Assembly: GCA_963799485.1 (NCBI GenBank)
Contig: CAWCXJ010000009.1
Location: forward strand, 96,001-160,000
Direction of reading: 5' to 3'
Length of the DNA stretch: 64,000 nucleotides
Source of the DNA: an uncultured Trueperaceae bacterium
GTDB lineage: Bacteria > Deinococcota > Deinococci > Deinococcales > Trueperaceae
Shown here: positions 1-64,000 of the stretch, piece by piece
How the letters are laid out: every line of letters starts with the position of its first letter
Position numbering within the stretch: position 1 is the first letter of the stretch
Made by a program: the position numbers and the translations under genes
Notes under the pieces: generated by a model
What the model was told of the DNA's origin: nothing
Databases searched by the model: none
Seen by the model: the letters and a program-made list of their open reading frames with translations, nothing else

Positions 1-1216
1 ACTCCAAGGTACCGCCGTGCGCCCTCACCACCGACCGGATCACCCGCAAGCCCAGACCGTCCACCGCGTTTTCCGGCAGGCCCGCACCGGAATCTTCGAC
101 CTCGAGGTACACCTGCTCTTGTGAGATTCCACACCGAAGCTTAATCTTTCCCTTCGGCGTGTGCCTGATGGCGTTGACCAGGAGGTTATTGAGCGCCTGC
201 TCGAGCAGGCGCGGGTCCGCCCTGACCGGCGCTGCTTCGGTTTCCAGCACCAGCTCGTGTGCGGTCTCTAGGGCCAGGGGCTGAAAGCGGTCATAAGCCG
301 CACTCACCAGCTCAGCAAGGTCTAAAGCTTCAGCCCGTACCTCGTTGGACTCGGCGCGGGAGAGGGCTAGGAGGTTTTGCGCAAAGGTCTCCAGCCGGAG
401 CGCCTCGCGGTGAAGCTGCGCGAACCGCCCCGCTGAGGCGCGACGCTCCGGCCCCGGCCCCACGGGCATCTCCTGTTGCCTCGCCAACTCCAGACTCGCG
501 CGCAGCGCTGAGATAGGGGTGCGCAGCTCATGCGCTGCGTAGGCAAAAAACCGCCGCTCGCGCTCCTGGTCGATTTTAAGTCGGTTCAGGAGCACGGCGA
601 AACTCCGGGCAAGCGTCGCTGCCTCGTCATTTCCGCTGAGCTCGAGCGGCTCGCGAGTAGTGCTAAAGTCGCGGATGGCTTGAGCTAAGTGCTCGAGCGG
701 ACGAAGCGCCGCACCCACCACAAACCAGGCTAAAGCACCGGCAAAAAACGTTAGCGCCACACTCAGGGCGGCGGCTATAAAGATGTATGGGCGCAGGGTC
801 GCATGTAGCGCCGTAAGCCGGCGGCCCACCTGAACCGTGATGCCGTCACGGGCCAAGGTATTGACGCGCCACGACCCCACCGTGCGCGTGCCGCTACCTA
901 CAAGCAGCCCCTCAGGGTCGAGCAGCTCGGGCGTGTTAAGCAGCGCTCCCTCCCAGACCAGCTGCCCCTGGGTATAGACCTGCGCCGCACTGATCCCACT
1001 GCTACGTATCAGGTAGCTCTCGACCACTGGCGGCACCTCGCGCTGTGGAGCTGTCAGCGTCGCCTCGGCAATTACCTGAGTCAGCAGCTTGTTGTCTTCA
1101 TCGATACCAGTTAGGCGAAAACGCACGAGCGCCCAGTAGGTAAGGCTAAAGCCGAGCACAAGCCCGAACAGGGTCAACCCTGCGGCGATGAGCACCATTT
1201 TGGTACGCAAGTTCAC
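1..1216 (-). CDS. HAMP-domain sensor histidine kinase (3' end runs off the window)
   Basis: Not in the ORF track. Manual translation from GTG at 1216 gives two TM segments, a HAMP region (LRPLEHLA...NDEAATLARSF), the H-box FFAYAAHELRTPISAL and N/G boxes (LNNLLVNAIRHT, VEDSGAGLP). Lies directly downstream of an OmpR-type regulator. Confidence 0.9.
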   Translation of the reverse strand, partial: MNLRTKMVLIAAGLTLFGLVLGFSLTYWALVRFRLTGIDEDNKLLTQVIAEATLTAPQREVPPVVESYLIRSSGISAAQVYTQGQLVWEGALLNTPELLDPEGLLVGSGTRTVGSWRVNTLARDGITVQVGRRLTALHATLRPYIFIAAALSVALTFFAGALAWFVVGAALRPLEHLAQAIRDFSTTREPLELSGNDEAATLARSFAVLLNRLKIDQERERRFFAYAAHELRTPISALRASLELARQQEMPVGPGPERRASAGRFAQLHREALRLETFAQNLLALSRAESNEVRAEALDLAELVSAAYDRFQPLALETAHELVLETEAAPVRADPRLLEQALNNLLVNAIRHTPKGKIKLRCGISQEQVYLEVEDSGAGLPENAVDGLGLRVIRSVVRAHGGTLE

Positions 1217-1268
1217 GGTTCTTTGCGTTTTAGCCTGGTCTTTTTGCACCTATTTGCACCCTGGCAGT

Positions 1269-1925
1269 TTAGCCGGGAAAGCGGTAGCCAAGGCCGCGCA
1301 CCGTTTCTACTACCCCGCTCGCTACCTTGGCGCGCAGATTCTTGACGTACACGTCTACCAAGTTCGAAGCGGCGTCAAAGCCGGCACCCCAGATCCGCTC
1401 GAGCACTTCATCTCTGGAAAATACCCGTCCGGGGTTGAGCATAAACAGCTCTAACACCTCGTACTCCTTGGCGGTAAGCCGCAGCAGCGCCCCCTCTAAA
1501 CGCACCTCGCGGCTTTCGCTCTGCAGCTCGACGCCCCTCCAACTCACCGTACGCGCACGCATCTCGCCGCGACGGTAGAGCGCTTTAAGTCGGGCGATAA
1601 CTTCAGCGAGGGCAAACGGCTTGGAGAGGAAGTCGTCGCCGAACTCGAGCCCCCGAACGCGGTCGGGGAGCGCCTCACGGGCGGTCAGAAAGAGAATCGG
1701 CTGGCGGAAACTGACCTCACGTAGCTCCTGGGCCAGCTTGTAACCGGCCTCCTCACCCTCGGGCAAGCTTACATCGAGCAAGATCAGATCGAACGGCTGT
1801 TCCCACAACACAGCCCAGGCTGCCTCTGCCGAAGGTGCTATAACCGGACTAAAACCGTTGGTGCCGAGGCTTTCGCAGAGTGTTTGAGCAATCGAAACCT
1901 CGTCTTCAATGATGAGAAGGCGCAT
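1269..1925 (-). CDS. OmpR/PhoB-family response regulator
   Basis: MRLLIIEDE...LILLDVSLP...LTAR...KPF receiver plus winged helix (VDVYVKNLRAK, VETVRGLGYRF). True start is likely ATG 1925, preceded by TATACT. Confidence 0.93.
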   Translation of the reverse strand: MRLLIIEDEVSIAQTLCESLGTNGFSPVIAPSAEAAWAVLWEQPFDLILLDVSLPEGEEAGYKLAQELREVSFRQPILFLTAREALPDRVRGLEFGDDFLSKPFALAEVIARLKALYRRGEMRARTVSWRGVELQSESREVRLEGALLRLTAKEYEVLELFMLNPGRVFSRDEVLERIWGAGFDAASNLVDVYVKNLRAKVASGVVETVRGLGYRFPG

Positions 1926-2138
1926 CTCGCCCAGTATAACGCCATGCTCATCCAGCGTAGGTGCAGATGAGTTCTGATGCTGCTCGTCGGGCCTACACCG
2001 ACGTGAAGGATACCTGTCCACGAGAGAGAGTATGCCGACAAAGTAAACCGAATATGAAAGGTGGCTAGAGGATTTCACCCTTTGTGAGTACCAGCTCACT
2101 ACGGGGACAAAAGTTCGCGACAGGCGCTTGGGGAAAGT

Positions 2139-2230
2139 TCAGCTGATGAACTTGAGTCGTGCCGCTTGACCCTCGGTTTGCGCGTTACTCCAGAGCTCCA
2201 AAGCCGAGCGCACTGCTTTATAGTCTTGCT
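2139..2230 (-). pseudogene. ISL3-family transposase C-terminal remnant
   Basis: Minus frame reads EQDYKAVRSALELWSNAQTEGQAARLKFIS*, matching AIGAALTLPWSNGPTEGKITRLKLLK of the ISL3 at 61852-63575. Confidence 0.65.
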
Positions 2231-2540
2231 CTAAGTACACGACAATTTACAAAAAGGAGTTCTCCCTGAAGAATGTTTAGTGCGTAGGCAAACAAAGGAG
2301 AACTCAGATGAAGCATAACGGCTTAGCCAAAGCGTTGAAAGAGGTCGGCATCAACTTACCTAGGTCGAGACTAAACTTTCTAAGTATGCTGCTCATGGGC
2401 ATTGTCGAAGCCGGGACGGTCAATCTCGAGACAGTAGTAGAAACCATGCAAAGCCGGGCTCAACAGGCTTCTGTGTATAGACGGGCACAGCGGTTCTTCG
2501 CCGAGCTAGCGCTTGACGAAACGTTGTTTACGAGTTTGGT
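2231..2540 (+). mobile_element. Truncated IS4-family element (left end plus transposase N-terminus from ATG 2308)
   Basis: Putative IR CTAAGTACACGACAA at 2231, RBS AAGGAG, and ORF ...SRLNFLSMLLMGIVEAGTVNL...QASVYRRAQRFF resembling IS4 transposase N-termini. Similarity ends near 2540. A related end-like sequence (CTCACTACGGGGACAAAA) lies at ~2096. Confidence 0.6.
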
Positions 2541-2749
2541 AGCTCTTAAAACCCGGTTCACTCAGCAGCTCGATGTCGTCGCGGTAACGGAAGGTGGTCG
2601 CCGGCGTCCCCCGAGGGTTCAGACACAAGACTGCCCGGAACGTGTTCCAACACCCAAAAGTCCGAATTTACGTTGTTGCCTTCGACCTGATGGGCGGTGG
2701 TAGCGGTTCCCCAGCGGAAACCTTCGGGGAAGGCGAGGGTTTTAGAGAT
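2539..2749 (-). pseudogene. GH1 beta-glucosidase N-terminal fragment
   Basis: AAGGAG RBS, then ATC where ATG is expected, then FPEGFRWGTATTAHQVEGNNVNSDFW...PSGDAGDH, a frameshift, and FRYRDDIELLSEPGFKSY. This is the GH1 N-terminal signature. Confidence 0.8.
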
Positions 2750-3105
2750 AGCGACTCCTTTTGGTCAAGCGTACTTGTTGGTCAGGTGTACCCGAGTTCC
2801 GCACGGCTCTACGGGGCCACCTGCGGGCGGACAAGGGCTGAATACCGATTTGCAACCGCCGACCTCGTAGGGTGCTCTAGGGTGTTTGAAATTTGCGGTA
2901 AAGAGGCGCAACCAACAGACCAATGGGTCACCAGCGTGGCGCGCCCTGATGCTCACGTTTCCCGGCGGGGTAAAGGGCTAGACTTTGGAGCGCGTGGACG
3001 GTTTCCGGCGCGCTTCGGGCGGGGCCGCGCCGCACGCCACCTGAGACAATTTTGCCAGGGTGAAGGCGTTTTACGAGGACCGACCACGGCTCAGGAGGTT
3101 TTACG

Positions 3106-3768
3106 GTGGCTCTAAGGGTGATCGGGGCCGGTTTCGGTCGCACGGGTACGGCGTCGTTAAAGGGTGCGCTCGAGGAACTCGGCTTTAGTAAGTGCTATCA
3201 CATGCAAGAGGTCTTCCGTAACCCCGGACACGCTCCTATCTGGCAAGCTGCTGCTGAAGGTAAAGCAGTCGATTGGGGCGCGCTCTTTGCGGACTACGAG
3301 GCAACTGTCGACTGGCCGGGTTGCACGTTTTACAAAGAGCTTACGGAACGCTATCCCGACGCCAAGGTGCTCTTAAACGTCCGCGACCCCGAGGCGTGGT
3401 ACAAGAGCGCGTCAGATACTATCTACCGCGTGAGTCGCCCCGGTTTTCCCAAGTCGCTTGTGCCGGTATTCGTTCCGCCTCTGAGACGTTTTGTCCGGAT
3501 GACTAAAACCTTGATTTGGCAAAACACTTTCGACAACCGCTTCGAGGATAAAGCCTACGCCCTAAAAGTTTTCAACGACCATATCGCCGAGGTCAAGGCG
3601 GTCGTGCCCGCAGAGAAACTCTTGGTTTACGAGGTCAAAGAGGGCTGGGAACCGCTCTGCGCATTTTTAGAGGTGCCGGTGCCGGACAAACCTTTTCCGA
3701 GACTCAACGACTCGGCTGCGTTTAACCGTCAGGTCGGGCCGGGGATTTTCAGACGGCGGCGTCCGTGA
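3106..3768 (+). CDS. Sulfotransferase-family (Sulfotransfer_4-like) P-loop protein
   Basis: LRVIGAGFGRTGTASLK, CYHM, VDWP, VRDPEAWYKS, EGWEPLCAFLEVPVPDKPFPRLN; RBS AGGAGG. Confidence 0.88.
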   Translation: MALRVIGAGFGRTGTASLKGALEELGFSKCYHMQEVFRNPGHAPIWQAAAEGKAVDWGALFADYEATVDWPGCTFYKELTERYPDAKVLLNVRDPEAWYKSASDTIYRVSRPGFPKSLVPVFVPPLRRFVRMTKTLIWQNTFDNRFEDKAYALKVFNDHIAEVKAVVPAEKLLVYEVKEGWEPLCAFLEVPVPDKPFPRLNDSAAFNRQVGPGIFRRRRP

Positions 3769-3771
3769 CTT

Positions 3772-3823
3772 TCTGCGTGAAACCAAGTCAACCCGCCTCT
3801 GCGTGAAACCAAGTCAACCCGCC
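3772..3823. repeat. Exact 26-bp tandem duplication
   Basis: TCTGCGTGAAACCAAGTCAACCCGCC at 3772-3797 and 3798-3823. Confidence 0.95.
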
Positions 3824-3873
3824 AAAGTAGACAAACCCAGCGCAAATGTGATACACCTACAGTCGTGAAACCC

Positions 3874-3927
3874 ATGACCACCAGCTTTTATACTGTCTTT
3901 TACGCTGTGGGGTATTGGCTCGGATAA
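3874..3927 (+). CDS. Aromatic-amino-acid-rich leader peptide MTTSFYTVFYAVGYWLG
   Basis: 17-codon ORF with 2 Phe, 3 Tyr and 1 Trp, lying just upstream of an intrinsic terminator and the DAHP synthase gene. Confidence 0.85.
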   Translation: MTTSFYTVFYAVGYWLG

Positions 3928-3959
3928 ACCCGGGAGGACGCCACGTGTTTAAGATTGGC

Positions 3960-3989
3960 TGCGCCCGGAACCACCGGGCGCATTTTTTT
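3960..3989 (+). terminator. Attenuator terminator upstream of DAHP synthase
   Basis: TGCGCCCGG-AACCA-CCGGGCGCA followed by T7, ending 44 nt before the aroF ATG. Confidence 0.88.
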
Positions 3990-4033
3990 GGCCTGTTCGC
4001 GTAAAAGTTGGTATCAGGGTCTAAAGGAGAATT

Positions 4034-5107
4034 ATGAAGCGCGTCGAAAACCTTAACGTTTCCCGAATTGAACCGCTGAGCCCGCCGGAGGTGCTCAAAA
4101 AGGCGCTGCCTGCGTCCGAACGGGTCAACCAAACCGTGTCTGAAGGGCGCGCCGCGATTCGCCGGGTGCTGCACAAAGAAGACTCCCGGCTACTGGTGAT
4201 TGCGGGGCCGTGTTCGGTGCATGATGCGGGGCTGGCACTCGAGTACGCCCGCCGCCTTGTTACGCTGCAAGAGCGCTATAAAGACCGGCTTTTGATCGCT
4301 ATGCGCGTCTACTTCGACAAACCGCGCACGACGGTCGGCTGGCGCGGCTTTATGAACGACCCGGAAATCGACGGGTCGAACAGCCTCGAGCTGGGGCTTA
4401 AAAAGACCCGCGAACTGCTCCTAAAGGTCAACGAACTCGGGCTGGCGGTGGCAACCGAAATCCTAGACCCGTTTATTCCGCAGTACCTCTCAGACTTGCT
4501 CGCTTGGGGCGCAATCGGCGCGCGCACGACCGAATCGCAAACACACCGGGCAATGGTCAGTGGGCTTTCGGTTCCGGTCGGGTTCAAAAACAGCACCGAG
4601 GGCAACATTCAGCTTGCCGTCGACGCGGTGGCCTCTTCGGGGCAACCGCACACCTTTCTAGGCATCGACCAGTCGGGGCAAGCCGCCGTCGTCTACACCA
4701 AAGGCAATCCCGACTGTCACATGATTTTGCGCGGTGGGCGCGCCGGCCCGAACTACGCGGCTCCCTTTGCTGCCGAAGCGGGCGAACGACTCCGCAAAGC
4801 AGGGCTCAACCCGGCTTTAATCGTAGACTGTAGCCACCACAACTCCGGCTACGACTTCCGCGAGCAGGGGGCAGTGTGGGAGAGTGTATTGGCGCAGCGC
4901 GCCGCGGGGAACGGCGACTTGGTGGGGATGATGCTCGAGAGCAACCTCGCCGAAGGCAAACAGGCAATTCCAGCAGACCTGAAAGATTTGCAGTACGGTG
5001 TTTCGCTCACCGATTCGTGTGTCGGCTGGGAAGCGACCGCAGAGCTTTTAGCGGAAGCCTACAACACGCGCCAACGTTCCGGCGAAACGGTTTTGTCCGG
5101 ACGCTAA
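4034..5107 (+). CDS. aroF: 3-deoxy-7-phosphoheptulonate (DAHP) synthase, class I-alpha (AroF/G/H type)
   Basis: GPCSVHD, MRVYFDKPRTTVGWRG, IGARTTESQTHR, GFKN, ILRGG, VDCSH, YGVSLTDSCVGW; RBS AAGGAG. Confidence 0.95.
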   Translation: MKRVENLNVSRIEPLSPPEVLKKALPASERVNQTVSEGRAAIRRVLHKEDSRLLVIAGPCSVHDAGLALEYARRLVTLQERYKDRLLIAMRVYFDKPRTTVGWRGFMNDPEIDGSNSLELGLKKTRELLLKVNELGLAVATEILDPFIPQYLSDLLAWGAIGARTTESQTHRAMVSGLSVPVGFKNSTEGNIQLAVDAVASSGQPHTFLGIDQSGQAAVVYTKGNPDCHMILRGGRAGPNYAAPFAAEAGERLRKAGLNPALIVDCSHHNSGYDFREQGAVWESVLAQRAAGNGDLVGMMLESNLAEGKQAIPADLKDLQYGVSLTDSCVGWEATAELLAEAYNTRQRSGETVLSGR

Positions 5108-5281
5108 ACAGTCTAGTAAGTGCGGGGTTTTTATATCGGGCTAAAGCTTGTCCCAGCACCTCTGAAGCAAGTTCTGATTACACGTCCACCGCAGAATTTA
5201 AGCGTTGTGGATGTACGCTTTGACAACGCGAGGCACATTCGCTTTACACCGGTTTTCAGGGTAGCCTGAAGGTCTGAGCTT

Positions 5282-5806
5282 ATGACCAAAGCTAATCCCA
5301 ACTTTTCGCAATTCCGCCTGGGTACACCCTTGAACCTGCCTAGCGGCGGACAGGTTTCTTATACCGAACTCAAAGAGAGCGGTTTGCAAGAGCATTACCT
5401 CCGCATCGTGCACGACCTGGCGGGCCGGGACAAGCTGAGCCGTGAACAAATCAGCAGCTTTATAACGCGTGCAGCCTCGAGCGATAGGCGTGAGCAGCAG
5501 GCGGTGAGAAATGAACTCGAGTCCCTGCGTACCCCGCCCGCCAAGGTCGTCACGCTCCCACCGCCCAAACCCACTACGCGCGGCGGACAGAACAGTCGCC
5601 GCAAAGCTGAGAAGATGTTCGAGCTGGTCTCTTCGGGCGACCACAAGCAGGCCGTAAAACTCGCCCAAAGTTACGGTTTGCGTCCTGTTAGCGTACCGGA
5701 GCAGGCGCTGCGTCCGGGGCAATCGCCCGAGGCGCACAGGGTGCGGGCGCTAGGGGCGGTAGCGAGTAAGCTGATTACGAGTGGGCTGTGGAAGACGGTC
5801 AAGTAG
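5282..5806 (+). CDS. Hypothetical protein (174 aa, basic, Pro-rich linker)
   Basis: Clean ATG ORF with protein-like composition; no family recognised. Confidence 0.6.
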   Translation: MTKANPNFSQFRLGTPLNLPSGGQVSYTELKESGLQEHYLRIVHDLAGRDKLSREQISSFITRAASSDRREQQAVRNELESLRTPPAKVVTLPPPKPTTRGGQNSRRKAEKMFELVSSGDHKQAVKLAQSYGLRPVSVPEQALRPGQSPEAHRVRALGAVASKLITSGLWKTVK

Positions 5807-6185
5807 TCAATGTCAGCTACGCAGTAACTCAAGGGTTGTGAGTTGCTAAGCTTCAAGAAAGGCGCTATGGTTAGCAGGTACTTTCTGTAACCGGCTTAGT
5901 GATTTTGGCTTATACCTTTGTTCTAACCGGGACAACCATCTTTCCTCTCAGCAGCGCGTTCTTTACAATAATGAGTTTATGATGATGAGAGGATGGAAAA
6001 CCATTAAAAAAAGTTTTAGAAGCAAATTGGTTTACATCGTTACTCCAGCTTGCAACACTTATTCTGACTGCTGGAAATATGGTTGTTACAGACTCAGGAG
6101 TTAGCGTCGGCTCTTGGTTTTTTTATTAGAAAGCCCTCTGCGTTTGGAGAATAGTTGCTTCGCAAGCGCCTAGGTGTTTACCCGG

Positions 6186-7589
6186 TCACTGCGCCCCTAA
6201 TCGCCTCGCCTCCGCCGCAAAAAACCGGTAGGTGGTGTTGTCGGGCTCGAGCTCCAACGCCTTCTCATACGCCGCTGCCGCCTCCCCGTAACGCCCGCCT
6301 TCAAACGCCAAGCGCCCGAGCCAGCCCCACGCGTCGGCGTAGTTGGGGGCTTCGTTCGTCGCAGTCTCGAAAGCCTGCTGCGCGGCCTCTGGGTCGGCTT
6401 GCTGATACGCCCGGACGCCTTCGTCGAAAGCCTGCACCGCACCCTCACCGATGGCCTGCTGCGCGCGGGCGGTCTCGAGGAAATACTTGGCTCCGGCGTC
6501 GTCCGGGTTGAGCGCCACGACGCGTTCCCAGTATGGTACGGCCCGCGCCGCCTGTCCCGACTCTTGCAGACTCCGCGCCGCCCAGCTCGCGGCTGCCGGG
6601 TACTCCGGGTTGGCCTTGCTCGCCGCAACGAAACGCTCCGCTGCGGCCCGCACCTCGCCCCGGTTGTAGAGGTCTTGTCCGGCGTAAAATGCGCGTCCTG
6701 CCGCCGTACCCCACTGCTCTTGCGCTTCGGTCAGCGTCAGATAGTAGGCTGCCGATTGAGCTTCCGGATTGCGTTCTAAAAGCGCTTGCCAAAACCGTTT
6801 GGCGACGCGCGGACGGCCCAGCTCGAGCGCCACCCGTCCGGCCCAACTTGCCGCCTCGTCAAAGTTGGGGTTGGCGTCTGCAGCGCGGGTAAACGCGTCC
6901 AGCGCAGCGGCCTTTCGGCCTGCGTTGTAGGCAGCCAGACCCTCGTTAAAAGCCCCGGTCGAATCTGCGCCGAAAGTAAGCTGCTGCTGACTCTGCGCCA
7001 GGTAGTAGCGGGCGGTTTTGTCGCCGGGCTTAAGCGTCAAGACGCGTTGCCAGTAGCTTTCGGCTTTTTGGGATTCACCTCGCTCGAGCGCGATACGGCC
7101 CAGCCACGTGATGGCCTCGAGGTTTTCCGGGTCGAGTTCTACCAGCCGCTCAAAAACAGTTGCCGCCGTGTCCAGGTCTCCGGCAGTGTAGCGGGCGTAA
7201 CCGAGTTCGCGTCCTGCCTCATTTAGAGCACCCAACGCCGCGTCGTCAAGCGCCCCGCCCGCTGTCAGATATGCGTTCCAGAGCTGCCACGCGCGCGCGT
7301 CCCACGACAAGGTGCTGTAGGTTTCGGCTAAAAAGCGCAGCACCGTCAGGTTTTCCGGGTCTGCGACCCTGGCCTCCTCACCGAGGTCGACGGCTTCTCG
7401 CCACCTGGGTTGGTCGGGTGTAGGGAGTGCGCCGCTCGTGCGCGCCTCCGCCGCTGCCGCTTGCGCCTGCGCCAGCAGAGAAGCCTGCGGCTGCGTCACG
7501 GGTACCGAGGTCGGTGAGACCGGGGTAACGACGACCTGCGCCGACACCACGCCCCAGCCCAAACTCAAAACGATTACCCAACCCTTCAC
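6186..7589 (-). CDS. Secreted tetratricopeptide-repeat protein
   Basis: N-terminal signal peptide and repeated TPR helices (WLGRIALERG...YWQRVLTLKP, AYEKALELEPDN). Confidence 0.88.
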   Translation of the reverse strand: MKGWVIVLSLGWGVVSAQVVVTPVSPTSVPVTQPQASLLAQAQAAAAEARTSGALPTPDQPRWREAVDLGEEARVADPENLTVLRFLAETYSTLSWDARAWQLWNAYLTAGGALDDAALGALNEAGRELGYARYTAGDLDTAATVFERLVELDPENLEAITWLGRIALERGESQKAESYWQRVLTLKPGDKTARYYLAQSQQQLTFGADSTGAFNEGLAAYNAGRKAAALDAFTRAADANPNFDEAASWAGRVALELGRPRVAKRFWQALLERNPEAQSAAYYLTLTEAQEQWGTAAGRAFYAGQDLYNRGEVRAAAERFVAASKANPEYPAAASWAARSLQESGQAARAVPYWERVVALNPDDAGAKYFLETARAQQAIGEGAVQAFDEGVRAYQQADPEAAQQAFETATNEAPNYADAWGWLGRLAFEGGRYGEAAAAYEKALELEPDNTTYRFFAAEARRLGAQ

Positions 7590-7691
7590 AAAACCAGTTT
7601 ACCGCCCGCGCCTTAGCACCGGGTTAATAAAAGCACCGGTTGATACACTTGCCAACGCGGCTTCCGCGCCGGGGCTGCTACACTTGACACT

Positions 7692-9002
7692 ATGTTCGAG
7701 AGTCTGGGAGACAGATTACAAGGGGTGTTCGACGGTTTGCGCGGGCGCGGACGCCTGACCGAAGCCGAAGTCAAGGTGGCGCTGCGCGAGGTGCGGGTCG
7801 CACTGTTAGAAGCTGACGTAAACCTCGAGGTCGCTAGAGAGTTCACCAAGCGCGTACAGGAAAAAGCGATCGGTTCCGATACGCTTCTGTCGCTGCAACC
7901 CGATCAGCGCGTCATTTCTATCGTCCACGACGAGCTTGTAGAAATTTTGGGCGGCAAGGCCGCGCAGCCGAGCCTCAAAAACGAGGCGAACGTCTGGCTG
8001 CTTTTAGGGCTTCAGGGCGCGGGAAAAACGACCACGGCGGGCAAACTCGCCTACAAATACAAGGCGCAGGGAAGACGCCCGCTACTCGTCGCCGCCGACA
8101 CCCAGCGCCCCGCCGCCCGTGAACAGCTCCGGGTTTTGGGCAATCAAATAGGCGTTCCGGTGTTAGAGGTTGAAGACAACGAAACCCCGGCCCGCACGAA
8201 GGCACGGTTGCAGGAATATCTGAAGGCGAACTACCGCGATTTGGTGATTGTCGATACGGCTGGACGTCTGCAAATCGACGAAGCCCTGATGGACGCCGTA
8301 GCCGACCTCAAAGCCGCCGTGGAACCGAACGAGACGATGCTGGTCATCGACTCGATGACCGGTCAGCAATCGTTGCCGGTCGCGCAAGCCTTCGACGCCC
8401 GCGTCGGGGTCTCAGGCCTGATTATGACCAAGCTCGACGGTGACGCGCGCGGGGGCGCAGCCCTGTCCGCCAAACACGTGACGGGCAAACCAATTTATTT
8501 TGCCGGGATGAGCGAGAAGATCGACGGCTTGGAACCCTTTTATCCCGACCGTGTCGCAGGCCGCATCCTCGGCATGGGCGACGTGATGACGCTTATCGAA
8601 AAAGCCAAGGTTCTCGAGGGCGACGACGATGACGCCCCCACCAGCCTCAAAGACTTTTCACTGCAAGACATGCTCACGCAGATGCGCAGAATCAAAAAGA
8701 TGGGGTCGTTCGGCGACATCTTGAAGATGGTTCCGGGTGCGAGCAAAATGCTGCCGCCGGGCGCTGAAATCGACGAGGGCGAAATCGGGCGGATCGAGGC
8801 CATTATCTCTTCGATGACCGACAAGGAGCGCCGTCAACCCAAACTCTTAAACGCCAACCGCCGTAAACGCATCGCCGCCGGGTCGGGAACTTCTGTTCAA
8901 GACGTAAACCGATTGATGAAAAACTACGAACAGATGAAAAAAATGATGAAACAGTTCGGTCGCCGCCCGCCGAAGCTACCGGGGCGGAGTCTAGGACGGT
9001 AG
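7692..9002 (+). CDS. ffh: Signal recognition particle protein
   Basis: [41 protein letters not shown]-domain [10 protein letters not shown]. Confidence 0.98.
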
Positions 9003-9043
9003 CGGGGTTTTAACTCGGCGTTTTGGAGTAGCTAAGCAAATCA

Positions 9044-9435
9044 TCTTCGGCTCATTGGGTTCGACCGGCGTGTCTCTAGGAGGCGACAGCGTCATGACTC
9101 TCGAGCCATTTGGTCACGGTGTTACGTGACGCCAGCGCCGCGGCTTTGCCGTCCAGCAAACGTGCGTGCCAGACCCCGCAGACTCGAGCGTTCTGCGTAA
9201 GCTCTAAGTATCTCTTATACGCCTCGCTGTAGCCGAAGTCTGGGTTTGCTAATCGCCTTACCGCACGCTCGATACCGACACTTCTGCCGTTAGGCGCTCT
9301 GCCGTTCCCGACAGGCTGTTCGCGCCCGCAGCGGACAGGCCCGGGAGGTGCCGTTTTGTCCAAGACAGCGGTGACATTCGGCCTCGACCATCCCTGAGCT
9401 TATCGGCTTGACCTGAACCATTCCCCTTTACTACC
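9044..9435 (-). mobile_element. Degenerate IS1-family fragment (left end plus InsA-like region)
   Basis: End GGTAGTAA at 9435. InsA-like CHRC..GNGRAPNG, NPDFGYSEA and GLARTF..SRNTVTKWLE, interrupted by small inserts. Closely similar to 26138-26517. Confidence 0.8.
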
Positions 9436-9543
9436 GACTCGAAGTCGGTAGTAATTGAGTACAACTTTAACGAGGGCAAAATTGTGCATTACACTGCTAC
9501 GCGGGACTTTCAGTGTATAAAACCTGTTGCCGGTCAACCCAAC

Positions 9544-10350
9544 CTACTCATCCGGAGCAGGACGCACAGGGAGCGCCTTACGGAGCGCCGCAATCTCTTC
9601 ACGTAACAGCGTCAACTCGTACGCGCCGGCAATCTCGCCCTCCCCGTCGGCGTCGCGTCCGACAAAAAAGCTCGCCAGCACCGCCGTGACATAGCCGAAA
9701 ATACCGAACGCGTAGAGCGACAAAAGGATGCAGAGAATGCGACCCTCGGCGGTCTGCGGCCAGTATTCCGAACCGAGCGTAAGCATAATCATCGCTGTCC
9801 ACCAGAGCGCCGAACCGTAAGAGGTAAGCCCTCCCACTACATCTTGCTCGAAGGCGTACATTCCCGCAGACCCGGCGAAGGTCACAATCAGCGTCAGCAA
9901 GGCGATGTAACCGGCCCCGCGGCGGCCCATCGTCGCCGACAACGCGCGCATCCCCCGGTTTAAGGAAGTCACCACGCGCACCAGTCTAAGCCCGCGCGCA
10001 GTCCGCGCCAAACGCAGCACCCGCACCGCGCGCGCAAGCCGAAAGACGCGCAGTGCCGGAATAAAAAGTGCCACGAGCGTCAGCAGATTACGCCGCAAAT
10101 AGCGGCGCTTGCGCGGAGCCAGCGTCAGCTTGAGGACGAAGTCGAGGATAAACACAATCCAGATGAGCGTGCCCAACGTTTCAAATAGCGAACTCGAGCC
10201 CCACACGAACTCGGCGATTAAGAGCGTCAGCCAGACGAAGCCGAGAACAACCATCGGCGTCTCGAGCCAATCTTCGACGCGGGCGAGCAGCTCGAGCCGC
10301 TCAGTCTCGAGGACTTCTACTTCTGCTACAGTCACAGGTTTTTCTTTCAT
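9544..10350 (-). CDS. Ion transporter / voltage-gated potassium channel-like protein
   Basis: Arg-rich S4-like segment (LRVFRLARAVRVLRLAR), pore helix ALWWTAMIMLTLGSEYWPQTAEGR and multiple TM helices. Confidence 0.88.
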   Translation of the reverse strand: MKEKPVTVAEVEVLETERLELLARVEDWLETPMVVLGFVWLTLLIAEFVWGSSSLFETLGTLIWIVFILDFVLKLTLAPRKRRYLRRNLLTLVALFIPALRVFRLARAVRVLRLARTARGLRLVRVVTSLNRGMRALSATMGRRGAGYIALLTLIVTFAGSAGMYAFEQDVVGGLTSYGSALWWTAMIMLTLGSEYWPQTAEGRILCILLSLYAFGIFGYVTAVLASFFVGRDADGEGEIAGAYELTLLREEIAALRKALPVRPAPDE

Positions 10351-10579
10351 AAGTAATCTCCCCAAACGCCTGTTTTACGTCTATCCTAACGTCAGGCTTG
10401 GTCGGGGTCGCCCTAGCGTCCTGCTACCTTGACGCGCCGTTGCCTAACTCTCAAGTTGCCTAACCCTCAAGCTGTCGCGGATGCACATACCCGTCGTCCG
10501 CGCAAACTCTCGCCTGAGGTTGTTCGCGCTCCCGTCGGTTTCACACAACTTCACGGGTCGTTAAAGGTGTCAAAGAAGC

Positions 10580-10612
10580 AAAAAGGAAGCCCCGCACGCG
10601 TCGGGGCTCTTC
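10580..10612 (-). terminator. Intrinsic terminator
   Basis: Minus strand AGCCCCG-ACGCGTG-CGGGGCT followed by TCCTTTTT. Confidence 0.65.
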
Positions 10613-10730
10613 TCGTGTATGTGGTTTGTAGTGATTTCGACCAGAACGCCGAGCGAATCGGCAAGTCCTCGTAACCGTGGACGCATTAAGCGGGCAAATA
10701 GTACTCGGTCGGTGACCGGAGACGCCGGTC

Positions 10731-10756
10731 AAAAAAAGCGGGCCGCAAGGCCCGTT
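10731..10756 (-). terminator. dps intrinsic terminator
   Basis: Minus strand CGGGCC-TTGC-GGCCCG-C-T7, just after the dps stop. Confidence 0.85.
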
Positions 10757-10773
10757 GCTGATCGGCTTGGGGT

Positions 10774-11292
10774 CTACTTGCCGCTTTGCAAGTGCGCCTC
10801 GAGGAAGTAGAGCGCTTCGTCGATTTCGCGCGAGAGCTCGGTAAAAAGGTCTTCAGTCGACGGCTCGCCGAGTTCTTGGCAGCGGCGGATGGCGGCGCGG
10901 GTCGAGGCGGCGTAAGCAGCCCAGCGTTCGACCATCACATCGACAACTTCGCGCCCTTCTACCGTGGCGACCGGGTATTCGGGCAGGGTCGAGTTTTGCG
11001 CGGCCATACGGACGGTACCGAGCGCCATCCCGCCCATCGCGGTTGCGCGTTCGGCGATCATGTCAGACTGCTTGCGGGGGATTTTGGCGAGGGTATCGAA
11101 CAATTCGTGCAACTGGAAAAAATCCAGGCCCTTGACGTTCCAGTGCGACTGTTTGGTCTGGGTAAAAAGGTCGGTCGCGTCGGCGAGTTGCTGGTTCAGT
11201 ACGTCGATTAGCTCGTTGCGAACATCGGCTTCGATATCGATGCGGGTATCAAAGGTCATCACTTTTGCGTTGGTTTTTGCATTGGTAGTCAC
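10774..11292 (-). CDS. dps: DNA starvation/stationary-phase protection protein Dps
   Basis: TKQSHWNVKGLDFFQLHELFD, DMIAERATAMGG, TEDLFTELSREIDEALYFLEAHL; GTG start after GGAGG. Confidence 0.95.
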   Translation of the reverse strand: MTTNAKTNAKVMTFDTRIDIEADVRNELIDVLNQQLADATDLFTQTKQSHWNVKGLDFFQLHELFDTLAKIPRKQSDMIAERATAMGGMALGTVRMAAQNSTLPEYPVATVEGREVVDVMVERWAAYAASTRAAIRRCQELGEPSTEDLFTELSREIDEALYFLEAHLQSGK

Positions 11293-11356
11293 GTTAAAAC
11301 CTCCAAACAACAGTCTAACGCCCTTACCCGACCACATTTAGTTTTAGCTTACATAT

Positions 11357-11371
11357 TCGGAATGATTCCGA
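11357..11371. promoter_or_regulatory. 7-1-7 inverted repeat (candidate Fur/PerR-family operator) in the dps promoter
   Basis: TCGGAAT-G-ATTCCGA immediately upstream of a minus-strand -10-like TAAGCT (11346-11351). Confidence 0.6.
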
Positions 11372-11377
11372 TTTAGT

Positions 11378-11698
11378 TCAACCATCCAGCTCTACGCCGC
11401 GCCCTTTGGCCTTACGAATTGCGTAGACCATCCCGACGAGCTGAAGCTGAATCGCCTCGGACATGTGCGTCAATTCCTCGGTAGAGTAAACCTGCACGAG
11501 CTGATGCTCCAGGCGTTTGACCTCGCCGGCAGCGTAGTAATAAGGAGCCGTACCGCAAAGCTCGCGGTATGACGGCAGCAGGCCGCGCAGCTGCTCGAGC
11601 GCCTGCACCGCTACACGCTGTTCGGTTTGCTCCCGGTCAGGGCTATCTTTTCGGTTACAAACGCACTCCAAATTGTTTGCGCGGTTACCGGTACTCAT
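11378..11698 (-). CDS. Hypothetical protein (106 aa)
   Basis: ATG ORF preceded 5 nt upstream by TACTAT (leaderless-type promoter); no family recognised. Confidence 0.55.
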   Translation of the reverse strand: MSTGNRANNLECVCNRKDSPDREQTEQRVAVQALEQLRGLLPSYRELCGTAPYYYAAGEVKRLEHQLVQVYSTEELTHMSEAIQLQLVGMVYAIRKAKGRGVELDG

Positions 11699-11875
11699 AG
11701 CTCATAGTAGCGGAAAAAATCGATGAGAAGCTAGGCGCAGATATATGCGGGGGTGCGTATGTCTGTACTGTGTTTACCTGACAAAAATCATCTAGACGCC
11801 CTTCTTGTCCGCGCGTTTTGGTAGTGCATTTTTGCATCCGTTTGTTGCAAAAACGAGCTTGACCGAGAGCGGCTC

Positions 11876-12658
11876 CTAAACACCGACGCCTAGCAGGTTC
11901 TGCTCGAGCCAGTCGGCAACGCCGTTTTCTTCGGGTTCGGCGATATGTTCATCCGACGCGGTCAGCACCTCCGGGTGCGCGCGCCCGACTGCTACCGCCC
12001 GGCCCGCCCACTTCATCATCTCGACGTCGTTTACGCCGTCGCCAAACGCAATCGTATCGGCTTGCGGGACGCCCAGCTCGAGGCTGATACGTGCGAGCGC
12101 CGTGCCCTTGTCGGCCCCTTCGCCGGTAATCTCGAAAAACCCGTCGGACCAGTAATAAGTCATCAGCTTCGGATAGTCGCGGCCCAGTTCCGCGACCATC
12201 TGCGGGCCTTGGTCGTCCGCGCCGAAGACCACCTTGTCGGCGTCGGTGACCGCTTCGGAATCGAAGGTCAAGACGTTGCGGTTGAGGGTGTGCGCCCAAC
12301 CCCAGCGCGGGTCGTGCGGGTCGTGAACGAAAATATCGTCGTCCAGCATAAAGGCGTACTCGAGGCCGCGCCCTATCCCATACGTCTCGATCAGCCCCAG
12401 CGCGTCGGCAGCAGGAATGAGCGAGCGGCTTAAAAGTTCGCCGTCCGCGCCGATAACGACCGCGCCGTGGTTGACCGCGTAGGGGCCGCTAACGCCGAGC
12501 TGCTCGACGAACGGGAGCGCCGAGGCGTTGGGGCGACCCGTCAGTACCGCAACGAAGTGCCCGGCAGCTTTCGCCGCTGTGATTGCCGTTAAGATGCGGG
12601 GCGGAACCTCGTTACCCCGCGTCACTACTGTATTGTCTAGATCAAAAGCCAGTAACAT
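11876..12658 (-). CDS. Cof-type HAD-IIB hydrolase
   Basis: AFDLDNT, LTGR, ADKGTAL, AFGDGVNDVEMM, NGVADWL. Confidence 0.93.
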   Translation of the reverse strand: MLLAFDLDNTVVTRGNEVPPRILTAITAAKAAGHFVAVLTGRPNASALPFVEQLGVSGPYAVNHGAVVIGADGELLSRSLIPAADALGLIETYGIGRGLEYAFMLDDDIFVHDPHDPRWGWAHTLNRNVLTFDSEAVTDADKVVFGADDQGPQMVAELGRDYPKLMTYYWSDGFFEITGEGADKGTALARISLELGVPQADTIAFGDGVNDVEMMKWAGRAVAVGRAHPEVLTASDEHIAEPEENGVADWLEQNLLGVGV

Positions 12659-12751
12659 GCTCTTAGCCTACTCTGTGAACGTCAGGAAATGTGTGCCGAC
12701 GGTGTTTACGGCAAAAAGCGTATGACAAGAGCAGGCCGGGCGTTTTACGGG

Positions 12752-14260
12752 TCAGGGTGTAGGTATATCGAGCTTGATCTCCTCTACCTTGCCGAAGTCG
12801 GAGAGCGGCCGGTCAAACTGCGTTTCGTCGCCGACAACCATCAGCAGCATGTCTTCGGGCCGGAAGTCTCGGCGGGCGACCGCCTGCACCTTCGCCGGCG
12901 TCATCGCCCGGACATCTTGAATATAGCGTTCAAAGTAGTCGGCAGGCAGGTCTAGAATCTCGACGGCGCGCGCGGTGCGCTGCACGATGGCGTCCGGTGA
13001 GGTGAAGCGGAACACCGCGCCGTTTAGGATGTTGCTCTTTTGCACCTCGAGTTCAGCCTTGCTGACCGGCTCAGCCGCCATCTGTTGCATCTCTTGTTTG
13101 AGGAGCGCAATCACCTGACCGGTCGCGTCGGTGCGGGTAATGGCGAACGCTAAAAACGTACCGGGAAACATAAACCCCTGGTTGAGCTGGCTGCCCGTCG
13201 AGTACGCCAGACCGCGTTTGGTGCGGATTTCGGTAAACAGCCGGCTGCTAAACCCGCCGCCGCCCAGTACCGCGTTCGCCACGTCTAACGCGTTGTATTC
13301 GGGCGTGTAGGCGTAGACGCTCGGATGGCCCATGATGACGATGCTCTGCCCGACGTCTTTTTGGGCGTGATAAATCTGCGGGGCCGGGTCGGGGTTGTAG
13401 GGCGGCAGTTTGGGATAGTTTACCGGGGCGCGTTGCCAGGAGCCGAGAGTCTGCTCGAGCGTCCTCAGCATTTCAGCCCGGTTGAAGTCGCCGCTGACGG
13501 CTAAGACCGTTTCGTTGGGTTTGAAATAGCGCTGGTGAAACGCTACCATGTCGGCGCGCGACACGGCGTTTACGGTCTCGGCAGTCGGTACATAACCCGC
13601 CGGATGACCTTGTGCGAGGCGTTTGTAAAACTCGCGCACCGCAATCCCGACCGGGTCGTCGTTTTGCCGGCGGATGGCCTCGAGCGCCTGTCCCTTGGCG
13701 AGCTGAATGCGCGCCGGTGCAAACGTGGGTTTTTCCAGAACCCCGGCAAAGATACCCAAGACTTCCTGAACGTTTTCGGTGAGCGCCGAAAAACTCGCCG
13801 TCGTGTAGAGGTCGGCAGCCGAGACTTCAACCGAGGCGGCAAGGTTTTCCAGGCGTTCGTCGATCTCGTCTGCCGTGCGCCCCGCCGAACCGCCCGAACG
13901 CATCAGCTCGGCGGTCAGTGAGGCAAGTGACACTTTGGCCTTGGGGTCGTAGAGACTCCCGGTTTTGACGAACGCAGCTCCGTTGACCAGCGGCAGCGAA
14001 TGGTCTTCCAAAAGGTACACGACCAGCCCGTTGGAAAGCACGGCGCGCTCCGGTTTGGGGGTGTTGAAGGTTACGGGGTCGAACCTGAGCTTAGCCGGGT
14101 CGGGCCAGCTTTCGGGGACGCCGGTGTTGGGGTCGAGTTTGGGTTGAGCCGCAGTTTGGGGGGCAGGTCTTTGCGCTGTCGGCGTCGTTTCCTGCGCCGA
14201 CGTAGCGGCAAGCAGGAGCAAGGCTAAGAGCGTAAACGTAAAGCGCCGAATCAAAGCCAT
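12752..14260 (-). CDS. M16 peptidase-family protein, non-catalytic subunit
   Basis: LSNGLVVYLLEDHSLPLV, LGGGGFSSRLFTEIRTKRGLAYS; no HxxEH motif; signal peptide. Confidence 0.9.
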   Translation of the reverse strand: MALIRRFTFTLLALLLLAATSAQETTPTAQRPAPQTAAQPKLDPNTGVPESWPDPAKLRFDPVTFNTPKPERAVLSNGLVVYLLEDHSLPLVNGAAFVKTGSLYDPKAKVSLASLTAELMRSGGSAGRTADEIDERLENLAASVEVSAADLYTTASFSALTENVQEVLGIFAGVLEKPTFAPARIQLAKGQALEAIRRQNDDPVGIAVREFYKRLAQGHPAGYVPTAETVNAVSRADMVAFHQRYFKPNETVLAVSGDFNRAEMLRTLEQTLGSWQRAPVNYPKLPPYNPDPAPQIYHAQKDVGQSIVIMGHPSVYAYTPEYNALDVANAVLGGGGFSSRLFTEIRTKRGLAYSTGSQLNQGFMFPGTFLAFAITRTDATGQVIALLKQEMQQMAAEPVSKAELEVQKSNILNGAVFRFTSPDAIVQRTARAVEILDLPADYFERYIQDVRAMTPAKVQAVARRDFRPEDMLLMVVGDETQFDRPLSDFGKVEEIKLDIPTP

Positions 14261-15792
14261 TATTGTCCCCCCGATGAGGTTGTCTGACCCGCTTGCGTTG
14301 GGTCGGAGTTTGCGGCAGCCTTGGTAACGAGCGTCGCTACCGTGCGGTTTTCCTTGGTAAAGGTGCGCTCGGCGGCGTCCTTGATTTCAGCCGCCGTTAC
14401 GGTGTCGTAGGTGTCCAAGTCGTCGAAAAGTTTTTGCCAGCCGCCGGCGAAGAGTTCGTTGTAGGCCAGGTTCGCTGCCAGACTCTGCCCCGAAGCGAAA
14501 CTCCGCACCACGTCGGCGCGCAGGAGCGTTTTGGCACGTTTTAACTCGGCGTCGGTCACACCCGACTCGGCAACTTTGGCGAGTTCGGCGTAGAGGGCAG
14601 TCTCGAGGTCTTCTGTCGTATTCGGCGCTCTGGGCGTAAGGTCTACCGTAAACAGGTTGGGGTAACGCGTACCGGGCGTGGTGGCGCTCGTTCCGACGTT
14701 TACGGCGAGCCGCTGCTTTGTTACGAGTTCGCGGTAGAGTCTGCCGGTGCGCCCGCGCCCCAGAACGTAGTCGAGTACGTCTAACACGTAGGCGTCGCGG
14801 TTCGGGTAGGTCGGTTTGTGATAGCCCACGATGAGCTGCGGTTCGGCGGCGTAAGGAACGGAAATGCGGCGCTCAGAAGTTTGTTCGGGTTCGGCGGGCA
14901 GCTCGGCGCGCACGACCGGTCCTTTGGGTACGAAGTCGAAATACTTGCGGATAACCTTGATATCGCGCTCGGGCGCGAGGTCGCCGACCAGCACCAGTAC
15001 GGCCCGGTTCGGATAGTAAAAAACGTCGAAGATGCTTTTGGCAGCGGTGGCGGTGTAGTTGGCAATCTCTTCGGCAGACCCGATGAGCGGGCGACCGTAA
15101 AGGCTTTTTTGAAACGCCTCGGCGAGAAACGCTTCGGTGAGTACCCCGTCGGGCGAATCTTCCGAGCGGGTGCGGCGCTCCTCACGCACCACGTCGCGCT
15201 CTTCGTAAAAAGACCGGAACACAGGGTTGGTCAAGACGTCGGCGTAAACGCGGGCGTAGAGCTCGAGCCGGTTCGCCGGCAGCGACACCACATACGAGGT
15301 GCGGTCATACGCGGTCGAGGCGTTGAGTCCTTGCGCGCCGTTGTCGGTAAAAAGCGCGTCGAGCGCGTTTGGGCTGGCGAGGGCTTGCGCCGCCGCCTGC
15401 GCCTCGGCGAAGTCCTGCTCAAAACTCGCCAGCGCTTCCCCGGTTGCGCCCGCGTCACGGGCGACGACGAGGGCGTTGGCAGCCAGCTCGAGCTTGTCCA
15501 GCGCCGCCTGTTCAGCGTCAACATCATAAGAGCCTATCGAACGCGTTCCCTTAAATGCCATATGTTCGACCATGTGCGCGACGCCGCCGAGACCGGGCGG
15601 TTCGTCGACGCCGCCGACGTTAAAGGTCAAATTAAAGTCGATAACCGGCGCAAAACCCTGCACCACCATAATGACGCGCATTCCGTTGGAGAGCGTGTAT
15701 TTGCGAACGTTTTGAATCAGCTCGCTTTGGGCGTGCGCCAGACTCAAACTCAGCAGCGCAGCAAAAAATAGAGGTCGGTAATAGGCTTTCAT
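14260..15792 (-). CDS. M16 zinc peptidase, catalytic subunit
   Basis: HMVEH zinc motif, LNASTAYDRTSY, ERDVVREERR; signal peptide; stop overlaps the start of the partner gene. Confidence 0.92.
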   Translation of the reverse strand: MKAYYRPLFFAALLSLSLAHAQSELIQNVRKYTLSNGMRVIMVVQGFAPVIDFNLTFNVGGVDEPPGLGGVAHMVEHMAFKGTRSIGSYDVDAEQAALDKLELAANALVVARDAGATGEALASFEQDFAEAQAAAQALASPNALDALFTDNGAQGLNASTAYDRTSYVVSLPANRLELYARVYADVLTNPVFRSFYEERDVVREERRTRSEDSPDGVLTEAFLAEAFQKSLYGRPLIGSAEEIANYTATAAKSIFDVFYYPNRAVLVLVGDLAPERDIKVIRKYFDFVPKGPVVRAELPAEPEQTSERRISVPYAAEPQLIVGYHKPTYPNRDAYVLDVLDYVLGRGRTGRLYRELVTKQRLAVNVGTSATTPGTRYPNLFTVDLTPRAPNTTEDLETALYAELAKVAESGVTDAELKRAKTLLRADVVRSFASGQSLAANLAYNELFAGGWQKLFDDLDTYDTVTAAEIKDAAERTFTKENRTVATLVTKAAANSDPTQAGQTTSSGGQ

Positions 15793-15981
15793 CCGTCTAC
15801 CTGAAATGTTCTTGTCATAGCGTCTATTCTAGCTTTGGCAAGTAGGTGGGCATGTGAGTATTCAGGGCGTTTTGCAGGTCTTTTCAGCTCGAGCAATCCT
15901 ACCGCCGTGCCGCAGACTATAACGGCGTGCCGCGAGCTCCAGTTTGGTAGTACAGGTAGCTGACGCTTGGGAGCGCCAAGA

Positions 15982-16662
15982 CTACACGTCCAGCAATTCA
16001 CGGAGCGCAAGGATAGCCTTGCTGCGGTCGTTGATCCCAATTTTTGCATAGATGCTGCTGGTATAGTTTTTAACTGTTCCCACCGACAAAGCGGTTTTGT
16101 CACCGATTTCTCGAGCGTCCAGACCCAGGGCAATATACCGCGCGACCTCCCTCTCTCGTTCCGTAAACCCCAAAAGCGGCTGATGCGGCAAGGGGCGCTG
16201 ATTCGTCTGCCGGATACTACTCGCCAACTTTGCGGCGACACGCCCGGTCAACAGCAAGTTGCCGGAAAGTGCTTCGTAGACCGCTTCGATAAGCCGTTTG
16301 CTGCCGATGTCTTTCAGGAGATATCCCGACGCACCGAAATAGAGCGCGTCGATGATAAAGTCATCGTCGTCGAAAGTCGTGAGGATGAGGATAGTCAATT
16401 GTGGGAAGAGCGCTTTAAGCTGCCGGGTGGCCTGAACACCCCCCATACCGGGCATACGAATATCCATCAGCACGACATCGGGAAAGGCTGGTAAGGCAGC
16501 CTCTGCGTTTGCCGTGGCCTCCTGCTGCGCTGCAAGGAGTTTTACGGCGGCTTCACCGGAGTCGGCGGTCAAAACGACGGAGAAGTCCTCATGGGTACTG
16601 AGCAGCGCCTTTAATCCCGCAATCATGGCGGGTTGGTCGTCAACCAGCATGAGTTTAATCAT
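15982..16662 (-). CDS. NarL/LuxR-family response regulator
   Basis: LVDDQ, DVVLMDIRMP, LTTFDDD, GYLLKD, FTEREREV, LSVGTVKNY. Confidence 0.95.
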   Translation of the reverse strand: MIKLMLVDDQPAMIAGLKALLSTHEDFSVVLTADSGEAAVKLLAAQQEATANAEAALPAFPDVVLMDIRMPGMGGVQATRQLKALFPQLTILILTTFDDDDFIIDALYFGASGYLLKDIGSKRLIEAVYEALSGNLLLTGRVAAKLASSIRQTNQRPLPHQPLLGFTEREREVARYIALGLDAREIGDKTALSVGTVKNYTSSIYAKIGINDRSKAILALRELLDV

Positions 16663-16700
16663 CGTCCGCCTTCTCCTGCGTCGCTTTGGAATGCGTTCAC

Positions 16701-17861
16701 CTATTGCCCCAACATCAGGGGCAGCACAACGTCAATCTGAAAGCCTCCTTGCACGTGCGTCTCTACCATCAGGGTTCCGCCAAGGGCACTGACTTTCTGC
16801 TTCAGATGGATGAGTCCAAAACCGGGCACAGGCGCAGGTGTACCCACACCGTTATCGCACACGGTCAAGGCGATACATTGCTGTGCTGTTTCCTCCAGGG
16901 TGATCTGGATGTGGGTCGCCCGGGCGTGTTTGAGCGCGTTCGTAATGCCTTCCCGGACAACGCTGTACAGCACATAGGCTTGAATAGGCAGTAGCTCCGC
17001 CGTAAACCGCTGCTGCAGCTCGAGGTTCACGGGCGTTTGTCTACGCACCCGTTCCACCAACTGCACCAAGCTCTCCTGCAAGGTCGTGTCATCAGCGAGC
17101 GTGTCGGTACGGAGCGTGCGAACGGTCTGCCGGATGTCGCCGAGCCCGGTTTGAAGTTGCCCACGAACCGTGTCTAAAAGAGCAGCAGCTTCCGTCGGCC
17201 TGTGGTGCAGTAAAACCGTCGCCCCTTCCAGCGAGACGATAGACGCAGTTAATGTGTGACCGACTGTATCGTGTACCGCTTCAGCGAGGCTGTTGCGTTC
17301 GCGCAACCGGGTCATTTCGGTTGCTAGGGCAGCTTGGGACTCTAGGCGTGCGTTGAGAGTCATGATCTGCTGACGTTGCCTGATAAGCAAGCGAATGCCG
17401 AAGAGAGAAAGGGGAACAACCGAAAAATTGATGAAGCTGAGAAGATAGGTGCTCACTCCGAACGCTTGATTGTCTATAAACATCAGGTAATGAAGATAGC
17501 CTATGAAGACAAAGGGAAAGGCAAAATAAGCAGGATAGTTCAGCATCACGGTAGCGGTGTAGATCAAAAATAAAGTAGATGACCCTTCGCTGCCCACGCT
17601 GCAACTCAGTACCATCAAAAGAAAAAACTCTACCAGCAAAAAGAGATAAGAGAGATACGTAGCCCACTTCGCTCGAGCGGGCACCCTTTGACCGCTGATT
17701 TGGCTACTGAAACGTAGAGCAATTAGAGCTGCAGATAAGGCCGCCACCGTAACCGACAAGCCAAGCCTGAACGAGAGGCTGAGTAACGCTACACCGTAGA
17801 TGATATTGAGCCACTGATTGACGGTGACCGTAGATGCGCCCGTCAACGTCAGGGGACGCAT
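16701..17861 (-). CDS. HisKA_3-type membrane sensor histidine kinase
   Basis: Multi-TM N-terminus, ERNSLAEAVHDTVGHTLT, REGITNALKHA, DNGVG, GFGL. Start codon uncertain. Confidence 0.92.
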   Translation of the reverse strand: MRPLTLTGASTVTVNQWLNIIYGVALLSLSFRLGLSVTVAALSAALIALRFSSQISGQRVPARAKWATYLSYLFLLVEFFLLMVLSCSVGSEGSSTLFLIYTATVMLNYPAYFAFPFVFIGYLHYLMFIDNQAFGVSTYLLSFINFSVVPLSLFGIRLLIRQRQQIMTLNARLESQAALATEMTRLRERNSLAEAVHDTVGHTLTASIVSLEGATVLLHHRPTEAAALLDTVRGQLQTGLGDIRQTVRTLRTDTLADDTTLQESLVQLVERVRRQTPVNLELQQRFTAELLPIQAYVLYSVVREGITNALKHARATHIQITLEETAQQCIALTVCDNGVGTPAPVPGFGLIHLKQKVSALGGTLMVETHVQGGFQIDVVLPLMLGQ

Positions 17862-18043
17862 CCATTTCGTCTTGAAGCTATAGCTGTTCACAACGACCCA
17901 AGCCCAGGGGTTCGCAAACCTCGAGCACATTATGTTTTGGCGTGTCGTGTCTCATAGCCCCAACTCTATTCCAAAAAGCTGAAGGGACGATTGATTCTTG
18001 TCTCTTGCAGCGTCCGGTTACACGACGCGGTTAGACAGTAAGG

Positions 18044-18442
18044 TTACGGCAAAGAAACAACGGAAAACTGCGCACGTAAAGCTGTTTCTAGCTGATCTTC
18101 TATGGACGTGTTTCTCGGAGAACTTCTGACGGCCACCTGAACGACGTTTTCACCGATTGCCGAAAATGAAACACCGAGTTTTTGCTCAGGTGAAGAGGCG
18201 TCGCCGAGAGCATCCAAAAGGGCGATGCCAGCGGTCACTTCCGCACTACACGAAACGAAGTTGTCTCCGATGGTGTCAACGCTCAGAAAATTGTAGTTTG
18301 CTGGCGCTATAGCAGGACAAGCGGCGACTGCAGCGTTCACCATGGCCTGGGTCGCCCCCAGCATTTGAACCGCAGGACGACCCGCCGCTGGCGCACAGGC
18401 TGCTAAAGTGACCAGAACAACCAACCCAATGGGTTTTTTCAT
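18044..18442 (-). CDS. Hypothetical lipoprotein
   Basis: MKKPIGLVVLVTLAAC lipobox; overlaps the stop of the upstream gene (ATGA). Confidence 0.75.
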   Translation of the reverse strand: MKKPIGLVVLVTLAACAPAAGRPAVQMLGATQAMVNAAVAACPAIAPANYNFLSVDTIGDNFVSCSAEVTAGIALLDALGDASSPEQKLGVSFSAIGENVVQVAVRSSPRNTSIEDQLETALRAQFSVVSLP

Positions 18443-18825
18443 GAGTTTTCCCTTTTGCCCAGCTCTCTCCACGCGAACCACAAAATGGCGACCATATAGA
18501 CAATTTCGGCGGTTGCGAAAAAGATGTAAGAATAGGTCGCGCTGCCCCCGCCTATGACAAACAGGGTCGTCAGAACTACGGCAAAAGTGTTGAGCCAGCG
18601 GCTGGTTTTATCGGACAAGACGAGGCACAGGAATATCATCACTATGGGAATCTCGAGAAACACAGAAAAGACGAGCAGCAGCGCGGGCGTAACCGGAAAG
18701 CCGAAAGAACCTGCGATAATCTGCTCCAGCACACCGGGGTGGATAAACCCCACGATGTCGGCAAACGCGATGTTAAACATAACAACCGCCCACAACGCCG
18801 AAAGTTTAAGTCTTGTCATGTCCAT
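18439..18825 (-). CDS. DUF6326-like small membrane protein
   Basis: KLSALWAVVMFNIAFADI...LEIPIVMIFL...YIFFATAE pattern; four TM helices. Confidence 0.75.
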   Translation of the reverse strand: MDMTRLKLSALWAVVMFNIAFADIVGFIHPGVLEQIIAGSFGFPVTPALLLVFSVFLEIPIVMIFLCLVLSDKTSRWLNTFAVVLTTLFVIGGGSATYSYIFFATAEIVYMVAILWFAWRELGKRENS

Positions 18826-18869
18826 GCAAATTGACCTTTCAAATCAGATGAAGTATTTGGTGCCGGAAA

Positions 18870-19499
18870 TTAGACTGGTTTGACCTCGAGCTGCCGGGGC
18901 GTCACAAGCCACTGCGCCAGCAGCAGGTTCGGCACCCACGATGTCCAGGCGACCATCATGTAGGCGACTTCAAAACCGAACGCTGCGCTCAGCAGGGGCA
19001 GCTCGAGGCGCAGCATGACGCCCGCAAACGTCAGGGCGAAGTTACGCACCGTCCAGCGGCGATGCTCAGCGACGTTGCCGTCACGGATGCGAACATAAGC
19101 CATCAGCCCGGTAGCGAGCCAGAGCAGCGCCAGGGTGGCAAAGCCGTTGCGGGCGATTTCGCCGGTATAAGCGTAGGTGGACATGTAGAGTCCGGCAAGA
19201 CCGCCGCACAAAACACCCAGCAGATAGACGCGGCCCAACCAGCGATGAACCGCGGGCCATCTCGCGCGTAGCCCGTTCAAAAATAAAAACGGCCCCAACG
19301 CCAAGGCGACCATACTACTAACGATGTGAAGGAGCAGCGCGGTCAAGTGGGCAGTATAGACGGCCCGCTGTTCGGGAAAAAAGACATCGGAATTGAGAGA
19401 CAAATACCGACCGGCGAGCAAAACGACGGACAAAGAGAGAAGGACGACAAGGCTCCAGCCAAGGTTGTTACGCACGTTTACGCTACGTTTTTGCTGCAT
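18870..19499 (-). CDS. DUF2306-like membrane protein
   Basis: VHRWLGRVY, HRRWTVRNFALTFAGVMLRL, AWTSWVPNLLLAQW. Confidence 0.85.
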   Translation of the reverse strand: MQQKRSVNVRNNLGWSLVVLLSLSVVLLAGRYLSLNSDVFFPEQRAVYTAHLTALLLHIVSSMVALALGPFLFLNGLRARWPAVHRWLGRVYLLGVLCGGLAGLYMSTYAYTGEIARNGFATLALLWLATGLMAYVRIRDGNVAEHRRWTVRNFALTFAGVMLRLELPLLSAAFGFEVAYMMVAWTSWVPNLLLAQWLVTPRQLEVKPV

Positions 19500-19870
19500 G
19501 TTTACATTTCACACTTTCTTGAACAGGTTTAGGGGAAAAGACGTCGAGCAATTTGCTATATCTGAGTTCGGCCTTTTCGGGCCGTTTCTACCTCCGGCAA
19601 GGGTTTGAACGTAATCGTCCAACAGAAGCGTCTGGAACGACATGACCGAGCGTACAGCCCGCTGCAGTCATATGATAAGTGACGGTCGTAACGAGGCAGT
19701 AGAAGGATTTGCTCCGGTTGCTCGAGCGTATGCGTAGCTAGAGACTAGAGTTTCGTCGCCCTGCAAGCTCAAAATGGTGTAAGGTGTCTCTGGTATTTAC
19801 AGGACGCGACATCAGCGCGGAGGTTAGCTGTGAGAACAGAGGATAGCGCAAACGAAACCACCTTGCAGAC

Positions 19871-19927
19871 CAGGTAACAACTGAGTAACAATTTCAGGTA
19901 ACATTGAGTGACAATTTCAGGTAACAA
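19871..19927. repeat. Short tandem array containing five GTRACA motifs
   Basis: CAGGTAACAACTGAGTAACAATTT / CAGGTAACATTGAGTGACAATTT / CAGGTAACAA. Confidence 0.85.
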
Positions 19928-20245
19928 GGTTTCGGGCGAGTTTAGATAATCGGCACAGTTTTTAGATGCCAGTGTGCAGCTTGACCTTCCCAAACCAACC
20001 GAACAACGTAAAACCCCTGCGGTGGCGACAAAAGCGCAGAACTCGAGCAGACCGACCGGCGACACTACTACGCCAGGCTGGGTTTCAGCGTGTGACCCGC
20101 CTGTATAAAAAACAGCGCTAAAGCCGGGTTGCTCAAAACCTATAGACCCTAAAAACTTAGCTGCGAACGTCGGTTTCGGCGTTCCCGTAAAAACTGAGGT
20201 TTGGGACTTTACGCTGACTCGCTCCCAAACCCGTGGAGGAAAGTT

Positions 20246-21979
20246 TTGAATCGAGGCAGAAAATTTTTGTCTTATTACAAACCCTATCGCGGCTTGCTCG
20301 TGGCAGATTTGGCGTGCGCTTTTGTGGTCGCCGCCGTCACGCTGACCCTGCCCTTGGGCGCACGCTACATCACCAAAACCTTTACAGAGGGGAACAGTCA
20401 TAACGCACTGAATCAAATCTACACGGTCGGCGCAGGAATGGTCGCTCTCATCGTCATTCACGCGCTCTGCTTGATGTTCGTCGATTATCAGGGGCACGCG
20501 ATGGGCGCGAAGATGGAACGCGATATGCGGCAGGAACTTTTTGAGCACTACCAAAAGTTGTCGTTCAGCTTTTTTGACGAGCGAAAAACGGGTCAACTCA
20601 TGAACCGGCTGACCAATGACACCTTCTGGCTCGGCGAGCTGTACCATCACGGCCCCGAGGATATCGTTATCGCGTCCTTGAAGTTTTTCGGCACTTTCGT
20701 AATTCTGTTGAGCATCAACGTTCCCTTAACGCTGATTGTCTTTCTCTTCTTACCCGTCATGGCGGGCTACGCGTTTTTCTTCAACAAACGGATGAACCGG
20801 GTGCTGCGGACAACCAAAGACCGCATCGGCGACATCAACGCACAAGCCGAAGACACGCTCGCAGGTATGAGAGTCGTCAAATCGTTGACCAACGAAGATA
20901 TTGAGACAGAGAAATTTGCAGCTGCCAACGACCGCTTTTTGGAGAGCCGTAAGGACGGCTACAAAAGCGAGGCGTACCTTTTCGCCGGGTTGATTGCCTT
21001 TACGCAGCTCCTCACCGTCGCGGTCATCGTTTTCGGCGGCGCGGGCATCGTGCAGGGTTCGCTGGATTTGGCCGACCTCGTGACCTACTTGCTTTATGTC
21101 GGCCTGCTGATCGAGCCGATTCGCACCGCGCTTAATTTTACGGTGCTGTACCAAGAAGGCGTGACCGGGTTCGACCGGCTGGTGGAGATGCTCGAGCTAA
21201 ACCCCGATGTTCAAGACGCACCAGGCGTAACCGAACTCACCCACGTGCGAGGAGATGTGGCGTTCAAAAGGGTCAGTTTCAGCTATAGGGAGGGGTCGGG
21301 GCACGTCCTCAAAGACCTCTCTTTGCAGGTCGAGGCGGGTGAATACGTCGCGCTGGTCGGGCCTTCCGGCGTGGGCAAGACTACGCTCTGCTCACTTATC
21401 CCACGTTTTTACGAGGTGGACGAAGGTGCAATTCTACTCGATGGTCACGACATCAAGAACGTCAGCTTGAAATCCTTGAGAAGCAACATCGGCGTCGTGC
21501 AGCAAGATGTTTATCTATTCGCTGGAACGGTCGCGGACAACATCCTTTACGGCAAGTTGGACGCAACGCAAGCCGAAATCATCAGCGCCGCGAAACAAGC
21601 CAATGCCCACGACTTTATTACGGCGCTGCCAGACGGTTACGGCACCGACATCGGGCAACGCGGCGTCAAGCTTTCGGGTGGACAAAAGCAGCGCTTAAGT
21701 ATCGCCAGAGTCTTTTTGAAAAATCCGCCTGTTCTCATCTTCGACGAGGCGACGAGTTCCTTGGACAACGAGAGCGAACGGGCGGTTCAGGAGGCGCTCG
21801 AGACCCTTACCCACAAGCGCACGACCATTGTGATTGCCCACCGCTTGTCAACTGTCAGGAACGCAGACCGGATTATCGTTTTGACCGAATCGGGCGTTGC
21901 AGAACAGGGGAACCATCAGGCGCTGATGGCGGCAGGTGGCGTCTATGCGAACCTGCACGAGCTGCAGTTACGACTCTGA
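20246..21979 (+). CDS. ABC exporter, fused permease/ATPase (MsbA/MdlB-like)
   Basis: TM domain, GPSGVGKTT, LSGGQKQR, LIFDEATSSLD, IAHRLST; TTG at 20246 follows GGAGG. Confidence 0.95.
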   Translation: MNRGRKFLSYYKPYRGLLVADLACAFVVAAVTLTLPLGARYITKTFTEGNSHNALNQIYTVGAGMVALIVIHALCLMFVDYQGHAMGAKMERDMRQELFEHYQKLSFSFFDERKTGQLMNRLTNDTFWLGELYHHGPEDIVIASLKFFGTFVILLSINVPLTLIVFLFLPVMAGYAFFFNKRMNRVLRTTKDRIGDINAQAEDTLAGMRVVKSLTNEDIETEKFAAANDRFLESRKDGYKSEAYLFAGLIAFTQLLTVAVIVFGGAGIVQGSLDLADLVTYLLYVGLLIEPIRTALNFTVLYQEGVTGFDRLVEMLELNPDVQDAPGVTELTHVRGDVAFKRVSFSYREGSGHVLKDLSLQVEAGEYVALVGPSGVGKTTLCSLIPRFYEVDEGAILLDGHDIKNVSLKSLRSNIGVVQQDVYLFAGTVADNILYGKLDATQAEIISAAKQANAHDFITALPDGYGTDIGQRGVKLSGGQKQRLSIARVFLKNPPVLIFDEATSSLDNESERAVQEALETLTHKRTTIVIAHRLSTVRNADRIIVLTESGVAEQGNHQALMAAGGVYANLHELQLRL

Positions 21980-22210
21980 GGTTGAACCGTTATTAGGTAT
22001 AGTCGAAGCGCCGACTTTCTGAACGTCGCCTGAGCGCTGCGAGATGCTCAGAGGGGTGGCTCGAGCCACTCAAAACACACCTCAAAAAGTCGCTGAAACC
22101 TGCTTTCGCTTACCAGGTGTTTTGGGGCCGCATGATAGACTTTATTAGAGAGAAATCTGCGGTTTCAGCCTTGTCACACACGGCTCAGACTACGTTAGCG
22201 GAGGTTTTTT

Positions 22211-22579
22211 ATGTACCGAGGAAGAGAAGGGCAGTGGGCGTTCGTGCTTCACCGCCTCTCCGGGGTGGCGTTGGCACTCTACTTGATGCTCCACGTGCTC
22301 GACATCAGCCTGGTGATGTACGGCCCCGACGGGCCTTTTAACGCCTTTTTAGCGTTTTACCACCAGTGGCCCTTTCGTATCGGCCTGATTTTGATTATGG
22401 CGGCGGTCGTCTATCACGCGTTCAATGGGCTCCGCATCATCCTGATGGATTTTACGAGTTGGGGCACGAAGTATCACCGGCAGCTCTGGTACGGCGTTTT
22501 GGGCGCGACTACGATTATCGGCATTCCGGTTCTGCTCAAAATTGTCCCGGAAATTTTCGGGGCCGGACGTGGTGGTTAA
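22211..22579 (+). CDS. sdhC: Succinate dehydrogenase cytochrome b556 subunit
   Basis: MYRGREGQWAFVLHRLSG, YHAFNGLRIILMDF; first gene of the sdh operon. Confidence 0.93.
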   Translation: MYRGREGQWAFVLHRLSGVALALYLMLHVLDISLVMYGPDGPFNAFLAFYHQWPFRIGLILIMAAVVYHAFNGLRIILMDFTSWGTKYHRQLWYGVLGATTIIGIPVLLKIVPEIFGAGRGG

Positions 22580-22581
22580 GT

Positions 22582-22998
22582 ATGGCGGTTAAACCACGCA
22601 CCCTCCGCGAAGCCAAGGTGACCTACAATACCAACGGCGAACTCGCGTGGTGGGTCTTTATGCGCGTTTCGGGTCTGGTGCTGATATTTTTGGTTTTTGG
22701 TCACGTGTTTTTCAACAACATCGCTTTCAACGCCGGTCAGATCGATTACACCTACGTCGCCAACCGCTTTTCGCAGTCTTGGGTCAAGGTTTACGACTCG
22801 TTTTTGCTGGGTTTTGCGATGCTTCACGGCGTCAACGGCCTGCGTTACAGCGTTGAGGATTATATCCGGCGTCCGGGACGGCGGTTTTGGACGAAGATTC
22901 TGCTCTACTCCGTCGCCGGGGTCATGCTCGTCCTCGGGGTGATGACCTTGTGGGCCTTTTCATACGAAGAGATGGGCGACGCGGTTCGTGCGCTCTAG
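22582..22998 (+). CDS. sdhD: Succinate dehydrogenase hydrophobic anchor subunit
   Basis: WWVFMRVSG, LHGVNGLRYSVEDY; start taken at ATG 22582. Confidence 0.9.
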   Translation: MAVKPRTLREAKVTYNTNGELAWWVFMRVSGLVLIFLVFGHVFFNNIAFNAGQIDYTYVANRFSQSWVKVYDSFLLGFAMLHGVNGLRYSVEDYIRRPGRRFWTKILLYSVAGVMLVLGVMTLWAFSYEEMGDAVRAL

Positions 22999-23012
22999 CA
23001 AAAGGAGTTTTG

Positions 23013-24752
23013 ATGTCGCAGCTTCATAAATTTGACGTACTCGTCGTCGGTGCGGGTGGCGCTGGCCTGATGGCGGCCCGCTACGCGGCGCAGCAGCCGG
23101 GCGTTTCGGTCGCAGTAGTCAGCAAACTCTACCCGACGCGTTCGCACACCGGGGCGGCGCAAGGGGGCGTCGGCGCGGCGCTCGGTAACGTCTCCGAAGA
23201 TCATCCGGAGTGGCACGCCTTCGACACGATTAAAGGCGGCGACTACCTTACCGACCAGGATGTGGCGGAGATGTTCGCGCACGAGGTCGTCGAAGCGGTG
23301 TATGAACTCGAGCACATGGGTCTGCCCTTTTCCCGCACGCCCGAAGGCAAAATCGCCCAGCGCAAGTTCGGCGGTCACACCAGAGAGTTCGGCAAGTCGG
23401 CTGTCGAACGCGCTTGTTACGCCGCCGACCGCACCGGACACATGATTTTGCAGACCTTGTACCAGCAGTCGATCAAAAATAACGTGACGTTTTTTAACGA
23501 GTTTCACGTTTTAGACATCTTGATCGAAGACGGTGAATGCCGTGGTGTCGTCGCGTATGAACTCGCCACCGGCGAACTGCACACCTTTCAGGCGAAGTCT
23601 ACGATTTTGGCTTCGGGCGGCAACGGGCGGATGTTCAAGGTCACCTCAAACGCGCACGCGCTGACCGGCGACCTGATGAGCGTGGTGTACCGGCGCGGCG
23701 TCCCATTAGAAGACCCCGAGTTCTACCAGTTTCATCCGACCGGGCTCTATAAAATCGGAGTATTGCTGACTGAAGGGGCAAGGGGCGAGGGCGCAATCTT
23801 GCGCAACCAGGACGGCGAGCGTTTTATGGAACGTTACGCCCCATCGATTAAAGACCTGGCCCCGCGCGATATGGTCTCGAGGGCCATGTACTTGGAGATG
23901 CGCGAAGGACGCGGCGTCGGCCCCGACAAAGATTACATCAACCTAGACCTGACCCACATCGACGCCGAGATTATCGAAAAACGGTTGCCGGACATCACTG
24001 AGTTCGCGCGCATTTACCTGGGCGTCGACCCCATCAGCGAACCCGTCCCGGTGCAACCGACCGCGCACTACGCGATGGGCGGCATTCCCACGACGATTCA
24101 CACCGAAGTCATCGGCGCAGCTGATAACAGCGTCATTCCCGGTCTTTACGCTGCCGGTGAAGTGGCGTGTGCGTCGCTGCACGGGGCCAACCGCCTCGGT
24201 ACGAACAGCCTGGGCGACCTGATTGTGTTCGGTCGGCGTGCCGGCATCTACGCGGCGAAATATGCGGCTCAAGCGTCGTTTAATAAGCTTCCGGAGCAGC
24301 CGCAAGACTTTACCCGCAACTTGCTCGATAAAGCCTTAAACGGCCCCGGTAAGGAGCGCGTTTCGCATATCCGTAAAGATATGCAGGAAACGATGCAAGA
24401 CAACGCCTCGGTTTTCCGCACCGATGAAACGCTCTCGAAGCAGATTGAAATCGTCAAAGAGCTTAAAGGCCGGTACAAAGACATCGGCGTCGAAGACCAG
24501 GGCAAGCAGTACAACACCGAACTGATGGAGGCGCTCGAGCTAGGCTTTTTGCTCGACAACGCCGAAGCCCTCGTGTACGCGGCGCACAACCGCAAAGAGT
24601 CGCGCGGCGCGCACTCCCGCGAAGACTATAAAGAGCGCGACGACGGCGAATGGCTCAAACACACCCTCGTTCATAAAGACGGTGACGGCGTGTGCATTGA
24701 CTACAAACCCGTCACACTCGGTAAATACGAACCGAAACCGAGGGTCTATTAA
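23013..24752 (+). CDS. sdhA: Succinate dehydrogenase flavoprotein
   Basis: GAGGAG, RSHTGAAQGG, QFHPT, TEGARGEG, HYAMGG, LHGANRLGTNSL, ESRGAH; ATG 23013 after AAGGAG. Confidence 0.97.
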   Translation: MSQLHKFDVLVVGAGGAGLMAARYAAQQPGVSVAVVSKLYPTRSHTGAAQGGVGAALGNVSEDHPEWHAFDTIKGGDYLTDQDVAEMFAHEVVEAVYELEHMGLPFSRTPEGKIAQRKFGGHTREFGKSAVERACYAADRTGHMILQTLYQQSIKNNVTFFNEFHVLDILIEDGECRGVVAYELATGELHTFQAKSTILASGGNGRMFKVTSNAHALTGDLMSVVYRRGVPLEDPEFYQFHPTGLYKIGVLLTEGARGEGAILRNQDGERFMERYAPSIKDLAPRDMVSRAMYLEMREGRGVGPDKDYINLDLTHIDAEIIEKRLPDITEFARIYLGVDPISEPVPVQPTAHYAMGGIPTTIHTEVIGAADNSVIPGLYAAGEVACASLHGANRLGTNSLGDLIVFGRRAGIYAAKYAAQASFNKLPEQPQDFTRNLLDKALNGPGKERVSHIRKDMQETMQDNASVFRTDETLSKQIEIVKELKGRYKDIGVEDQGKQYNTELMEALELGFLLDNAEALVYAAHNRKESRGAHSREDYKERDDGEWLKHTLVHKDGDGVCIDYKPVTLGKYEPKPRVY

Positions 24753-24831
24753 GTGAAAAGCAACGAGCAATGAGTAGAAGCTTGTCACTCACTGCTCGTT
24801 GCTCGGCGCTCATTACTAAAAAAAGGAACTC

Positions 24832-25554
24832 ATGCCTGAACCCGCCATGCAAGAAAAACAAATCACTGTTAAGATCAAGCGCTTCAACCCTGAAAAGGAC
24901 AAACGCCCGTACTGGGCCGAGTACAAACTCAAAGCGCGCGGCACCGACCGCGTTTTAGACGTCCTCAACCAAATCAAATGGGAAACCGACGGTACTTTGT
25001 CATATCGCCGTTCGTGCGCCCACGGCATCTGCGGCTCCGACGCCATGCTGATTAACGGTGTCAACCGGCTCGCGTGTAAGATTTTAGTACGCGACTTGGG
25101 CGATACCATCAAAGTCGAACCGATTCGCGGCCTGACGGTCGTCAAAGACATGATCGTCGATATGGAGCCGTTTTTCGATTCATACAAGGCTGTCTTGCCT
25201 TACTTTATCAACGACGAACCCGCCCCTACCGGCGAACGGCTCCAAAGCCCCGAAGACCGCGAAATCTTCGATGCGACGACCAAGTGCATCCTCTGCGCCG
25301 CCTGCACGACCTCATGTCCGGTGTTCTGGACGAACGGTTCGTACTTAGGGCCAGCGGCAATCGTCAATGCACACCGCTTTATTTTCGACTCGAGAGACGA
25401 AGGTACGCCTGACCGCTTGCAAGTTTTAGGGCAAGCGAACGGTCTCTGGCGTTGCCGCACGGCGTATAACTGCACTGAAGCGTGCCCCAGGGGGATTCCA
25501 ATCACGCAGGCGATTGAAGATGTGAAAAAAGAGTTGCTCTGGCGTCGGGCTTGA
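24832..25554 (+). CDS. sdhB: Succinate dehydrogenase iron-sulfur subunit
   Basis: SCAHGICGSD, CILCAACTTSCP, CRTAYNCTEACP. Confidence 0.97.
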   Translation: MPEPAMQEKQITVKIKRFNPEKDKRPYWAEYKLKARGTDRVLDVLNQIKWETDGTLSYRRSCAHGICGSDAMLINGVNRLACKILVRDLGDTIKVEPIRGLTVVKDMIVDMEPFFDSYKAVLPYFINDEPAPTGERLQSPEDREIFDATTKCILCAACTTSCPVFWTNGSYLGPAAIVNAHRFIFDSRDEGTPDRLQVLGQANGLWRCRTAYNCTEACPRGIPITQAIEDVKKELLWRRA

Positions 25555-25569
25555 TACTGAAGATAGAGT

Positions 25570-25599
25570 AAAGAAGAGGCGTTGCAACGCCTCTTCTTT
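25570..25599. terminator. Palindromic terminator after sdhB
   Basis: AAAGAAGAGGCGTTG/CAACGCCTCTTCTTT is a perfect palindrome. Confidence 0.8.
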
Positions 25600-25635
25600 C
25601 AAAGGCTACAAAGCTGCTCGCTACGAACCTTTGTA

Positions 25636-26517
25636 GGTAATGGCTCAATCACGAATGACAGCCCTACGTTCAAAGCTGTAACGGTGTAAAAAGAGGTGCA
25701 GGCAGATGAGGTGCACTAGAGCGGGCAACCTTCGGTCGGCCCTCATGGGCCTAGTTATCTCGTCGGATTTGGAGAAGGAAAAGGTCTTACGGACAAACCG
25801 CGCAGGCCGCTGCCTGATAGTGTTGTAAAACCGCTCGGTGTGAGCGGTGAGACAGCGTCTTTGCCAACAGCCTGGTGGTGTTCATCAGGGATGACGGCTT
25901 GGTAAGCGTCCCGAAGTCGGTAAAGCAGCTGCCTTGCTTGGAAACCTCAGGAATAGCTTGCCATAAGTAACGACAGGTTGCGACGCCTCTACCTCCAACA
26001 ACACAGACAACTACTTGCCGGGTGTGCTTGCAGAGCGCCAACCAAATCCAGCGTTTGTTGCTCTTGCAGCGTACAAACGACCAGAGTGCCCCAAACGAAG
26101 TGGCAAGGTACATTTCGGCTAGTTCCAGGCAGACCGTCTTCGGCTCATTGGGTTGCGTGTCTTTAGGAGGCGGCAGCGTCATGACTCTCGAGCCATTTGG
26201 TCACGGTGTTACGTGACGCCAGCGCCGCGGCTTTGCCGTCCAGCAAACGTGCGTGCCAGACCCCGCAGACTCGAGCGCTTCTGGTAAGCTCTAGGTATCT
26301 CTTACACGCCTCGCTGTAGCCGAAGTCTGGGTTTGCTAATCGCCTTACCGCACGCTCGATACCGACACTTCTGCCGTTAGGCGCTCTGCCGTTCCCGACA
26401 AGCTGTTCGCGCCCGCAGCGGACAGGCCCGGGAGGTGCCGTTTTGTTCAAGACAGGGATAGCACTTAACGCTAACTATCCCTTAGCTTATCGGCTTGACG
26501 TGAACCATTCCCCTTTT
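25636..26517 (-). mobile_element. Degenerate IS1-family element
   Basis: End GGTAATGG at 25636. InsB-like LWSFV..KRWIWLALCKHTRQVV..VGGR, CFTDF and ERFYNTIRQR..RFVRKTFSFSKS. InsA part shared with 9044-9435. Multiple frameshifts and inserts. Confidence 0.88.
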
Positions 26518-26613
26518 GCAAGATGTCTATACAAAACCGCCCAAAAACCACAGCAGAAACCGGGGTTGGCCTTCCCCGGGTTTTTATGCTGTTGTGTTCG
26601 GGGTGGTCATCGT

Positions 26614-27618
26614 TTATGTACGCCCCAGTTGTTTGGCGGCTTCGACGAGTGATGAGGGTGCCTGAGCCGGTTCCGTCACGATGCGGTGGATGGTCTGCAG
26701 GGTACCCCCCAGAAAACTCCGTCCATCGTCGAAAAAGCTGTTTTTGTCTAGATAGCTGCCGGGGCCGTCGTGATCCACCGGCCCCATCGGGATAACGCTG
26801 ATTTTGCCCCGCCGTTTTGCCTGATTCCAGTACGAATTGGCGACAACGGGCCAGCGCCCCGGAAAAACAACTGCACCCAGGGTCTGAACACGATCCTTGC
26901 TGCCTGCAAGGTGATAGAGATGTGTAAGGGTTTCAAGACCCCGGTCTGAGGCCATCACCCCGCCGAGTGAAATCATGGTGATCGGCGCGCCCAGAGCGCG
27001 GCTCAGATAAGGTGCAGCCCCGAGTGAAATCTGAGCCCCGCCGCTATAACCGATCAACGTGACGGGGACGCCGCTACCGGGTCTGTAACTGTTTTTCAGA
27101 AGGCTGTTGAGGATGACTTGCGCTTCCCCCTGGTTGTAGACGGGGCCGTAACGTTTGTCGGCTGAGACCAAGACCTGCAAGAGGTTGCGGATATTGATAG
27201 TAAAGCCGACGAGTGGACGTTTGCCCTCGACTTTGAGCTTGAACGCGCGCCGCCAAAAGCGTGACAAGAGCCTGCCTTCGGTCAGGTCGGTATTGGTCAC
27301 CGAATAGGGCATGATGTCGCCCAGGACTACGGCGTCCGGTAAGGCGTCGCTGAGCCGGTCGAGCAGATCTTGAACGTCGCCGTAATTGACCGCGCCGACT
27401 TTGGCGATCCCATCAAGAAATATGAGGTAGTGCTGTTTGACGGGAGTCGGTCGGGTACCGGCGGCCTGATAAGGCACCGGACTGTGCGCAGCCGGGGCGT
27501 GCAAGCATTCGTCGTACCGACCTGCCCACCACTCGAGCGACTCGAGTGGTGCGAGCAGCAGCGCGACGACAATTCCTGCAAAAACGACACCCAAAAACAG
27601 ATAAAGGCTATCTATCAC
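26614..27618 (-). CDS. Membrane-anchored alpha/beta-hydrolase-like protein
   Basis: N-terminal TM helix, LIGYSGGAQ nucleophile elbow, GSKDRV and GPVDHDGP (candidate Ser-Asp-His). Confidence 0.7.
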   Translation of the reverse strand: MIDSLYLFLGVVFAGIVVALLLAPLESLEWWAGRYDECLHAPAAHSPVPYQAAGTRPTPVKQHYLIFLDGIAKVGAVNYGDVQDLLDRLSDALPDAVVLGDIMPYSVTNTDLTEGRLLSRFWRRAFKLKVEGKRPLVGFTINIRNLLQVLVSADKRYGPVYNQGEAQVILNSLLKNSYRPGSGVPVTLIGYSGGAQISLGAAPYLSRALGAPITMISLGGVMASDRGLETLTHLYHLAGSKDRVQTLGAVVFPGRWPVVANSYWNQAKRRGKISVIPMGPVDHDGPGSYLDKNSFFDDGRSFLGGTLQTIHRIVTEPAQAPSSLVEAAKQLGRT

Positions 27619-28321
27619 CGTACCCGCCCTCCTCGCATTCTCCCTGTGCGGACGCAGAACCGAGGCGAATATCTCGGCCCGTAGCGGCGTCGGCGTCCGG
27701 GTTTTTGTCCATGAGCGCCTCGAGGCTGCGCCAGTCCGTTACGACCTCAGCGCCCGCCGCGCGCCGTCTGAGCCAGCGGGCTACGCCGACTACCGGGCGT
27801 CCTACGGTTCGCTCCAAAAACTGCAACATCAGCCACCCCAGCGCGCTGCATAATAGCGCCTGCCACTCGGTTATACCGAGGACGCTGCTCACCCCGGTCA
27901 GAATAGCCAGCAGGCTCCAGAGGCTGAGCAGTACAAAGACCGGGACGCCGAAAAACGGCATAAAGACGAGCAAGCCGAAGACCCGGGGTGCGTAGCCGAG
28001 GCCGACGGCGGTCGCAACACTGCGCCAGACGGCGTCGCTATGAAAAACGTAGCGCACGATTAAAAAGATGCTCGTCGTCCAAAACAAGTAGGTAAAGGCG
28101 AAGATAACGGCGGCGATAGCGAGACTCGCCGCAAAACGCCCCAACTTTATCCGGTTGATAAAAAGCACCGCGCTCTGACCCAGCGCCGTTGAAAAACCTG
28201 TGAGTAGCACCACCAAAAGGGCGATTCTCAGCCCGGTCGGTAACGCGTCAGCTTGCCCAAAAACCTGGGCCTCGAGCCGCAGCGCTCCGTTTAACAGATT
28301 CCAGAACGTCGCTTCGGGCAT
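27608..28321 (-). CDS. Yip1-like polytopic membrane protein
   Basis: About five TM helices, AVGLGYAP motif; overlaps the downstream hydrolase-like gene. Confidence 0.65.
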   Translation of the reverse strand: MPEATFWNLLNGALRLEAQVFGQADALPTGLRIALLVVLLTGFSTALGQSAVLFINRIKLGRFAASLAIAAVIFAFTYLFWTTSIFLIVRYVFHSDAVWRSVATAVGLGYAPRVFGLLVFMPFFGVPVFVLLSLWSLLAILTGVSSVLGITEWQALLCSALGWLMLQFLERTVGRPVVGVARWLRRRAAGAEVVTDWRSLEALMDKNPDADAATGRDIRLGSASAQGECEEGGYGDR

Positions 28322-28528
28322 GATTTTGGCAGTGTACCCCGACTCGAGGTCACGTAGGTTTGGCAGTGCGGGTTTTGGCTTCGTCCAGGTTTTGCTGACA
28401 GCGGACGTCTGAGAAACGCTTTTGACCTTACGGCAAAAGAGCGAAGCCCGTACTTAACTGTTTTTTACGTCCAACCCGGGAAAAAGTCGCTGAAAGTTTG
28501 CCCCGAACAAGTTGCCGTAACAACAGAA

Positions 28529-30091
28529 CTAGCGCGGCCCTGCTCGCCGAACGGTATCGGACACGCTGCTATACTGTTCGAAATTGGCCTTGAACATCGC
28601 CGCGAGTTTTTGTGCCTGGGCGTCGTAAGCGTCCGGATTGCGCCAGGTGGCCCTGGGGGTGAGGAGTTCAGCCGGGACGCCGGGACAAGTGCGCGGCACC
28701 GCAAGGTTGAACACGGGATGATTGGCAAACGCAGCGCCGCTCAGCTCGCCGGAAAGCGCGGCGTGAACCATGGCGCGGGTGTGTGTTAGCGAAATCCGCT
28801 CGCCGACGCCGTAAGGCCCACCGCTCCAGCCGGTATTGACGAGCCAGACGTCGGCGCTGTGGGTACGCAGCCGTTCGCCCAGCATTTGCGCGTAAACGTT
28901 CGGGCTTCGGGGCATAAAAGGTGCGCCGAAACAGGTGCTAAAGGTCGCGCTCGGCTCGGTCACGCCGCGTTCGGTTCCGGCGATTTTTGCGGTGTAGCCG
29001 CTTAAAAAGTGGTACATCGCGCCCTCGGGAGCGAGTTTGGCGATAGGGGGCAAGACGCCGAAGGCGTCGGCGGTGAGGAAAATGACTGTGCTCGGATGCC
29101 CTGCGCGTCCGCTTTCGCTGGCGTTGGGGATAAAGTCTAAAGGATACGACGCACGCGTGTTTTGTGTTTTACGGGTATCGGCGAAGTCGACGACGCGGGT
29201 GTGCTCGTCGAAGACGACATTTTCTAAGATAGTTCCGAAACGCGCCGTCGTCCCGTAGATTTCAGGTTCGGCTTCCGCCGTCAGGTTGACGACCTTGGCG
29301 TAGCAGCCCCCCTCGAAGTTAAAAATCCCGTCCGCCGACCAGCCGTGTTCGTCGTCACCGATAAGGGTACGCTCCGGGTCGGCGGAGAGGGTCGTTTTGC
29401 CGGTACCGGAAAGGCCGAAAAAGAGTGCGCTTTGGCCGTCCGCGCCGACGTTTGCCGAACAGTGCATTGGCAGTATGCCCGCGTCCGGGAGGGTAAAGTT
29501 CAAAACTGAAAAGATGGACTTTTTAATCTCCCCGGCGTATTCGGTGCCGCCGATAAGGACCAGTTTCTCGCTAAACGACAAGGCGATCACCGTTTCGCTG
29601 TGGCTTCCGTGTCGTTCGGGAACGGCCTTAAAGCTCGGCAAACAGAGGACGGTAAAGTCGGGTTCGTGCGCCTCGTCGGTTTTATTACGGACAAACATGT
29701 TTTGGGCAAACAGACTGTGCCACGCATATTCGGTTATGACCCGAACGTTGAGGCGGTGCGCGGGGTCGGTCCCGGCGTAAAGGTCTTGGGTAAAGCCTGC
29801 GCCTTCGGCAGCGGCGAACATGTCACGTTTCAGGGTGCTGAAGTGCGCCTCTGTCATCGGCTGATTGACTGTGCCCCACGCTACTGCGTCCTCTGTCAAT
29901 ATGTCCCGGACGATAAACCTGTCTTTCGGCGAGCGCCCGGTAAAGCGCCCGGTGTCGGCGGCGAGCGCACCCCCCGCGACCAGAAACCCCTCACCGCGTG
30001 TGAGTGCCTGCTCGACGAGCGCAGCGCGGGAGGGGTTCGGCTTCGTCTGTTTGGTTTGTGAAATGGATGTGCGGGACACGGTATCGGCCAT
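28529..30091 (-). CDS. pckA: Phosphoenolpyruvate carboxykinase (ATP)
   Basis: [50 protein letters not shown]. Confidence 0.98.
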
Positions 30092-30326
30092 AAGTCACCT
30101 GCTTTTGGTTAAACGTAAGTTTAGTTGAGTTCATAGCAAGAATCACTATGCACATATACGGCTAAGGCATACAGCATAACAGAGGCGGCGCACCGGCACA
30201 TGCAGACCGTCACGCGCTCCCCGGCATAACCCAGTACAAAGCGCGGCTTGACCGGTCGGTAGGAGCGCGCAGCACTGCTCGAGCTTCGCTCTTTACGGCG
30301 CAGCACCAACGTCGCCGGTCAAACCC

Positions 30327-33300
30327 TTACCAGGTAAAACTAACCCCGAAACCGATGCTGGTATCCCGGCCCCCGGTACTCGCCGCGGTACTAGCAGTCG
30401 TATCGAGCGACGCGTCGAGGCTGATAAGGGGGGTGACGGCGTAGGAAAGCCCTAAAGAAAAGTCCGTGACCGCCGATAAAACGCTCTGTCCGTCTAAAAA
30501 GTTGACGCCCCCTGAGAAGTTGAGTTCTAAAGGTGCGGCGGTGTAGCGCAGCAAAAACTCGTTCGACAGGGCGTAGGCTTGTTCGGGATCATCAAAGCGT
30601 CCGACCTGCACGCTGGCGAAGAGGTTGTCGCTCAGATACCCTCCGACCTTGACCGACACCCCGAAGTTTTGCTGGCTGCCTTCGGCACCTAAAATGCTCG
30701 AGAAGGCGCTTGTGCGAATTTCCAACAGGTCGGCCCCGATCACGTCGTTGAGCGCTTTTTGCAGTTCGGAGACGAGCAGCAGGTCGACCGCCGTATCAAG
30801 CGCACTTTCGGCGACGGTTCCGGCGAGGCTGTCGGCGCCGACTACCGTCGTCCCGAGCTGAAGTCGCCCGAGGGTCAAGAGCGAGACGAGTTCGGCTTCG
30901 GTGAGCGCGCGCGGGCTGCTGCCGTTTTCCTGCACGAGCGCGTTACTCGAGAGTGTCGGGGAGAGGTCGAGTGCGCGCTGGCCCGCCACATCCTCGTCGA
31001 ACCCACCGGTCACCTGAAGCTGCACCTCGAAGCTCGGCCCGGGGGGTTCGACGACCTCGATCGTTTGCGCGTTGCCGCGCGCCCGCGACTTGTCGAAGCT
31101 CGCTGCGGCGTCGAGCGCGAGCGTCGGAAAAGCCCCGCGCGTCGGGTCGAAGGTCGCGACTGCCTGCACCAGCGAGAAATCTTGTCCGGAAAAACGGATC
31201 GATCCGTCCAGCGTCCGCGCCTGACCGTCTAGGCGCGGTTGTGCGGCGGTACCTGAAAGCGTCAAGTCGAGGCTTAGCTCGGCGTTTCCAAAAGCCTCGT
31301 TGAAGCGCACCTCGCGGGGAGCCTGCAAGGTCAAACTGTCGAAGCGGATACGGGCGAGTACCGGATTGGTCGGCTGGTTTACGGCGCTGCTGACCGAAAC
31401 AGCCGGGTCTGCGGTACCTGAGCTTGGCGTATACAAGTTTGGCGTACCGGGGTTTGCCGCATCGAAGCCTACGCCCAGGTCGAGCGCGTCCGCCCCGGTG
31501 CTTTCCGGATTCGGGGTAGCTACTGTAGTCAGCGACGCATCCGGGACGACCGGACTCGAGGCGGGCTCGGGGTCTTGTTGCTGTTCAGGTGTCTGCGCCG
31601 ATGTTTGAGCGGTTTGGGTGGCGGCTTGAGTGGCGTTTGCCGGAGTCGTCTCCCGGTTCGGCGACAGCTCTGCCTGACGTACAAACGCGCCGCCGGAAAG
31701 GGTAAACACGCCGTTTCTGGCGCTCAGCGCGAGGTCGACGTCGGTGCTGCTCGAGGCGACGAAAAGCGGCCGCGCCTGAATATCGAGCGCTTCCCCGGTG
31801 ATGTCAAGCTCGAGGGGTGCGAGGCTGCCCGACACCTGAAACGGTTGTCCGAGCGTTCCGCTGCTGTCGAGCCGCCAGCCCGCGTCCGAGGGATAAATAC
31901 GGCCCTGAATCGCCGACACGCGGCCGAGCGTCGGGACGGTTGCCGCGCCGTTAAAACGCAGGGCGAGCCCGGAGGTCGCAAAGGGCGTGAGGCTGACCTG
32001 ACCGCTGCCGGTCAGCTCGAGCTGTCCAGAGATAGGTGAAACGCCCAAGAGTGCCCCCTCGAGGCCGAAAGCGCCCCCGGACAGCGAGGCTTTCGTGTCT
32101 ACCACGCGGTAACGCGTCCCGGCGACGCCGAGCTCTAGGCGGGGGCTGCGGAGCGTAACGTCGGGGGCCGACGCGCTCCCCGCAGCCTGCAGGTCGAGCG
32201 ACCCCTGCGCGCCGACGTTGAGCGCGGCGAGCGGCGGAACGAGGCGCAGCAGCGGCGTAAAGTCGGCGTTTTGCGCCTCCAAGGTAAAGTTCAAGTTTTC
32301 AGGCGTCAAAACTCCCGCGGCCTGCCAGAAACCGTCGCCCCGGAACTCGGCACGTTCGACGTACAAGCTGCCGTTTTCAAACCGCAAGGCCACCTCGCCC
32401 TGGGTTTCCTTACCGGTACTGTCCGGGTCGGTACTCTGCAACGTCAGCCGTTCGGTCGCCAGCCGCACATAACCGGCCACAGGGCGGCGGAGCGGCAGAT
32501 CAAAACGTGCCGCGCCCGTAACGGTCGCTTCGACCTGGGACGCGCCGACGACCGCTTCGGGCAGAGCTTGCAGGGGAAAGCCTTCTAGAGTAACGAGTCC
32601 GGCAAGCTTCGGCCCCGTTTCGGTGCGGCTGTAACGGACGTTTACGCGGCTGTCGCCGACGGTGGCGCGGGCCTCGAGCGCCGCCAGAGAACCGTTAAAT
32701 TCGACCTGGGTGGAGAGGGTGGTTGAAAGCACCGCGAGCTCCGGGGCGATGAGCTGACCGACGATCTGCGTATCTGTCACCGTTGCTACGCCGCTGACCG
32801 GGGCGCTCAGGTACGGCAGGCGTGCGGCGATTTGCGGCAACGCGCCGAGGTCGAAACGGCTGAGCCGGAGTTGCGCCCCGAGCGCCTCGGTTCCTGTCGG
32901 GGTAAAACGCGCCACTGGTTCCGGGAGCAGCCGGAACCAGCCCACTGAACCGTTGACGCTCAGTTGACCGCCTGAAAGGGTAAGCGTCCCGTCCCCGGAA
33001 ATACCCGTTTTGCCCAGCGCCAGCTGACTCGTCAGGGTAGCGACGCCGTTGCCGACGCTGAAAATCGGCAGCGAGTCGGTCGTCAACGTACCTGCCGGCC
33101 CCTCGGCGCGCGTATAACGCATCTCAGCCGAGAGTTGACCTTGCCCGAGTGTCAGCTCGCTCTGCAGCGCAAAACGGTCTGCTGCTGCGCCGTATTGCGC
33201 GCGAAGTCGACCGAACTTGCTGTTTACGGCGAGGCGTCCGTCCGCTGCTTGTACGCGAAACGGCGCGGCGGTGCGCAACCACGGAACGGGCGCAGCGGAC

Positions 33301-36300
33301 GTTCCCGCCCAGCGTCCCGTCAGGTCGGCGCGCAAACCCTCAGCCCACGCACCCGTACCCGAAAGCGTAAGGCTGCCCGCAGCCGTGCGCCACTGCAGCG
33401 CCTGGGCGCTCAGCTGTGGGGTGGGCCGCGCCCTGAGGGTGAGGCTGCCGCTCGTCTGCTCCACGCCCCAGAAGGTTACGCCGTCCGGCAGCGCCGCGTA
33501 CTCGCTCAGCGCAGCCGGCAAGGTCGTGCGAAATACCAACCCCGGCGCGGCGGGAGCGCTCAGTTGCAAGACCAGTCTGCGGCCCCCGTCGCCCCCGGCG
33601 CGCAGCACCAACCTCGCCGGGCCGACCGAAAGCGCCAGCGTGCCTGAAGGCTCGAGCCGCCCCCCCGTAAACGCCAAACTCAGCGCGTTCCGGTTTGTAT
33701 CCGCTCCCGGCGCAGCAAGTCGCAGGTCGAGGGGCCAGCCACTTCCGGTTACAGTCAAAGGCGTACCAAGCTGTGGGCTCGTCACCCGGGCGTCGAGTGC
33801 GAGCGTATCTCGGCCCACCTGAAAGCTCCCCTGCACGCTGCCTGCGCTCCGCGTCAGCTCGAGGTCGCCCGTCAGGGTCGGCGCAGCCAGTTCGCCCGCC
33901 AGGTCTCCCGATAAGATCTGTTCTTGTTCTTCGGTAAGCTTGACTTGCCCGCGCCAGCGGTCTCGGTAACGCGCCTGCACCTCGAGTTCGCCCACGGGCA
34001 GCATACCCTGAGCCGTAAGTTCCAGCCCTTCAGGCGCGTAACGCGCGGTGAGCGGCAGCTCGGTGCCCGCCGCCGCCAGCCGTCCCGTAACCCGGCCCTG
34101 CGTCCGCGTTCCCTGACCCGACACCGTAAGCGTGCTGCTGCCCGGGCCGGTCAGTCTCAGTTTGGTGAGCGTCCAGGGGAGTGTCCCCGAAAGACCGATT
34201 TGTGCGTTCAGCGCGTCGCCGCGAAGCGCGAGCCCGTCCGCGCCCCGTTCAACTACCACGTCTCCCAGGCTCACCGGCCCAAAGGCGACGCCGGTCAGCG
34301 TCCCGCTCACCGCGCCCAGATTTGCAGCGCCCGCGAGTTCCAGGGCTCCCGTCAGTTGCGGGTTGAGGCTCCCCAGCGGCCCCGCAAGTAAAAACCGCGC
34401 CGGGCCGTAGACGCCGCGCCAGCCCGCCAGCTTGCCCCCACCGCGCAGCTGAACCTCGCCTTCCCGCGTCTCCAGTCCGGCGCGAAAGTCGCCGTAACGG
34501 AGCGTTCCGGCGGCGCTCACGCGCGCTTGTGTGCGGGTCACGGTGAAGTCGGTTTCAGCGCCGAGCAGCGCGAGCGTACTGGTCAGCTCGAGCCGTCCTA
34601 GGCGCGGCGCAGCGGTTGCCTGCAGGGTGCCGTCCGCACTTCCCCGGCCCCGCAAGGCCAGTTCAAAAACAGGGTTGGCGAGGTTTCCGGAAAGCTCGAG
34701 TTCACCGCCGAGCCGCCAGTCTGCCGCCTTGGGCCCGAGCCCGCGCAGGGTCAGCGCGCCGGCGAGGAGCGCGCCGGGACTGGCAAACACCGAGCCCTGG
34801 ACGCGGCCCTGCCAGCCGGAAACGAAGTCGCCCAGGCGGGTGTCTAGCTCGAGCGACCCCGCTAGTCCTTTTTGAAACCGCAGTTGCCCCGTGACGCGGC
34901 TCTGAGCGCTCTCAAACCGAATGTCCGAGAGCTGCGCTTCGGGCGCGCCGCCCCAACGCCCCGTAGCGCGGAGGGCAGCGCTCAAGGTCGGTTGCAGGGG
35001 CTGAGGTAAAAGTCCCCCAAGGTTCAAATTCGTAAAGTTAAAGGTCGTGCGGTAGCCCTCGGCGTCAACCGCTGCGCCCCCGCGGAGGCCGTCGCCGGAA
35101 AGTGAAAGGTTCGCGCCTTGGCGGTCAGCCTGCAGGGTGCCGTCTGCGGTGAGCGCGCCCCGAAGCTGCACCGGCCCCTGCAGCTCCGGCGCGGTGAGGG
35201 TACCTGAAAGCGCGAGGGAGCCGCCCAAGGTGAGCGGGTCGCCGGGCCACACCGGGCTGAGCCGACCTAAGGGGGCCGACACCTCGAGGGTTCCCTCAAC
35301 ACGCCGGTCACGCCACGGCTCGGCGCTCAGGTTTGCCGCTAAGTCGGCAACTTGCACGCCCCGGTAGCTCGCCCTGCCCTGAAGCTGCAGCTGTTCTTGT
35401 CCGCGCAGGGTCAGCGCTACTGCTGCGCCGCCCGCTTCCAGCGCCGCGTCGGCGCGGCCCGAAAACCCCGCGCCCTGCTGCCACACGAGGTTACTCTCGA
35501 GCCCCAACGTAGGTCGTGCCAGCGTTCCAATGAGCCGGACGCGTTCGGGTCTGAAGTTCGGCTTCAGCACACTTCGCAAGACCAGCTCGTTTTGGGTAAA
35601 GGAAACCAGGTAGCCGGTCTCGAGGGCTTTTAGCCGAAGCGCAACCGGGTCGCCTGCCGCCGGAACCCTGAGCGCACCCGTAAGCGCAGCTTGGGGGTCG
35701 CCGCGACCGGGCACCATGCCTGAAAGCGACAAGGTGTTCTCACCGAGCCGAGCGTTTAGCGCCGAGATTTGTATCATCTGTTCGTTCTGCGCCGCGCTTA
35801 ACGAAGCTGAAAAGGAACCGAGGCCCAAGAACCCCGTCGGCGCGTCCAGAGTAACGTCTACAGTACGGCCCGTTTGCGTCTCTGCGACGTCTGCGTTTAG
35901 CACCGCGTCTCCCAAGCCCACGCGCAGCTTGCCGCTGCCCCGGTTCGGTGTGTACGCGCCGCTTAAAGCGAGCGTTTCGCCTCTCCAACCGCCTTCGCCG
36001 CTTAGCGTCAGGGTTTCGCCGAGCTCGAGCGTGGCGCTCAGCTCGAGCGGACTTTCGCTGTTGGCGACGCGCACCGTAAGCGCCGCGAGCGGCAGGGAGC
36101 CGGTAGCGCTTACGTTTGCCCCGGCGACGGTGCCGCTCAGCGCGAGCGCACGCCGGTCGGCGCTGAGGGTGAGGTCGAAAGGTCTTCCGGCGGCCTGACC
36201 TTGCGCGTTTAAGTCGGCAAAATAGCGCAGCCCGTCCACCGTGGTAAGGCGCGCGCTACCGGACAAAGTGCCTGCTACCGGGGCAAAAGCGCTCAGGTCA

Positions 36301-39300
36301 ACCGACTCGAACTCAGCCCCGGCCTGTACGCGGCTCGCCTCGCCGGACACCGTAAAAGGCACTGCCTGCCCCGCGACGTTTAGGGTGGCAGAGCCGTCAT
36401 AGCGTGCGCCGCGCCCGCTGACCCCGCCCGTAAAGGTCGCCGGGAGGTCCCGGTAGGGGAGGGTTGCGTTGCCCGTTATCCCGACACGCCAGCTCAGGTC
36501 GGGCGAAGCCGAAACCGTCGCCTGAATTTCAGCGTCCGGCAGTGCGCCGAGGTCGGGGGTGAGCGTCAGGTCGCCGGCTAGTCCGTTCCGGCTCAGCGTC
36601 AGCGGCCCCTGCACGGTTTCGCCTTCTACGGCAGCGTTTAGAACGGGTGTGGTCAGCTCGCCCTGCAACGTCCCGCTGAGGCGATGCGGCGCACCGCGCA
36701 GGGCAAAAGGCAGCGACACCGCACCGTCCCACGACCCGTTTTGTAGCTGTGCGTCGATGCTGTTGCCTGTCAGCGAGACGGTAAGACCGTCCACGAGGGA
36801 CGCCCTCAGCTCGACCTGCTGTGCGGGTAAAGAAAATTGTCCACTGCCCAAAGTTTGCTCGGCAGTCTGCACACGTCCGCTCAGTTGCGGTTGGCTCAAA
36901 CTACCTTGCACAACGCCTTGAAACGTCGCTGCGTCGCCTGCTTCAGCTTGCAAGGTGACGTTTGGCTTGGGAAGAAGCGTCCCGGTTGCGTTTGCCGTAA
37001 ACGTGCCACGCTGAAAATCCGTGGTCAAGCTCAGGCGTTTGCCCTGTCCGCCGAGCTGCGCGGTCAGCTCTCCCGCCGTAAAACGCAGTTGCCCCCGGTA
37101 TCCCTCGGGACTCGAGCCCAGCGTCCCATCAAGCCGAGCGTCCAGGTTTTGCAACACCGTAACCGGCAGCCGCTGAAGCGCAAAACTGTCCGCCTGAACC
37201 GTCCACTCCGGCGTCTCGGCGGTGGTACCTAGGCGGGCTTCTAGACCTTCGCCCGTAACGGTCGCAGTGACTTCGGCGCGTGTTCCGGTCGCCTTTAAGC
37301 TAAGCGCTTCAGTCCCGCTCTGTCGCCAGCTCGAGCGCACCTCGTAAGCCTGTGTCAAAGCGTCCAGCTGAGCGGCGAGCTGCAGCCGTCCCAGCAGACC
37401 GGGTTGCAACGTGTCGGCAGGGACGGTGCCCGTTAACCTGAGGTTACGCAGCGTTCCGGCGAGCTCGAGCGGTGCGCCGCCTACCGAGAGGCTGCCGCGC
37501 ACCCGTCCGTCCGGGTTTTGCGGGCTCCGGGTGAGGTCGGCGGAGAGCTCGACGGGTTCTCCGCGCAGGGTGGCCTCTTGCCCCAGTTGCGCGTCAAGCG
37601 TCCAGCCGTTTTCGCCCTGCTGCGCCGTGATTTGAGACTGGCCGACGCGGAGTTCGGCCTGGCCCGGTGTTAGCTTTCCGCGCAGTTGCCACGGTTGGGA
37701 GGGCAGCTCGAGGCCCGCCTGCGACACCGCCGGGAGTACGCCCCGACCCGTTTAGCGTCAGATTGGGATACCGGCCCCTGACCTGCACCGCGCCGAGGTC
37801 GCCGAGCTGCAAGGTCGCGTCGGTTGCCGGGAGCGCCGTACCCGAAAGGGTGAGGGGCTGCTCGAGCAGACTTGACAATGCGTCAGACGACGCGTTGAAG
37901 GCGAGCCTGTCCCCTTGCGCGGTGGCCTGGGCCCCGAACGGCAACCCGAACGCCGTTCCCTGCGCCGTCGCCTGCCCTGAAAATTCAGTGCCCTGACGGG
38001 CGAGCGTCGTTTTTAGCGTGCCGCGCAGCGGCAGGCCGAGCGCTTGACCCAACTCGCCCAGCGACAGCGTCCCGTCCGTCGCCCACGACTTCAGCGAGTC
38101 GAAACGGGCCGTGAAATCCTGTCCACCGCCCGCGAGTTTCGCCTGCGTGCGAATTTGCCCCGACACGCCCGGTTTTGCCGAGACCGATACGTCGACGCCG
38201 CCGAGCGTCCCCGAAAGCTCGGCGCGCTGCTTGGTGAGCGACGCGTTGCCGGACAACGCCGCGCCGCCGAGTCTCCGCCCTGCGATCTTCGCACCCTTTT
38301 CGCTCTGCACTGAAACTTTCGTGTTTTGTGCGTCGCCTGACGCTTCAATCGTCGTGCCGGGGCCGTCGCCAGTCGTTTGAGCGCGCACCTCGAGCTTGAG
38401 ACTTTCGGCGAGCTGCGCGGTTTGGCCCGCTACCGTACCGTTTGCCGCGAACGTCTCGCCGAGTGCGCCGATACGGGTGCCGTCTAAGGTTCCGGTCAAC
38501 GCACCATTTTGCAGGTTTACGGCGACGCCCGCGCTTTTGTCCGTTACTGAAGCGGTGAGTCCGTTGTCCCGGGTCTGGGACAGCGCGACGGTTGCGTTCA
38601 GGTCGGGAAGCGTGACGCCTGCGCCGCGTAAATTCTGGGTTGTAAGCTGCGCCGTTGCCGACAGCTGCTTTTGCCGCAAGAGTTGCCCTTGCAGTGCGAC
38701 GCTACCCTGGGCTCGCCCGCTCAGCGCGGTGGGGGCGAGGGTATAGCGCAGGTCGCTTAGGGTTCCGGAGACCTCGAGCGGGCCGAAATCGCCGTTTAGC
38801 CCGGTCAGGGTGCCGTTTTGCAGTGTTGCCGCCAACTGCCCGGAAAAGTCGGCTTCAGCCCGGACCCCGCCCGCGACCGGCTGCACACCCTGCGGCCCCG
38901 CAATTCGCAGCGTCAGCGGCAGGTTGCCTAGCGGGCCGTCGGCCTGCGCCGTGAGCGTTACCGGGTCGGTCAGGCCGGGCAGGGTAAGCTGCCGCACCCG
39001 GGCGGTTGCGTCCACAACGTCGCCGTTTAGTGCGAGCTCGCCCGTCAGGTTTGCGCCGCGTTCGTCACTGCCGGACAAATCGACTTGCCAGCTGCGCCCG
39101 TTCGTCCGTGCGTCGGCCTTTAACGTGGCGCTGCGCCCGAGCAGTTGACCGTCCAGTGTGAGGTCGGTCGTGCCGGTGAGGCTGCCCTGTTGGGACTCGA
39201 GCGCAACGTTCAAATCGCCGGAAAAGCTGCGCAAAGGCAGATCCTGACCGTTCGCCGTAATCGTAAAACCCTCGCCTTGTGGCGTCAGCGCAAAACGAAA

Positions 39301-40425
39301 CGGTTCGCCGCCCAAGGTCGCGGTGGCCTCTACCTTCGTGCCGACCGCCGACCTAAAACCAAAGCCGACGTCCAGGTTGCGGAGCGGTTCGCCGAGCAGC
39401 CTACCCTGTCCGGTCGCCCGGCCTGAAAGCGTAAAACTCTGCCAACCGCCAACCCGTAAACTCACCTCGGCGTTGCCGGAGGGCTCTAGAACGTTCTCGA
39501 CCACGTTTACGGGGAGCCGTCCCTGACTAGCCCATACGAGCGCGTCGGTCAGTGCGGCGTTACCCGTCACCTCGGCCTGCCAGTTTTGCGCCGCCAAATC
39601 CACCGTGGCGCTGCCCCGAAGCGGCCCGCCGAGTGCCTGCCCGGTCAGTTCGGTCGTAAGTTTCTGGTTCCGCACCGTCACCGGCCCCGAGACCTCGGTC
39701 AGCTCGAGCCCTACAAGCTCGGCCCGGCCCCCATTAAGCTCGAGGTCTGCGGTAACTCCCCCCGCGTCCGCCTGCACGCTGCCGCTGAGCGCGCCCCCCT
39801 TGAGCCCGTCAAAAAAGCTCTGAGCGAGCGCAACGTCGGCTTGCTGCACGGTGGCGTCGAGTGTAAACGGCTCGAGCGCCACCGTGCCGGACGCTTTTAG
39901 AACCGCGTCCTGCACAGCGAGCGCGGTGTTAAAGGTAAAGTCGCCGTTTTGCTGGGCCTCGAGCCGGGTCAGTGTCACGTTCGGAATGTCAAATGGTGTG
40001 CCGGAAATGCTAAGCGCAACGTCTGACACCTCGGCCTGCGCGAGCACCGGACGAAACCACAGTTGCGGCTGCGCCGTGGGTGCGTTCGGGGTTGCCGGAA
40101 CAGACTGCGCGGCTTTCTCTATATTGAGCGCGCCGCGTACCCCCGTAATTTCGGTACGCAGCGGCAAAGTGCCGGTCAGCAGCGCCGGCAAGGTGTAGCC
40201 GAGCTGCAAGGTGTCAACCTCGAGGTTGGTGCCCGGCCCCTTAACGCTCAGGTTCTCGAGGCGTAGGCTATAAAAAAGGTTGCCGCCGCTCTTATCGTAA
40301 GAAACCGTGTACCCGGCGCGCGCCGCAAACGACGTACCCCAGCGCAGAAGCGCGTTTCGCACGGGCGGCAATCCCGGCAAGATAAACAGCGACAGCACCC
40401 CGAGGGTGATCAAAAGACGCCTCAT
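30327..40425 (-). CDS. tamB: Giant TamB/AsmA-like translocation-assembly protein, split by a single frameshift near 37730
   Basis: The 943-aa ORF (N-terminal anchor) and the 2466-aa ORF are both Gly/Leu/Thr beta-strand repeats, with a DUF490-like C-terminus (LSLDLTLSGTAAQPRLDGQ, LSSN, ELVSLLTLG, ...FGVSFTW). Removing one base in ACTCCCGGCG joins them into ~3365 aa. Confidence 0.85.
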
Positions 40426-40703
40426 CTAGAAAAATCCGGCGGTCAGAAGCTTAGATTGAGAAGGTTTGGAAGCGCAGAGGCGACGCAGGGAACAAGACAT
40501 GCTAATAACAGAAGAATACCATCCGCCGGGGGCCGATCCCTTGTGCATTCTTACCTTTTTTGCCGGGGCGGCTTTAGGCTTTATTCATTTGAATCTCAGT
40601 TTCGTGTCAGGGTTTTGCGTTCGGGTTTAGGGCCCGGATTAGGTATCCGCGCAGCGCAAGCTGTGTACAGGTGTTACGGGCCGGGTTGCGTTAGCATAAC
40701 GGA

Positions 40704-40988
40704 ATGTCTCAAACCGACGATCTCGTCCGCCTGACCGCGCTCGTTTCCGGGAGGGTGCAAGGCGTCAATTTTCGCAACTTCGTCCGCCGCCTGGCCCGTG
40801 ACGCGGGGCTCGCGGGCTACGCCGAAAACCTGAGCGACGGTCGGGTCGAGGTCGTCGCCGAGGGGCCGAAAGTCGAGCTGACGGCGCTCTTGCATCAACT
40901 GCAGCGTGGCCCTACCTACGCCGACGTCAGCGCAGTCGAGGTGACCTGGGGGGAGGTGAGCGGGCTTGAAGGCTTTCACACCTACTAG
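40704..40988 (+). CDS. acyP: Acylphosphatase
   Basis: [28 protein letters not shown]. Confidence 0.95.
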
Positions 40989-41817
40989 AGCGCTGCCCGC
41001 GCCGCTAAGCGCAGCCGAAGCTGCGGCGGTACCGGGAACACTGGGCCGCATCACCGCCGAGCGGGTTGCGGCTTATAAAGACGTGCAGCTGAGCGACGTT
41101 GCCGACCCACCCGTCCGCCCGAGCTTTGCAGCGGCGCTGCGGGTACCCGGTTTACAGGTTATCGCCGAGGTCAAACGCCGGAGCCCGTCGCGGGGCGCGA
41201 TTGCCGAACTAGACCCGGGTGAGGCGGCGACTGCCTACGCCGCCGGGGGCGCGGCAGCGCTGAGTATCCTTACCGAACCCGGGCACTTCGGGGGTGAGCT
41301 GGCGCATCTCGAGCAGGTCGCTGCTACCGTAAACTTGCCGCTTTTACGCAAAGACTTTACCGTACACCCGGCGCAGCTTTTGGAGGCTAGGGCGTCCGGG
41401 GCGAGCGCCGTGCTCCTTATCGTCGCGGTTCTGGGTCGGCATACTGCCCGTTACCGCGAGCTGGCGCGCGAACTCGGTCTCGACGCGCTCGTTGAGGTTC
41501 ACGACGAGGCTGAACTAAGGATTGCCCTGGAGAGTGGCGCAGACCTCATCGGCGTCAACAACCGCAACCTCAAAACCTTGAAGATCGACCTCGAGACCGC
41601 ACCCCGCCTGCTGGGCACGGCCCGTAACACAGGTTTTTCCGGCTTACTGGTCGCCGAATCGGGGTACACCGAGGCGGCTGAACTCAGGCACGTTTACGGC
41701 TTAGCAGACGCCGTGCTGGTCGGCAGCAGCTTGGCGGGCAGCGGCGACCTGAAGGCGGCAGTGCGGCAGCTTAAAACGGGACTCGAGACTCTGGAAAAAA
41801 ACCATGCTGCGCGCTAA
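40966..41817 (+). CDS. trpC: Indole-3-glycerol phosphate synthase
   Basis: [40 protein letters not shown]. Confidence 0.95.
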
Positions 41818-42508
41818 ACACGTTCTCATCACCGGGGCAAGTAGCGGTATCGGGCGGGCGCTGACGCTTGAACTCGCTCACGCCGAGGCGAATTTGCACC
41901 TTGTCGGACGAGACGCGGCGGCGCTCGCCGAACTTGCGCGGCAGGCCCGGAGTTGGGGCGCACAGGCGCAGACGTACACCCTCGAGTTGACCGACGACGC
42001 AGCTGTCAAAACGTTTTCTAAAGCGTTCAGTGCGCCCCTCGACGTGCTTGTTCACAGCGCCGGTACGGTCTCGTTGGGGGCGCTTAAAGATGCGTCTATT
42101 GTAGACTTCGACGCGCAGTACCGCCTCAACGTACGCGTCCCTTATCTGCTGACGCAGCTCTTTTTGGAAAAGTTGGCGCGCACGAAAGGTCAGATCGTTT
42201 TTATAAACTCCGGGGCGGGTCTTTCGGCCAGGGCCGGATGGGGACAGTACGCCGCCAGTAAACACGCCCTAAAAGCGGTTTCCGACAGCCTCCGCGCCGA
42301 GCTTACCGGGTCGGGTGTGCGGGTCATGAGTATCTATCCGGGACGCACGGCGAGCCCGATGCAAAAGAAAGTTCGCGCGTACGAGGGCAAACCTTACGAC
42401 CCCAAAAAATTTGTACAACCCGAAGACGTGGCAGCGGTAATTTTGGGTGCGCTTACGTTACCCCGAACGGCAGAAGTCACCGACGTGTCGGTAAGACCAC
42501 CGGGTTAG
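41804..42508 (+). CDS. Short-chain dehydrogenase/reductase
   Basis: [27 protein letters not shown]. Confidence 0.93.
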
Positions 42509-42864
42509 CTACCGAAAAAAAGCAGTGACGCGATAACGAGATTCCGGGGCACTGCAAGGTAAAAGCCGGGATATACCCGGCTCGCTGCAAGAAGTTGATT
42601 CAGCAGGTCGCCGACCAAGGCAATCGTCATTGGTTCGCTACAACTGCTTTTTTGCTGCTCTGGACGGGGCAATTTGAAACTCCCAGCGGCCTCTGCTGCT
42701 TTTAAGTAGTATGGCCAGCACATAGACAACCGTGAATAACTCGCTTAGCGTATGCTCCTCTAGCAGATAGCGGGACTTAGATATCTTGCTATCTTCGCTT
42801 TTTTCTATCCCCCAGCAGTCGAGGTATCTCTATTCGGCAGTTCCGCGGTAAACCCGGCAAGTAC

Positions 42865-43010
42865 GTGGACGCGCAGATCGCAACTTGTGAGCAGTATGTT
42901 TATGTGCCTGTAGATGTCAACACATCAGACGCCGAAACCTTACAGCTTCCGGGGGTCACCGACGAGGTGGTGACTACCCTTTTCGGTGCACGTCCCTTTG
43001 CCGCGAGCGT
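42865..43010 (+). pseudogene. Helix-hairpin-helix-like protein fragment
   Basis: EQYVYVPVDVNTSDAETLQLPGVTDEVVTTLFGARPFA resembles the ComEA-type HhH pattern (D.NTA..E.L..LPGV); no convincing start. Confidence 0.45.
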
Positions 43011-43290
43011 AACTTTGCGTTTGAACTCGAGATTCGCCCCAATGCGGGCGCCAGTGACGTGGTGTGGGCAGCGCTTAAAGGCGCGAGCCCGCTGCGGGCC
43101 CCCGGTATTTTGGCGTTTGCGGGCGTGATTGCTTGGCTAGCGAGCTACTATCATCCGGCGCTGCAGGGCGCATCACCCGCTGAGGTTCGCCGCAAGCAGC
43201 AAACGACCGAGGGAGAACAGCTCGAGCGATTGACGCCCCCCCTACAGACTCGAGCCGACTGCGGTGCCCACAATAGCTGCAGGAGGCGAA

Positions 43291-43422
43291 ATGGTGGACG
43301 ACTATAGACCCGTTGAGGAACCGTTCGGCCCGGATGAACCCGACTTCGAGGAATCGGAAAGCCGGGACACCGAAGGCCGAAATACTGAAGACCGGGAAGA
43401 CGCCGAAGATGAGCGAGTTTAA
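43291..43422 (+). CDS. Small acidic protein (43 aa)
   Basis: AGGAGG 4 nt before ATG; MVDDYRPVEEPFGPDEPDFEESESRDTEGRNTEDREDAEDERV. Confidence 0.5.
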   Translation: MVDDYRPVEEPFGPDEPDFEESESRDTEGRNTEDREDAEDERV

Positions 43423-43649
43423 GAGAAAAGATGGCAGCAAGCTGTATAGGCCGGGAAAACGTCGAGCAGCAGGAAGACGGCACGGCTGAGGTTAAGCTTC
43501 TGAGTCCGAGATTGACCGCGCGAAGCTTGTCTGGCTGTAGACAGCATGGCAAGAGCCCGAGGGCGTCCGCATTTACTGGTACACCGACGTTAAAAACCGA
43601 TAGGCTTTCCCGTCGGCAATGCGAGCGACTTTGAGAAGATGGAAAATAG

Positions 43650-43861
43650 CACCACGCTCTTCGTAAGCCCGCAAGCTCTCTTTTCTACGTCCCTCCGGGT
43701 AGCTGTTTGGACTGGGTTGCGTACGGCTCTGCTTGCTACAGTCTTTTCTGCTTGCCACTGGGCGCTTGCCATTCTTGACGATATTCTCGCTTCTACAGTG
43801 ATAGCAACAGAACTTCTCGGTAACCATCCCTTGATTTGGCATTCGAGATGAAACCACTACC
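43650..43861 (-). mobile_element. IS1-family left end plus InsA fragment
   Basis: End GGTAGTGG at 43861; MVTEKFCCYHCRSENIVKNGK...KDCSKQSR...LRAYEER, then truncated. Confidence 0.8.
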
Positions 43862-44065
43862 CTTTCGGTTTTCTACTTCTCGCCCAAGCAGTTTAGGTTC
43901 TGGACAACCGGTGGGCTGAAGTTATGGCTGACTTTGGACACATTGCACCCTCTTTTACGCGTGGTTCGCAGCTAACGTGTAAAGGTTTGCAAGCTACAGT
44001 TCGGATCCCAACAAAAAACCGCAGAACTTTTGTACTCTACGTTTTTTTGTTGGTCCGTTAAACAG

Positions 44066-45886
44066 CTACTCGACCGTGACGCTCTTGGCCAGATTACGCG
44101 GCTGGTCAACATCGCGCCCGAGCCGCGCAGCGGTTTCGTAAGCCAAAAGCTGGAGCGCCACCACGTTGACAATCGGTGAGACGAGCTCGAGGGTTGCCGG
44201 GACATAGATCACAGCGTCGGCGTGCGCGGCGATGCGGGTGTCGCCTTCGCTGGCCAGAGCAATCACGATGCCGTCCCTGGCCCGCACCTCTTGCAAGTTC
44301 GAGATGGTTTTGTCATACAAGGCCGAGGCGGTAGCGACCGCTACGACCGGCATGTCCGAATCGATGAGCGCAATCGGGCCGTGTTTCATCTCGCCGGTGG
44401 CGTAGGCTTCGGCGTGGATGTACGAGATTTCTTTGAGTTTGAGCGCACCCTCCAAAGCCGTTGGATAGTTCGCACCCCGGCCCAGAAAGAGGTAGTCACG
44501 CTTGTCTTTGTAGGTCTCGGCAATCCGGGCGACTTCGGCGCGGGTTTGCAGCGTCTCTTCGACCAAAACCGGCAGCTGCCGCAAGGCGCTGATGAGTTCG
44601 GCGGCGCGTTCACCGCTGAGCGCACCCTTGGCGCGGCCTAAAAAGATGGCCAACAGTTCAAACGCCGCGACCATCGCGGTATAGGCTTTGGTGCTGGCGA
44701 CGCCGATTTCCGGGCCGGCGTGGATGTAAAGAACGTCGTCGGCCTCGCGGCTGATGGATGAGCCTTTCGAGTTCAGGATGGCGAGTGTTTTTGCGCCCTG
44801 GGTTTTGGCTTCGCGGAGGGCCTCGAGCGTATCGATCGTCTCGCCCGACTGCGACACCACCACGCAGAGCGTGCGGTCATTCAAGACCGGCTCGCGGTAA
44901 CGAAACTCGCTGGCAATCTCGACGTCTACGGGGATACGCGCGAGCTTTTCGATCAGATACTCGCCGACCATGCCCGAGTAGTAGGCGGTGCCGCACGCGC
45001 TCACGACCACCCGGTCGATGTCGTTCGGATCGAGCTTCAGCCCCAGCTGCACGTCCGCCCCGTTAGCAGCAAAGCGCCCGCCGAGCGTGTTTTGCAACAC
45101 CGTGGGCTGCTCGTAGATTTCCTTGAGCATAAAGTGCTCGAAGCCGGCCTTTTCCGCCGCTTCCGCGTCCCAATCGATGGTAGTGCTGCTGCGCGCCAAC
45201 ACGTTGCCGCCGAAGTCGGTAATCGTCACGCCGTCCCGGGTCAACAGCGCCATATCACCGTCGTGCAGGAACACGACCTCGCGGGTATACGGCAAGAGCG
45301 CCGGTACGTCGCTGGCGACGAAGGTCTCGCCGTCGCCGAGACCCAGAACCATCGGGCTGGTGGCTCTGGCGGCGACAATCAGGTCGTGGTCTTTGTGCGA
45401 CACCACGAGCGCGTACGCGCCCGTTACCTCGCGCAGGGCGCTCCGCACCGCCGCGACCAGATCGCCCTGATAGTGCGCTTCGATGAGGTGAACTATGACC
45501 TCGGTGTCGGTCTCGGAAGCGAAGACGTGACCTGCTGTTTGCAACCGCGACTTGAGCGGCAGGTAGTTTTCGATGATGCCGTTATGAATCACCGCGAGCT
45601 TGCCGTCTTCGGACAGATGCGGATGCGCGTTGACGTCGTTGGGTTTGCCGTGCGTCGCCCAGCGTGTATGACCGAGGCCGAGCGTGCCGGCGAGCGGTTT
45701 GGTTTGCAGCGCGGCGGCTAGAACCTTGAGCTTTCCGGCCCTTTTGGTCACCTGAAGCGCGTCTTCGTTTTTGCCTGAAATCACGACCCCGGCGGAGTCG
45801 TAGCCCCGGTACTCGAGCCTTTTGAGCCCGTCTAGAATTACCTCCGCCGCCTGGCGGTGTCCTACATAACCCACGATGCCACACAT
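44066..45886 (-). CDS. glmS: Glutamine--fructose-6-phosphate aminotransferase
   Basis: MCGIVGY, LEYRGYDSAG, HTRWATHG, SQSGET, ALKLKE, KHGP, PRNLAKSVTVE. Confidence 0.99.
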   Translation of the reverse strand: MCGIVGYVGHRQAAEVILDGLKRLEYRGYDSAGVVISGKNEDALQVTKRAGKLKVLAAALQTKPLAGTLGLGHTRWATHGKPNDVNAHPHLSEDGKLAVIHNGIIENYLPLKSRLQTAGHVFASETDTEVIVHLIEAHYQGDLVAAVRSALREVTGAYALVVSHKDHDLIVAARATSPMVLGLGDGETFVASDVPALLPYTREVVFLHDGDMALLTRDGVTITDFGGNVLARSSTTIDWDAEAAEKAGFEHFMLKEIYEQPTVLQNTLGGRFAANGADVQLGLKLDPNDIDRVVVSACGTAYYSGMVGEYLIEKLARIPVDVEIASEFRYREPVLNDRTLCVVVSQSGETIDTLEALREAKTQGAKTLAILNSKGSSISREADDVLYIHAGPEIGVASTKAYTAMVAAFELLAIFLGRAKGALSGERAAELISALRQLPVLVEETLQTRAEVARIAETYKDKRDYLFLGRGANYPTALEGALKLKEISYIHAEAYATGEMKHGPIALIDSDMPVVAVATASALYDKTISNLQEVRARDGIVIALASEGDTRIAAHADAVIYVPATLELVSPIVNVVALQLLAYETAARLGRDVDQPRNLAKSVTVE

Positions 45887-45959
45887 AAAAGTCTCCTATA
45901 TCAACATCTGCTATCAACAACAAGGTCTGCGCGTGTTTAGACGCAGCCACACAATACCT

Positions 45960-46230
45960 ACAGGCCGCTGACCTCACAGGCACGCCTTCAGGTTTTTCTA
46001 CCGGTTTTCGTAACGACTTTTTGCGCCGGTTGGGATTCCGGCAGGACTCGAGCATCAAAAGACGGGAGGGGCCCGCAGACAGCTTCGCATTTTCGGTACG
46101 GTTCGGGATGATAGCGCCGTCAACCGTTACCTTATCTTTTACCACCCGAACGCAATATATATGCGTGTCCGGGGGTAAAAGCCCTCCACCTCGTCACCTG
46201 ACTTGCAGCCAGCACTCGTGGCGCTAACGG
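45960..46230 (-). ncRNA. glmS ribozyme, variant with extra stems in the catalytic core
   Basis: Cleavage motif AGCGCC (A-1 at 46225), P1 CUGGCU/AGUCAG, GACGAGG (46195-46189), P2 GGAGGG (46187-46182) pairing with CCCUCC (46070-46065) preceded by UCUGCGG; located in the glmS 5' UTR. The 3' boundary is approximate. Confidence 0.8.
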
Positions 46231-46693
46231 TATCGGCTTATAAAACCGGCTTGGAACGCATAACCTCTAGAGGTGTAGCGCTTATAACCGGCTCACTAGA
46301 TAAGCTAAAACCTGCCGCAAATCAGGGCTTGCGCTTTCCCGAGAGTCTTCCCTCGCCCTCCTCCCACGGCTGCCCGACAACGAACATCGTGTGCAGCGCG
46401 TTTAAGACGCCCCGGTTCGCGGGGGCAATCTCACCGCTCTGCTCGAGCAGCGGATGAGCCAAGGTAGCCGACTAATGTGAACGGAACATGAAGCGCGTCA
46501 GGTCTCCGCCCGCGACATCCTCGGGTCCGGGCAGCGTAGCGCCCTGTGAAGGTCCGTGCAGAGGGAGAGCGGCAGTGTCAGCGCCGCACCTTAGTATTCA
46601 CCCAAGAGCAAGAGAAGGTTTCATTTTCGGTTCACCTTTTTCGTTTAAGTTTTCAGTGTTTTATAACGACCTCCAAAAATACTAGTTGGAGGT

Positions 46694-46779
46694 TCCTTTC
46701 GGAAGCGACGAAGTTTGTTCCCTATGTGGGCGCTTGGAGCAGATGGAGCTGGTAGCGCACCCGGCCGAAGCCGAAAGGA
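46694..46779 (+). ncRNA. c-di-GMP-II riboswitch (copy 1)
   Basis: GGAAGC..GAA-[GUUUGUUCC]-CUAUGUGG-GCGCU-U-[GGAGCAGAU]-GGAG-CUGGU-AGCGC-ACCCGGCC, with pseudoknot GCGCU/AGCGC and closing stem UCCUUUCGG/CCGAAAGGA. Confidence 0.85.
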
Positions 46780-46852
46780 CGTTGAGGTGAAGTGTTTCAA
46801 GTGGGTACCGTCGTTTTTGTTGTTTTTACAGTTCGCAAAGGAGATGGTTTAG

Positions 46853-49800
46853 ATGAGCCGCCGTTCATCTCTCGCCCCCCCCCACAGCTCAGCGCCCGAA
46901 ACCGTGCCCGTCAGCCTTTTTCTGGGCGCACGCGTACTGCTACCGCTGCTACTTCTCTTGGGTATTGCCGCTTGTAGTACTGCGCCTACCCCTGCTACGG
47001 TGACCGTCCAGGGAACCGATCCCGCGCTGATTGAAGATGTACAGCCACCTACTTTGCCCATCGAACCGGCAACCGACCCCCTGCCGCGGATCCCCGGAAA
47101 CGTACCGGTCGAGCCTACGCTCAACGCTTCTGCTGCACTCTCGAGTAAGGTGCAGATGCGCCTGTTGCTGATCAGCCCAACCGCTGATGACCCGGGTCTA
47201 GAAGCGCTCAAAGCGCTCTGCGATCAGGTGGGTGCATTGTGCGACACCTTCATTTCGTCGACGACGCCGTTGACCCGCAACGTGCTCGAGGATACGAGCA
47301 AAAGCGAAGGGAAATACCAGGGAATCTTTTTGACCGATAACCAGCTCGCCTATAACAGCGGTGGAAGCTGGGCCGTGTCTTTTGATGCCGACGAGTGGAA
47401 CACGCTCTGGGAGTACGAGCGCGATTACAGCGTACGCCAGGTTTCGCTCTTCACCTATCCCGGCTCCTATCCCGAACCCCAGGGCTTGACCTATGAAGGG
47501 AACGCGCCCGGAACTGCGCCGAGCACCGGCAAAGCCTATTACAACGCCTCGCTAACCGCCGATGGTCAGGATGTTTTTTCGTCGCTCAAGGCGAACGCGC
47601 CCATACCTATCCACTTTGCGTACACCTATCTGGCTAAGTTGGACCCCACCATTTCTTCAGCCAAGCCGCTCCTTCAGGACAGCTCCGGAAATGTGCTGGC
47701 CGCCACCTCGACCTCCCCTGATGGGCGGGAGCGCTTGGCGCTGAGTATGGCGCAGGCTCCGTTCCTGCTGCATAGCCAGCTGCTGACCTACGACCTGATG
47801 CGTTGGGTGACCAAAGGCGTCTTTATCGGTCAGCGGCAATTCTATCTGGGGATTGACCAGGACGACTTTTTTGTGCCGACCGATAAGTGGGACGCGACCG
47901 TAGGCGGCATTAACGGTCAGTACCGGCTGACTGCCCAGGATGTTGCGGGTCTCGTTGCCCAGCAGAATAAGCTCCGGAGCGCCTACCCCTTTGCCAAAGA
48001 CTTCGCCTGGACCATAGCGTTTAACGGTTCCTACGCCAACGAAAGTGCACCGAGCGACTGCAGCGCCGCCCCAGGTGGCCCTGACCCGCTGACTAGTGCG
48101 GCCCTGTGCTACAAGGGTGAGTTCTTTTGGCTTAACCATACCTGGACGCACGCGTTCATGGACAAAACGAACTACGCTACGTCGTTCAGCGAAATCGACC
48201 TTAATACAAAACTTGCCCAGCGCCTTGGCCTCACTACAAGTAAGTACGGCTTCAATAGCCTAGTTACGGGTGATATATCCGGATTGGGTTGGTACGCCCC
48301 TAATGGGCCTGACACCGGCCCCAAAGTCGACTTCGGCTTAAATGCGTCAAACCCTGAGTTCTTGAAAGCTGCCGCAGATGCCGGCGTCCGCTATCTCGCC
48401 TCGAACATGTCTGTGACGTCACAGGAGCCGGTGAACTGTTGGGGTTGCGGTATCACGCACCCGCTTAATTCAGACATCTTCTTGATTCCGCGTTGGCCAA
48501 CCAACCTGTTTTTTTCCCCGACCACACCCGTCGATATGATGGACGCCTACAACCGCGTCTACGGTCCAAGTGGCAGCTCCCCCTATTTCGACAAAAATCT
48601 CACCTATGACGAGTACCTTGACGTCGAGGCTGAAATTTCCCTTTTCCACGTCATCTCCGGTTCGCCTTATCAGCACTATCAGCACGTCGGCAACCTGCGC
48701 GAGTACGCTTCAGGCCGCAGCTTGGCCTACGACTGGGTAGAACGACTTCTCTCACAGTACAGCCGCTACTACAACAAACCGCTTAAAACGCTCGACTGGA
48801 AAACACTGAGCGAAACCGTTGCCAAACGCACTTCATTTAGAAAAGCAGGTCTTAGCGGCGTCTTGGATATGGCGGCCAAAACGGTTACTATCACCTCCGC
48901 CAACGGTGGAACACTCTACTTTACGCACGGCTCGAGCGCCACCATCGTTACGGACAGCCTTGGCGTAGGTCAAAGCAAGACCTTTAACGTCTCCTATGAC
49001 TATTCTGCTCCTAAAAACGCTCAAGAAATCACCTTCACCTCGGCGGCCCCGACCAACGCCACGGTAGGTGGCAGCTACACCGTCAGCGCCACGGCCAGCT
49101 CCGGCTTGGCGGTCAGCTTTGCCTCTACTACTACTGACGTCTGCACCGTTTCGGGCAGCACCGTCAACTTCGTTGCTGCTGGGGCATGTACGGTCGATGC
49201 GTCGCAGGCCGGGAACGAAACCTACAACCCCGCACCTAACGTCAATCAGACGTTTGCCATTACGGCAGCTCCGGTTGTCAAGCAAAACCAGACCATCACC
49301 TTCACCTCGTCGGCCCCGACCAACGCCACGGTAGGTGGCAGCTACACCGTCAGCGCCACGGCCAGCTCCGGCTTGGCGGTCAGCTTTGCCTCTACTACTA
49401 CTGACGTCTGCACCGTTTCGGGCAGTACCGTCAACTTCGTTGCTGCTGGGGCATGTACGGTCGATGCGTCGCAGGCCGGGAATGAAACCTACAACCCCGC
49501 ACCTAACGTCAATCAGACGTTTGCCGTTGCGGCAGCTCCGGTTGTCAAGCAAAACCAGACCATCACCTTCACCTCGTCGGCCCCGACCAGCGCCACGGTG
49601 GGTGGCAGCTACACCGTCAGCGCCACAGCCAGCTCCGGCTTGGCGGTCAGCTTCCGCACAGCTAATCCCAACAGATGCACGGTTTCGGGTAGCACCGTCA
49701 ACTTCATTGCCAGGGGCAGGTGCACTATTCGCGCCTTACAAGCAGGCGACGCCAGCTACAATGCGGCTCCCACGGTTTCGCAGTCTTTCGCGATCCAGGC

Positions 49801-50065
49801 AGTGGTCAAGCAAAACCAGACCGTCACCTTCACCTCGTCGGCCCCGACCAACGCCACGGTGGGTGGCAGCTACACCGTCAGCGCCACAGCCAGCTCCGGC
49901 TTGGCGGTCAGCTTCCGCACAGCTAATCCCAACAGATGTACGGTTTCGGGTAGCACCGTCAACTTCATTGCCAGGGGTAGGTGCACCATTCGCGCCTTAC
50001 AAGCAGGCGACGCCAGCTACAAAGCTGCGCCCAGGGTTTCGCAGTCTTTCACCGTGCGCCGTTGA
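46853..50065 (+). CDS. Agd3-like (CE18-type) polysaccharide deacetylase lipoprotein with four C-terminal Ig-like repeats
   Basis: Lipobox IAAC. Agd3-like motifs VRQVSLFTYP, RQFYLGIDQDDFF, WLNHTWTH, LIPRWPTNLFF and YQHVGNLR. Four ~88-aa beta-rich repeats. Confidence 0.8.
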   Translation: MSRRSSLAPPHSSAPETVPVSLFLGARVLLPLLLLLGIAACSTAPTPATVTVQGTDPALIEDVQPPTLPIEPATDPLPRIPGNVPVEPTLNASAALSSKVQMRLLLISPTADDPGLEALKALCDQVGALCDTFISSTTPLTRNVLEDTSKSEGKYQGIFLTDNQLAYNSGGSWAVSFDADEWNTLWEYERDYSVRQVSLFTYPGSYPEPQGLTYEGNAPGTAPSTGKAYYNASLTADGQDVFSSLKANAPIPIHFAYTYLAKLDPTISSAKPLLQDSSGNVLAATSTSPDGRERLALSMAQAPFLLHSQLLTYDLMRWVTKGVFIGQRQFYLGIDQDDFFVPTDKWDATVGGINGQYRLTAQDVAGLVAQQNKLRSAYPFAKDFAWTIAFNGSYANESAPSDCSAAPGGPDPLTSAALCYKGEFFWLNHTWTHAFMDKTNYATSFSEIDLNTKLAQRLGLTTSKYGFNSLVTGDISGLGWYAPNGPDTGPKVDFGLNASNPEFLKAAADAGVRYLASNMSVTSQEPVNCWGCGITHPLNSDIFLIPRWPTNLFFSPTTPVDMMDAYNRVYGPSGSSPYFDKNLTYDEYLDVEAEISLFHVISGSPYQHYQHVGNLREYASGRSLAYDWVERLLSQYSRYYNKPLKTLDWKTLSETVAKRTSFRKAGLSGVLDMAAKTVTITSANGGTLYFTHGSSATIVTDSLGVGQSKTFNVSYDYSAPKNAQEITFTSAAPTNATVGGSYTVSATASSGLAVSFASTTTDVCTVSGSTVNFVAAGACTVDASQAGNETYNPAPNVNQTFAITAAPVVKQNQTITFTSSAPTNATVGGSYTVSATASSGLAVSFASTTTDVCTVSGSTVNFVAAGACTVDASQAGNETYNPAPNVNQTFAVAAAPVVKQNQTITFTSSAPTSATVGGSYTVSATASSGLAVSFRTANPNRCTVSGSTVNFIARGRCTIRALQAGDASYNAAPTVSQSFAIQAVVKQNQTVTFTSSAPTNATVGGSYTVSATASSGLAVSFRTANPNRCTVSGSTVNFIARGRCTIRALQAGDASYKAAPRVSQSFTVRR
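49022..50060 (+). repeat. Four intragenic tandem repeats (267, 267 and 261 bp spacing)
   Basis: Units start at 49022, 49289, 49556 and 49817. Units 1/2 and units 3/4 are near-identical pairs. Confidence 0.95.
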
Positions 50066-50090
50066 GGAAACCTTTTTACGAGCCTTACAA

Positions 50091-50124
50091 GCCCTATGCA
50101 GCTTCAACTGAAGCTGCATAGGGC
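50091..50124. terminator. Long perfect hairpin after the deacetylase gene
   Basis: GCCCTATGCAGCTTCA-AC-TGAAGCTGCATAGGGC; no U-tract on the + strand. Confidence 0.6.
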
Positions 50125-50610
50125 GGAAAACACTATAGTTTTGGTTCTTACCCATCCAAGCTACCGAATGCAAAGGCGACGCACCTGAAGGCCAAACATG
50201 CACGTTACAACAAAAAGTATCGATTCCGTTTCAAAGGTGGACGGCGTTCGCCAAGCTGCTCGAGGTACCATAGTGGTTCGCCTATTTGACCAGATCTGCG
50301 GTGCCGCTCGCCCTTTGTAACGGGGTTTGGCTTCGCCGTCAACTCTCGCAGTGTCCCACGTTTACGTGAGTGTTTACCCTCGGCGGCGCGCTCGAGATTG
50401 GGGAGACGCGTCGCCTTTTGTTTTTGCGCCTTTTGTTCTCAAACAGTAACCTTGCGGCTCAAAGTAACCTTGACTTCTACAGGCTAACAGTTGCCCTTAG
50501 ACGCTGGTTTCGTGAACGGGCACGCTACCTTTTGCCTCATGGCGTTTTTGGAATGACTCAAGAAGCCTTGGGGTAGAACCAATCGCCACTACTATTTCGG
50601 GGAGGTTTAC

Positions 50611-51396
50611 ATGCGAGAAGTGCTTATGGGCATCTTTTTCACTCTCTTCTTGACCAGCTGCACCCAAGCTTTACTAAACCGTGAAAGTCAGGCTATACGC
50701 TGGCGTCCGAAACCCGGTACCTCGTGGCAGTGGCAGTTACAGGGAAAACTCGATACTTCATTCAAAGTCGACGCTTACGACCTTGACCTCTTCGATACGT
50801 CGGCGGCAACAATTGCCAAACTGCATAACCGGGGTACGAAAGTCATCTGCTATTTTTCGGCGGGCTCGTATGAGGCGTGGCGCCCCGACGCAGCAAAAAT
50901 ACCCAAAGCGGCGCGCGGCAAAAAGCTGCAAGGGTGGGATGAGTCGTGGCTCGATGTGCGCTCTAAGGGGGTAAAGGCTGTGATGCGCGCGCGGCTAGCC
51001 CTAGCCAGCAAAAAGGGGTGCGACGCTGTTGAGCCTGATAATGTAGACGGCTACAGTCATAAGACGGGTTTTGCGCTCACCGCAAGTGATTCGCTACGTT
51101 ACAGCATGTTTCTGGCACGTGAGGCGCACGCACGTGGTCTGAGCGTCGCGCTGAAGAACAATCTGGAACAGGTCAAGGTGCTCGAGCCTTACTTCGATTT
51201 TGCCATCAACGAAGAATGCCACGCTTGGCGCGAATGCGCCAAGCTTCAGCCCTTTATAAAGGCGCGCAAGGCTGTACTGGGGGTTGAGTACAACCTCAAT
51301 CCTAAAAAATTTTGTCAAAGAGCAAATGCAGCCGATATGGACTTTCTGAAAAAGCGTCCAAGCTTGGACGCTTACCGCGTTGCGTGCAGACCGTGA
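50611..51396 (+). CDS. GH114 endo-alpha-1,4-polygalactosaminidase-like lipoprotein (Ega3-like)
   Basis: Lipobox LTSC; SWQWQL, YDLDLFD, VICYFSAGSYEAWRPD, KGCDAVEPDNVDGY, ALKN, FAINEEC, VLGVEY. Confidence 0.92.
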   Translation: MREVLMGIFFTLFLTSCTQALLNRESQAIRWRPKPGTSWQWQLQGKLDTSFKVDAYDLDLFDTSAATIAKLHNRGTKVICYFSAGSYEAWRPDAAKIPKAARGKKLQGWDESWLDVRSKGVKAVMRARLALASKKGCDAVEPDNVDGYSHKTGFALTASDSLRYSMFLAREAHARGLSVALKNNLEQVKVLEPYFDFAINEECHAWRECAKLQPFIKARKAVLGVEYNLNPKKFCQRANAADMDFLKKRPSLDAYRVACRP

Positions 51397-51595
51397 CACC
51401 TGCAAGTCTGGTCGGTACTGCAAGAACCGCCGCACACTACCCTGCTGCTTCGGTGTGGATTTCACCTGTCTTTTATGCAATCGGCGTACAGACGATTGGT
51501 AGCCTTGATGAGCCGCTGGGCCGATGCTATGGCTTGCCGCAACCCCGAAGTTTACTGGCGCAGCGAGTACAAGGCGGCAATACACGTAGCGTAAC

Positions 51596-52981
51596 ATGAA
51601 GTTTCTCCGTAAATCGACGCAACCTTTTTATTATGATGGTTTCAGGACGAAGAAAGGAACCCGGAAAACCTTGAAATACAACCCCCACATCGTGCTCCTA
51701 CCAACGACATCCATAAGCTCGTTGTGCCTGCTTCTCTCGCTGTTTCTGGGGGCCACCAGTTGGGCCAGCGCCGAAAACGTAAGTGTGGCAGCCTTTCTTG
51801 GGTTGCTGCAGAACAGCCCAGAGCTTCAGGCCACGCGCGCTTCAGTCGCGGCTGCTGAGGCGGCCCTTAACCAGGCGCGCAAACCCGTTGCGCTCGATCT
51901 CAACGTAGCAGCGCAAACTCGCTCGGACCCGCTGGCCCCGGCTACCCCTGTCGCCAACCTGGGAACGGGTGTGACCGCCTATCCGTTTAACTACGGGCCC
52001 CAGGGTCAGACCGTCCGAACGCGCGAGTTGGAGCTCGCCCAGGCTCGGCTGAACTACCGTCAGGCGCTGGTGCGGCTAGAGATCAAGGCCTTAAGAAGCA
52101 CCTTCGAGCTCGAGTTGAACCGCCAAGCACTGGCGTTAGCACAGCGCGGCACCGTGGCGGCTGAGCAGATTCGTGAAACTACACAGCTACGCTATACCCA
52201 AGGCGTGGCGACAATTGTAGACGTGCGTAACGCAGAAGCCGAGGAGCAGCGGAAGAAAAATCTGGTATCGACCTTTGCGGCTAACTTGGAGCTAGCTGAA
52301 GCGACCCTCACGGAGCTGGTGGGGCAGGCGCGTTTAGCCCGGTTGCCCGACCTGAGGACGCCGGAAGGAACACCCGCAAATCTTCGTTACAGCGATATCA
52401 CCGTGCAGTTGGCGCGCATCGGTGCGTCGGGAGCTGTGCGCGACTTTTATCCTGTGGCTGAGGTGACCTACAACCTCGATCTGTCGGAACAAAGCCGGGT
52501 ATCTGCGTCACTCAGCTCTAGGGATCTGGCTCCGCGGGTAGGCTACACCTACGCGAGTAACGGGTGGGACGATGGCGTTAGACTTTCTGTTCGCCTCTCC
52601 ACGACGATTTCGCCCGAGCAGTTCCAAAACGTCACCCGCCTTGAACAGCTGCAAGTTGCTGCTGAAGAGAATCAACGTGCAGCGGAGCGCGACGCCACCA
52701 CGCAGGAAAGGCAGCTGTTAAACCGAATAGCGGAGACGGCGCGTAACAAAGAACTTGCGAGCTTTATCTTCAAAAATGCTGAGCGCTCACTTCGTGAGGT
52801 GCAGCAGCGGCAGTTGCTGGGTGTCGCCACGCCTCTCGACACCCAGCAGGCCGTTGTTGCCTTGGCGAACGCCGGCGCGTCGTTGTGGGATTCGCTGTAC
52901 GACGCCCGGCGTCAGCATATGCTGGCGCTCCTTGACCTTTACGAATTTTACGGTCTACCTGTCCTGGAGCTGCTCCCATGA
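51596..52981 (+). CDS. TolC/outer-membrane efflux-like protein 1
   Basis: Signal peptide, LQNSPELQA, coiled-coil helices with two G-x-A-T-x-x-D turns (QGVATIVDV, LGVATPLDT) and beta segments. Start may be TTG 51671. Confidence 0.75.
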   Translation: MKFLRKSTQPFYYDGFRTKKGTRKTLKYNPHIVLLPTTSISSLCLLLSLFLGATSWASAENVSVAAFLGLLQNSPELQATRASVAAAEAALNQARKPVALDLNVAAQTRSDPLAPATPVANLGTGVTAYPFNYGPQGQTVRTRELELAQARLNYRQALVRLEIKALRSTFELELNRQALALAQRGTVAAEQIRETTQLRYTQGVATIVDVRNAEAEEQRKKNLVSTFAANLELAEATLTELVGQARLARLPDLRTPEGTPANLRYSDITVQLARIGASGAVRDFYPVAEVTYNLDLSEQSRVSASLSSRDLAPRVGYTYASNGWDDGVRLSVRLSTTISPEQFQNVTRLEQLQVAAEENQRAAERDATTQERQLLNRIAETARNKELASFIFKNAERSLREVQQRQLLGVATPLDTQQAVVALANAGASLWDSLYDARRQHMLALLDLYEFYGLPVLELLP

Positions 52982-54003
52982 AGCTGACAACGATTGCTTT
53001 AACGCTGCTGATTCACGGAATGCTAACCATCGGCTACGGCCTATCTCTCGACGCCGCGCTCCAAAGCGTCCAGGAGCAGCCAGCAGTCGTGACGGCAGAG
53101 GAAGCGGTGAATGCCGCGCGGAGCGACCTGACCAGAACCAGAGCCGATCCATACGCGCTAACACGCGAAGTGTTTCTGGCAGAGCAGCAGCTGGCACTGG
53201 GCCAAGCGCAAGCCCGGCAGGCTTACTACAACGCGGTAAATGATATTGGCAACGCGTACTCTGCGGTGCTGCTGGCTGAGCTTGAGGCGCAGCTTGCAGA
53301 AGCTAACGAAGAGCTTAACCGGACGTACACCGAGACGACTCGGGCGCAGGAGCTAAACGGCGAGGCGACGGCCCTCGAGGTGCGCAACCTCGAGGCAGCA
53401 CTGGGTACAGCTGTAGCGAATCGGCGGAGCGCCGCGGAAACCGTAGCGGTAAGGCGCGGCGCACTGCGTAGATTGCTCTCAGCTAAAGTGGTGGGTGAGC
53501 GCCTGGAACCTATTCCCGATACGCGCCTCAACCAACCTCCACCCCCGCCGTACGAGCTTATCGGTAAAGCCAACGCACATATCGACCTTGTCTACGCTCG
53601 TCAAGCGGTAGCGCTGGCGCAGCTTGAGGTCGACTTGCTGGACCCAAGCTACAGCACTGCGCGAAACGTAAAGGCGGCAGAAACCCAGCTGGCAGCAGCG
53701 AAAACAACGTTGGCTACGGTGACCCGCTTACGCTACGACCAGATCTACCTCCTCTACGCGCAAGTCGAAGCTGCGCAGCGCGCCTACCGTGCTCAAGAGG
53801 AGACGTCGGCAGTAGCTCAAAAACAACTTGCGTCACAGCGCAACCAGTTTCTTTACGGCGCTATCTCGGAAACCGAGCTGCAACAGGCTAGGTACGCAGC
53901 GATTGCTGCTCAGCTCGAACAGCGGCGCGCCAAGCACAATCTTCTTACCTCGCTTCTCTCTCTGCAAACTTTAGCTGCAACTGACCTGCTGGCACCCAAC
54001 TAG
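52978..54003 (+). CDS. TolC/outer-membrane efflux-like protein 2 (short)
   Basis: Signal peptide, LSLDAAL, NGEATALEV, YGAISETEL; ATGA overlap with the previous gene. Confidence 0.72.
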   Translation: MKLTTIALTLLIHGMLTIGYGLSLDAALQSVQEQPAVVTAEEAVNAARSDLTRTRADPYALTREVFLAEQQLALGQAQARQAYYNAVNDIGNAYSAVLLAELEAQLAEANEELNRTYTETTRAQELNGEATALEVRNLEAALGTAVANRRSAAETVAVRRGALRRLLSAKVVGERLEPIPDTRLNQPPPPPYELIGKANAHIDLVYARQAVALAQLEVDLLDPSYSTARNVKAAETQLAAAKTTLATVTRLRYDQIYLLYAQVEAAQRAYRAQEETSAVAQKQLASQRNQFLYGAISETELQQARYAAIAAQLEQRRAKHNLLTSLLSLQTLAATDLLAPN

Positions 54004-54232
54004 TAGGGTAACAAGGGAGGTTGACGAAGTGAGGCCGAGTGATTGACGAAAAAGTGATGCGTCGCGGCAGCCCTGACTTTAGTACGAACCGCTAAGGTCG
54101 GCCCCGCCCAGACCTAAACTCGAGCAAAAAGGGAGAGTTACGGAATCGTCTCCCTTTTCCCCAACGGTTTAGACTAAATGCCGGGCATAACACGGCTCAC
54201 AACTCTACAGCGCTGAACGCAAAATGACTTAG

Positions 54233-55831
54233 GTGTCAGGTCGCCTCCAGCCCCTTATCCGGAGTCCAGATATCTACGGCTCGCCAGCAAAGAAGGGAAA
54301 CGTCATAAAACAGATTTCAATCGTCTTCTTTCTCTTTATCTTTACGGGTTATACTCACGCCCCGATTTCAGATGATACGGATAAAGCCCTGCAAAACCAG
54401 ACCTTTTCCTCGCAATACCGGCCCAGCTACGAAAACATCGCTAACCCCGAACGCGGCTTCTATCTCCATCCAGGTGACTGCGACAAGGTTCCCTTTAAGG
54501 CAGAGAAGCTTGCAGCTGAACGCAGGGGCGAACAAAAGATCAGCTTGGTGCTATGTATCTTCTATCTCGAGGATTTTAAGGACAAGCCCATCAGCGCGGC
54601 CAAGCTGGCCTTTTTTCAGCAACAAATTGAGGCGGTGCGAGCAGCAGGACTGAAGGTGATCCTGCGGTTTGCCTATACCTACTACGACCCCCCGGGTGAT
54701 AAGCAGCTGCCCCCGGGTGACGACGCCCCACTGTTCCGGGTAAGGGAGCATTTAAGCCAGCTCGAGCCCTACCTCCGGCGAAACAGAGATGTGATCGCGC
54801 TTGTAGAATCCGGATTCGTGGGTACCTGGGGTGAGGGTTACTACAGCCAAAACTTCGGCAATGCCGGTGCCGAGGATTGGGAAAAGCGCAAAGCCGTTGT
54901 CGACGAACTTTTGCGTATTTTACCCGGGCGCATGGTGCTCGTTCGGCGACCCAAGATGAAAATGGAGATGTACTTTCCCAGCCCCGGGAAAGCGGTTCCC
55001 GTAGCTGCGGGCAGCGCCTACGGTGACGCCCCGATTGCGCGAGTCGGATACCATAACGACTGCTTCCTGGCCAGCCCGGACGACAACGGCACGTATGAGG
55101 CTATAGCTGTGGAGAAGGCGTACCTAGCCGAGGACACGAAGTACGTCCCTATGGGGGGTGAGACGTGCGTGCCGAACCCGCCGCGCTCGCTCTGTGGTGG
55201 TGGGTTGGGTGAGCCGGGGAAACCGGGAGACGCGCTTAAAGAGTTGGAAAGGTTTCACTACAGCTACCTCAATGGGCGGCGCTCGCGTGAAGTCCTTGAT
55301 AGCTGGGCTGATGGCGGCTGTATAGAAAAGGTGACCCAAAGCCTTGGCTACCGCTTTTCTCTGGTATCGTCCGTCTTTCCACCTTCCGTAAGAGCTGGCT
55401 CGAGGCTCCCGGTCAAGGTAGGCGTCCGCAACACCGGGTGGGCAGCCCCGTTTAATTCGCGTCCGGTATATCTCGTGCTGCGCCACAGCAAGACCAAAGC
55501 GCTCTACTCCTTTAAGCTTGCTGCCAACGCCAGGGGGTGGCAAGCACAAACGCGCAGTCTAATCGACGAAAAAGTGCAGATTCCACCCACGATGCCTGCC
55601 GGAACCTATCAACTGCTCTTGTGGCTCCCGGAGCCGTCGGTCGCCGCGCCAGGTCAACCCGAACCATCGTGGTCTTTACATAAAAGGCCAGAGTACGCTA
55701 TCCGGATGGCGAACCTCGGAGTTTGGGATATGCAGGCAGGAAAGGAAACAGGCTTTAACCTTTTATCGAACACCTTGTGGACGAAGGCAGCGAAAAAACT
55801 TGTGCTGAATACGATCGAGGTAACGCCGTAG
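54233..55831 (+). CDS. DUF4874/DUF4832-type putative glycoside-hydrolase-like protein
   Basis: NPERGF, GLKVILRFAY, GFVGTWGEGY, RVGYHNDCFLAS.DD.GTY, MGGETC, LGYRF, NTGWAAPFNSRP, YAIRMAN. Start uncertain. Confidence 0.8.
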   Translation: MSGRLQPLIRSPDIYGSPAKKGNVIKQISIVFFLFIFTGYTHAPISDDTDKALQNQTFSSQYRPSYENIANPERGFYLHPGDCDKVPFKAEKLAAERRGEQKISLVLCIFYLEDFKDKPISAAKLAFFQQQIEAVRAAGLKVILRFAYTYYDPPGDKQLPPGDDAPLFRVREHLSQLEPYLRRNRDVIALVESGFVGTWGEGYYSQNFGNAGAEDWEKRKAVVDELLRILPGRMVLVRRPKMKMEMYFPSPGKAVPVAAGSAYGDAPIARVGYHNDCFLASPDDNGTYEAIAVEKAYLAEDTKYVPMGGETCVPNPPRSLCGGGLGEPGKPGDALKELERFHYSYLNGRRSREVLDSWADGGCIEKVTQSLGYRFSLVSSVFPPSVRAGSRLPVKVGVRNTGWAAPFNSRPVYLVLRHSKTKALYSFKLAANARGWQAQTRSLIDEKVQIPPTMPAGTYQLLLWLPEPSVAAPGQPEPSWSLHKRPEYAIRMANLGVWDMQAGKETGFNLLSNTLWTKAAKKLVLNTIEVTP

Positions 55832-56125
55832 CCAGCGGTTTCTTAACGCTGCGACCGACCTTGCTCTTCTAGCAGCTGAGGCACTAGCAGGAGGTTCGAA
55901 GTTTATCGCGCGAAACACCTGTAGCGAGCTCGGACGCAACCTCGCGCGTGGCGACTATGTCGGTGGGAGATTTTAAGAGGTCCGTGGCAGGGGGTTGAGG
56001 CGTCGGCTTCAGGGCGTGCCCCAAGCGGACGAAGTTCGGATGTGGAGGCTTCATATTCCATTCACTCTTCTTTATTAAGGTTGGGCAGCAGTGCAGATGG
56101 ACCTCGCGGCGCTTAAAACCGGAGG

Positions 56126-56213
56126 TTCCTGTGGGAAGCGTTGAAGTCTGTTCCTTATGTGGGCGCTTGGAACAGGTGGAGCTAGTAGCGCACCCGGCCG
56201 AAGCCGAAAGGAA
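56126..56213 (+). ncRNA. c-di-GMP-II riboswitch (copy 2)
   Basis: GGAAGCGUUGAA-GUCUGUUCC-UUAUGUGG-GCGCU-U-GGAACAGGU-GGAG-CUAGU-AGCGC-ACCCGGCC; stem substitutions relative to copy 1 preserve pairing. Confidence 0.85.
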
Positions 56214-56369
56214 GTAAACGTGAAGCGTGGTAAAAGCACAGATTTGTTGATAGCGGCTACAGCGCTCGAGTCACTCACAACTAAGATAAGCTGCCGTAAC
56301 GCCCTCGCCTTCTTTTTGACGGCTCCACTGCCCGCGCTGAGCGTTGCTGGTCGTAATATCGGTTTTATA

Positions 56370-56672
56370 CCTATAAGCTCACCGTATCAGCACGTTGATA
56401 AGCTACGCGCGCCTGCTTCAAGTCACAGTCTTGCCTGCAGTTGGGTAAAACGACTGCTCTCGCACTACAGCCGCTACTACCGCAAACCGCTTAAAACTCT
56501 TTACGCCGACGTGGTAGGCGCGACCTTCTGCAACACGAACCTTGGTGTTTGGAATACTGCCAGCAGCGTGAGTTTTTTTGCTCGCAGTAACGAGAGGCGC
56601 TTCGTCACCGGCGTAGGTAGCGTTTTCTTAAAGCGGACGAGCGCTGCTGGAGAAACCAAAACATTCAGCTAG
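56370..56672 (+). pseudogene. Decayed paralog of the Agd3-like deacetylase
   Basis: SSPYQHVDKLRAPASSHSLACSWVKRLLSHYSRYYRKPLKTL aligns with GSPYQHYQHVGNLREYASGRSLAYDWVERLLSQYSRYYNKPLKTL at ~48660-48793. Confidence 0.85.
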
Positions 56673-56771
56673 GAACTTTCAAAAGGCAGAGCGCAGGATG
56701 CACTCCGCCTCTATGGTGCAGTCTTTAAGTCGTTGACGACAATCAAAGCTGCTGCGGAAGGTGTAGGATAG

Positions 56772-58232
56772 ATGCGTATTCTCTTTACAACCGAAGGAAC
56801 CTATCCCTACGTGATGGGTGGCGTCAGTACGTGGTGCAACCAGCTTGTCGGTGGGCTGATTCAGACCGAGTTCCAGCTGTTGGCTGTCACGGGGCCGCAG
56901 CAGGTCGCACTAGGCTACACGCTCCCCAGCAACGTCGTTGGGCTGAAGGCGGCGCGGCTGTGGCGGCCCCGTGACGGTGTACGGCGCGCGCCACCTGCGG
57001 TGCGGCTCAGGTTCGACCACAACTTTTCTAGATTGCTAAAGTTTGTTGACGGTGATCTCGAGGAATTTTCGGACAGTCTTTTAGCCTTGGCAGAGCTGGG
57101 AAATACCTACAACCTCTGGCCTTTGTTTCAGCAGCAAGCCGTCTGGGTCAAGCTAAACGGTGCCCTGACGGACATCCTGGGTCGTCAGCCGATCTTGGCC
57201 GAAACGACGCTGGCGCTGAATTGGCTGCGCTCGACGCTGGTGCCGCTGCTATTTATCCCTGAACGGGCGGATATTGCTCACACAGTGGCAAATGGACTCT
57301 GCGCCGTGCCCGCCTGGGTGGCGGCTCAAGTCCACAGGATTCCCCTGATCTTGACCGAGCACGGCGTCTACTTGCGCGAACGTTATCTCGGCTTTAGCAA
57401 CGAAAATGATTTGCCGGGCGTACGGCTACTGCGCGCTCGCTTCCACCGCGCGCTGGCGCAACTTGTCTACCGTGACGCCGACCGGCTGCTGTCGGTCAGC
57501 GAGTTTAACCGCTGCTGGCAGATTAAACTCGGCGGCCCGGTCGAGCGTACGCAGGTCGTTTACAACGGGGTAGACCCGGAGGCTCTGCCGCTCGCTGACG
57601 GCGCGGACCAGGAGGTTCCGACAGTCTCGTGGGTGGGGCGCGTGGATCCGCTTAAGGACTTAGAGACGCTAATCCTTTCGTTCGTGGAGGTCAAGAAGGC
57701 AGTTCCGAACGCGCTGCTCCGCCTTTTCGGGCCGGTGCCTAAGGGCAACGAAGCCTACTACGAACGGCTCAAGTCGATCATTGCCGAACACAGTCTCGGT
57801 AATAACGTCTGTTTTGAGGGTCCAATCAGCCCGGTCTACAAGGCTTACCACGCTGCTGACGTAGTGGTGCTCTCGAGCATCTCTGAAGGATTTCCCTATA
57901 CGCCAATCGAGGCCATGATGTGTAGCAAGCCGGTGGTAGCCACCCGTGTCGGCGGGGTTGCCGAGGCGATCGGAGACTTGGGTCGTTTAGTCGAACCGCG
58001 TGAGCCGCTACAGCTGGGTGCGGCTTTGACTGAGCTGCTGCTTGACGCACCGCTGCGCCGGCAGCTGGGTGCGGCGGCGCGTGAGCGGGCCCTCGAGCAC
58101 TTTACGCTTATCGATATGAACAGCGCTTACGAACGGCTCTACCATGAGGTAGTAGCCGAGAAACGTGGCGAACACCCTAGAGTTGTCGCAAACGTAGCGG
58201 CGACTACTGAAGAAATGCAGGTCGCAGTATGA
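56772..58232 (+). CDS. pelF: PelF-like GT4 glycosyltransferase (DUF3492 plus GT4 C-terminal domain)
   Basis: TEGTYPYVMGGVSTW, LTEHGVYLRER, VYNGVD, VGRVDPLKD, SSISEGFPYTPIEAM, ATRVGGV. Confidence 0.9.
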   Translation: MRILFTTEGTYPYVMGGVSTWCNQLVGGLIQTEFQLLAVTGPQQVALGYTLPSNVVGLKAARLWRPRDGVRRAPPAVRLRFDHNFSRLLKFVDGDLEEFSDSLLALAELGNTYNLWPLFQQQAVWVKLNGALTDILGRQPILAETTLALNWLRSTLVPLLFIPERADIAHTVANGLCAVPAWVAAQVHRIPLILTEHGVYLRERYLGFSNENDLPGVRLLRARFHRALAQLVYRDADRLLSVSEFNRCWQIKLGGPVERTQVVYNGVDPEALPLADGADQEVPTVSWVGRVDPLKDLETLILSFVEVKKAVPNALLRLFGPVPKGNEAYYERLKSIIAEHSLGNNVCFEGPISPVYKAYHAADVVVLSSISEGFPYTPIEAMMCSKPVVATRVGGVAEAIGDLGRLVEPREPLQLGAALTELLLDAPLRRQLGAAARERALEHFTLIDMNSAYERLYHEVVAEKRGEHPRVVANVAATTEEMQVAV

Positions 58233-59545
58233 GTGCATATGGCGGCGTCGAGCCTCCCGTCTTTCACGTTTACGACCACGAGGCCGCCCACGCCGAGCGG
58301 CGCAGCAATACTTCGATCAACCAGCTTGCGCGGGCGCATAACCAGCTCTGTCTCGAGGCGTCTGATGCCTATGAGATTGCCGCGCATCTAGAGTCCCTCG
58401 GTTACAACAAGGCGAGCGTTGCGACCGAATACGGCGTCGCTGACCACTTTGAACTGGCGTGGATGCTTTTTCATCAGACCCCCCGGCGGCTCAAATTGCG
58501 CCTGCCCTCGAAGGTGGTGCGCGCCTCCTACGCGCGGCAAGCGATCATGGTGTTGACGCTACTCGTCACTTCTGGTATTGGGCTTATGAGCGAGGTGGGT
58601 GCCTGGGGGCCGGTAATTTGGTTGCTCGTCTGGTCACAGCTGGGAGGCGCTCTCCTCAACCGCGCCAAAAGCGAGTTGGCGACCCCGGATCACGCCCGTG
58701 TACTCTCGCTGCTGCTCAAACTGGGACTGATAGGGATGGTCGGGGTTTGGATTGTCACGCCGTTCGCGCTGGCGACCTGGACAGTTAGCGTGCTCTGGTT
58801 GGGTGTTGCCGCCCTACTCTGGGATGAGCGCTTGCGCGCCGCTTACGTCTTGCCCGCCGTCGCGGGTGGTTCGCTGGCGCTTACCCTGTGGTTGAACTTA
58901 CCGGGAACGGTCATGCTGGTGGTGTGCGGACTAGCAACGCTGGTTGCGTTACGGCCGCTTTTGGTCTGGTCTTCCCCGACGACGTGGCTGTGGGCGCTGA
59001 CCCAGTGGCGGCACCTGGCACCGTTTATCCTTTATGGCCTCGGGCAGAGCGCACTGCTTCTTGCGCTACTCTTTGGCGCTGGTAATGAGGCGCTGCCGGG
59101 GGTTGCGCTTTTCGCAGTCGTGCTGCTGATTGCCGAGCCACAGCTGTTATGGTTGCGGGGGCAGCTCAACCGCTACCTCTGGAAAGGGCAGGACGCTGCC
59201 AGTTACGCCTTCTTCGCGCGTCATATCATCGTCCGCTACACCAGTGTCTACCTGCTCCCTTTTCTGCCAGCAGTGCTCGTCTTCTTCTATCCCACCCTGT
59301 TTAACCCGCAGTGGTTTTTTCACCTTGCCGGGTTTGCGCTTTTTGGCATGATCTTGGCGTTGGCGCTGGTGTCGCTGGCGTTGGGAGATAGCCTCATGCC
59401 GGCGCTGGTTTTTGCTGTCGGCGGAGCGCTGGTGGTGCTCGGCTTACCTTTTTTCTGGGTAGCTGGTACCATGGCGCTGGCAGAATTTGCGATTCTCTTC
59501 AAGCGCAGCGCGCAGCTAGGCAGCTACGGTGTCTTCCTCCTCTAG
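58229..59545 (+). CDS. Polytopic membrane protein coupled to pelF (candidate polysaccharide synthase/export partner)
   Basis: ATGA overlap with pelF, soluble N-terminus (DAYEIAAHLESLGY...YGVADHFELA) and about 12 hydrophobic segments. Confidence 0.7.
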   Translation: MSAYGGVEPPVFHVYDHEAAHAERRSNTSINQLARAHNQLCLEASDAYEIAAHLESLGYNKASVATEYGVADHFELAWMLFHQTPRRLKLRLPSKVVRASYARQAIMVLTLLVTSGIGLMSEVGAWGPVIWLLVWSQLGGALLNRAKSELATPDHARVLSLLLKLGLIGMVGVWIVTPFALATWTVSVLWLGVAALLWDERLRAAYVLPAVAGGSLALTLWLNLPGTVMLVVCGLATLVALRPLLVWSSPTTWLWALTQWRHLAPFILYGLGQSALLLALLFGAGNEALPGVALFAVVLLIAEPQLLWLRGQLNRYLWKGQDAASYAFFARHIIVRYTSVYLLPFLPAVLVFFYPTLFNPQWFFHLAGFALFGMILALALVSLALGDSLMPALVFAVGGALVVLGLPFFWVAGTMALAEFAILFKRSAQLGSYGVFLL

Positions 59546-59549
59546 CCGT

Positions 59550-60242
59550 ATGCCACTAGCGGTGTTTTACGGTCACGGCGAAGTGGCTACGTTGCAACGC
59601 TTTCAGCGAGTGGTACTTCAAGCGCCCCACTACTCGAACGAAGACGTATGCGCGCTTAAAACTGCCAAAACCTCCCCCCTTGCCTACTTGAGCCTCGGCG
59701 AAGACGTTGGAGAGGACGCTCCCTGGCACCGCTCCGAACGCAACCCGGCCTGGTACGGACACTATATTCAGGCGGCGCACCCTGGCTGGTCAGCGCAGGT
59801 CCTAAAAACGGCCCAGATGCTTTTAGCGAGGGGCTTTGAAGGGTTTTTACTCGATACGCTAGACACGGTCGATCTGTTCCCCGAAGACCGCGACGCCTAT
59901 CTGCAGTTGGTTGCAGACCTTAGGCGTTTAGCGCCTCGAGGATATCTGCTGGCGAACCGGGGATTCTCGTTGCTGCCGGAGCTAGCTGAATATCTTGATG
60001 GGGTTTTGTTTGAAGCGTTTTCAAGTACTTGGCAAACCGACGGAACGACCGGGGCGCTTCCAGAGGGTGATCTCAAGATAAATGCAGACCGGGTAAGCAA
60101 GCTCAAAACGCTTGGTTTGGACCTCTACGCGCTTGATTATGTCGACACGCCTGCACTCGAGGCGATCACTCGTGACCGCGCCCAAGCGAATGGTCTAGTG
60201 CCGCTGATAAGTAACCGTAACCTTACTAAGCTTTGTTTTTAA
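59550..60242 (+). CDS. PelA-hydrolase-like (GH114/GH166-like) protein without signal peptide
   Basis: AVFYG, LAYLSLGE, RGFEGFLLDTLD, LANRGFSLL, GVLFEAF, LYALDY. Confidence 0.82.
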   Translation: MPLAVFYGHGEVATLQRFQRVVLQAPHYSNEDVCALKTAKTSPLAYLSLGEDVGEDAPWHRSERNPAWYGHYIQAAHPGWSAQVLKTAQMLLARGFEGFLLDTLDTVDLFPEDRDAYLQLVADLRRLAPRGYLLANRGFSLLPELAEYLDGVLFEAFSSTWQTDGTTGALPEGDLKINADRVSKLKTLGLDLYALDYVDTPALEAITRDRAQANGLVPLISNRNLTKLCF

Positions 60243-60351
60243 GAGAGCTTGTTTCTTGCTCGAGCTCAGTATGTAAAGTTACGAGTCGAATAGGGTATGT
60301 GGACACCAAACGCCCAAGAACCAGTCTAAGAACTCCTTTCAGGTGCATAAG

Positions 60352-60897
60352 CTACCAGAGCAGTAACACCCGCAAGCAGATAAGAATAGCCGAGACGGTG
60401 GCGTAAGCGAGGTAGTGTGCTGCTTTTCGTTCGTAACGGACGACTAAACCACGGCAGTTATCCTGCCAAGCGTTGACCCGCTCCACTTGCCAGCGCCTTT
60501 GACTGGCCGGGTACAACTTCGGCTTCGGTCCCTTGCGGCGACGCTTGCCGCTTCTCTTTCTTTCGGGTACGGCAGCGCGGATGCCCCGAGCCCGCAACGA
60601 CCGCCGGCGGTCACGGCTGTCATAGGCTTTGTCCATAGCGACTTCTAAAAGACGGGTTTTGGGACGACCCCGCCCCGCTTTAGGAACCCGTATCTTTGCA
60701 AGCACAGCGAGAGCCAAACTCGATTCGGCGGTGCTGGCGCTTGCCAGGGACAAAGCAACCGGAATGCCGCGGGCTTCACTTGCAACCATCAACGTAGAGC
60801 CTTTTCCTTTGTACCCGTGGTCGATGTTGTCGCCCCCTTTTTGCCGACACAAAGCTCCCGTCTAATGTGCCCTCGTCGAGACTGAGTTTCCCCTTTT
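60352..60897 (-). mobile_element. IS5-family transposase 3' part, truncated at an IS1 end
   Basis: LDGSFVSAK, then AAAAAGGGGG slip site, then GYKGKGS, MDKAYDS and RWQVERVNAW...LVVRYERK. Confidence 0.85.
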
Positions 60898-61747
60898 GGT
60901 AATGACCACCCACTTACTGATAAGCTAAGAGACGATCATTGATTCAAAAACGTATAGCTGCACTGCTTGCAGCAGTGAAAACATCGTAAGAAATGGCAAG
61001 AATCGCTACGGTAAGCAGCAGTTCAAGTGCAAGGATTGCAGCAAACAAGGGGGGCTTGAGCCGAACGTCAAGGATAGCGAGGCACGAAAGCAAGAGATTC
61101 TCGCGGCTTACCGAGAGCGTCCGAGTATGCGTGGGATCAGGCGTATCTATGGCGTCAGCCAACCCACCTTGGCGAAGTGGCTCGAAAAAAGCCCGGAGTT
61201 GTAAGCTCAGCGAGACTGTGAGTGAAGCTCGACCAGATGACGTGCTCGAACTCGATGAAGTCTGGTTATTTGTCCACGACAAAAAGCAGAAATGCCGGTT
61301 ATGGACAGCCATGTGTCGCCGCACACGGCAGCTTGTTGCCTTTGTCATAGGTGATCACAGCGCCAGAACCTGTACCCGGCTATGGGCGAAACTTCCCGCC
61401 ACCTACAAACGTTGTCACAGCTTTAGTGACTTATGGGTTGCGAAGCCCTCCGATAGGAGACGTTTACACTAAAGTCTTTTCTCAAGAAACCCATTGCAGC
61501 GTTGCTAAAGGCGCAGGTGAAACCAACCATATGGAACGTTGGCGCAGCACGCTTAGGCAGTGGACAGGTCCGGAAGGCTGGAACTTCGCACCCTTGTGGT
61601 GTGCCGCTTTGTCCAAGACAACGCCTAGCCCGTTATGTTCGTAAAACCCTCTCGTTCTCCAAGTCCGACGCCATGCATCATACTGTTACCAAGTGGTTCA
61701 TCGCTGAGTACAACTTAGGCTGTATCAGCTAGCGTTTAATCATTACC
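60898..61747 (+). mobile_element. Full-length but disrupted IS1-family element
   Basis: Ends GGTAATGA...TCATTACC. InsA CTAC..NIVRNGK..QQFKCKDC, slippery GAAAAAAG, InsB LELDEVWLFV, TNHMERW, RYVRKTLSFSKS. Two small inserts; no target duplication. Confidence 0.9.
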
Positions 61748-61851
61748 TGCGTTTCTTGGGACGACTTTTCCGGCTGTCCCGCTTTGAGTTTCTCCAGCAG
61801 CGCTTTGTACTGCGCTCTGTCTGCGTATTATGTCGAATTCGAGAAGATAGT

Positions 61852-63575
61852 GGCTCTTACGAAAGTTTTGTGGTAGATGTAGATGCATCGGGACTTGAAA
61901 CCTAGCGGTGCAGCTAGCAGCATAGAGGATGCTTGACATCCTTTTCCCAGGTTGCATCGTTGAAATGTTCGAAATCCACGAGCAAGGCTTGGTGCTCACG
62001 GCTCGGTCAAACAAAACGGCGGCGAGGTGCCCAGTATGTGGGGTGACGTCAGCGAAGGTAAGCGGCTACTACCGACGGCATCCTCACGATTTGCCCCTGG
62101 CTGGTCACCTGACCAAGTTTTGCCTGAAAGTTAAACGGTTCTACTGTTTGAACCATAGCTGTACGAGAACGACGTTTGCGGAATCTTTCGACCCCTGGTT
62201 AGCACGTTACGCCCACAGGAGCGGACGCCTGAGCGATACCCAAAGCTACGTCGCTGTGATGCTGAGTGCCAAAGCCAGTGAAGACCTGCTCGAGAAGTTG
62301 GCGATACCCGTGAGCCACGACACAGCCCTCAATCTCGTTTGTAAAAGAACCGCAGTGCCACAAGGTACGCCACGGGTGCTAGGCGTCGATGATTTCGCTC
62401 TCCGAAAAAGGGAAACCTATGGCACCTTACTGCTGGACTTAGAGACACACAAGGTGGTGGACGTTTTACCCGACAGAACCTCGGCTACACTTATAAGCCG
62501 GCTAAAGGCCCACCCCGGGATCGAGGTTATCTCGAGAGACCGCTCTCAGGAGTACAAATCCGCTTGTGACGAGGGCGCACCCGAGGCCGTCCAGGTCGCT
62601 GACCGCTGGCATCTACTCAAAAACTTCAGCGATCTCTTGAAGCGTTGGTTCGAGCGCCACAAGAAATACCTCGTTGAGCCTCTGCCAGACGGCGAGTTCG
62701 CAACTGGTGCCGAAATGCCACGCCAGCTGCGCGCCCGCACCAGCTATGAGAGAGCGCTGCAAGCCAAGCTCGAAACGCGCCGCAAACGGCAAACAACCTT
62801 TGAAACGGCTAAGCGCCTGAAAGCGGAGGGTTTTAGCCTGTCCACCATAGCGGCCAAACTCGGCGTCGGCTCGTACGCCGAATAGCGTTGAACGTTAGGA
62901 GTACCTTGAGCCGTTGGTTCGCCCAAGGCACTTATGCCAATAAGCAGCGCAGTCGCATCCTCGAAGCCTATCGACCCTATCTCAGACAAAGGTGGGAAGC
63001 GGGCATAAGTAACAAGATGCAGCTTTACCGGGAGATTATGGCGCAAGGATTTACCGGTGCCTACGGACTCGTCTACGCCTACTTCGCCGAGCTAGAAGCT
63101 GGGATTGGGCTTTTGAGTGCGAGCAAGAAGCAAAACGTTCAACGCTATTCGGCGTACGAGGCGACCCGGTTATTCACACGTCAACGAGCTACGTTAAATC
63201 GGCACGAGATCAGACGGCTCGAGCAACTCTTCAAGAATGTGAAGGAGGCTGAGCTTTGCTATGAGCTGGCGCAACGCTTCGTGTTCTTGTTTGAGCAGGA
63301 GCAAGCACCCGAGCAGACCCTCGCGGCGTTTGACCGTTGGCTCAAAGACACCATAAATAGTGGCATCGACGAACTTGCCCGCTTGGCAAAGGGCTTTAGT
63401 AACGACAGGCTCGCTATCGGAGCGGCTTTAACCCTGCCCTGGAGCAACGGTCCGACGGAAGGTAAAATTACTAGGCTCAAACTTCTGAAGCGGCAAATGT
63501 ACGGACGAGCCAGCTTTGATCTACTTAGACAAAAGGTGCTTCTTGCGGCCTGACCACAAAACTTTCGTAAGAGCC
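61852..63575 (+). mobile_element. ISL3-family element with disrupted transposase (61929-63553)
   Basis: Perfect terminal IRs GGCTCTTACGAAAGTTTTGTGG / CCACAAAACTTTCGTAAGAGCC; CPVC, LGVDDFALRK, QVADRWHL, WSNGPTEG, KRQMYGRA; ORF broken at 62871-62896. Confidence 0.93.
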
Positions 63576-63765
63576 AGTCGCTTCTCGGTTTGGGCTTAAT
63601 TACGCGCTCTGTCCAAGGGAAGTTCGACTCACGCCGGGTGTCGTGTAACCTCCAACGAGCTGCGTAGCGGACACAACGACCACAGTAGTCTACTTCAGCT
63701 GGCCTCAATAAGGGCGGCTGAATTAAAAGAGTCTATCCGATTCAAAACAACTTGACGTAGACGAA

Positions 63766-64000
63766 CTAGCGGTACCGCGAATTCGTGCCCGCATTCCACA
63801 TGTCAGGGTTCGGCCCCAAAATATCTTTTAGTGGTTCAGTTGCTGCGTTTATAGCGTCTAGGTCGCTTTGAGTGAGGGACACGTTGGCGGCTTGTACATT
63901 AGCCTCGAGCTGCTCAACATTTCGCGCCCCAACTAAAACGCAGGGAACGCTGGGTTGCTGTAACAGCCAGGCAAGAGAAACATGTGTCAAGGGATGTCCC
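63766..64000 (-). CDS. Aldo/keto reductase C-terminal part (5' end outside the window)
   Basis: VSLAWLLQQPSVPCVLVGARNVEQLEANVQA. Confidence 0.85.
   Translation of the reverse strand, partial: GHPLTHVSLAWLLQQPSVPCVLVGARNVEQLEANVQAANVSLTQSDLDAINAATEPLKDILGPNPDMWNAGTNSRYR

Follow-up and report, generated by a model that had tools for sequence, protein, structure and literature searches.

In the window, by which we mean the whole 64,000-nt stretch that was analysed, eight open reading frames lie on the + strand, all of them intact and belonging to the families proposed in a sequence-only reading of this DNA, as judged by Pfam, NCBIfam and structure matches. That reading had taken coding to begin at position 46694, which falls within a c-di-GMP-II riboswitch (46692–46775); the first ORF opens at 46853, with its start codon directly 3' of a TAG. 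Gaps of 546, 200, 230 and 941 nt divide the genes. Inspection of the letters also shows a perfect inverted repeat (50093–50123, + strand), a terminator-like hairpin without a T run, 28 nt 3' of the stop codon of the first gene; given these gaps and this repeat, the locus is not one tight operon. The hairpin was not among the sites listed by a consensus terminator scan. An IS5-family transposase fragment (60352–60852, - strand; NCBIfam NF033580, 96.9 bits, below the cut-off of 110, profile positions 114–258 only) marks the locus boundary, and an ISL3-family transposase (61929–63553, + strand; Pfam DDE_Tnp_ISL3) is split in two ORFs, profile positions 1–107 matching in one and 110–239 in the next. 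These flanking IS elements, both riboswitches of the locus and an Agd3 gene remnant had not been noted in the sequence-only reading.

The first gene (46853–50065, + strand) encodes a predicted lipoprotein resembling the CE18 deacetylase Agd3 with its CBM87 domain, scoring 49.6 bits against Pfam Agd3_CE and 41.4 bits against CBM87_Agd3 (cut-off 27.6 each) and matching the Agd3 structure 6nwz with an E-value of 4.9e-17, its DD and HTWTH stretches aligning to Agd3 motifs. Its C-terminus carries four repeats of ~89 aa each (DNA 49028–50089). The second gene (50611–51396, + strand) encodes an Ega3-like GH114 endo-alpha-1,4-polygalactosaminidase (Pfam PF03537, E = 1.4e-83), residues 29–231 of which match the Ega3 structures 6oj1 and 6ojb (E = 4.4e-50), and which is likewise a predicted lipoprotein; by eye, the lipoprotein boxes are IAAC in the Agd3-like protein and LTSC in the GH114 protein. 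These matches bear out the proposal of Agd3/Ega3-type maturation. Ega3-type enzymes are described as specific for deacetylated GAG in the available part of Bamford et al. (2020, PMC7229062).

Two TolC-like proteins follow, OEP1 (51596–52981, + strand; 461 aa; 74.6 bits to Pfam OEP in two stretches) and OEP2 (52978–54003, + strand; 341 aa; 25.2 bits, cut-off 22), their genes overlapping by 4 nt. The next gene (54233–55831, + strand) encodes a DUF4874/DUF4832 protein (Pfam E-values of 2.2e-41 and 4e-58) whose AF2 model (pLDDT 83.4) has a TIM barrel and a C-terminal beta-sandwich; Foldseek gave PslG (5bx9, E = 4.5e-8) as the best match, the listed matches being mainly glycoside hydrolases. We predict from this model a hydrolase with a TIM-barrel fold, and such proteins have been linked to Pel before: the available part of one report (PMC12345266) describes the DUF4832 protein SIR_1591 of Streptococcus intermedius as an active hydrolase that disrupts Pel aggregates.

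The last three genes overlap one another. The first of them (56772–58232, + strand) encodes a PelF-like GT4 with DUF3492 (Pfam E = 2.3e-47) and Glycos_transf_1 domains, which scores 155.9 bits against NCBIfam NF038011 PelF (cut-off 100) and is the sole copy above that cut-off in the genome. In a quick tree it clustered with PelF-like proteins to the exclusion of four other GT4s encoded in the genome (SH-aLRT 94), and fell in a subclade separate from canonical PelF, so the PelF-type synthesis proposed earlier holds up on both profile and tree. Overlapping pelF by 4 nt is a gene (58229–59545, + strand) for a 438-residue polytopic membrane protein, here Memb, with a helical N-terminal domain of ~90 aa and a transmembrane domain that models as a MOP-superfamily fold. 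Memb matched no Pfam or NCBIfam family and showed no similarity to PelG profiles (hhalign probability below 1%); due to this, calling it a PelG analogue rests on its gene position and predicted fold. Supporting that PelF binds Memb, complex prediction gave a median ipSAE of 0.67 over three runs compared with 0.00 for the best control, with at least 63% of contacts agreeing between runs and a partner pLDDT of at least 77; of 157 solved complexes, 116 attain this ipSAE mark, as do 2 of 215 mismatched pairs, though both counts hold only roughly here since custom alignments were used. The final gene (59529–60242, + strand), overlapping that of Memb by 17 nt, encodes a homologue of the PelA hydrolase domain (PelAh; structure 5tcb, E = 1e-24). 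One glutamate of PelAh, E162, falls in the alignment at the residue where 5tcb and 5tsy differ, and all 12 family members compared (12 of 12) keep it. PelAh has no N-terminal hydrophobic segment, and none of the 12 family members has a signal-like N-terminus; lacking any export signal, PelAh fits poorly with a role in periplasmic trimming.

Two full-length c-di-GMP-II aptamers (Rfam RF01786, gathering score 53.5; model positions 1–84 of 84 in each) lie on the + strand of the locus, at 46692–46775 (62.1 bits), 77 nt 5' of the Agd3-like start codon, and at 56126–56208 (62.3 bits), 563 nt 5' of the pelF start codon. The regions around them (56121–56228 and 46688–46795) are 87% identical. The 941-nt gap 5' of pelF holds the second riboswitch together with a decayed gene that fills the interval to pelF, a remnant of a second Agd3-like gene (56221–56672, + strand) read as an ORF from a GTG 13 nt 3' of the aptamer. 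By tblastn it matched residues 609–647 of the Agd3-like protein (72% identity over 39 aa, E = 3e-14) and by blastn 56385–56500 matched 48677–48792 (78%); the catalytic region is absent from it. The GH114 gene, the OEP pair and the DUF4874/DUF4832 gene have no riboswitch of their own in the window. MFE folds of the two expression platforms were no better than shuffles (z of -1.12 and +1.86), and a terminator scan found 16 sites against 16.3 expected, no excess over chance. The whole genome has four RF01786 aptamers and 17 GGDEF matches.

Searches for canonical Pel proteins were in line with the claim that PelD, PelE, PelB and PelC are not recognisable: no match to the PelD_GGDEF or PelG family turned up in this 99.99%-complete genome, and tblastn with 13 proteins taken from two canonical pel loci returned nothing at E ≤ 0.01. 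A UDP-GlcNAc 4-epimerase is likewise not in the locus, the one candidate in the genome being a GalE-family gene on a different contig, and no ORF of the locus matched the epimerase or spherulin-4 families.

We compared the locus with 63 related loci (38 genome loci, 21 further loci and 4 others). A core of Agd3, PelF, Memb, PelAh and GH114 recurs in Deinococcota; PelF, Memb and PelAh stand next to each other in 4 of the 38 genome loci and in the majority of the other 21. The idea of one eight-gene hybrid pathway fares less well, as the TolC-like pair lies beside none of the 63 (0/38, 0/21 and 0/4) and a DUF4874/DUF4832 gene adjoins only three, all canonical pelF-pelG loci (L032, L035 and L038). 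Of 30 related genomes tested, six have RF01786 aptamers within ~6 kb of the locus, either on one side or on both, and these six are all the Memb-holding genomes of genus g12. In four g12 genomes we verified the order riboswitch, a 272–280-aa ORF, Agd3, PelF, Memb and PelAh, followed in the opposite orientation by GH114 and a riboswitch. The same association was seen at metagenome loci L074 (two aptamers), L075 and L077, with a truncated aptamer (40.2 bits) at L073. The remaining 24 of these 30 genomes, all 30 of which have the full-length membrane protein, had no riboswitch near the locus, nor did loci L009–L012, which indicates that RNA control is a trait of a sub-lineage and not a property of the system.

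Taken together, we consider it probable that this is a Deinococcota Agd3-PelF cluster directing a partly de-N-acetylated alpha-1,4-GalNAc/GalN matrix polymer, with c-di-GMP acting, in this lineage, via RNA and not via PelD. The cluster appears to be switched by two c-di-GMP RNA sensors that replace the usual protein sensor, and its product is most likely a Pel/GAG-like polymer of that composition. Riboswitch 1 would respond to c-di-GMP by turning the Agd3-like gene on or off, and riboswitch 2, by read-through of its 563-nt leader, would govern the Agd3 remnant and the genes for PelF, Memb and PelAh. The cytoplasmic PelF-like GT4 would dock on the cytoplasmic side of Memb and there polymerise a UDP-hexosamine, the modelled contact involving the N-terminal helical domain, loops 148–151 and 316–326 and the C-terminus; Memb would stand in for PelG, the polymer passing the inner membrane through or beside it. 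The Agd3-like lipoprotein would then de-N-acetylate the polymer, the GH114 lipoprotein and the DUF4874/DUF4832 enzyme would trim or release it, and the TolC-like pair might conceivably offer an outer-membrane exit. As to origin, the ancestral unit would have run riboswitch, Agd3, PelF, Memb and PelAh, followed in the opposite orientation by GH114 and a riboswitch. Its riboswitch-Agd3 segment would have been duplicated and one copy decayed, with a GH114/OEP/OEP/DUF4874-4832 block coming to lie between the two copies; G320, with two Agd3 copies in tandem, offers a parallel to this duplication.

It is quite possible, if short of probable, that the locus is a mosaic island in which the polysaccharide system comprises riboswitch-Agd3, GH114 and riboswitch-pelF-Memb-PelAh, and the TolC-like pair, perhaps with DUF4874/DUF4832, are unrelated passengers between the two Agd3 copies. 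Consistent with this are the absence of OEP1 and OEP2 from related loci, the spacing of the units (200–941 nt apart), the IS5 and ISL3 remnants on the flanks, and the DUF4874/DUF4832 protein having actinomycete and myxobacterial proteins (~50% identity) as its nearest named homologues. In addition, the closest relatives of the OEPs are a paralogous pair in another operon of the genome: OEP1 is 48% identical to a protein at G000:C13:249700-250917, and OEP2 is 44% identical over 330 residues to a 363-aa OEP of the same operon, a riboswitch-led polysaccharide operon with an HlyD gene, a Wzx-like gene and glycosyltransferases that is conserved in one congener; the pair in our window has no such HlyD partner. 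However, that the paralogues themselves sit in a riboswitch-led polysaccharide operon speaks against mere passengers, as do the co-orientation of the OEP and DUF4874/DUF4832 genes with the Pel-related genes between which they lie, and the recurrence of DUF4874/DUF4832 in canonical pel loci together with the reported action of a DUF4832 protein on Pel (PMC12345266, in its available part).

We think it unlikely that the analogy behind the GalNAc assignment misleads and the polymer is a different one, e.g., GlcNAc-rich or mixed; the locus does lack an epimerase and its PelF does sit apart from the canonical subclade, but three independent enzymes (GH114/Ega3, the PelA hydrolase homologue and Agd3 CE18 with CBM87) indicate alpha-1,4-GalN(Ac). 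We similarly doubt that this copy is non-functional. The locus is absent from all five congeners and flanked by IS elements, so it may be a recent, possibly decaying acquisition, and both the Agd3 remnant and the missing 272–280-aa ORF that comes after the riboswitch in g12 point the same way; however, the eight ORFs are unbroken and retain conserved motifs, and both aptamers are full length. Improbable, finally, is a degradative or defensive locus whose secreted deacetylase and hydrolases attack GalNAc polymers of neighbouring fungi or bacteria, a view that draws on three predicted hydrolases and a deacetylase set against a single glycosyltransferase and on the specificity of Ega3-type enzymes, but synthase-dependent systems normally include hydrolases, translation of the PelF-like enzyme is coupled to that of a MOP-fold membrane protein with which it forms a model-supported complex, and the PelF-Memb core, together with Agd3 and GH114, is conserved across Deinococcota.

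The preferred reading of an RNA-switched Agd3-PelF cluster keeps the PelF-type synthesis and Agd3/Ega3-type maturation of the hybrid pathway first proposed, and drops both its eight-gene unity and its supposed lack of an earlier description in Deinococcota. This type of gene cluster is already catalogued in the phylum: Bamford et al. (2020, Nat Commun 11:2450, PMC7229062) reported Agd3 homologues in Deinococcus-Thermus and bacterial agd3 operons, every one of which combines a cytoplasmic GT with a multi-spanning membrane protein and which usually carry GH114 as well, and their Supplementary Data 2 lists such operons in Thermus brockianus ('Agd3, GTB, TM, GH114'), Meiothermus ruber, Deinococcus marmoris and D. 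grandis. Our locus shares with these the phylum and the genes of Agd3-like CE18, cytoplasmic GT-B, multi-spanning membrane protein and GH114 type. The available part of that catalogue consists of gene lists, in which no riboswitch or TM-protein fold is given, the GT is not named PelF, and the Deinococcus-Thermus entries include no TolC-like or DUF4874/DUF4832 genes.

With Pseudomonas aeruginosa PelABCDEFG the locus has in common a PelF-family GT4 and a PelA-hydrolase-domain homologue and, presumably, c-di-GMP dependence and a GalNAc/GalN polymer. It differs in that PelD, PelG and the other canonical Pel proteins were undetected, the c-di-GMP sensor would be mRNA leaders instead of PelD, the deacetylase is of CE18 Agd3 type where P. 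aeruginosa uses the PelA deacetylase domain, and the hydrolase homologue stands alone without a signal sequence, unlike PelA. A PelF core and a DUF4832-containing accessory gene are shared with the pelDEADAFG loci of Gram-positive bacteria (Whitfield et al. 2020, PMC7112168) and with the pel locus of Streptococcus intermedius (PMC12345266), whereas, in the available parts of these reports, those loci retain PelD, PelE and PelG and deacetylate with PelA_DA; the word 'riboswitch' has no occurrence in PMC7112168. From the GAG cluster of Aspergillus fumigatus (Uge3, Gtb3, Agd3, Ega3 and Sph3) our locus differs in its diderm bacterial host, in the lack of epimerase or spherulin-4 family matches among its ORFs, and in a PelF-type GT that is a protein distinct from its membrane partner, while having in common with it both Agd3 (CE18 with CBM87) and Ega3 (GH114).

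The feature is real, and the eight co-oriented genes named in the sequence-only reading were all present as plus-strand ORFs whose families matched by Pfam, NCBIfam or structure; the start that reading gave for the locus, 46694, is in non-coding sequence. The source genome is 3.66 Mb in 15 contigs and 99.99% complete, and three metagenome DNA runs contain 0.05-0.22 of the sampled words, with no RNA run among those listed as containing it. The first gene (46853-50065, + strand) encodes an Agd3-like CE18 deacetylase with a CBM87 module, which scored 49.6 bits against Pfam Agd3_CE and 41.4 bits against CBM87_Agd3 (cut-off 27.6 for both) and matched the Agd3 structure 6nwz with an E-value of 4.9e-17, the DD and HTWTH stretches being aligned. 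Codons 8-11 of this gene, ahead of the signal peptide, contain a run of nine Cs (46875-46883) that is a possible slipped-strand site. It is followed on the same strand by a GH114 gene (50611-51396; Pfam E-value 1.4e-83, and 4.4e-50 against the Ega3 structure 6oj1), by two OEP/TolC-like genes (51596-52981, with 74.6 bits to Pfam OEP over two stretches, and 52978-54003, with 25.2 bits over one stretch; cut-off 22) whose products score far under the cut-offs of the NCBIfam TolC models, and by a gene for a protein with the Pfam domains DUF4874 and DUF4832 (54233-55831). The remaining plus-strand genes encode a PelF-like GT4 (56772-58232; NF038011 155.9 bits, cut-off 100; DUF3492 and GT1 domains), a 438-residue polytopic membrane protein of no family (58229-59545; about 12 transmembrane helices in its model), the gene for which overlaps pelF by 4 nt, and a 237-residue PelA hydrolase-domain homologue, PelA_h (59529-60242; E-value 1e-24 to 5tcb). 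PelA_h also matched the GH114 Pfam family weakly (E-value 1.8e-7), and one of its Glu residues aligned to the residue that distinguishes 5tcb from the mutant entry 5tsy. None of 12 members of the PelA_h family has a signal-like N-terminus and the Glu at the catalytic position is retained; a cytoplasmic hydrolase does not fit with PelA's periplasmic role.

On its downstream side the locus is ended by an IS5 transposase fragment and then a split ISL3 transposase. Its divergent upstream neighbor is glmS (44066-45886, - strand; NF001484, 860 bits), and an Rfam scan of the window at the gathering score found no glmS ribozyme. Further upstream are two very long minus-strand ORFs of 2466 and 943 residues (30327-40425) with no Pfam family, in a segment of 62-68% GC as compared to 52-63% across most of the window.

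The whole-window Rfam scan gave exactly two matches, both to full-length c-di-GMP-II aptamers (RF01786, model positions 1-84 of 84, gathering score 53.5) on the plus strand. Riboswitch 1 (46692-46775, 62.1 bits) lies 77 nt before the ATG of the Agd3-like gene and riboswitch 2 (56126-56208, 62.3 bits) lies 563 nt before that of pelF; the presence of these two aptamers accounts for an 87%-identical direct repeat in the window. The interval between riboswitch 2 and pelF contains what is left of another Agd3-like gene, corresponding to residues 609-647 at 72% identity (E-value 3e-14); its reading frame is that of a GTG 13 nt past the aptamer. When 45800-60900 was scanned permissively with Rfam, the two aptamers were the only RNAs detected; in particular, the stretch from riboswitch 2 to pelF gave no group I intron of the sort described for the Clostridioides difficile case (PMC12564702). 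The minimum free energy folds of both leaders were unremarkable relative to shuffles, and consensus scans for promoters (1 observed, 4.8 expected) and terminators (16 observed, 16.3 expected) were at chance level. The genome as a whole has four RF01786 aptamers and 17 GGDEF matches as its c-di-GMP signaling background.

A PelF relative was encoded in 39 genome loci, with tblastn matches in 38 of these. The closest relatives, at 48-55% identity, were from Deinococcales, the Thermus/Deinococcus group or Trueperaceae, and in the four closest loci (L009-L012) pelF is followed by a gene for the same membrane protein and by a PelA_h-like gene; two of them (L011 and L012) also have an Agd3-like gene directly 5' of pelF. 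An Agd3-like gene was near pelF in 20 of the 38 loci, mainly those of Actinomycetota. Pfam PelG follows PelF in the canonical loci of Verrucomicrobiota, Planctomycetota and Pseudomonadota, and the PelF partners in Deinococcota and Actinomycetota have no Pfam family. We built a quick maximum-likelihood tree of 46 PelF-like proteins, with four other GT4s of the source genome as the outgroup. Because this tree united all the PelF-like proteins (SH-aLRT 94), the window's GT4 does not group outside the PelF clade and is of PelF type, as had been proposed from the sequence. Within the clade there were three subclades, a Deinococcota type (support 95), a PelG-associated type (100) and an actinobacterial type (99), and the window's protein falls outside the canonical PelG-associated one.

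The membrane protein encoded next to pelF had 22 homologues among 5.8 billion clustered proteins, none of them named. Its profile matched 85 of 364 Deinococcota genomes, with full-length matches in family f1 and genus g35; in families f2 and f5 and genus g38 the matches span only the N-terminal ~90 residues, within ORFs of about 263-1008 residues. In one genome (G045, locus L068) an ORF in which only the N-terminal domain is conserved comes after a PelF-like gene. Across this family of partners the conserved hallmark appears to be the N-terminal domain, which is the predicted docking domain, and the membrane part is divergent. By profile comparison the membrane protein is not similar to PelG, with an hhalign probability of 0.6% for its profile (A1) against the PelG profile (A2), nor to the actinobacterial partners (profile A3; A1 against A3, 0.3%). 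The actinobacterial and PelG profiles likewise showed no similarity to each other (0.1%), and the best E-value of an HMM of the N-terminal domain against PelG and actinobacterial partner proteins was 0.73. A language-model atlas placed hypothetical proteins of Actinomycetota nearest to the membrane protein (score 0.95), which is a lead and not evidence. The AlphaFold2 model of the protein (pLDDT 83.1, pTM 0.73) has the twelve-helix, two-lobed fold of the MOP superfamily, and its residues ~88-438 align with MATE, MurJ and Wzx structures; on this model we read it as a MOP-fold protein in the position of PelG. PelG itself is predicted to be MATE-like.

Supporting that PelF binds this protein, prediction of the complex gave a median ipSAE of 0.67 in three runs, with 0.00 for the best control; in calibration, 116 of the 157 solved complexes and 2 of the 215 mismatched pairs attained that mark, counts that apply only roughly here, as our own alignments were used. 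Between runs, 63% or more of the contacts recur, and the partner has a pLDDT of no less than 77. The predicted interface involves residues 120-150 and 201-226 of PelF and, in the partner, the N-terminal domain (40-58, 74 and 86-91), cytoplasmic loops (148-151 and 316-326) and the C-terminus. Among the contacts predicted are those of PelF 141-146 with partner 316-323 and of PelF 205-206 with partner 49-53.

No RF01786 match was found near the locus in 24 of 30 related genomes with a full-length membrane protein. All six genomes of genus g12 have one or two matches within ~6 kb of the membrane-protein locus. The order in the four g12 genomes examined is riboswitch, an ORF of 272-280 residues, Agd3, PelF, membrane protein and PelA_h, and a convergent GH114 gene in each has its own riboswitch, such that in g12 the synthase operon is riboswitch-led and so is the GH114 gene. 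The 272-280-residue ORF, which is not present in the window, begins 13-14 nt after the aptamer and ahead of Agd3 (L074:352-1179, and L096-L099); the copy in L074 belongs to no Pfam family, and its N-terminus resembles that of a lipoprotein. Genome G320 has two tandem Agd3 copies. The g12 layout is shared by the metagenome contigs L074 (which has two aptamers), L075 and L077, and in a further contig, L073, the aptamer is truncated; L074 is identical to the locus of genome G322 over the compared stretches and is not independent of it. In the PelF tree the window's protein clusters with riboswitch-bearing metagenome contigs. Since all g12 genomes carry aptamers and the window's PelF groups with such contigs, RNA control is probably a conserved trait of one sub-lineage that includes the window's locus. 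The membrane-protein profile matched none of the five congeneric genomes, and the absence of the locus from these congeners together with the flanking IS elements suggests that it was acquired horizontally. We also observed, in several related genomes, same-strand pairs of c-di-GMP-II aptamers, ~130-180 nt apart start to start, that resemble tandem riboswitches (G315:C237, e.g., 37493-37576 and 37669-37751; G320:C38, G323:C82, G328:C11, G333:C7, G322:C53, G334:C27, G032:C9 and others).

The AlphaFold2 model of the DUF4874/DUF4832 protein (pLDDT 83.4) consists of a TIM barrel and a beta-sandwich. Its top Foldseek match was the Psl hydrolase PslG, with an E-value of 4.5e-8 and a TM-score of only 0.30, and the Foldseek matches listed were mostly glycoside hydrolases; a search against PDB sequences gave no match at E ≤ 1. 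Homologues are found inside the canonical pelF-pelG loci L032, L035 and L038, DUF4832 genes are listed among the accessories of Gram-positive pel loci (PMC7112168), and the DUF4832 protein SIR_1591 is described as disrupting Pel-dependent aggregates (PMC12345266). Based on the hydrolase-like model, the homologues in canonical loci, the SIR_1591 activity and the listing as a pel accessory, we count this protein among the pathway's candidate hydrolases, as the third of them.

The case for membership is weakest for the TolC-like pair, as no such pair was found beside related loci (0/38, 0/21 and 0/4). The two proteins are most closely related to a pair of paralogues on contig C13 of the same genome (48% and 44% identity), in an operon (C13:243000-256000) headed by a c-di-GMP-II aptamer (C13:253454-253537, - strand). 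The order there is a GH115_C-like gene (671 residues), OEP (460 residues), OEP (363 residues), an HlyD-type adaptor, a Wzx-like Polysacc_synt_3 gene, a GT47-like gene and a GT2, and it is retained in congener G001 at least through the Wzx-like gene, with a GT2 further downstream. A TolC pair and an HlyD adaptor within a Wzx-type polysaccharide operon is an unusual combination. The window's pair has no HlyD partner. Because the paralogous pair sits in a riboswitch-led polysaccharide operon, a part in polysaccharide export is plausible for the window's pair. The fourth c-di-GMP-II aptamer of the genome (C6:190309-190391; L056, L095) is ahead of a 783-residue ORF with no Pfam family above cut-off and only a weak acidic-repeat match.

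A tentative reading, which we think could be correct but would not favor, is that the locus encodes a minimal Pel-type synthase made of PelF and a MOP-fold partner that docks it through a family-specific N-terminal domain, without PelD, PelE or PelG. The c-di-GMP input would come through class-II riboswitches on the synthase and the deacetylase/hydrolase transcripts, and the TolC-like proteins, of a kind also encoded in the second riboswitch-led polysaccharide operon, would form a heteromeric outer-membrane exit in this diderm. If such a riboswitch-gated PelF system is true, the control point of the second messenger can shift from protein to RNA, and a two-protein core may suffice for polymerization and export. 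Compact parts of the locus that are open to testing are two aptamers, the PelF/partner pair, for which an interface is predicted, and three different candidate hydrolases of alpha-GalN polymers that are potential biofilm-dispersal enzymes. In a full-text search of freely readable literature, we found no report of a riboswitch ahead of pel or agd3 genes and none of an Agd3-PelF cluster in Deinococcota besides Bamford et al. 2020, and the literature searched contained no experimental study of this cluster type in Deinococcota. Within that literature, what appears to be new is the putative control of a PelD-lacking PelF/Agd3 system by class-II riboswitches, the model-based assignment of the partner protein to the MOP fold with its predicted docking to PelF, and the added DUF4874/4832 and TolC-like genes.

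Compared to the Pel system (PelABCDEFG), the locus has a PelF GT4, in its own subclade, but neither PelG (PF16933) nor PelD (PF16963; PelD_GGDEF) had a match at E ≤ 1 in the source genome. GAF-containing PelD-like proteins from the canonical loci L031 and L032 likewise had no tblastn match there, which bears out the earlier statement that no PelD is recognizable. The same was true at E ≤ 0.01 for 13 proteins from these two loci, including TPR proteins, by a method that is insensitive; the proteins encoded upstream of pelF in L031 and L032 were taken as PelB, PelC or PelE by position and TPR content only. A further difference is that PelA of the Pel system is an exported hydrolase-deacetylase fusion, whereas PelA_h is a stand-alone hydrolase domain without a signal-like N-terminus. 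To our knowledge, in every Pel system studied c-di-GMP acts via PelD. For B. cereus Pel this is described in PMC7112168. The fungal GAG cluster resembles the window's locus in that homologues of its Ega3 GH114 and Agd3 are present, but Sph3 (spherulin-4 type) and the Uge3 epimerase were not among the Pfam matches of the nine ORFs scanned in the locus; the sole gene of the source genome above the GalE cut-off is on contig C12, outside the locus. The sequence-only reading knew of no description of this architecture in Deinococcota. However, Bamford et al. 2020 (PMC7229062) had already reported Agd3 homologues in Deinococcus-Thermus, and its Supplementary Data 2 lists such operons, with 'Agd3, GTB, TM, GH114' in Thermus brockianus and variants in Meiothermus ruber, Deinococcus marmoris and D. 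grandis; because of this listing the architecture is known at catalogue level. The window's locus is like that operon class in having an Agd3-like CE18 with CBM87, a cytoplasmic GT-B glycosyltransferase whose gene adjoins that of a multi-spanning membrane protein, and GH114-type genes (50611-51396 and, weakly, 59529-60242).
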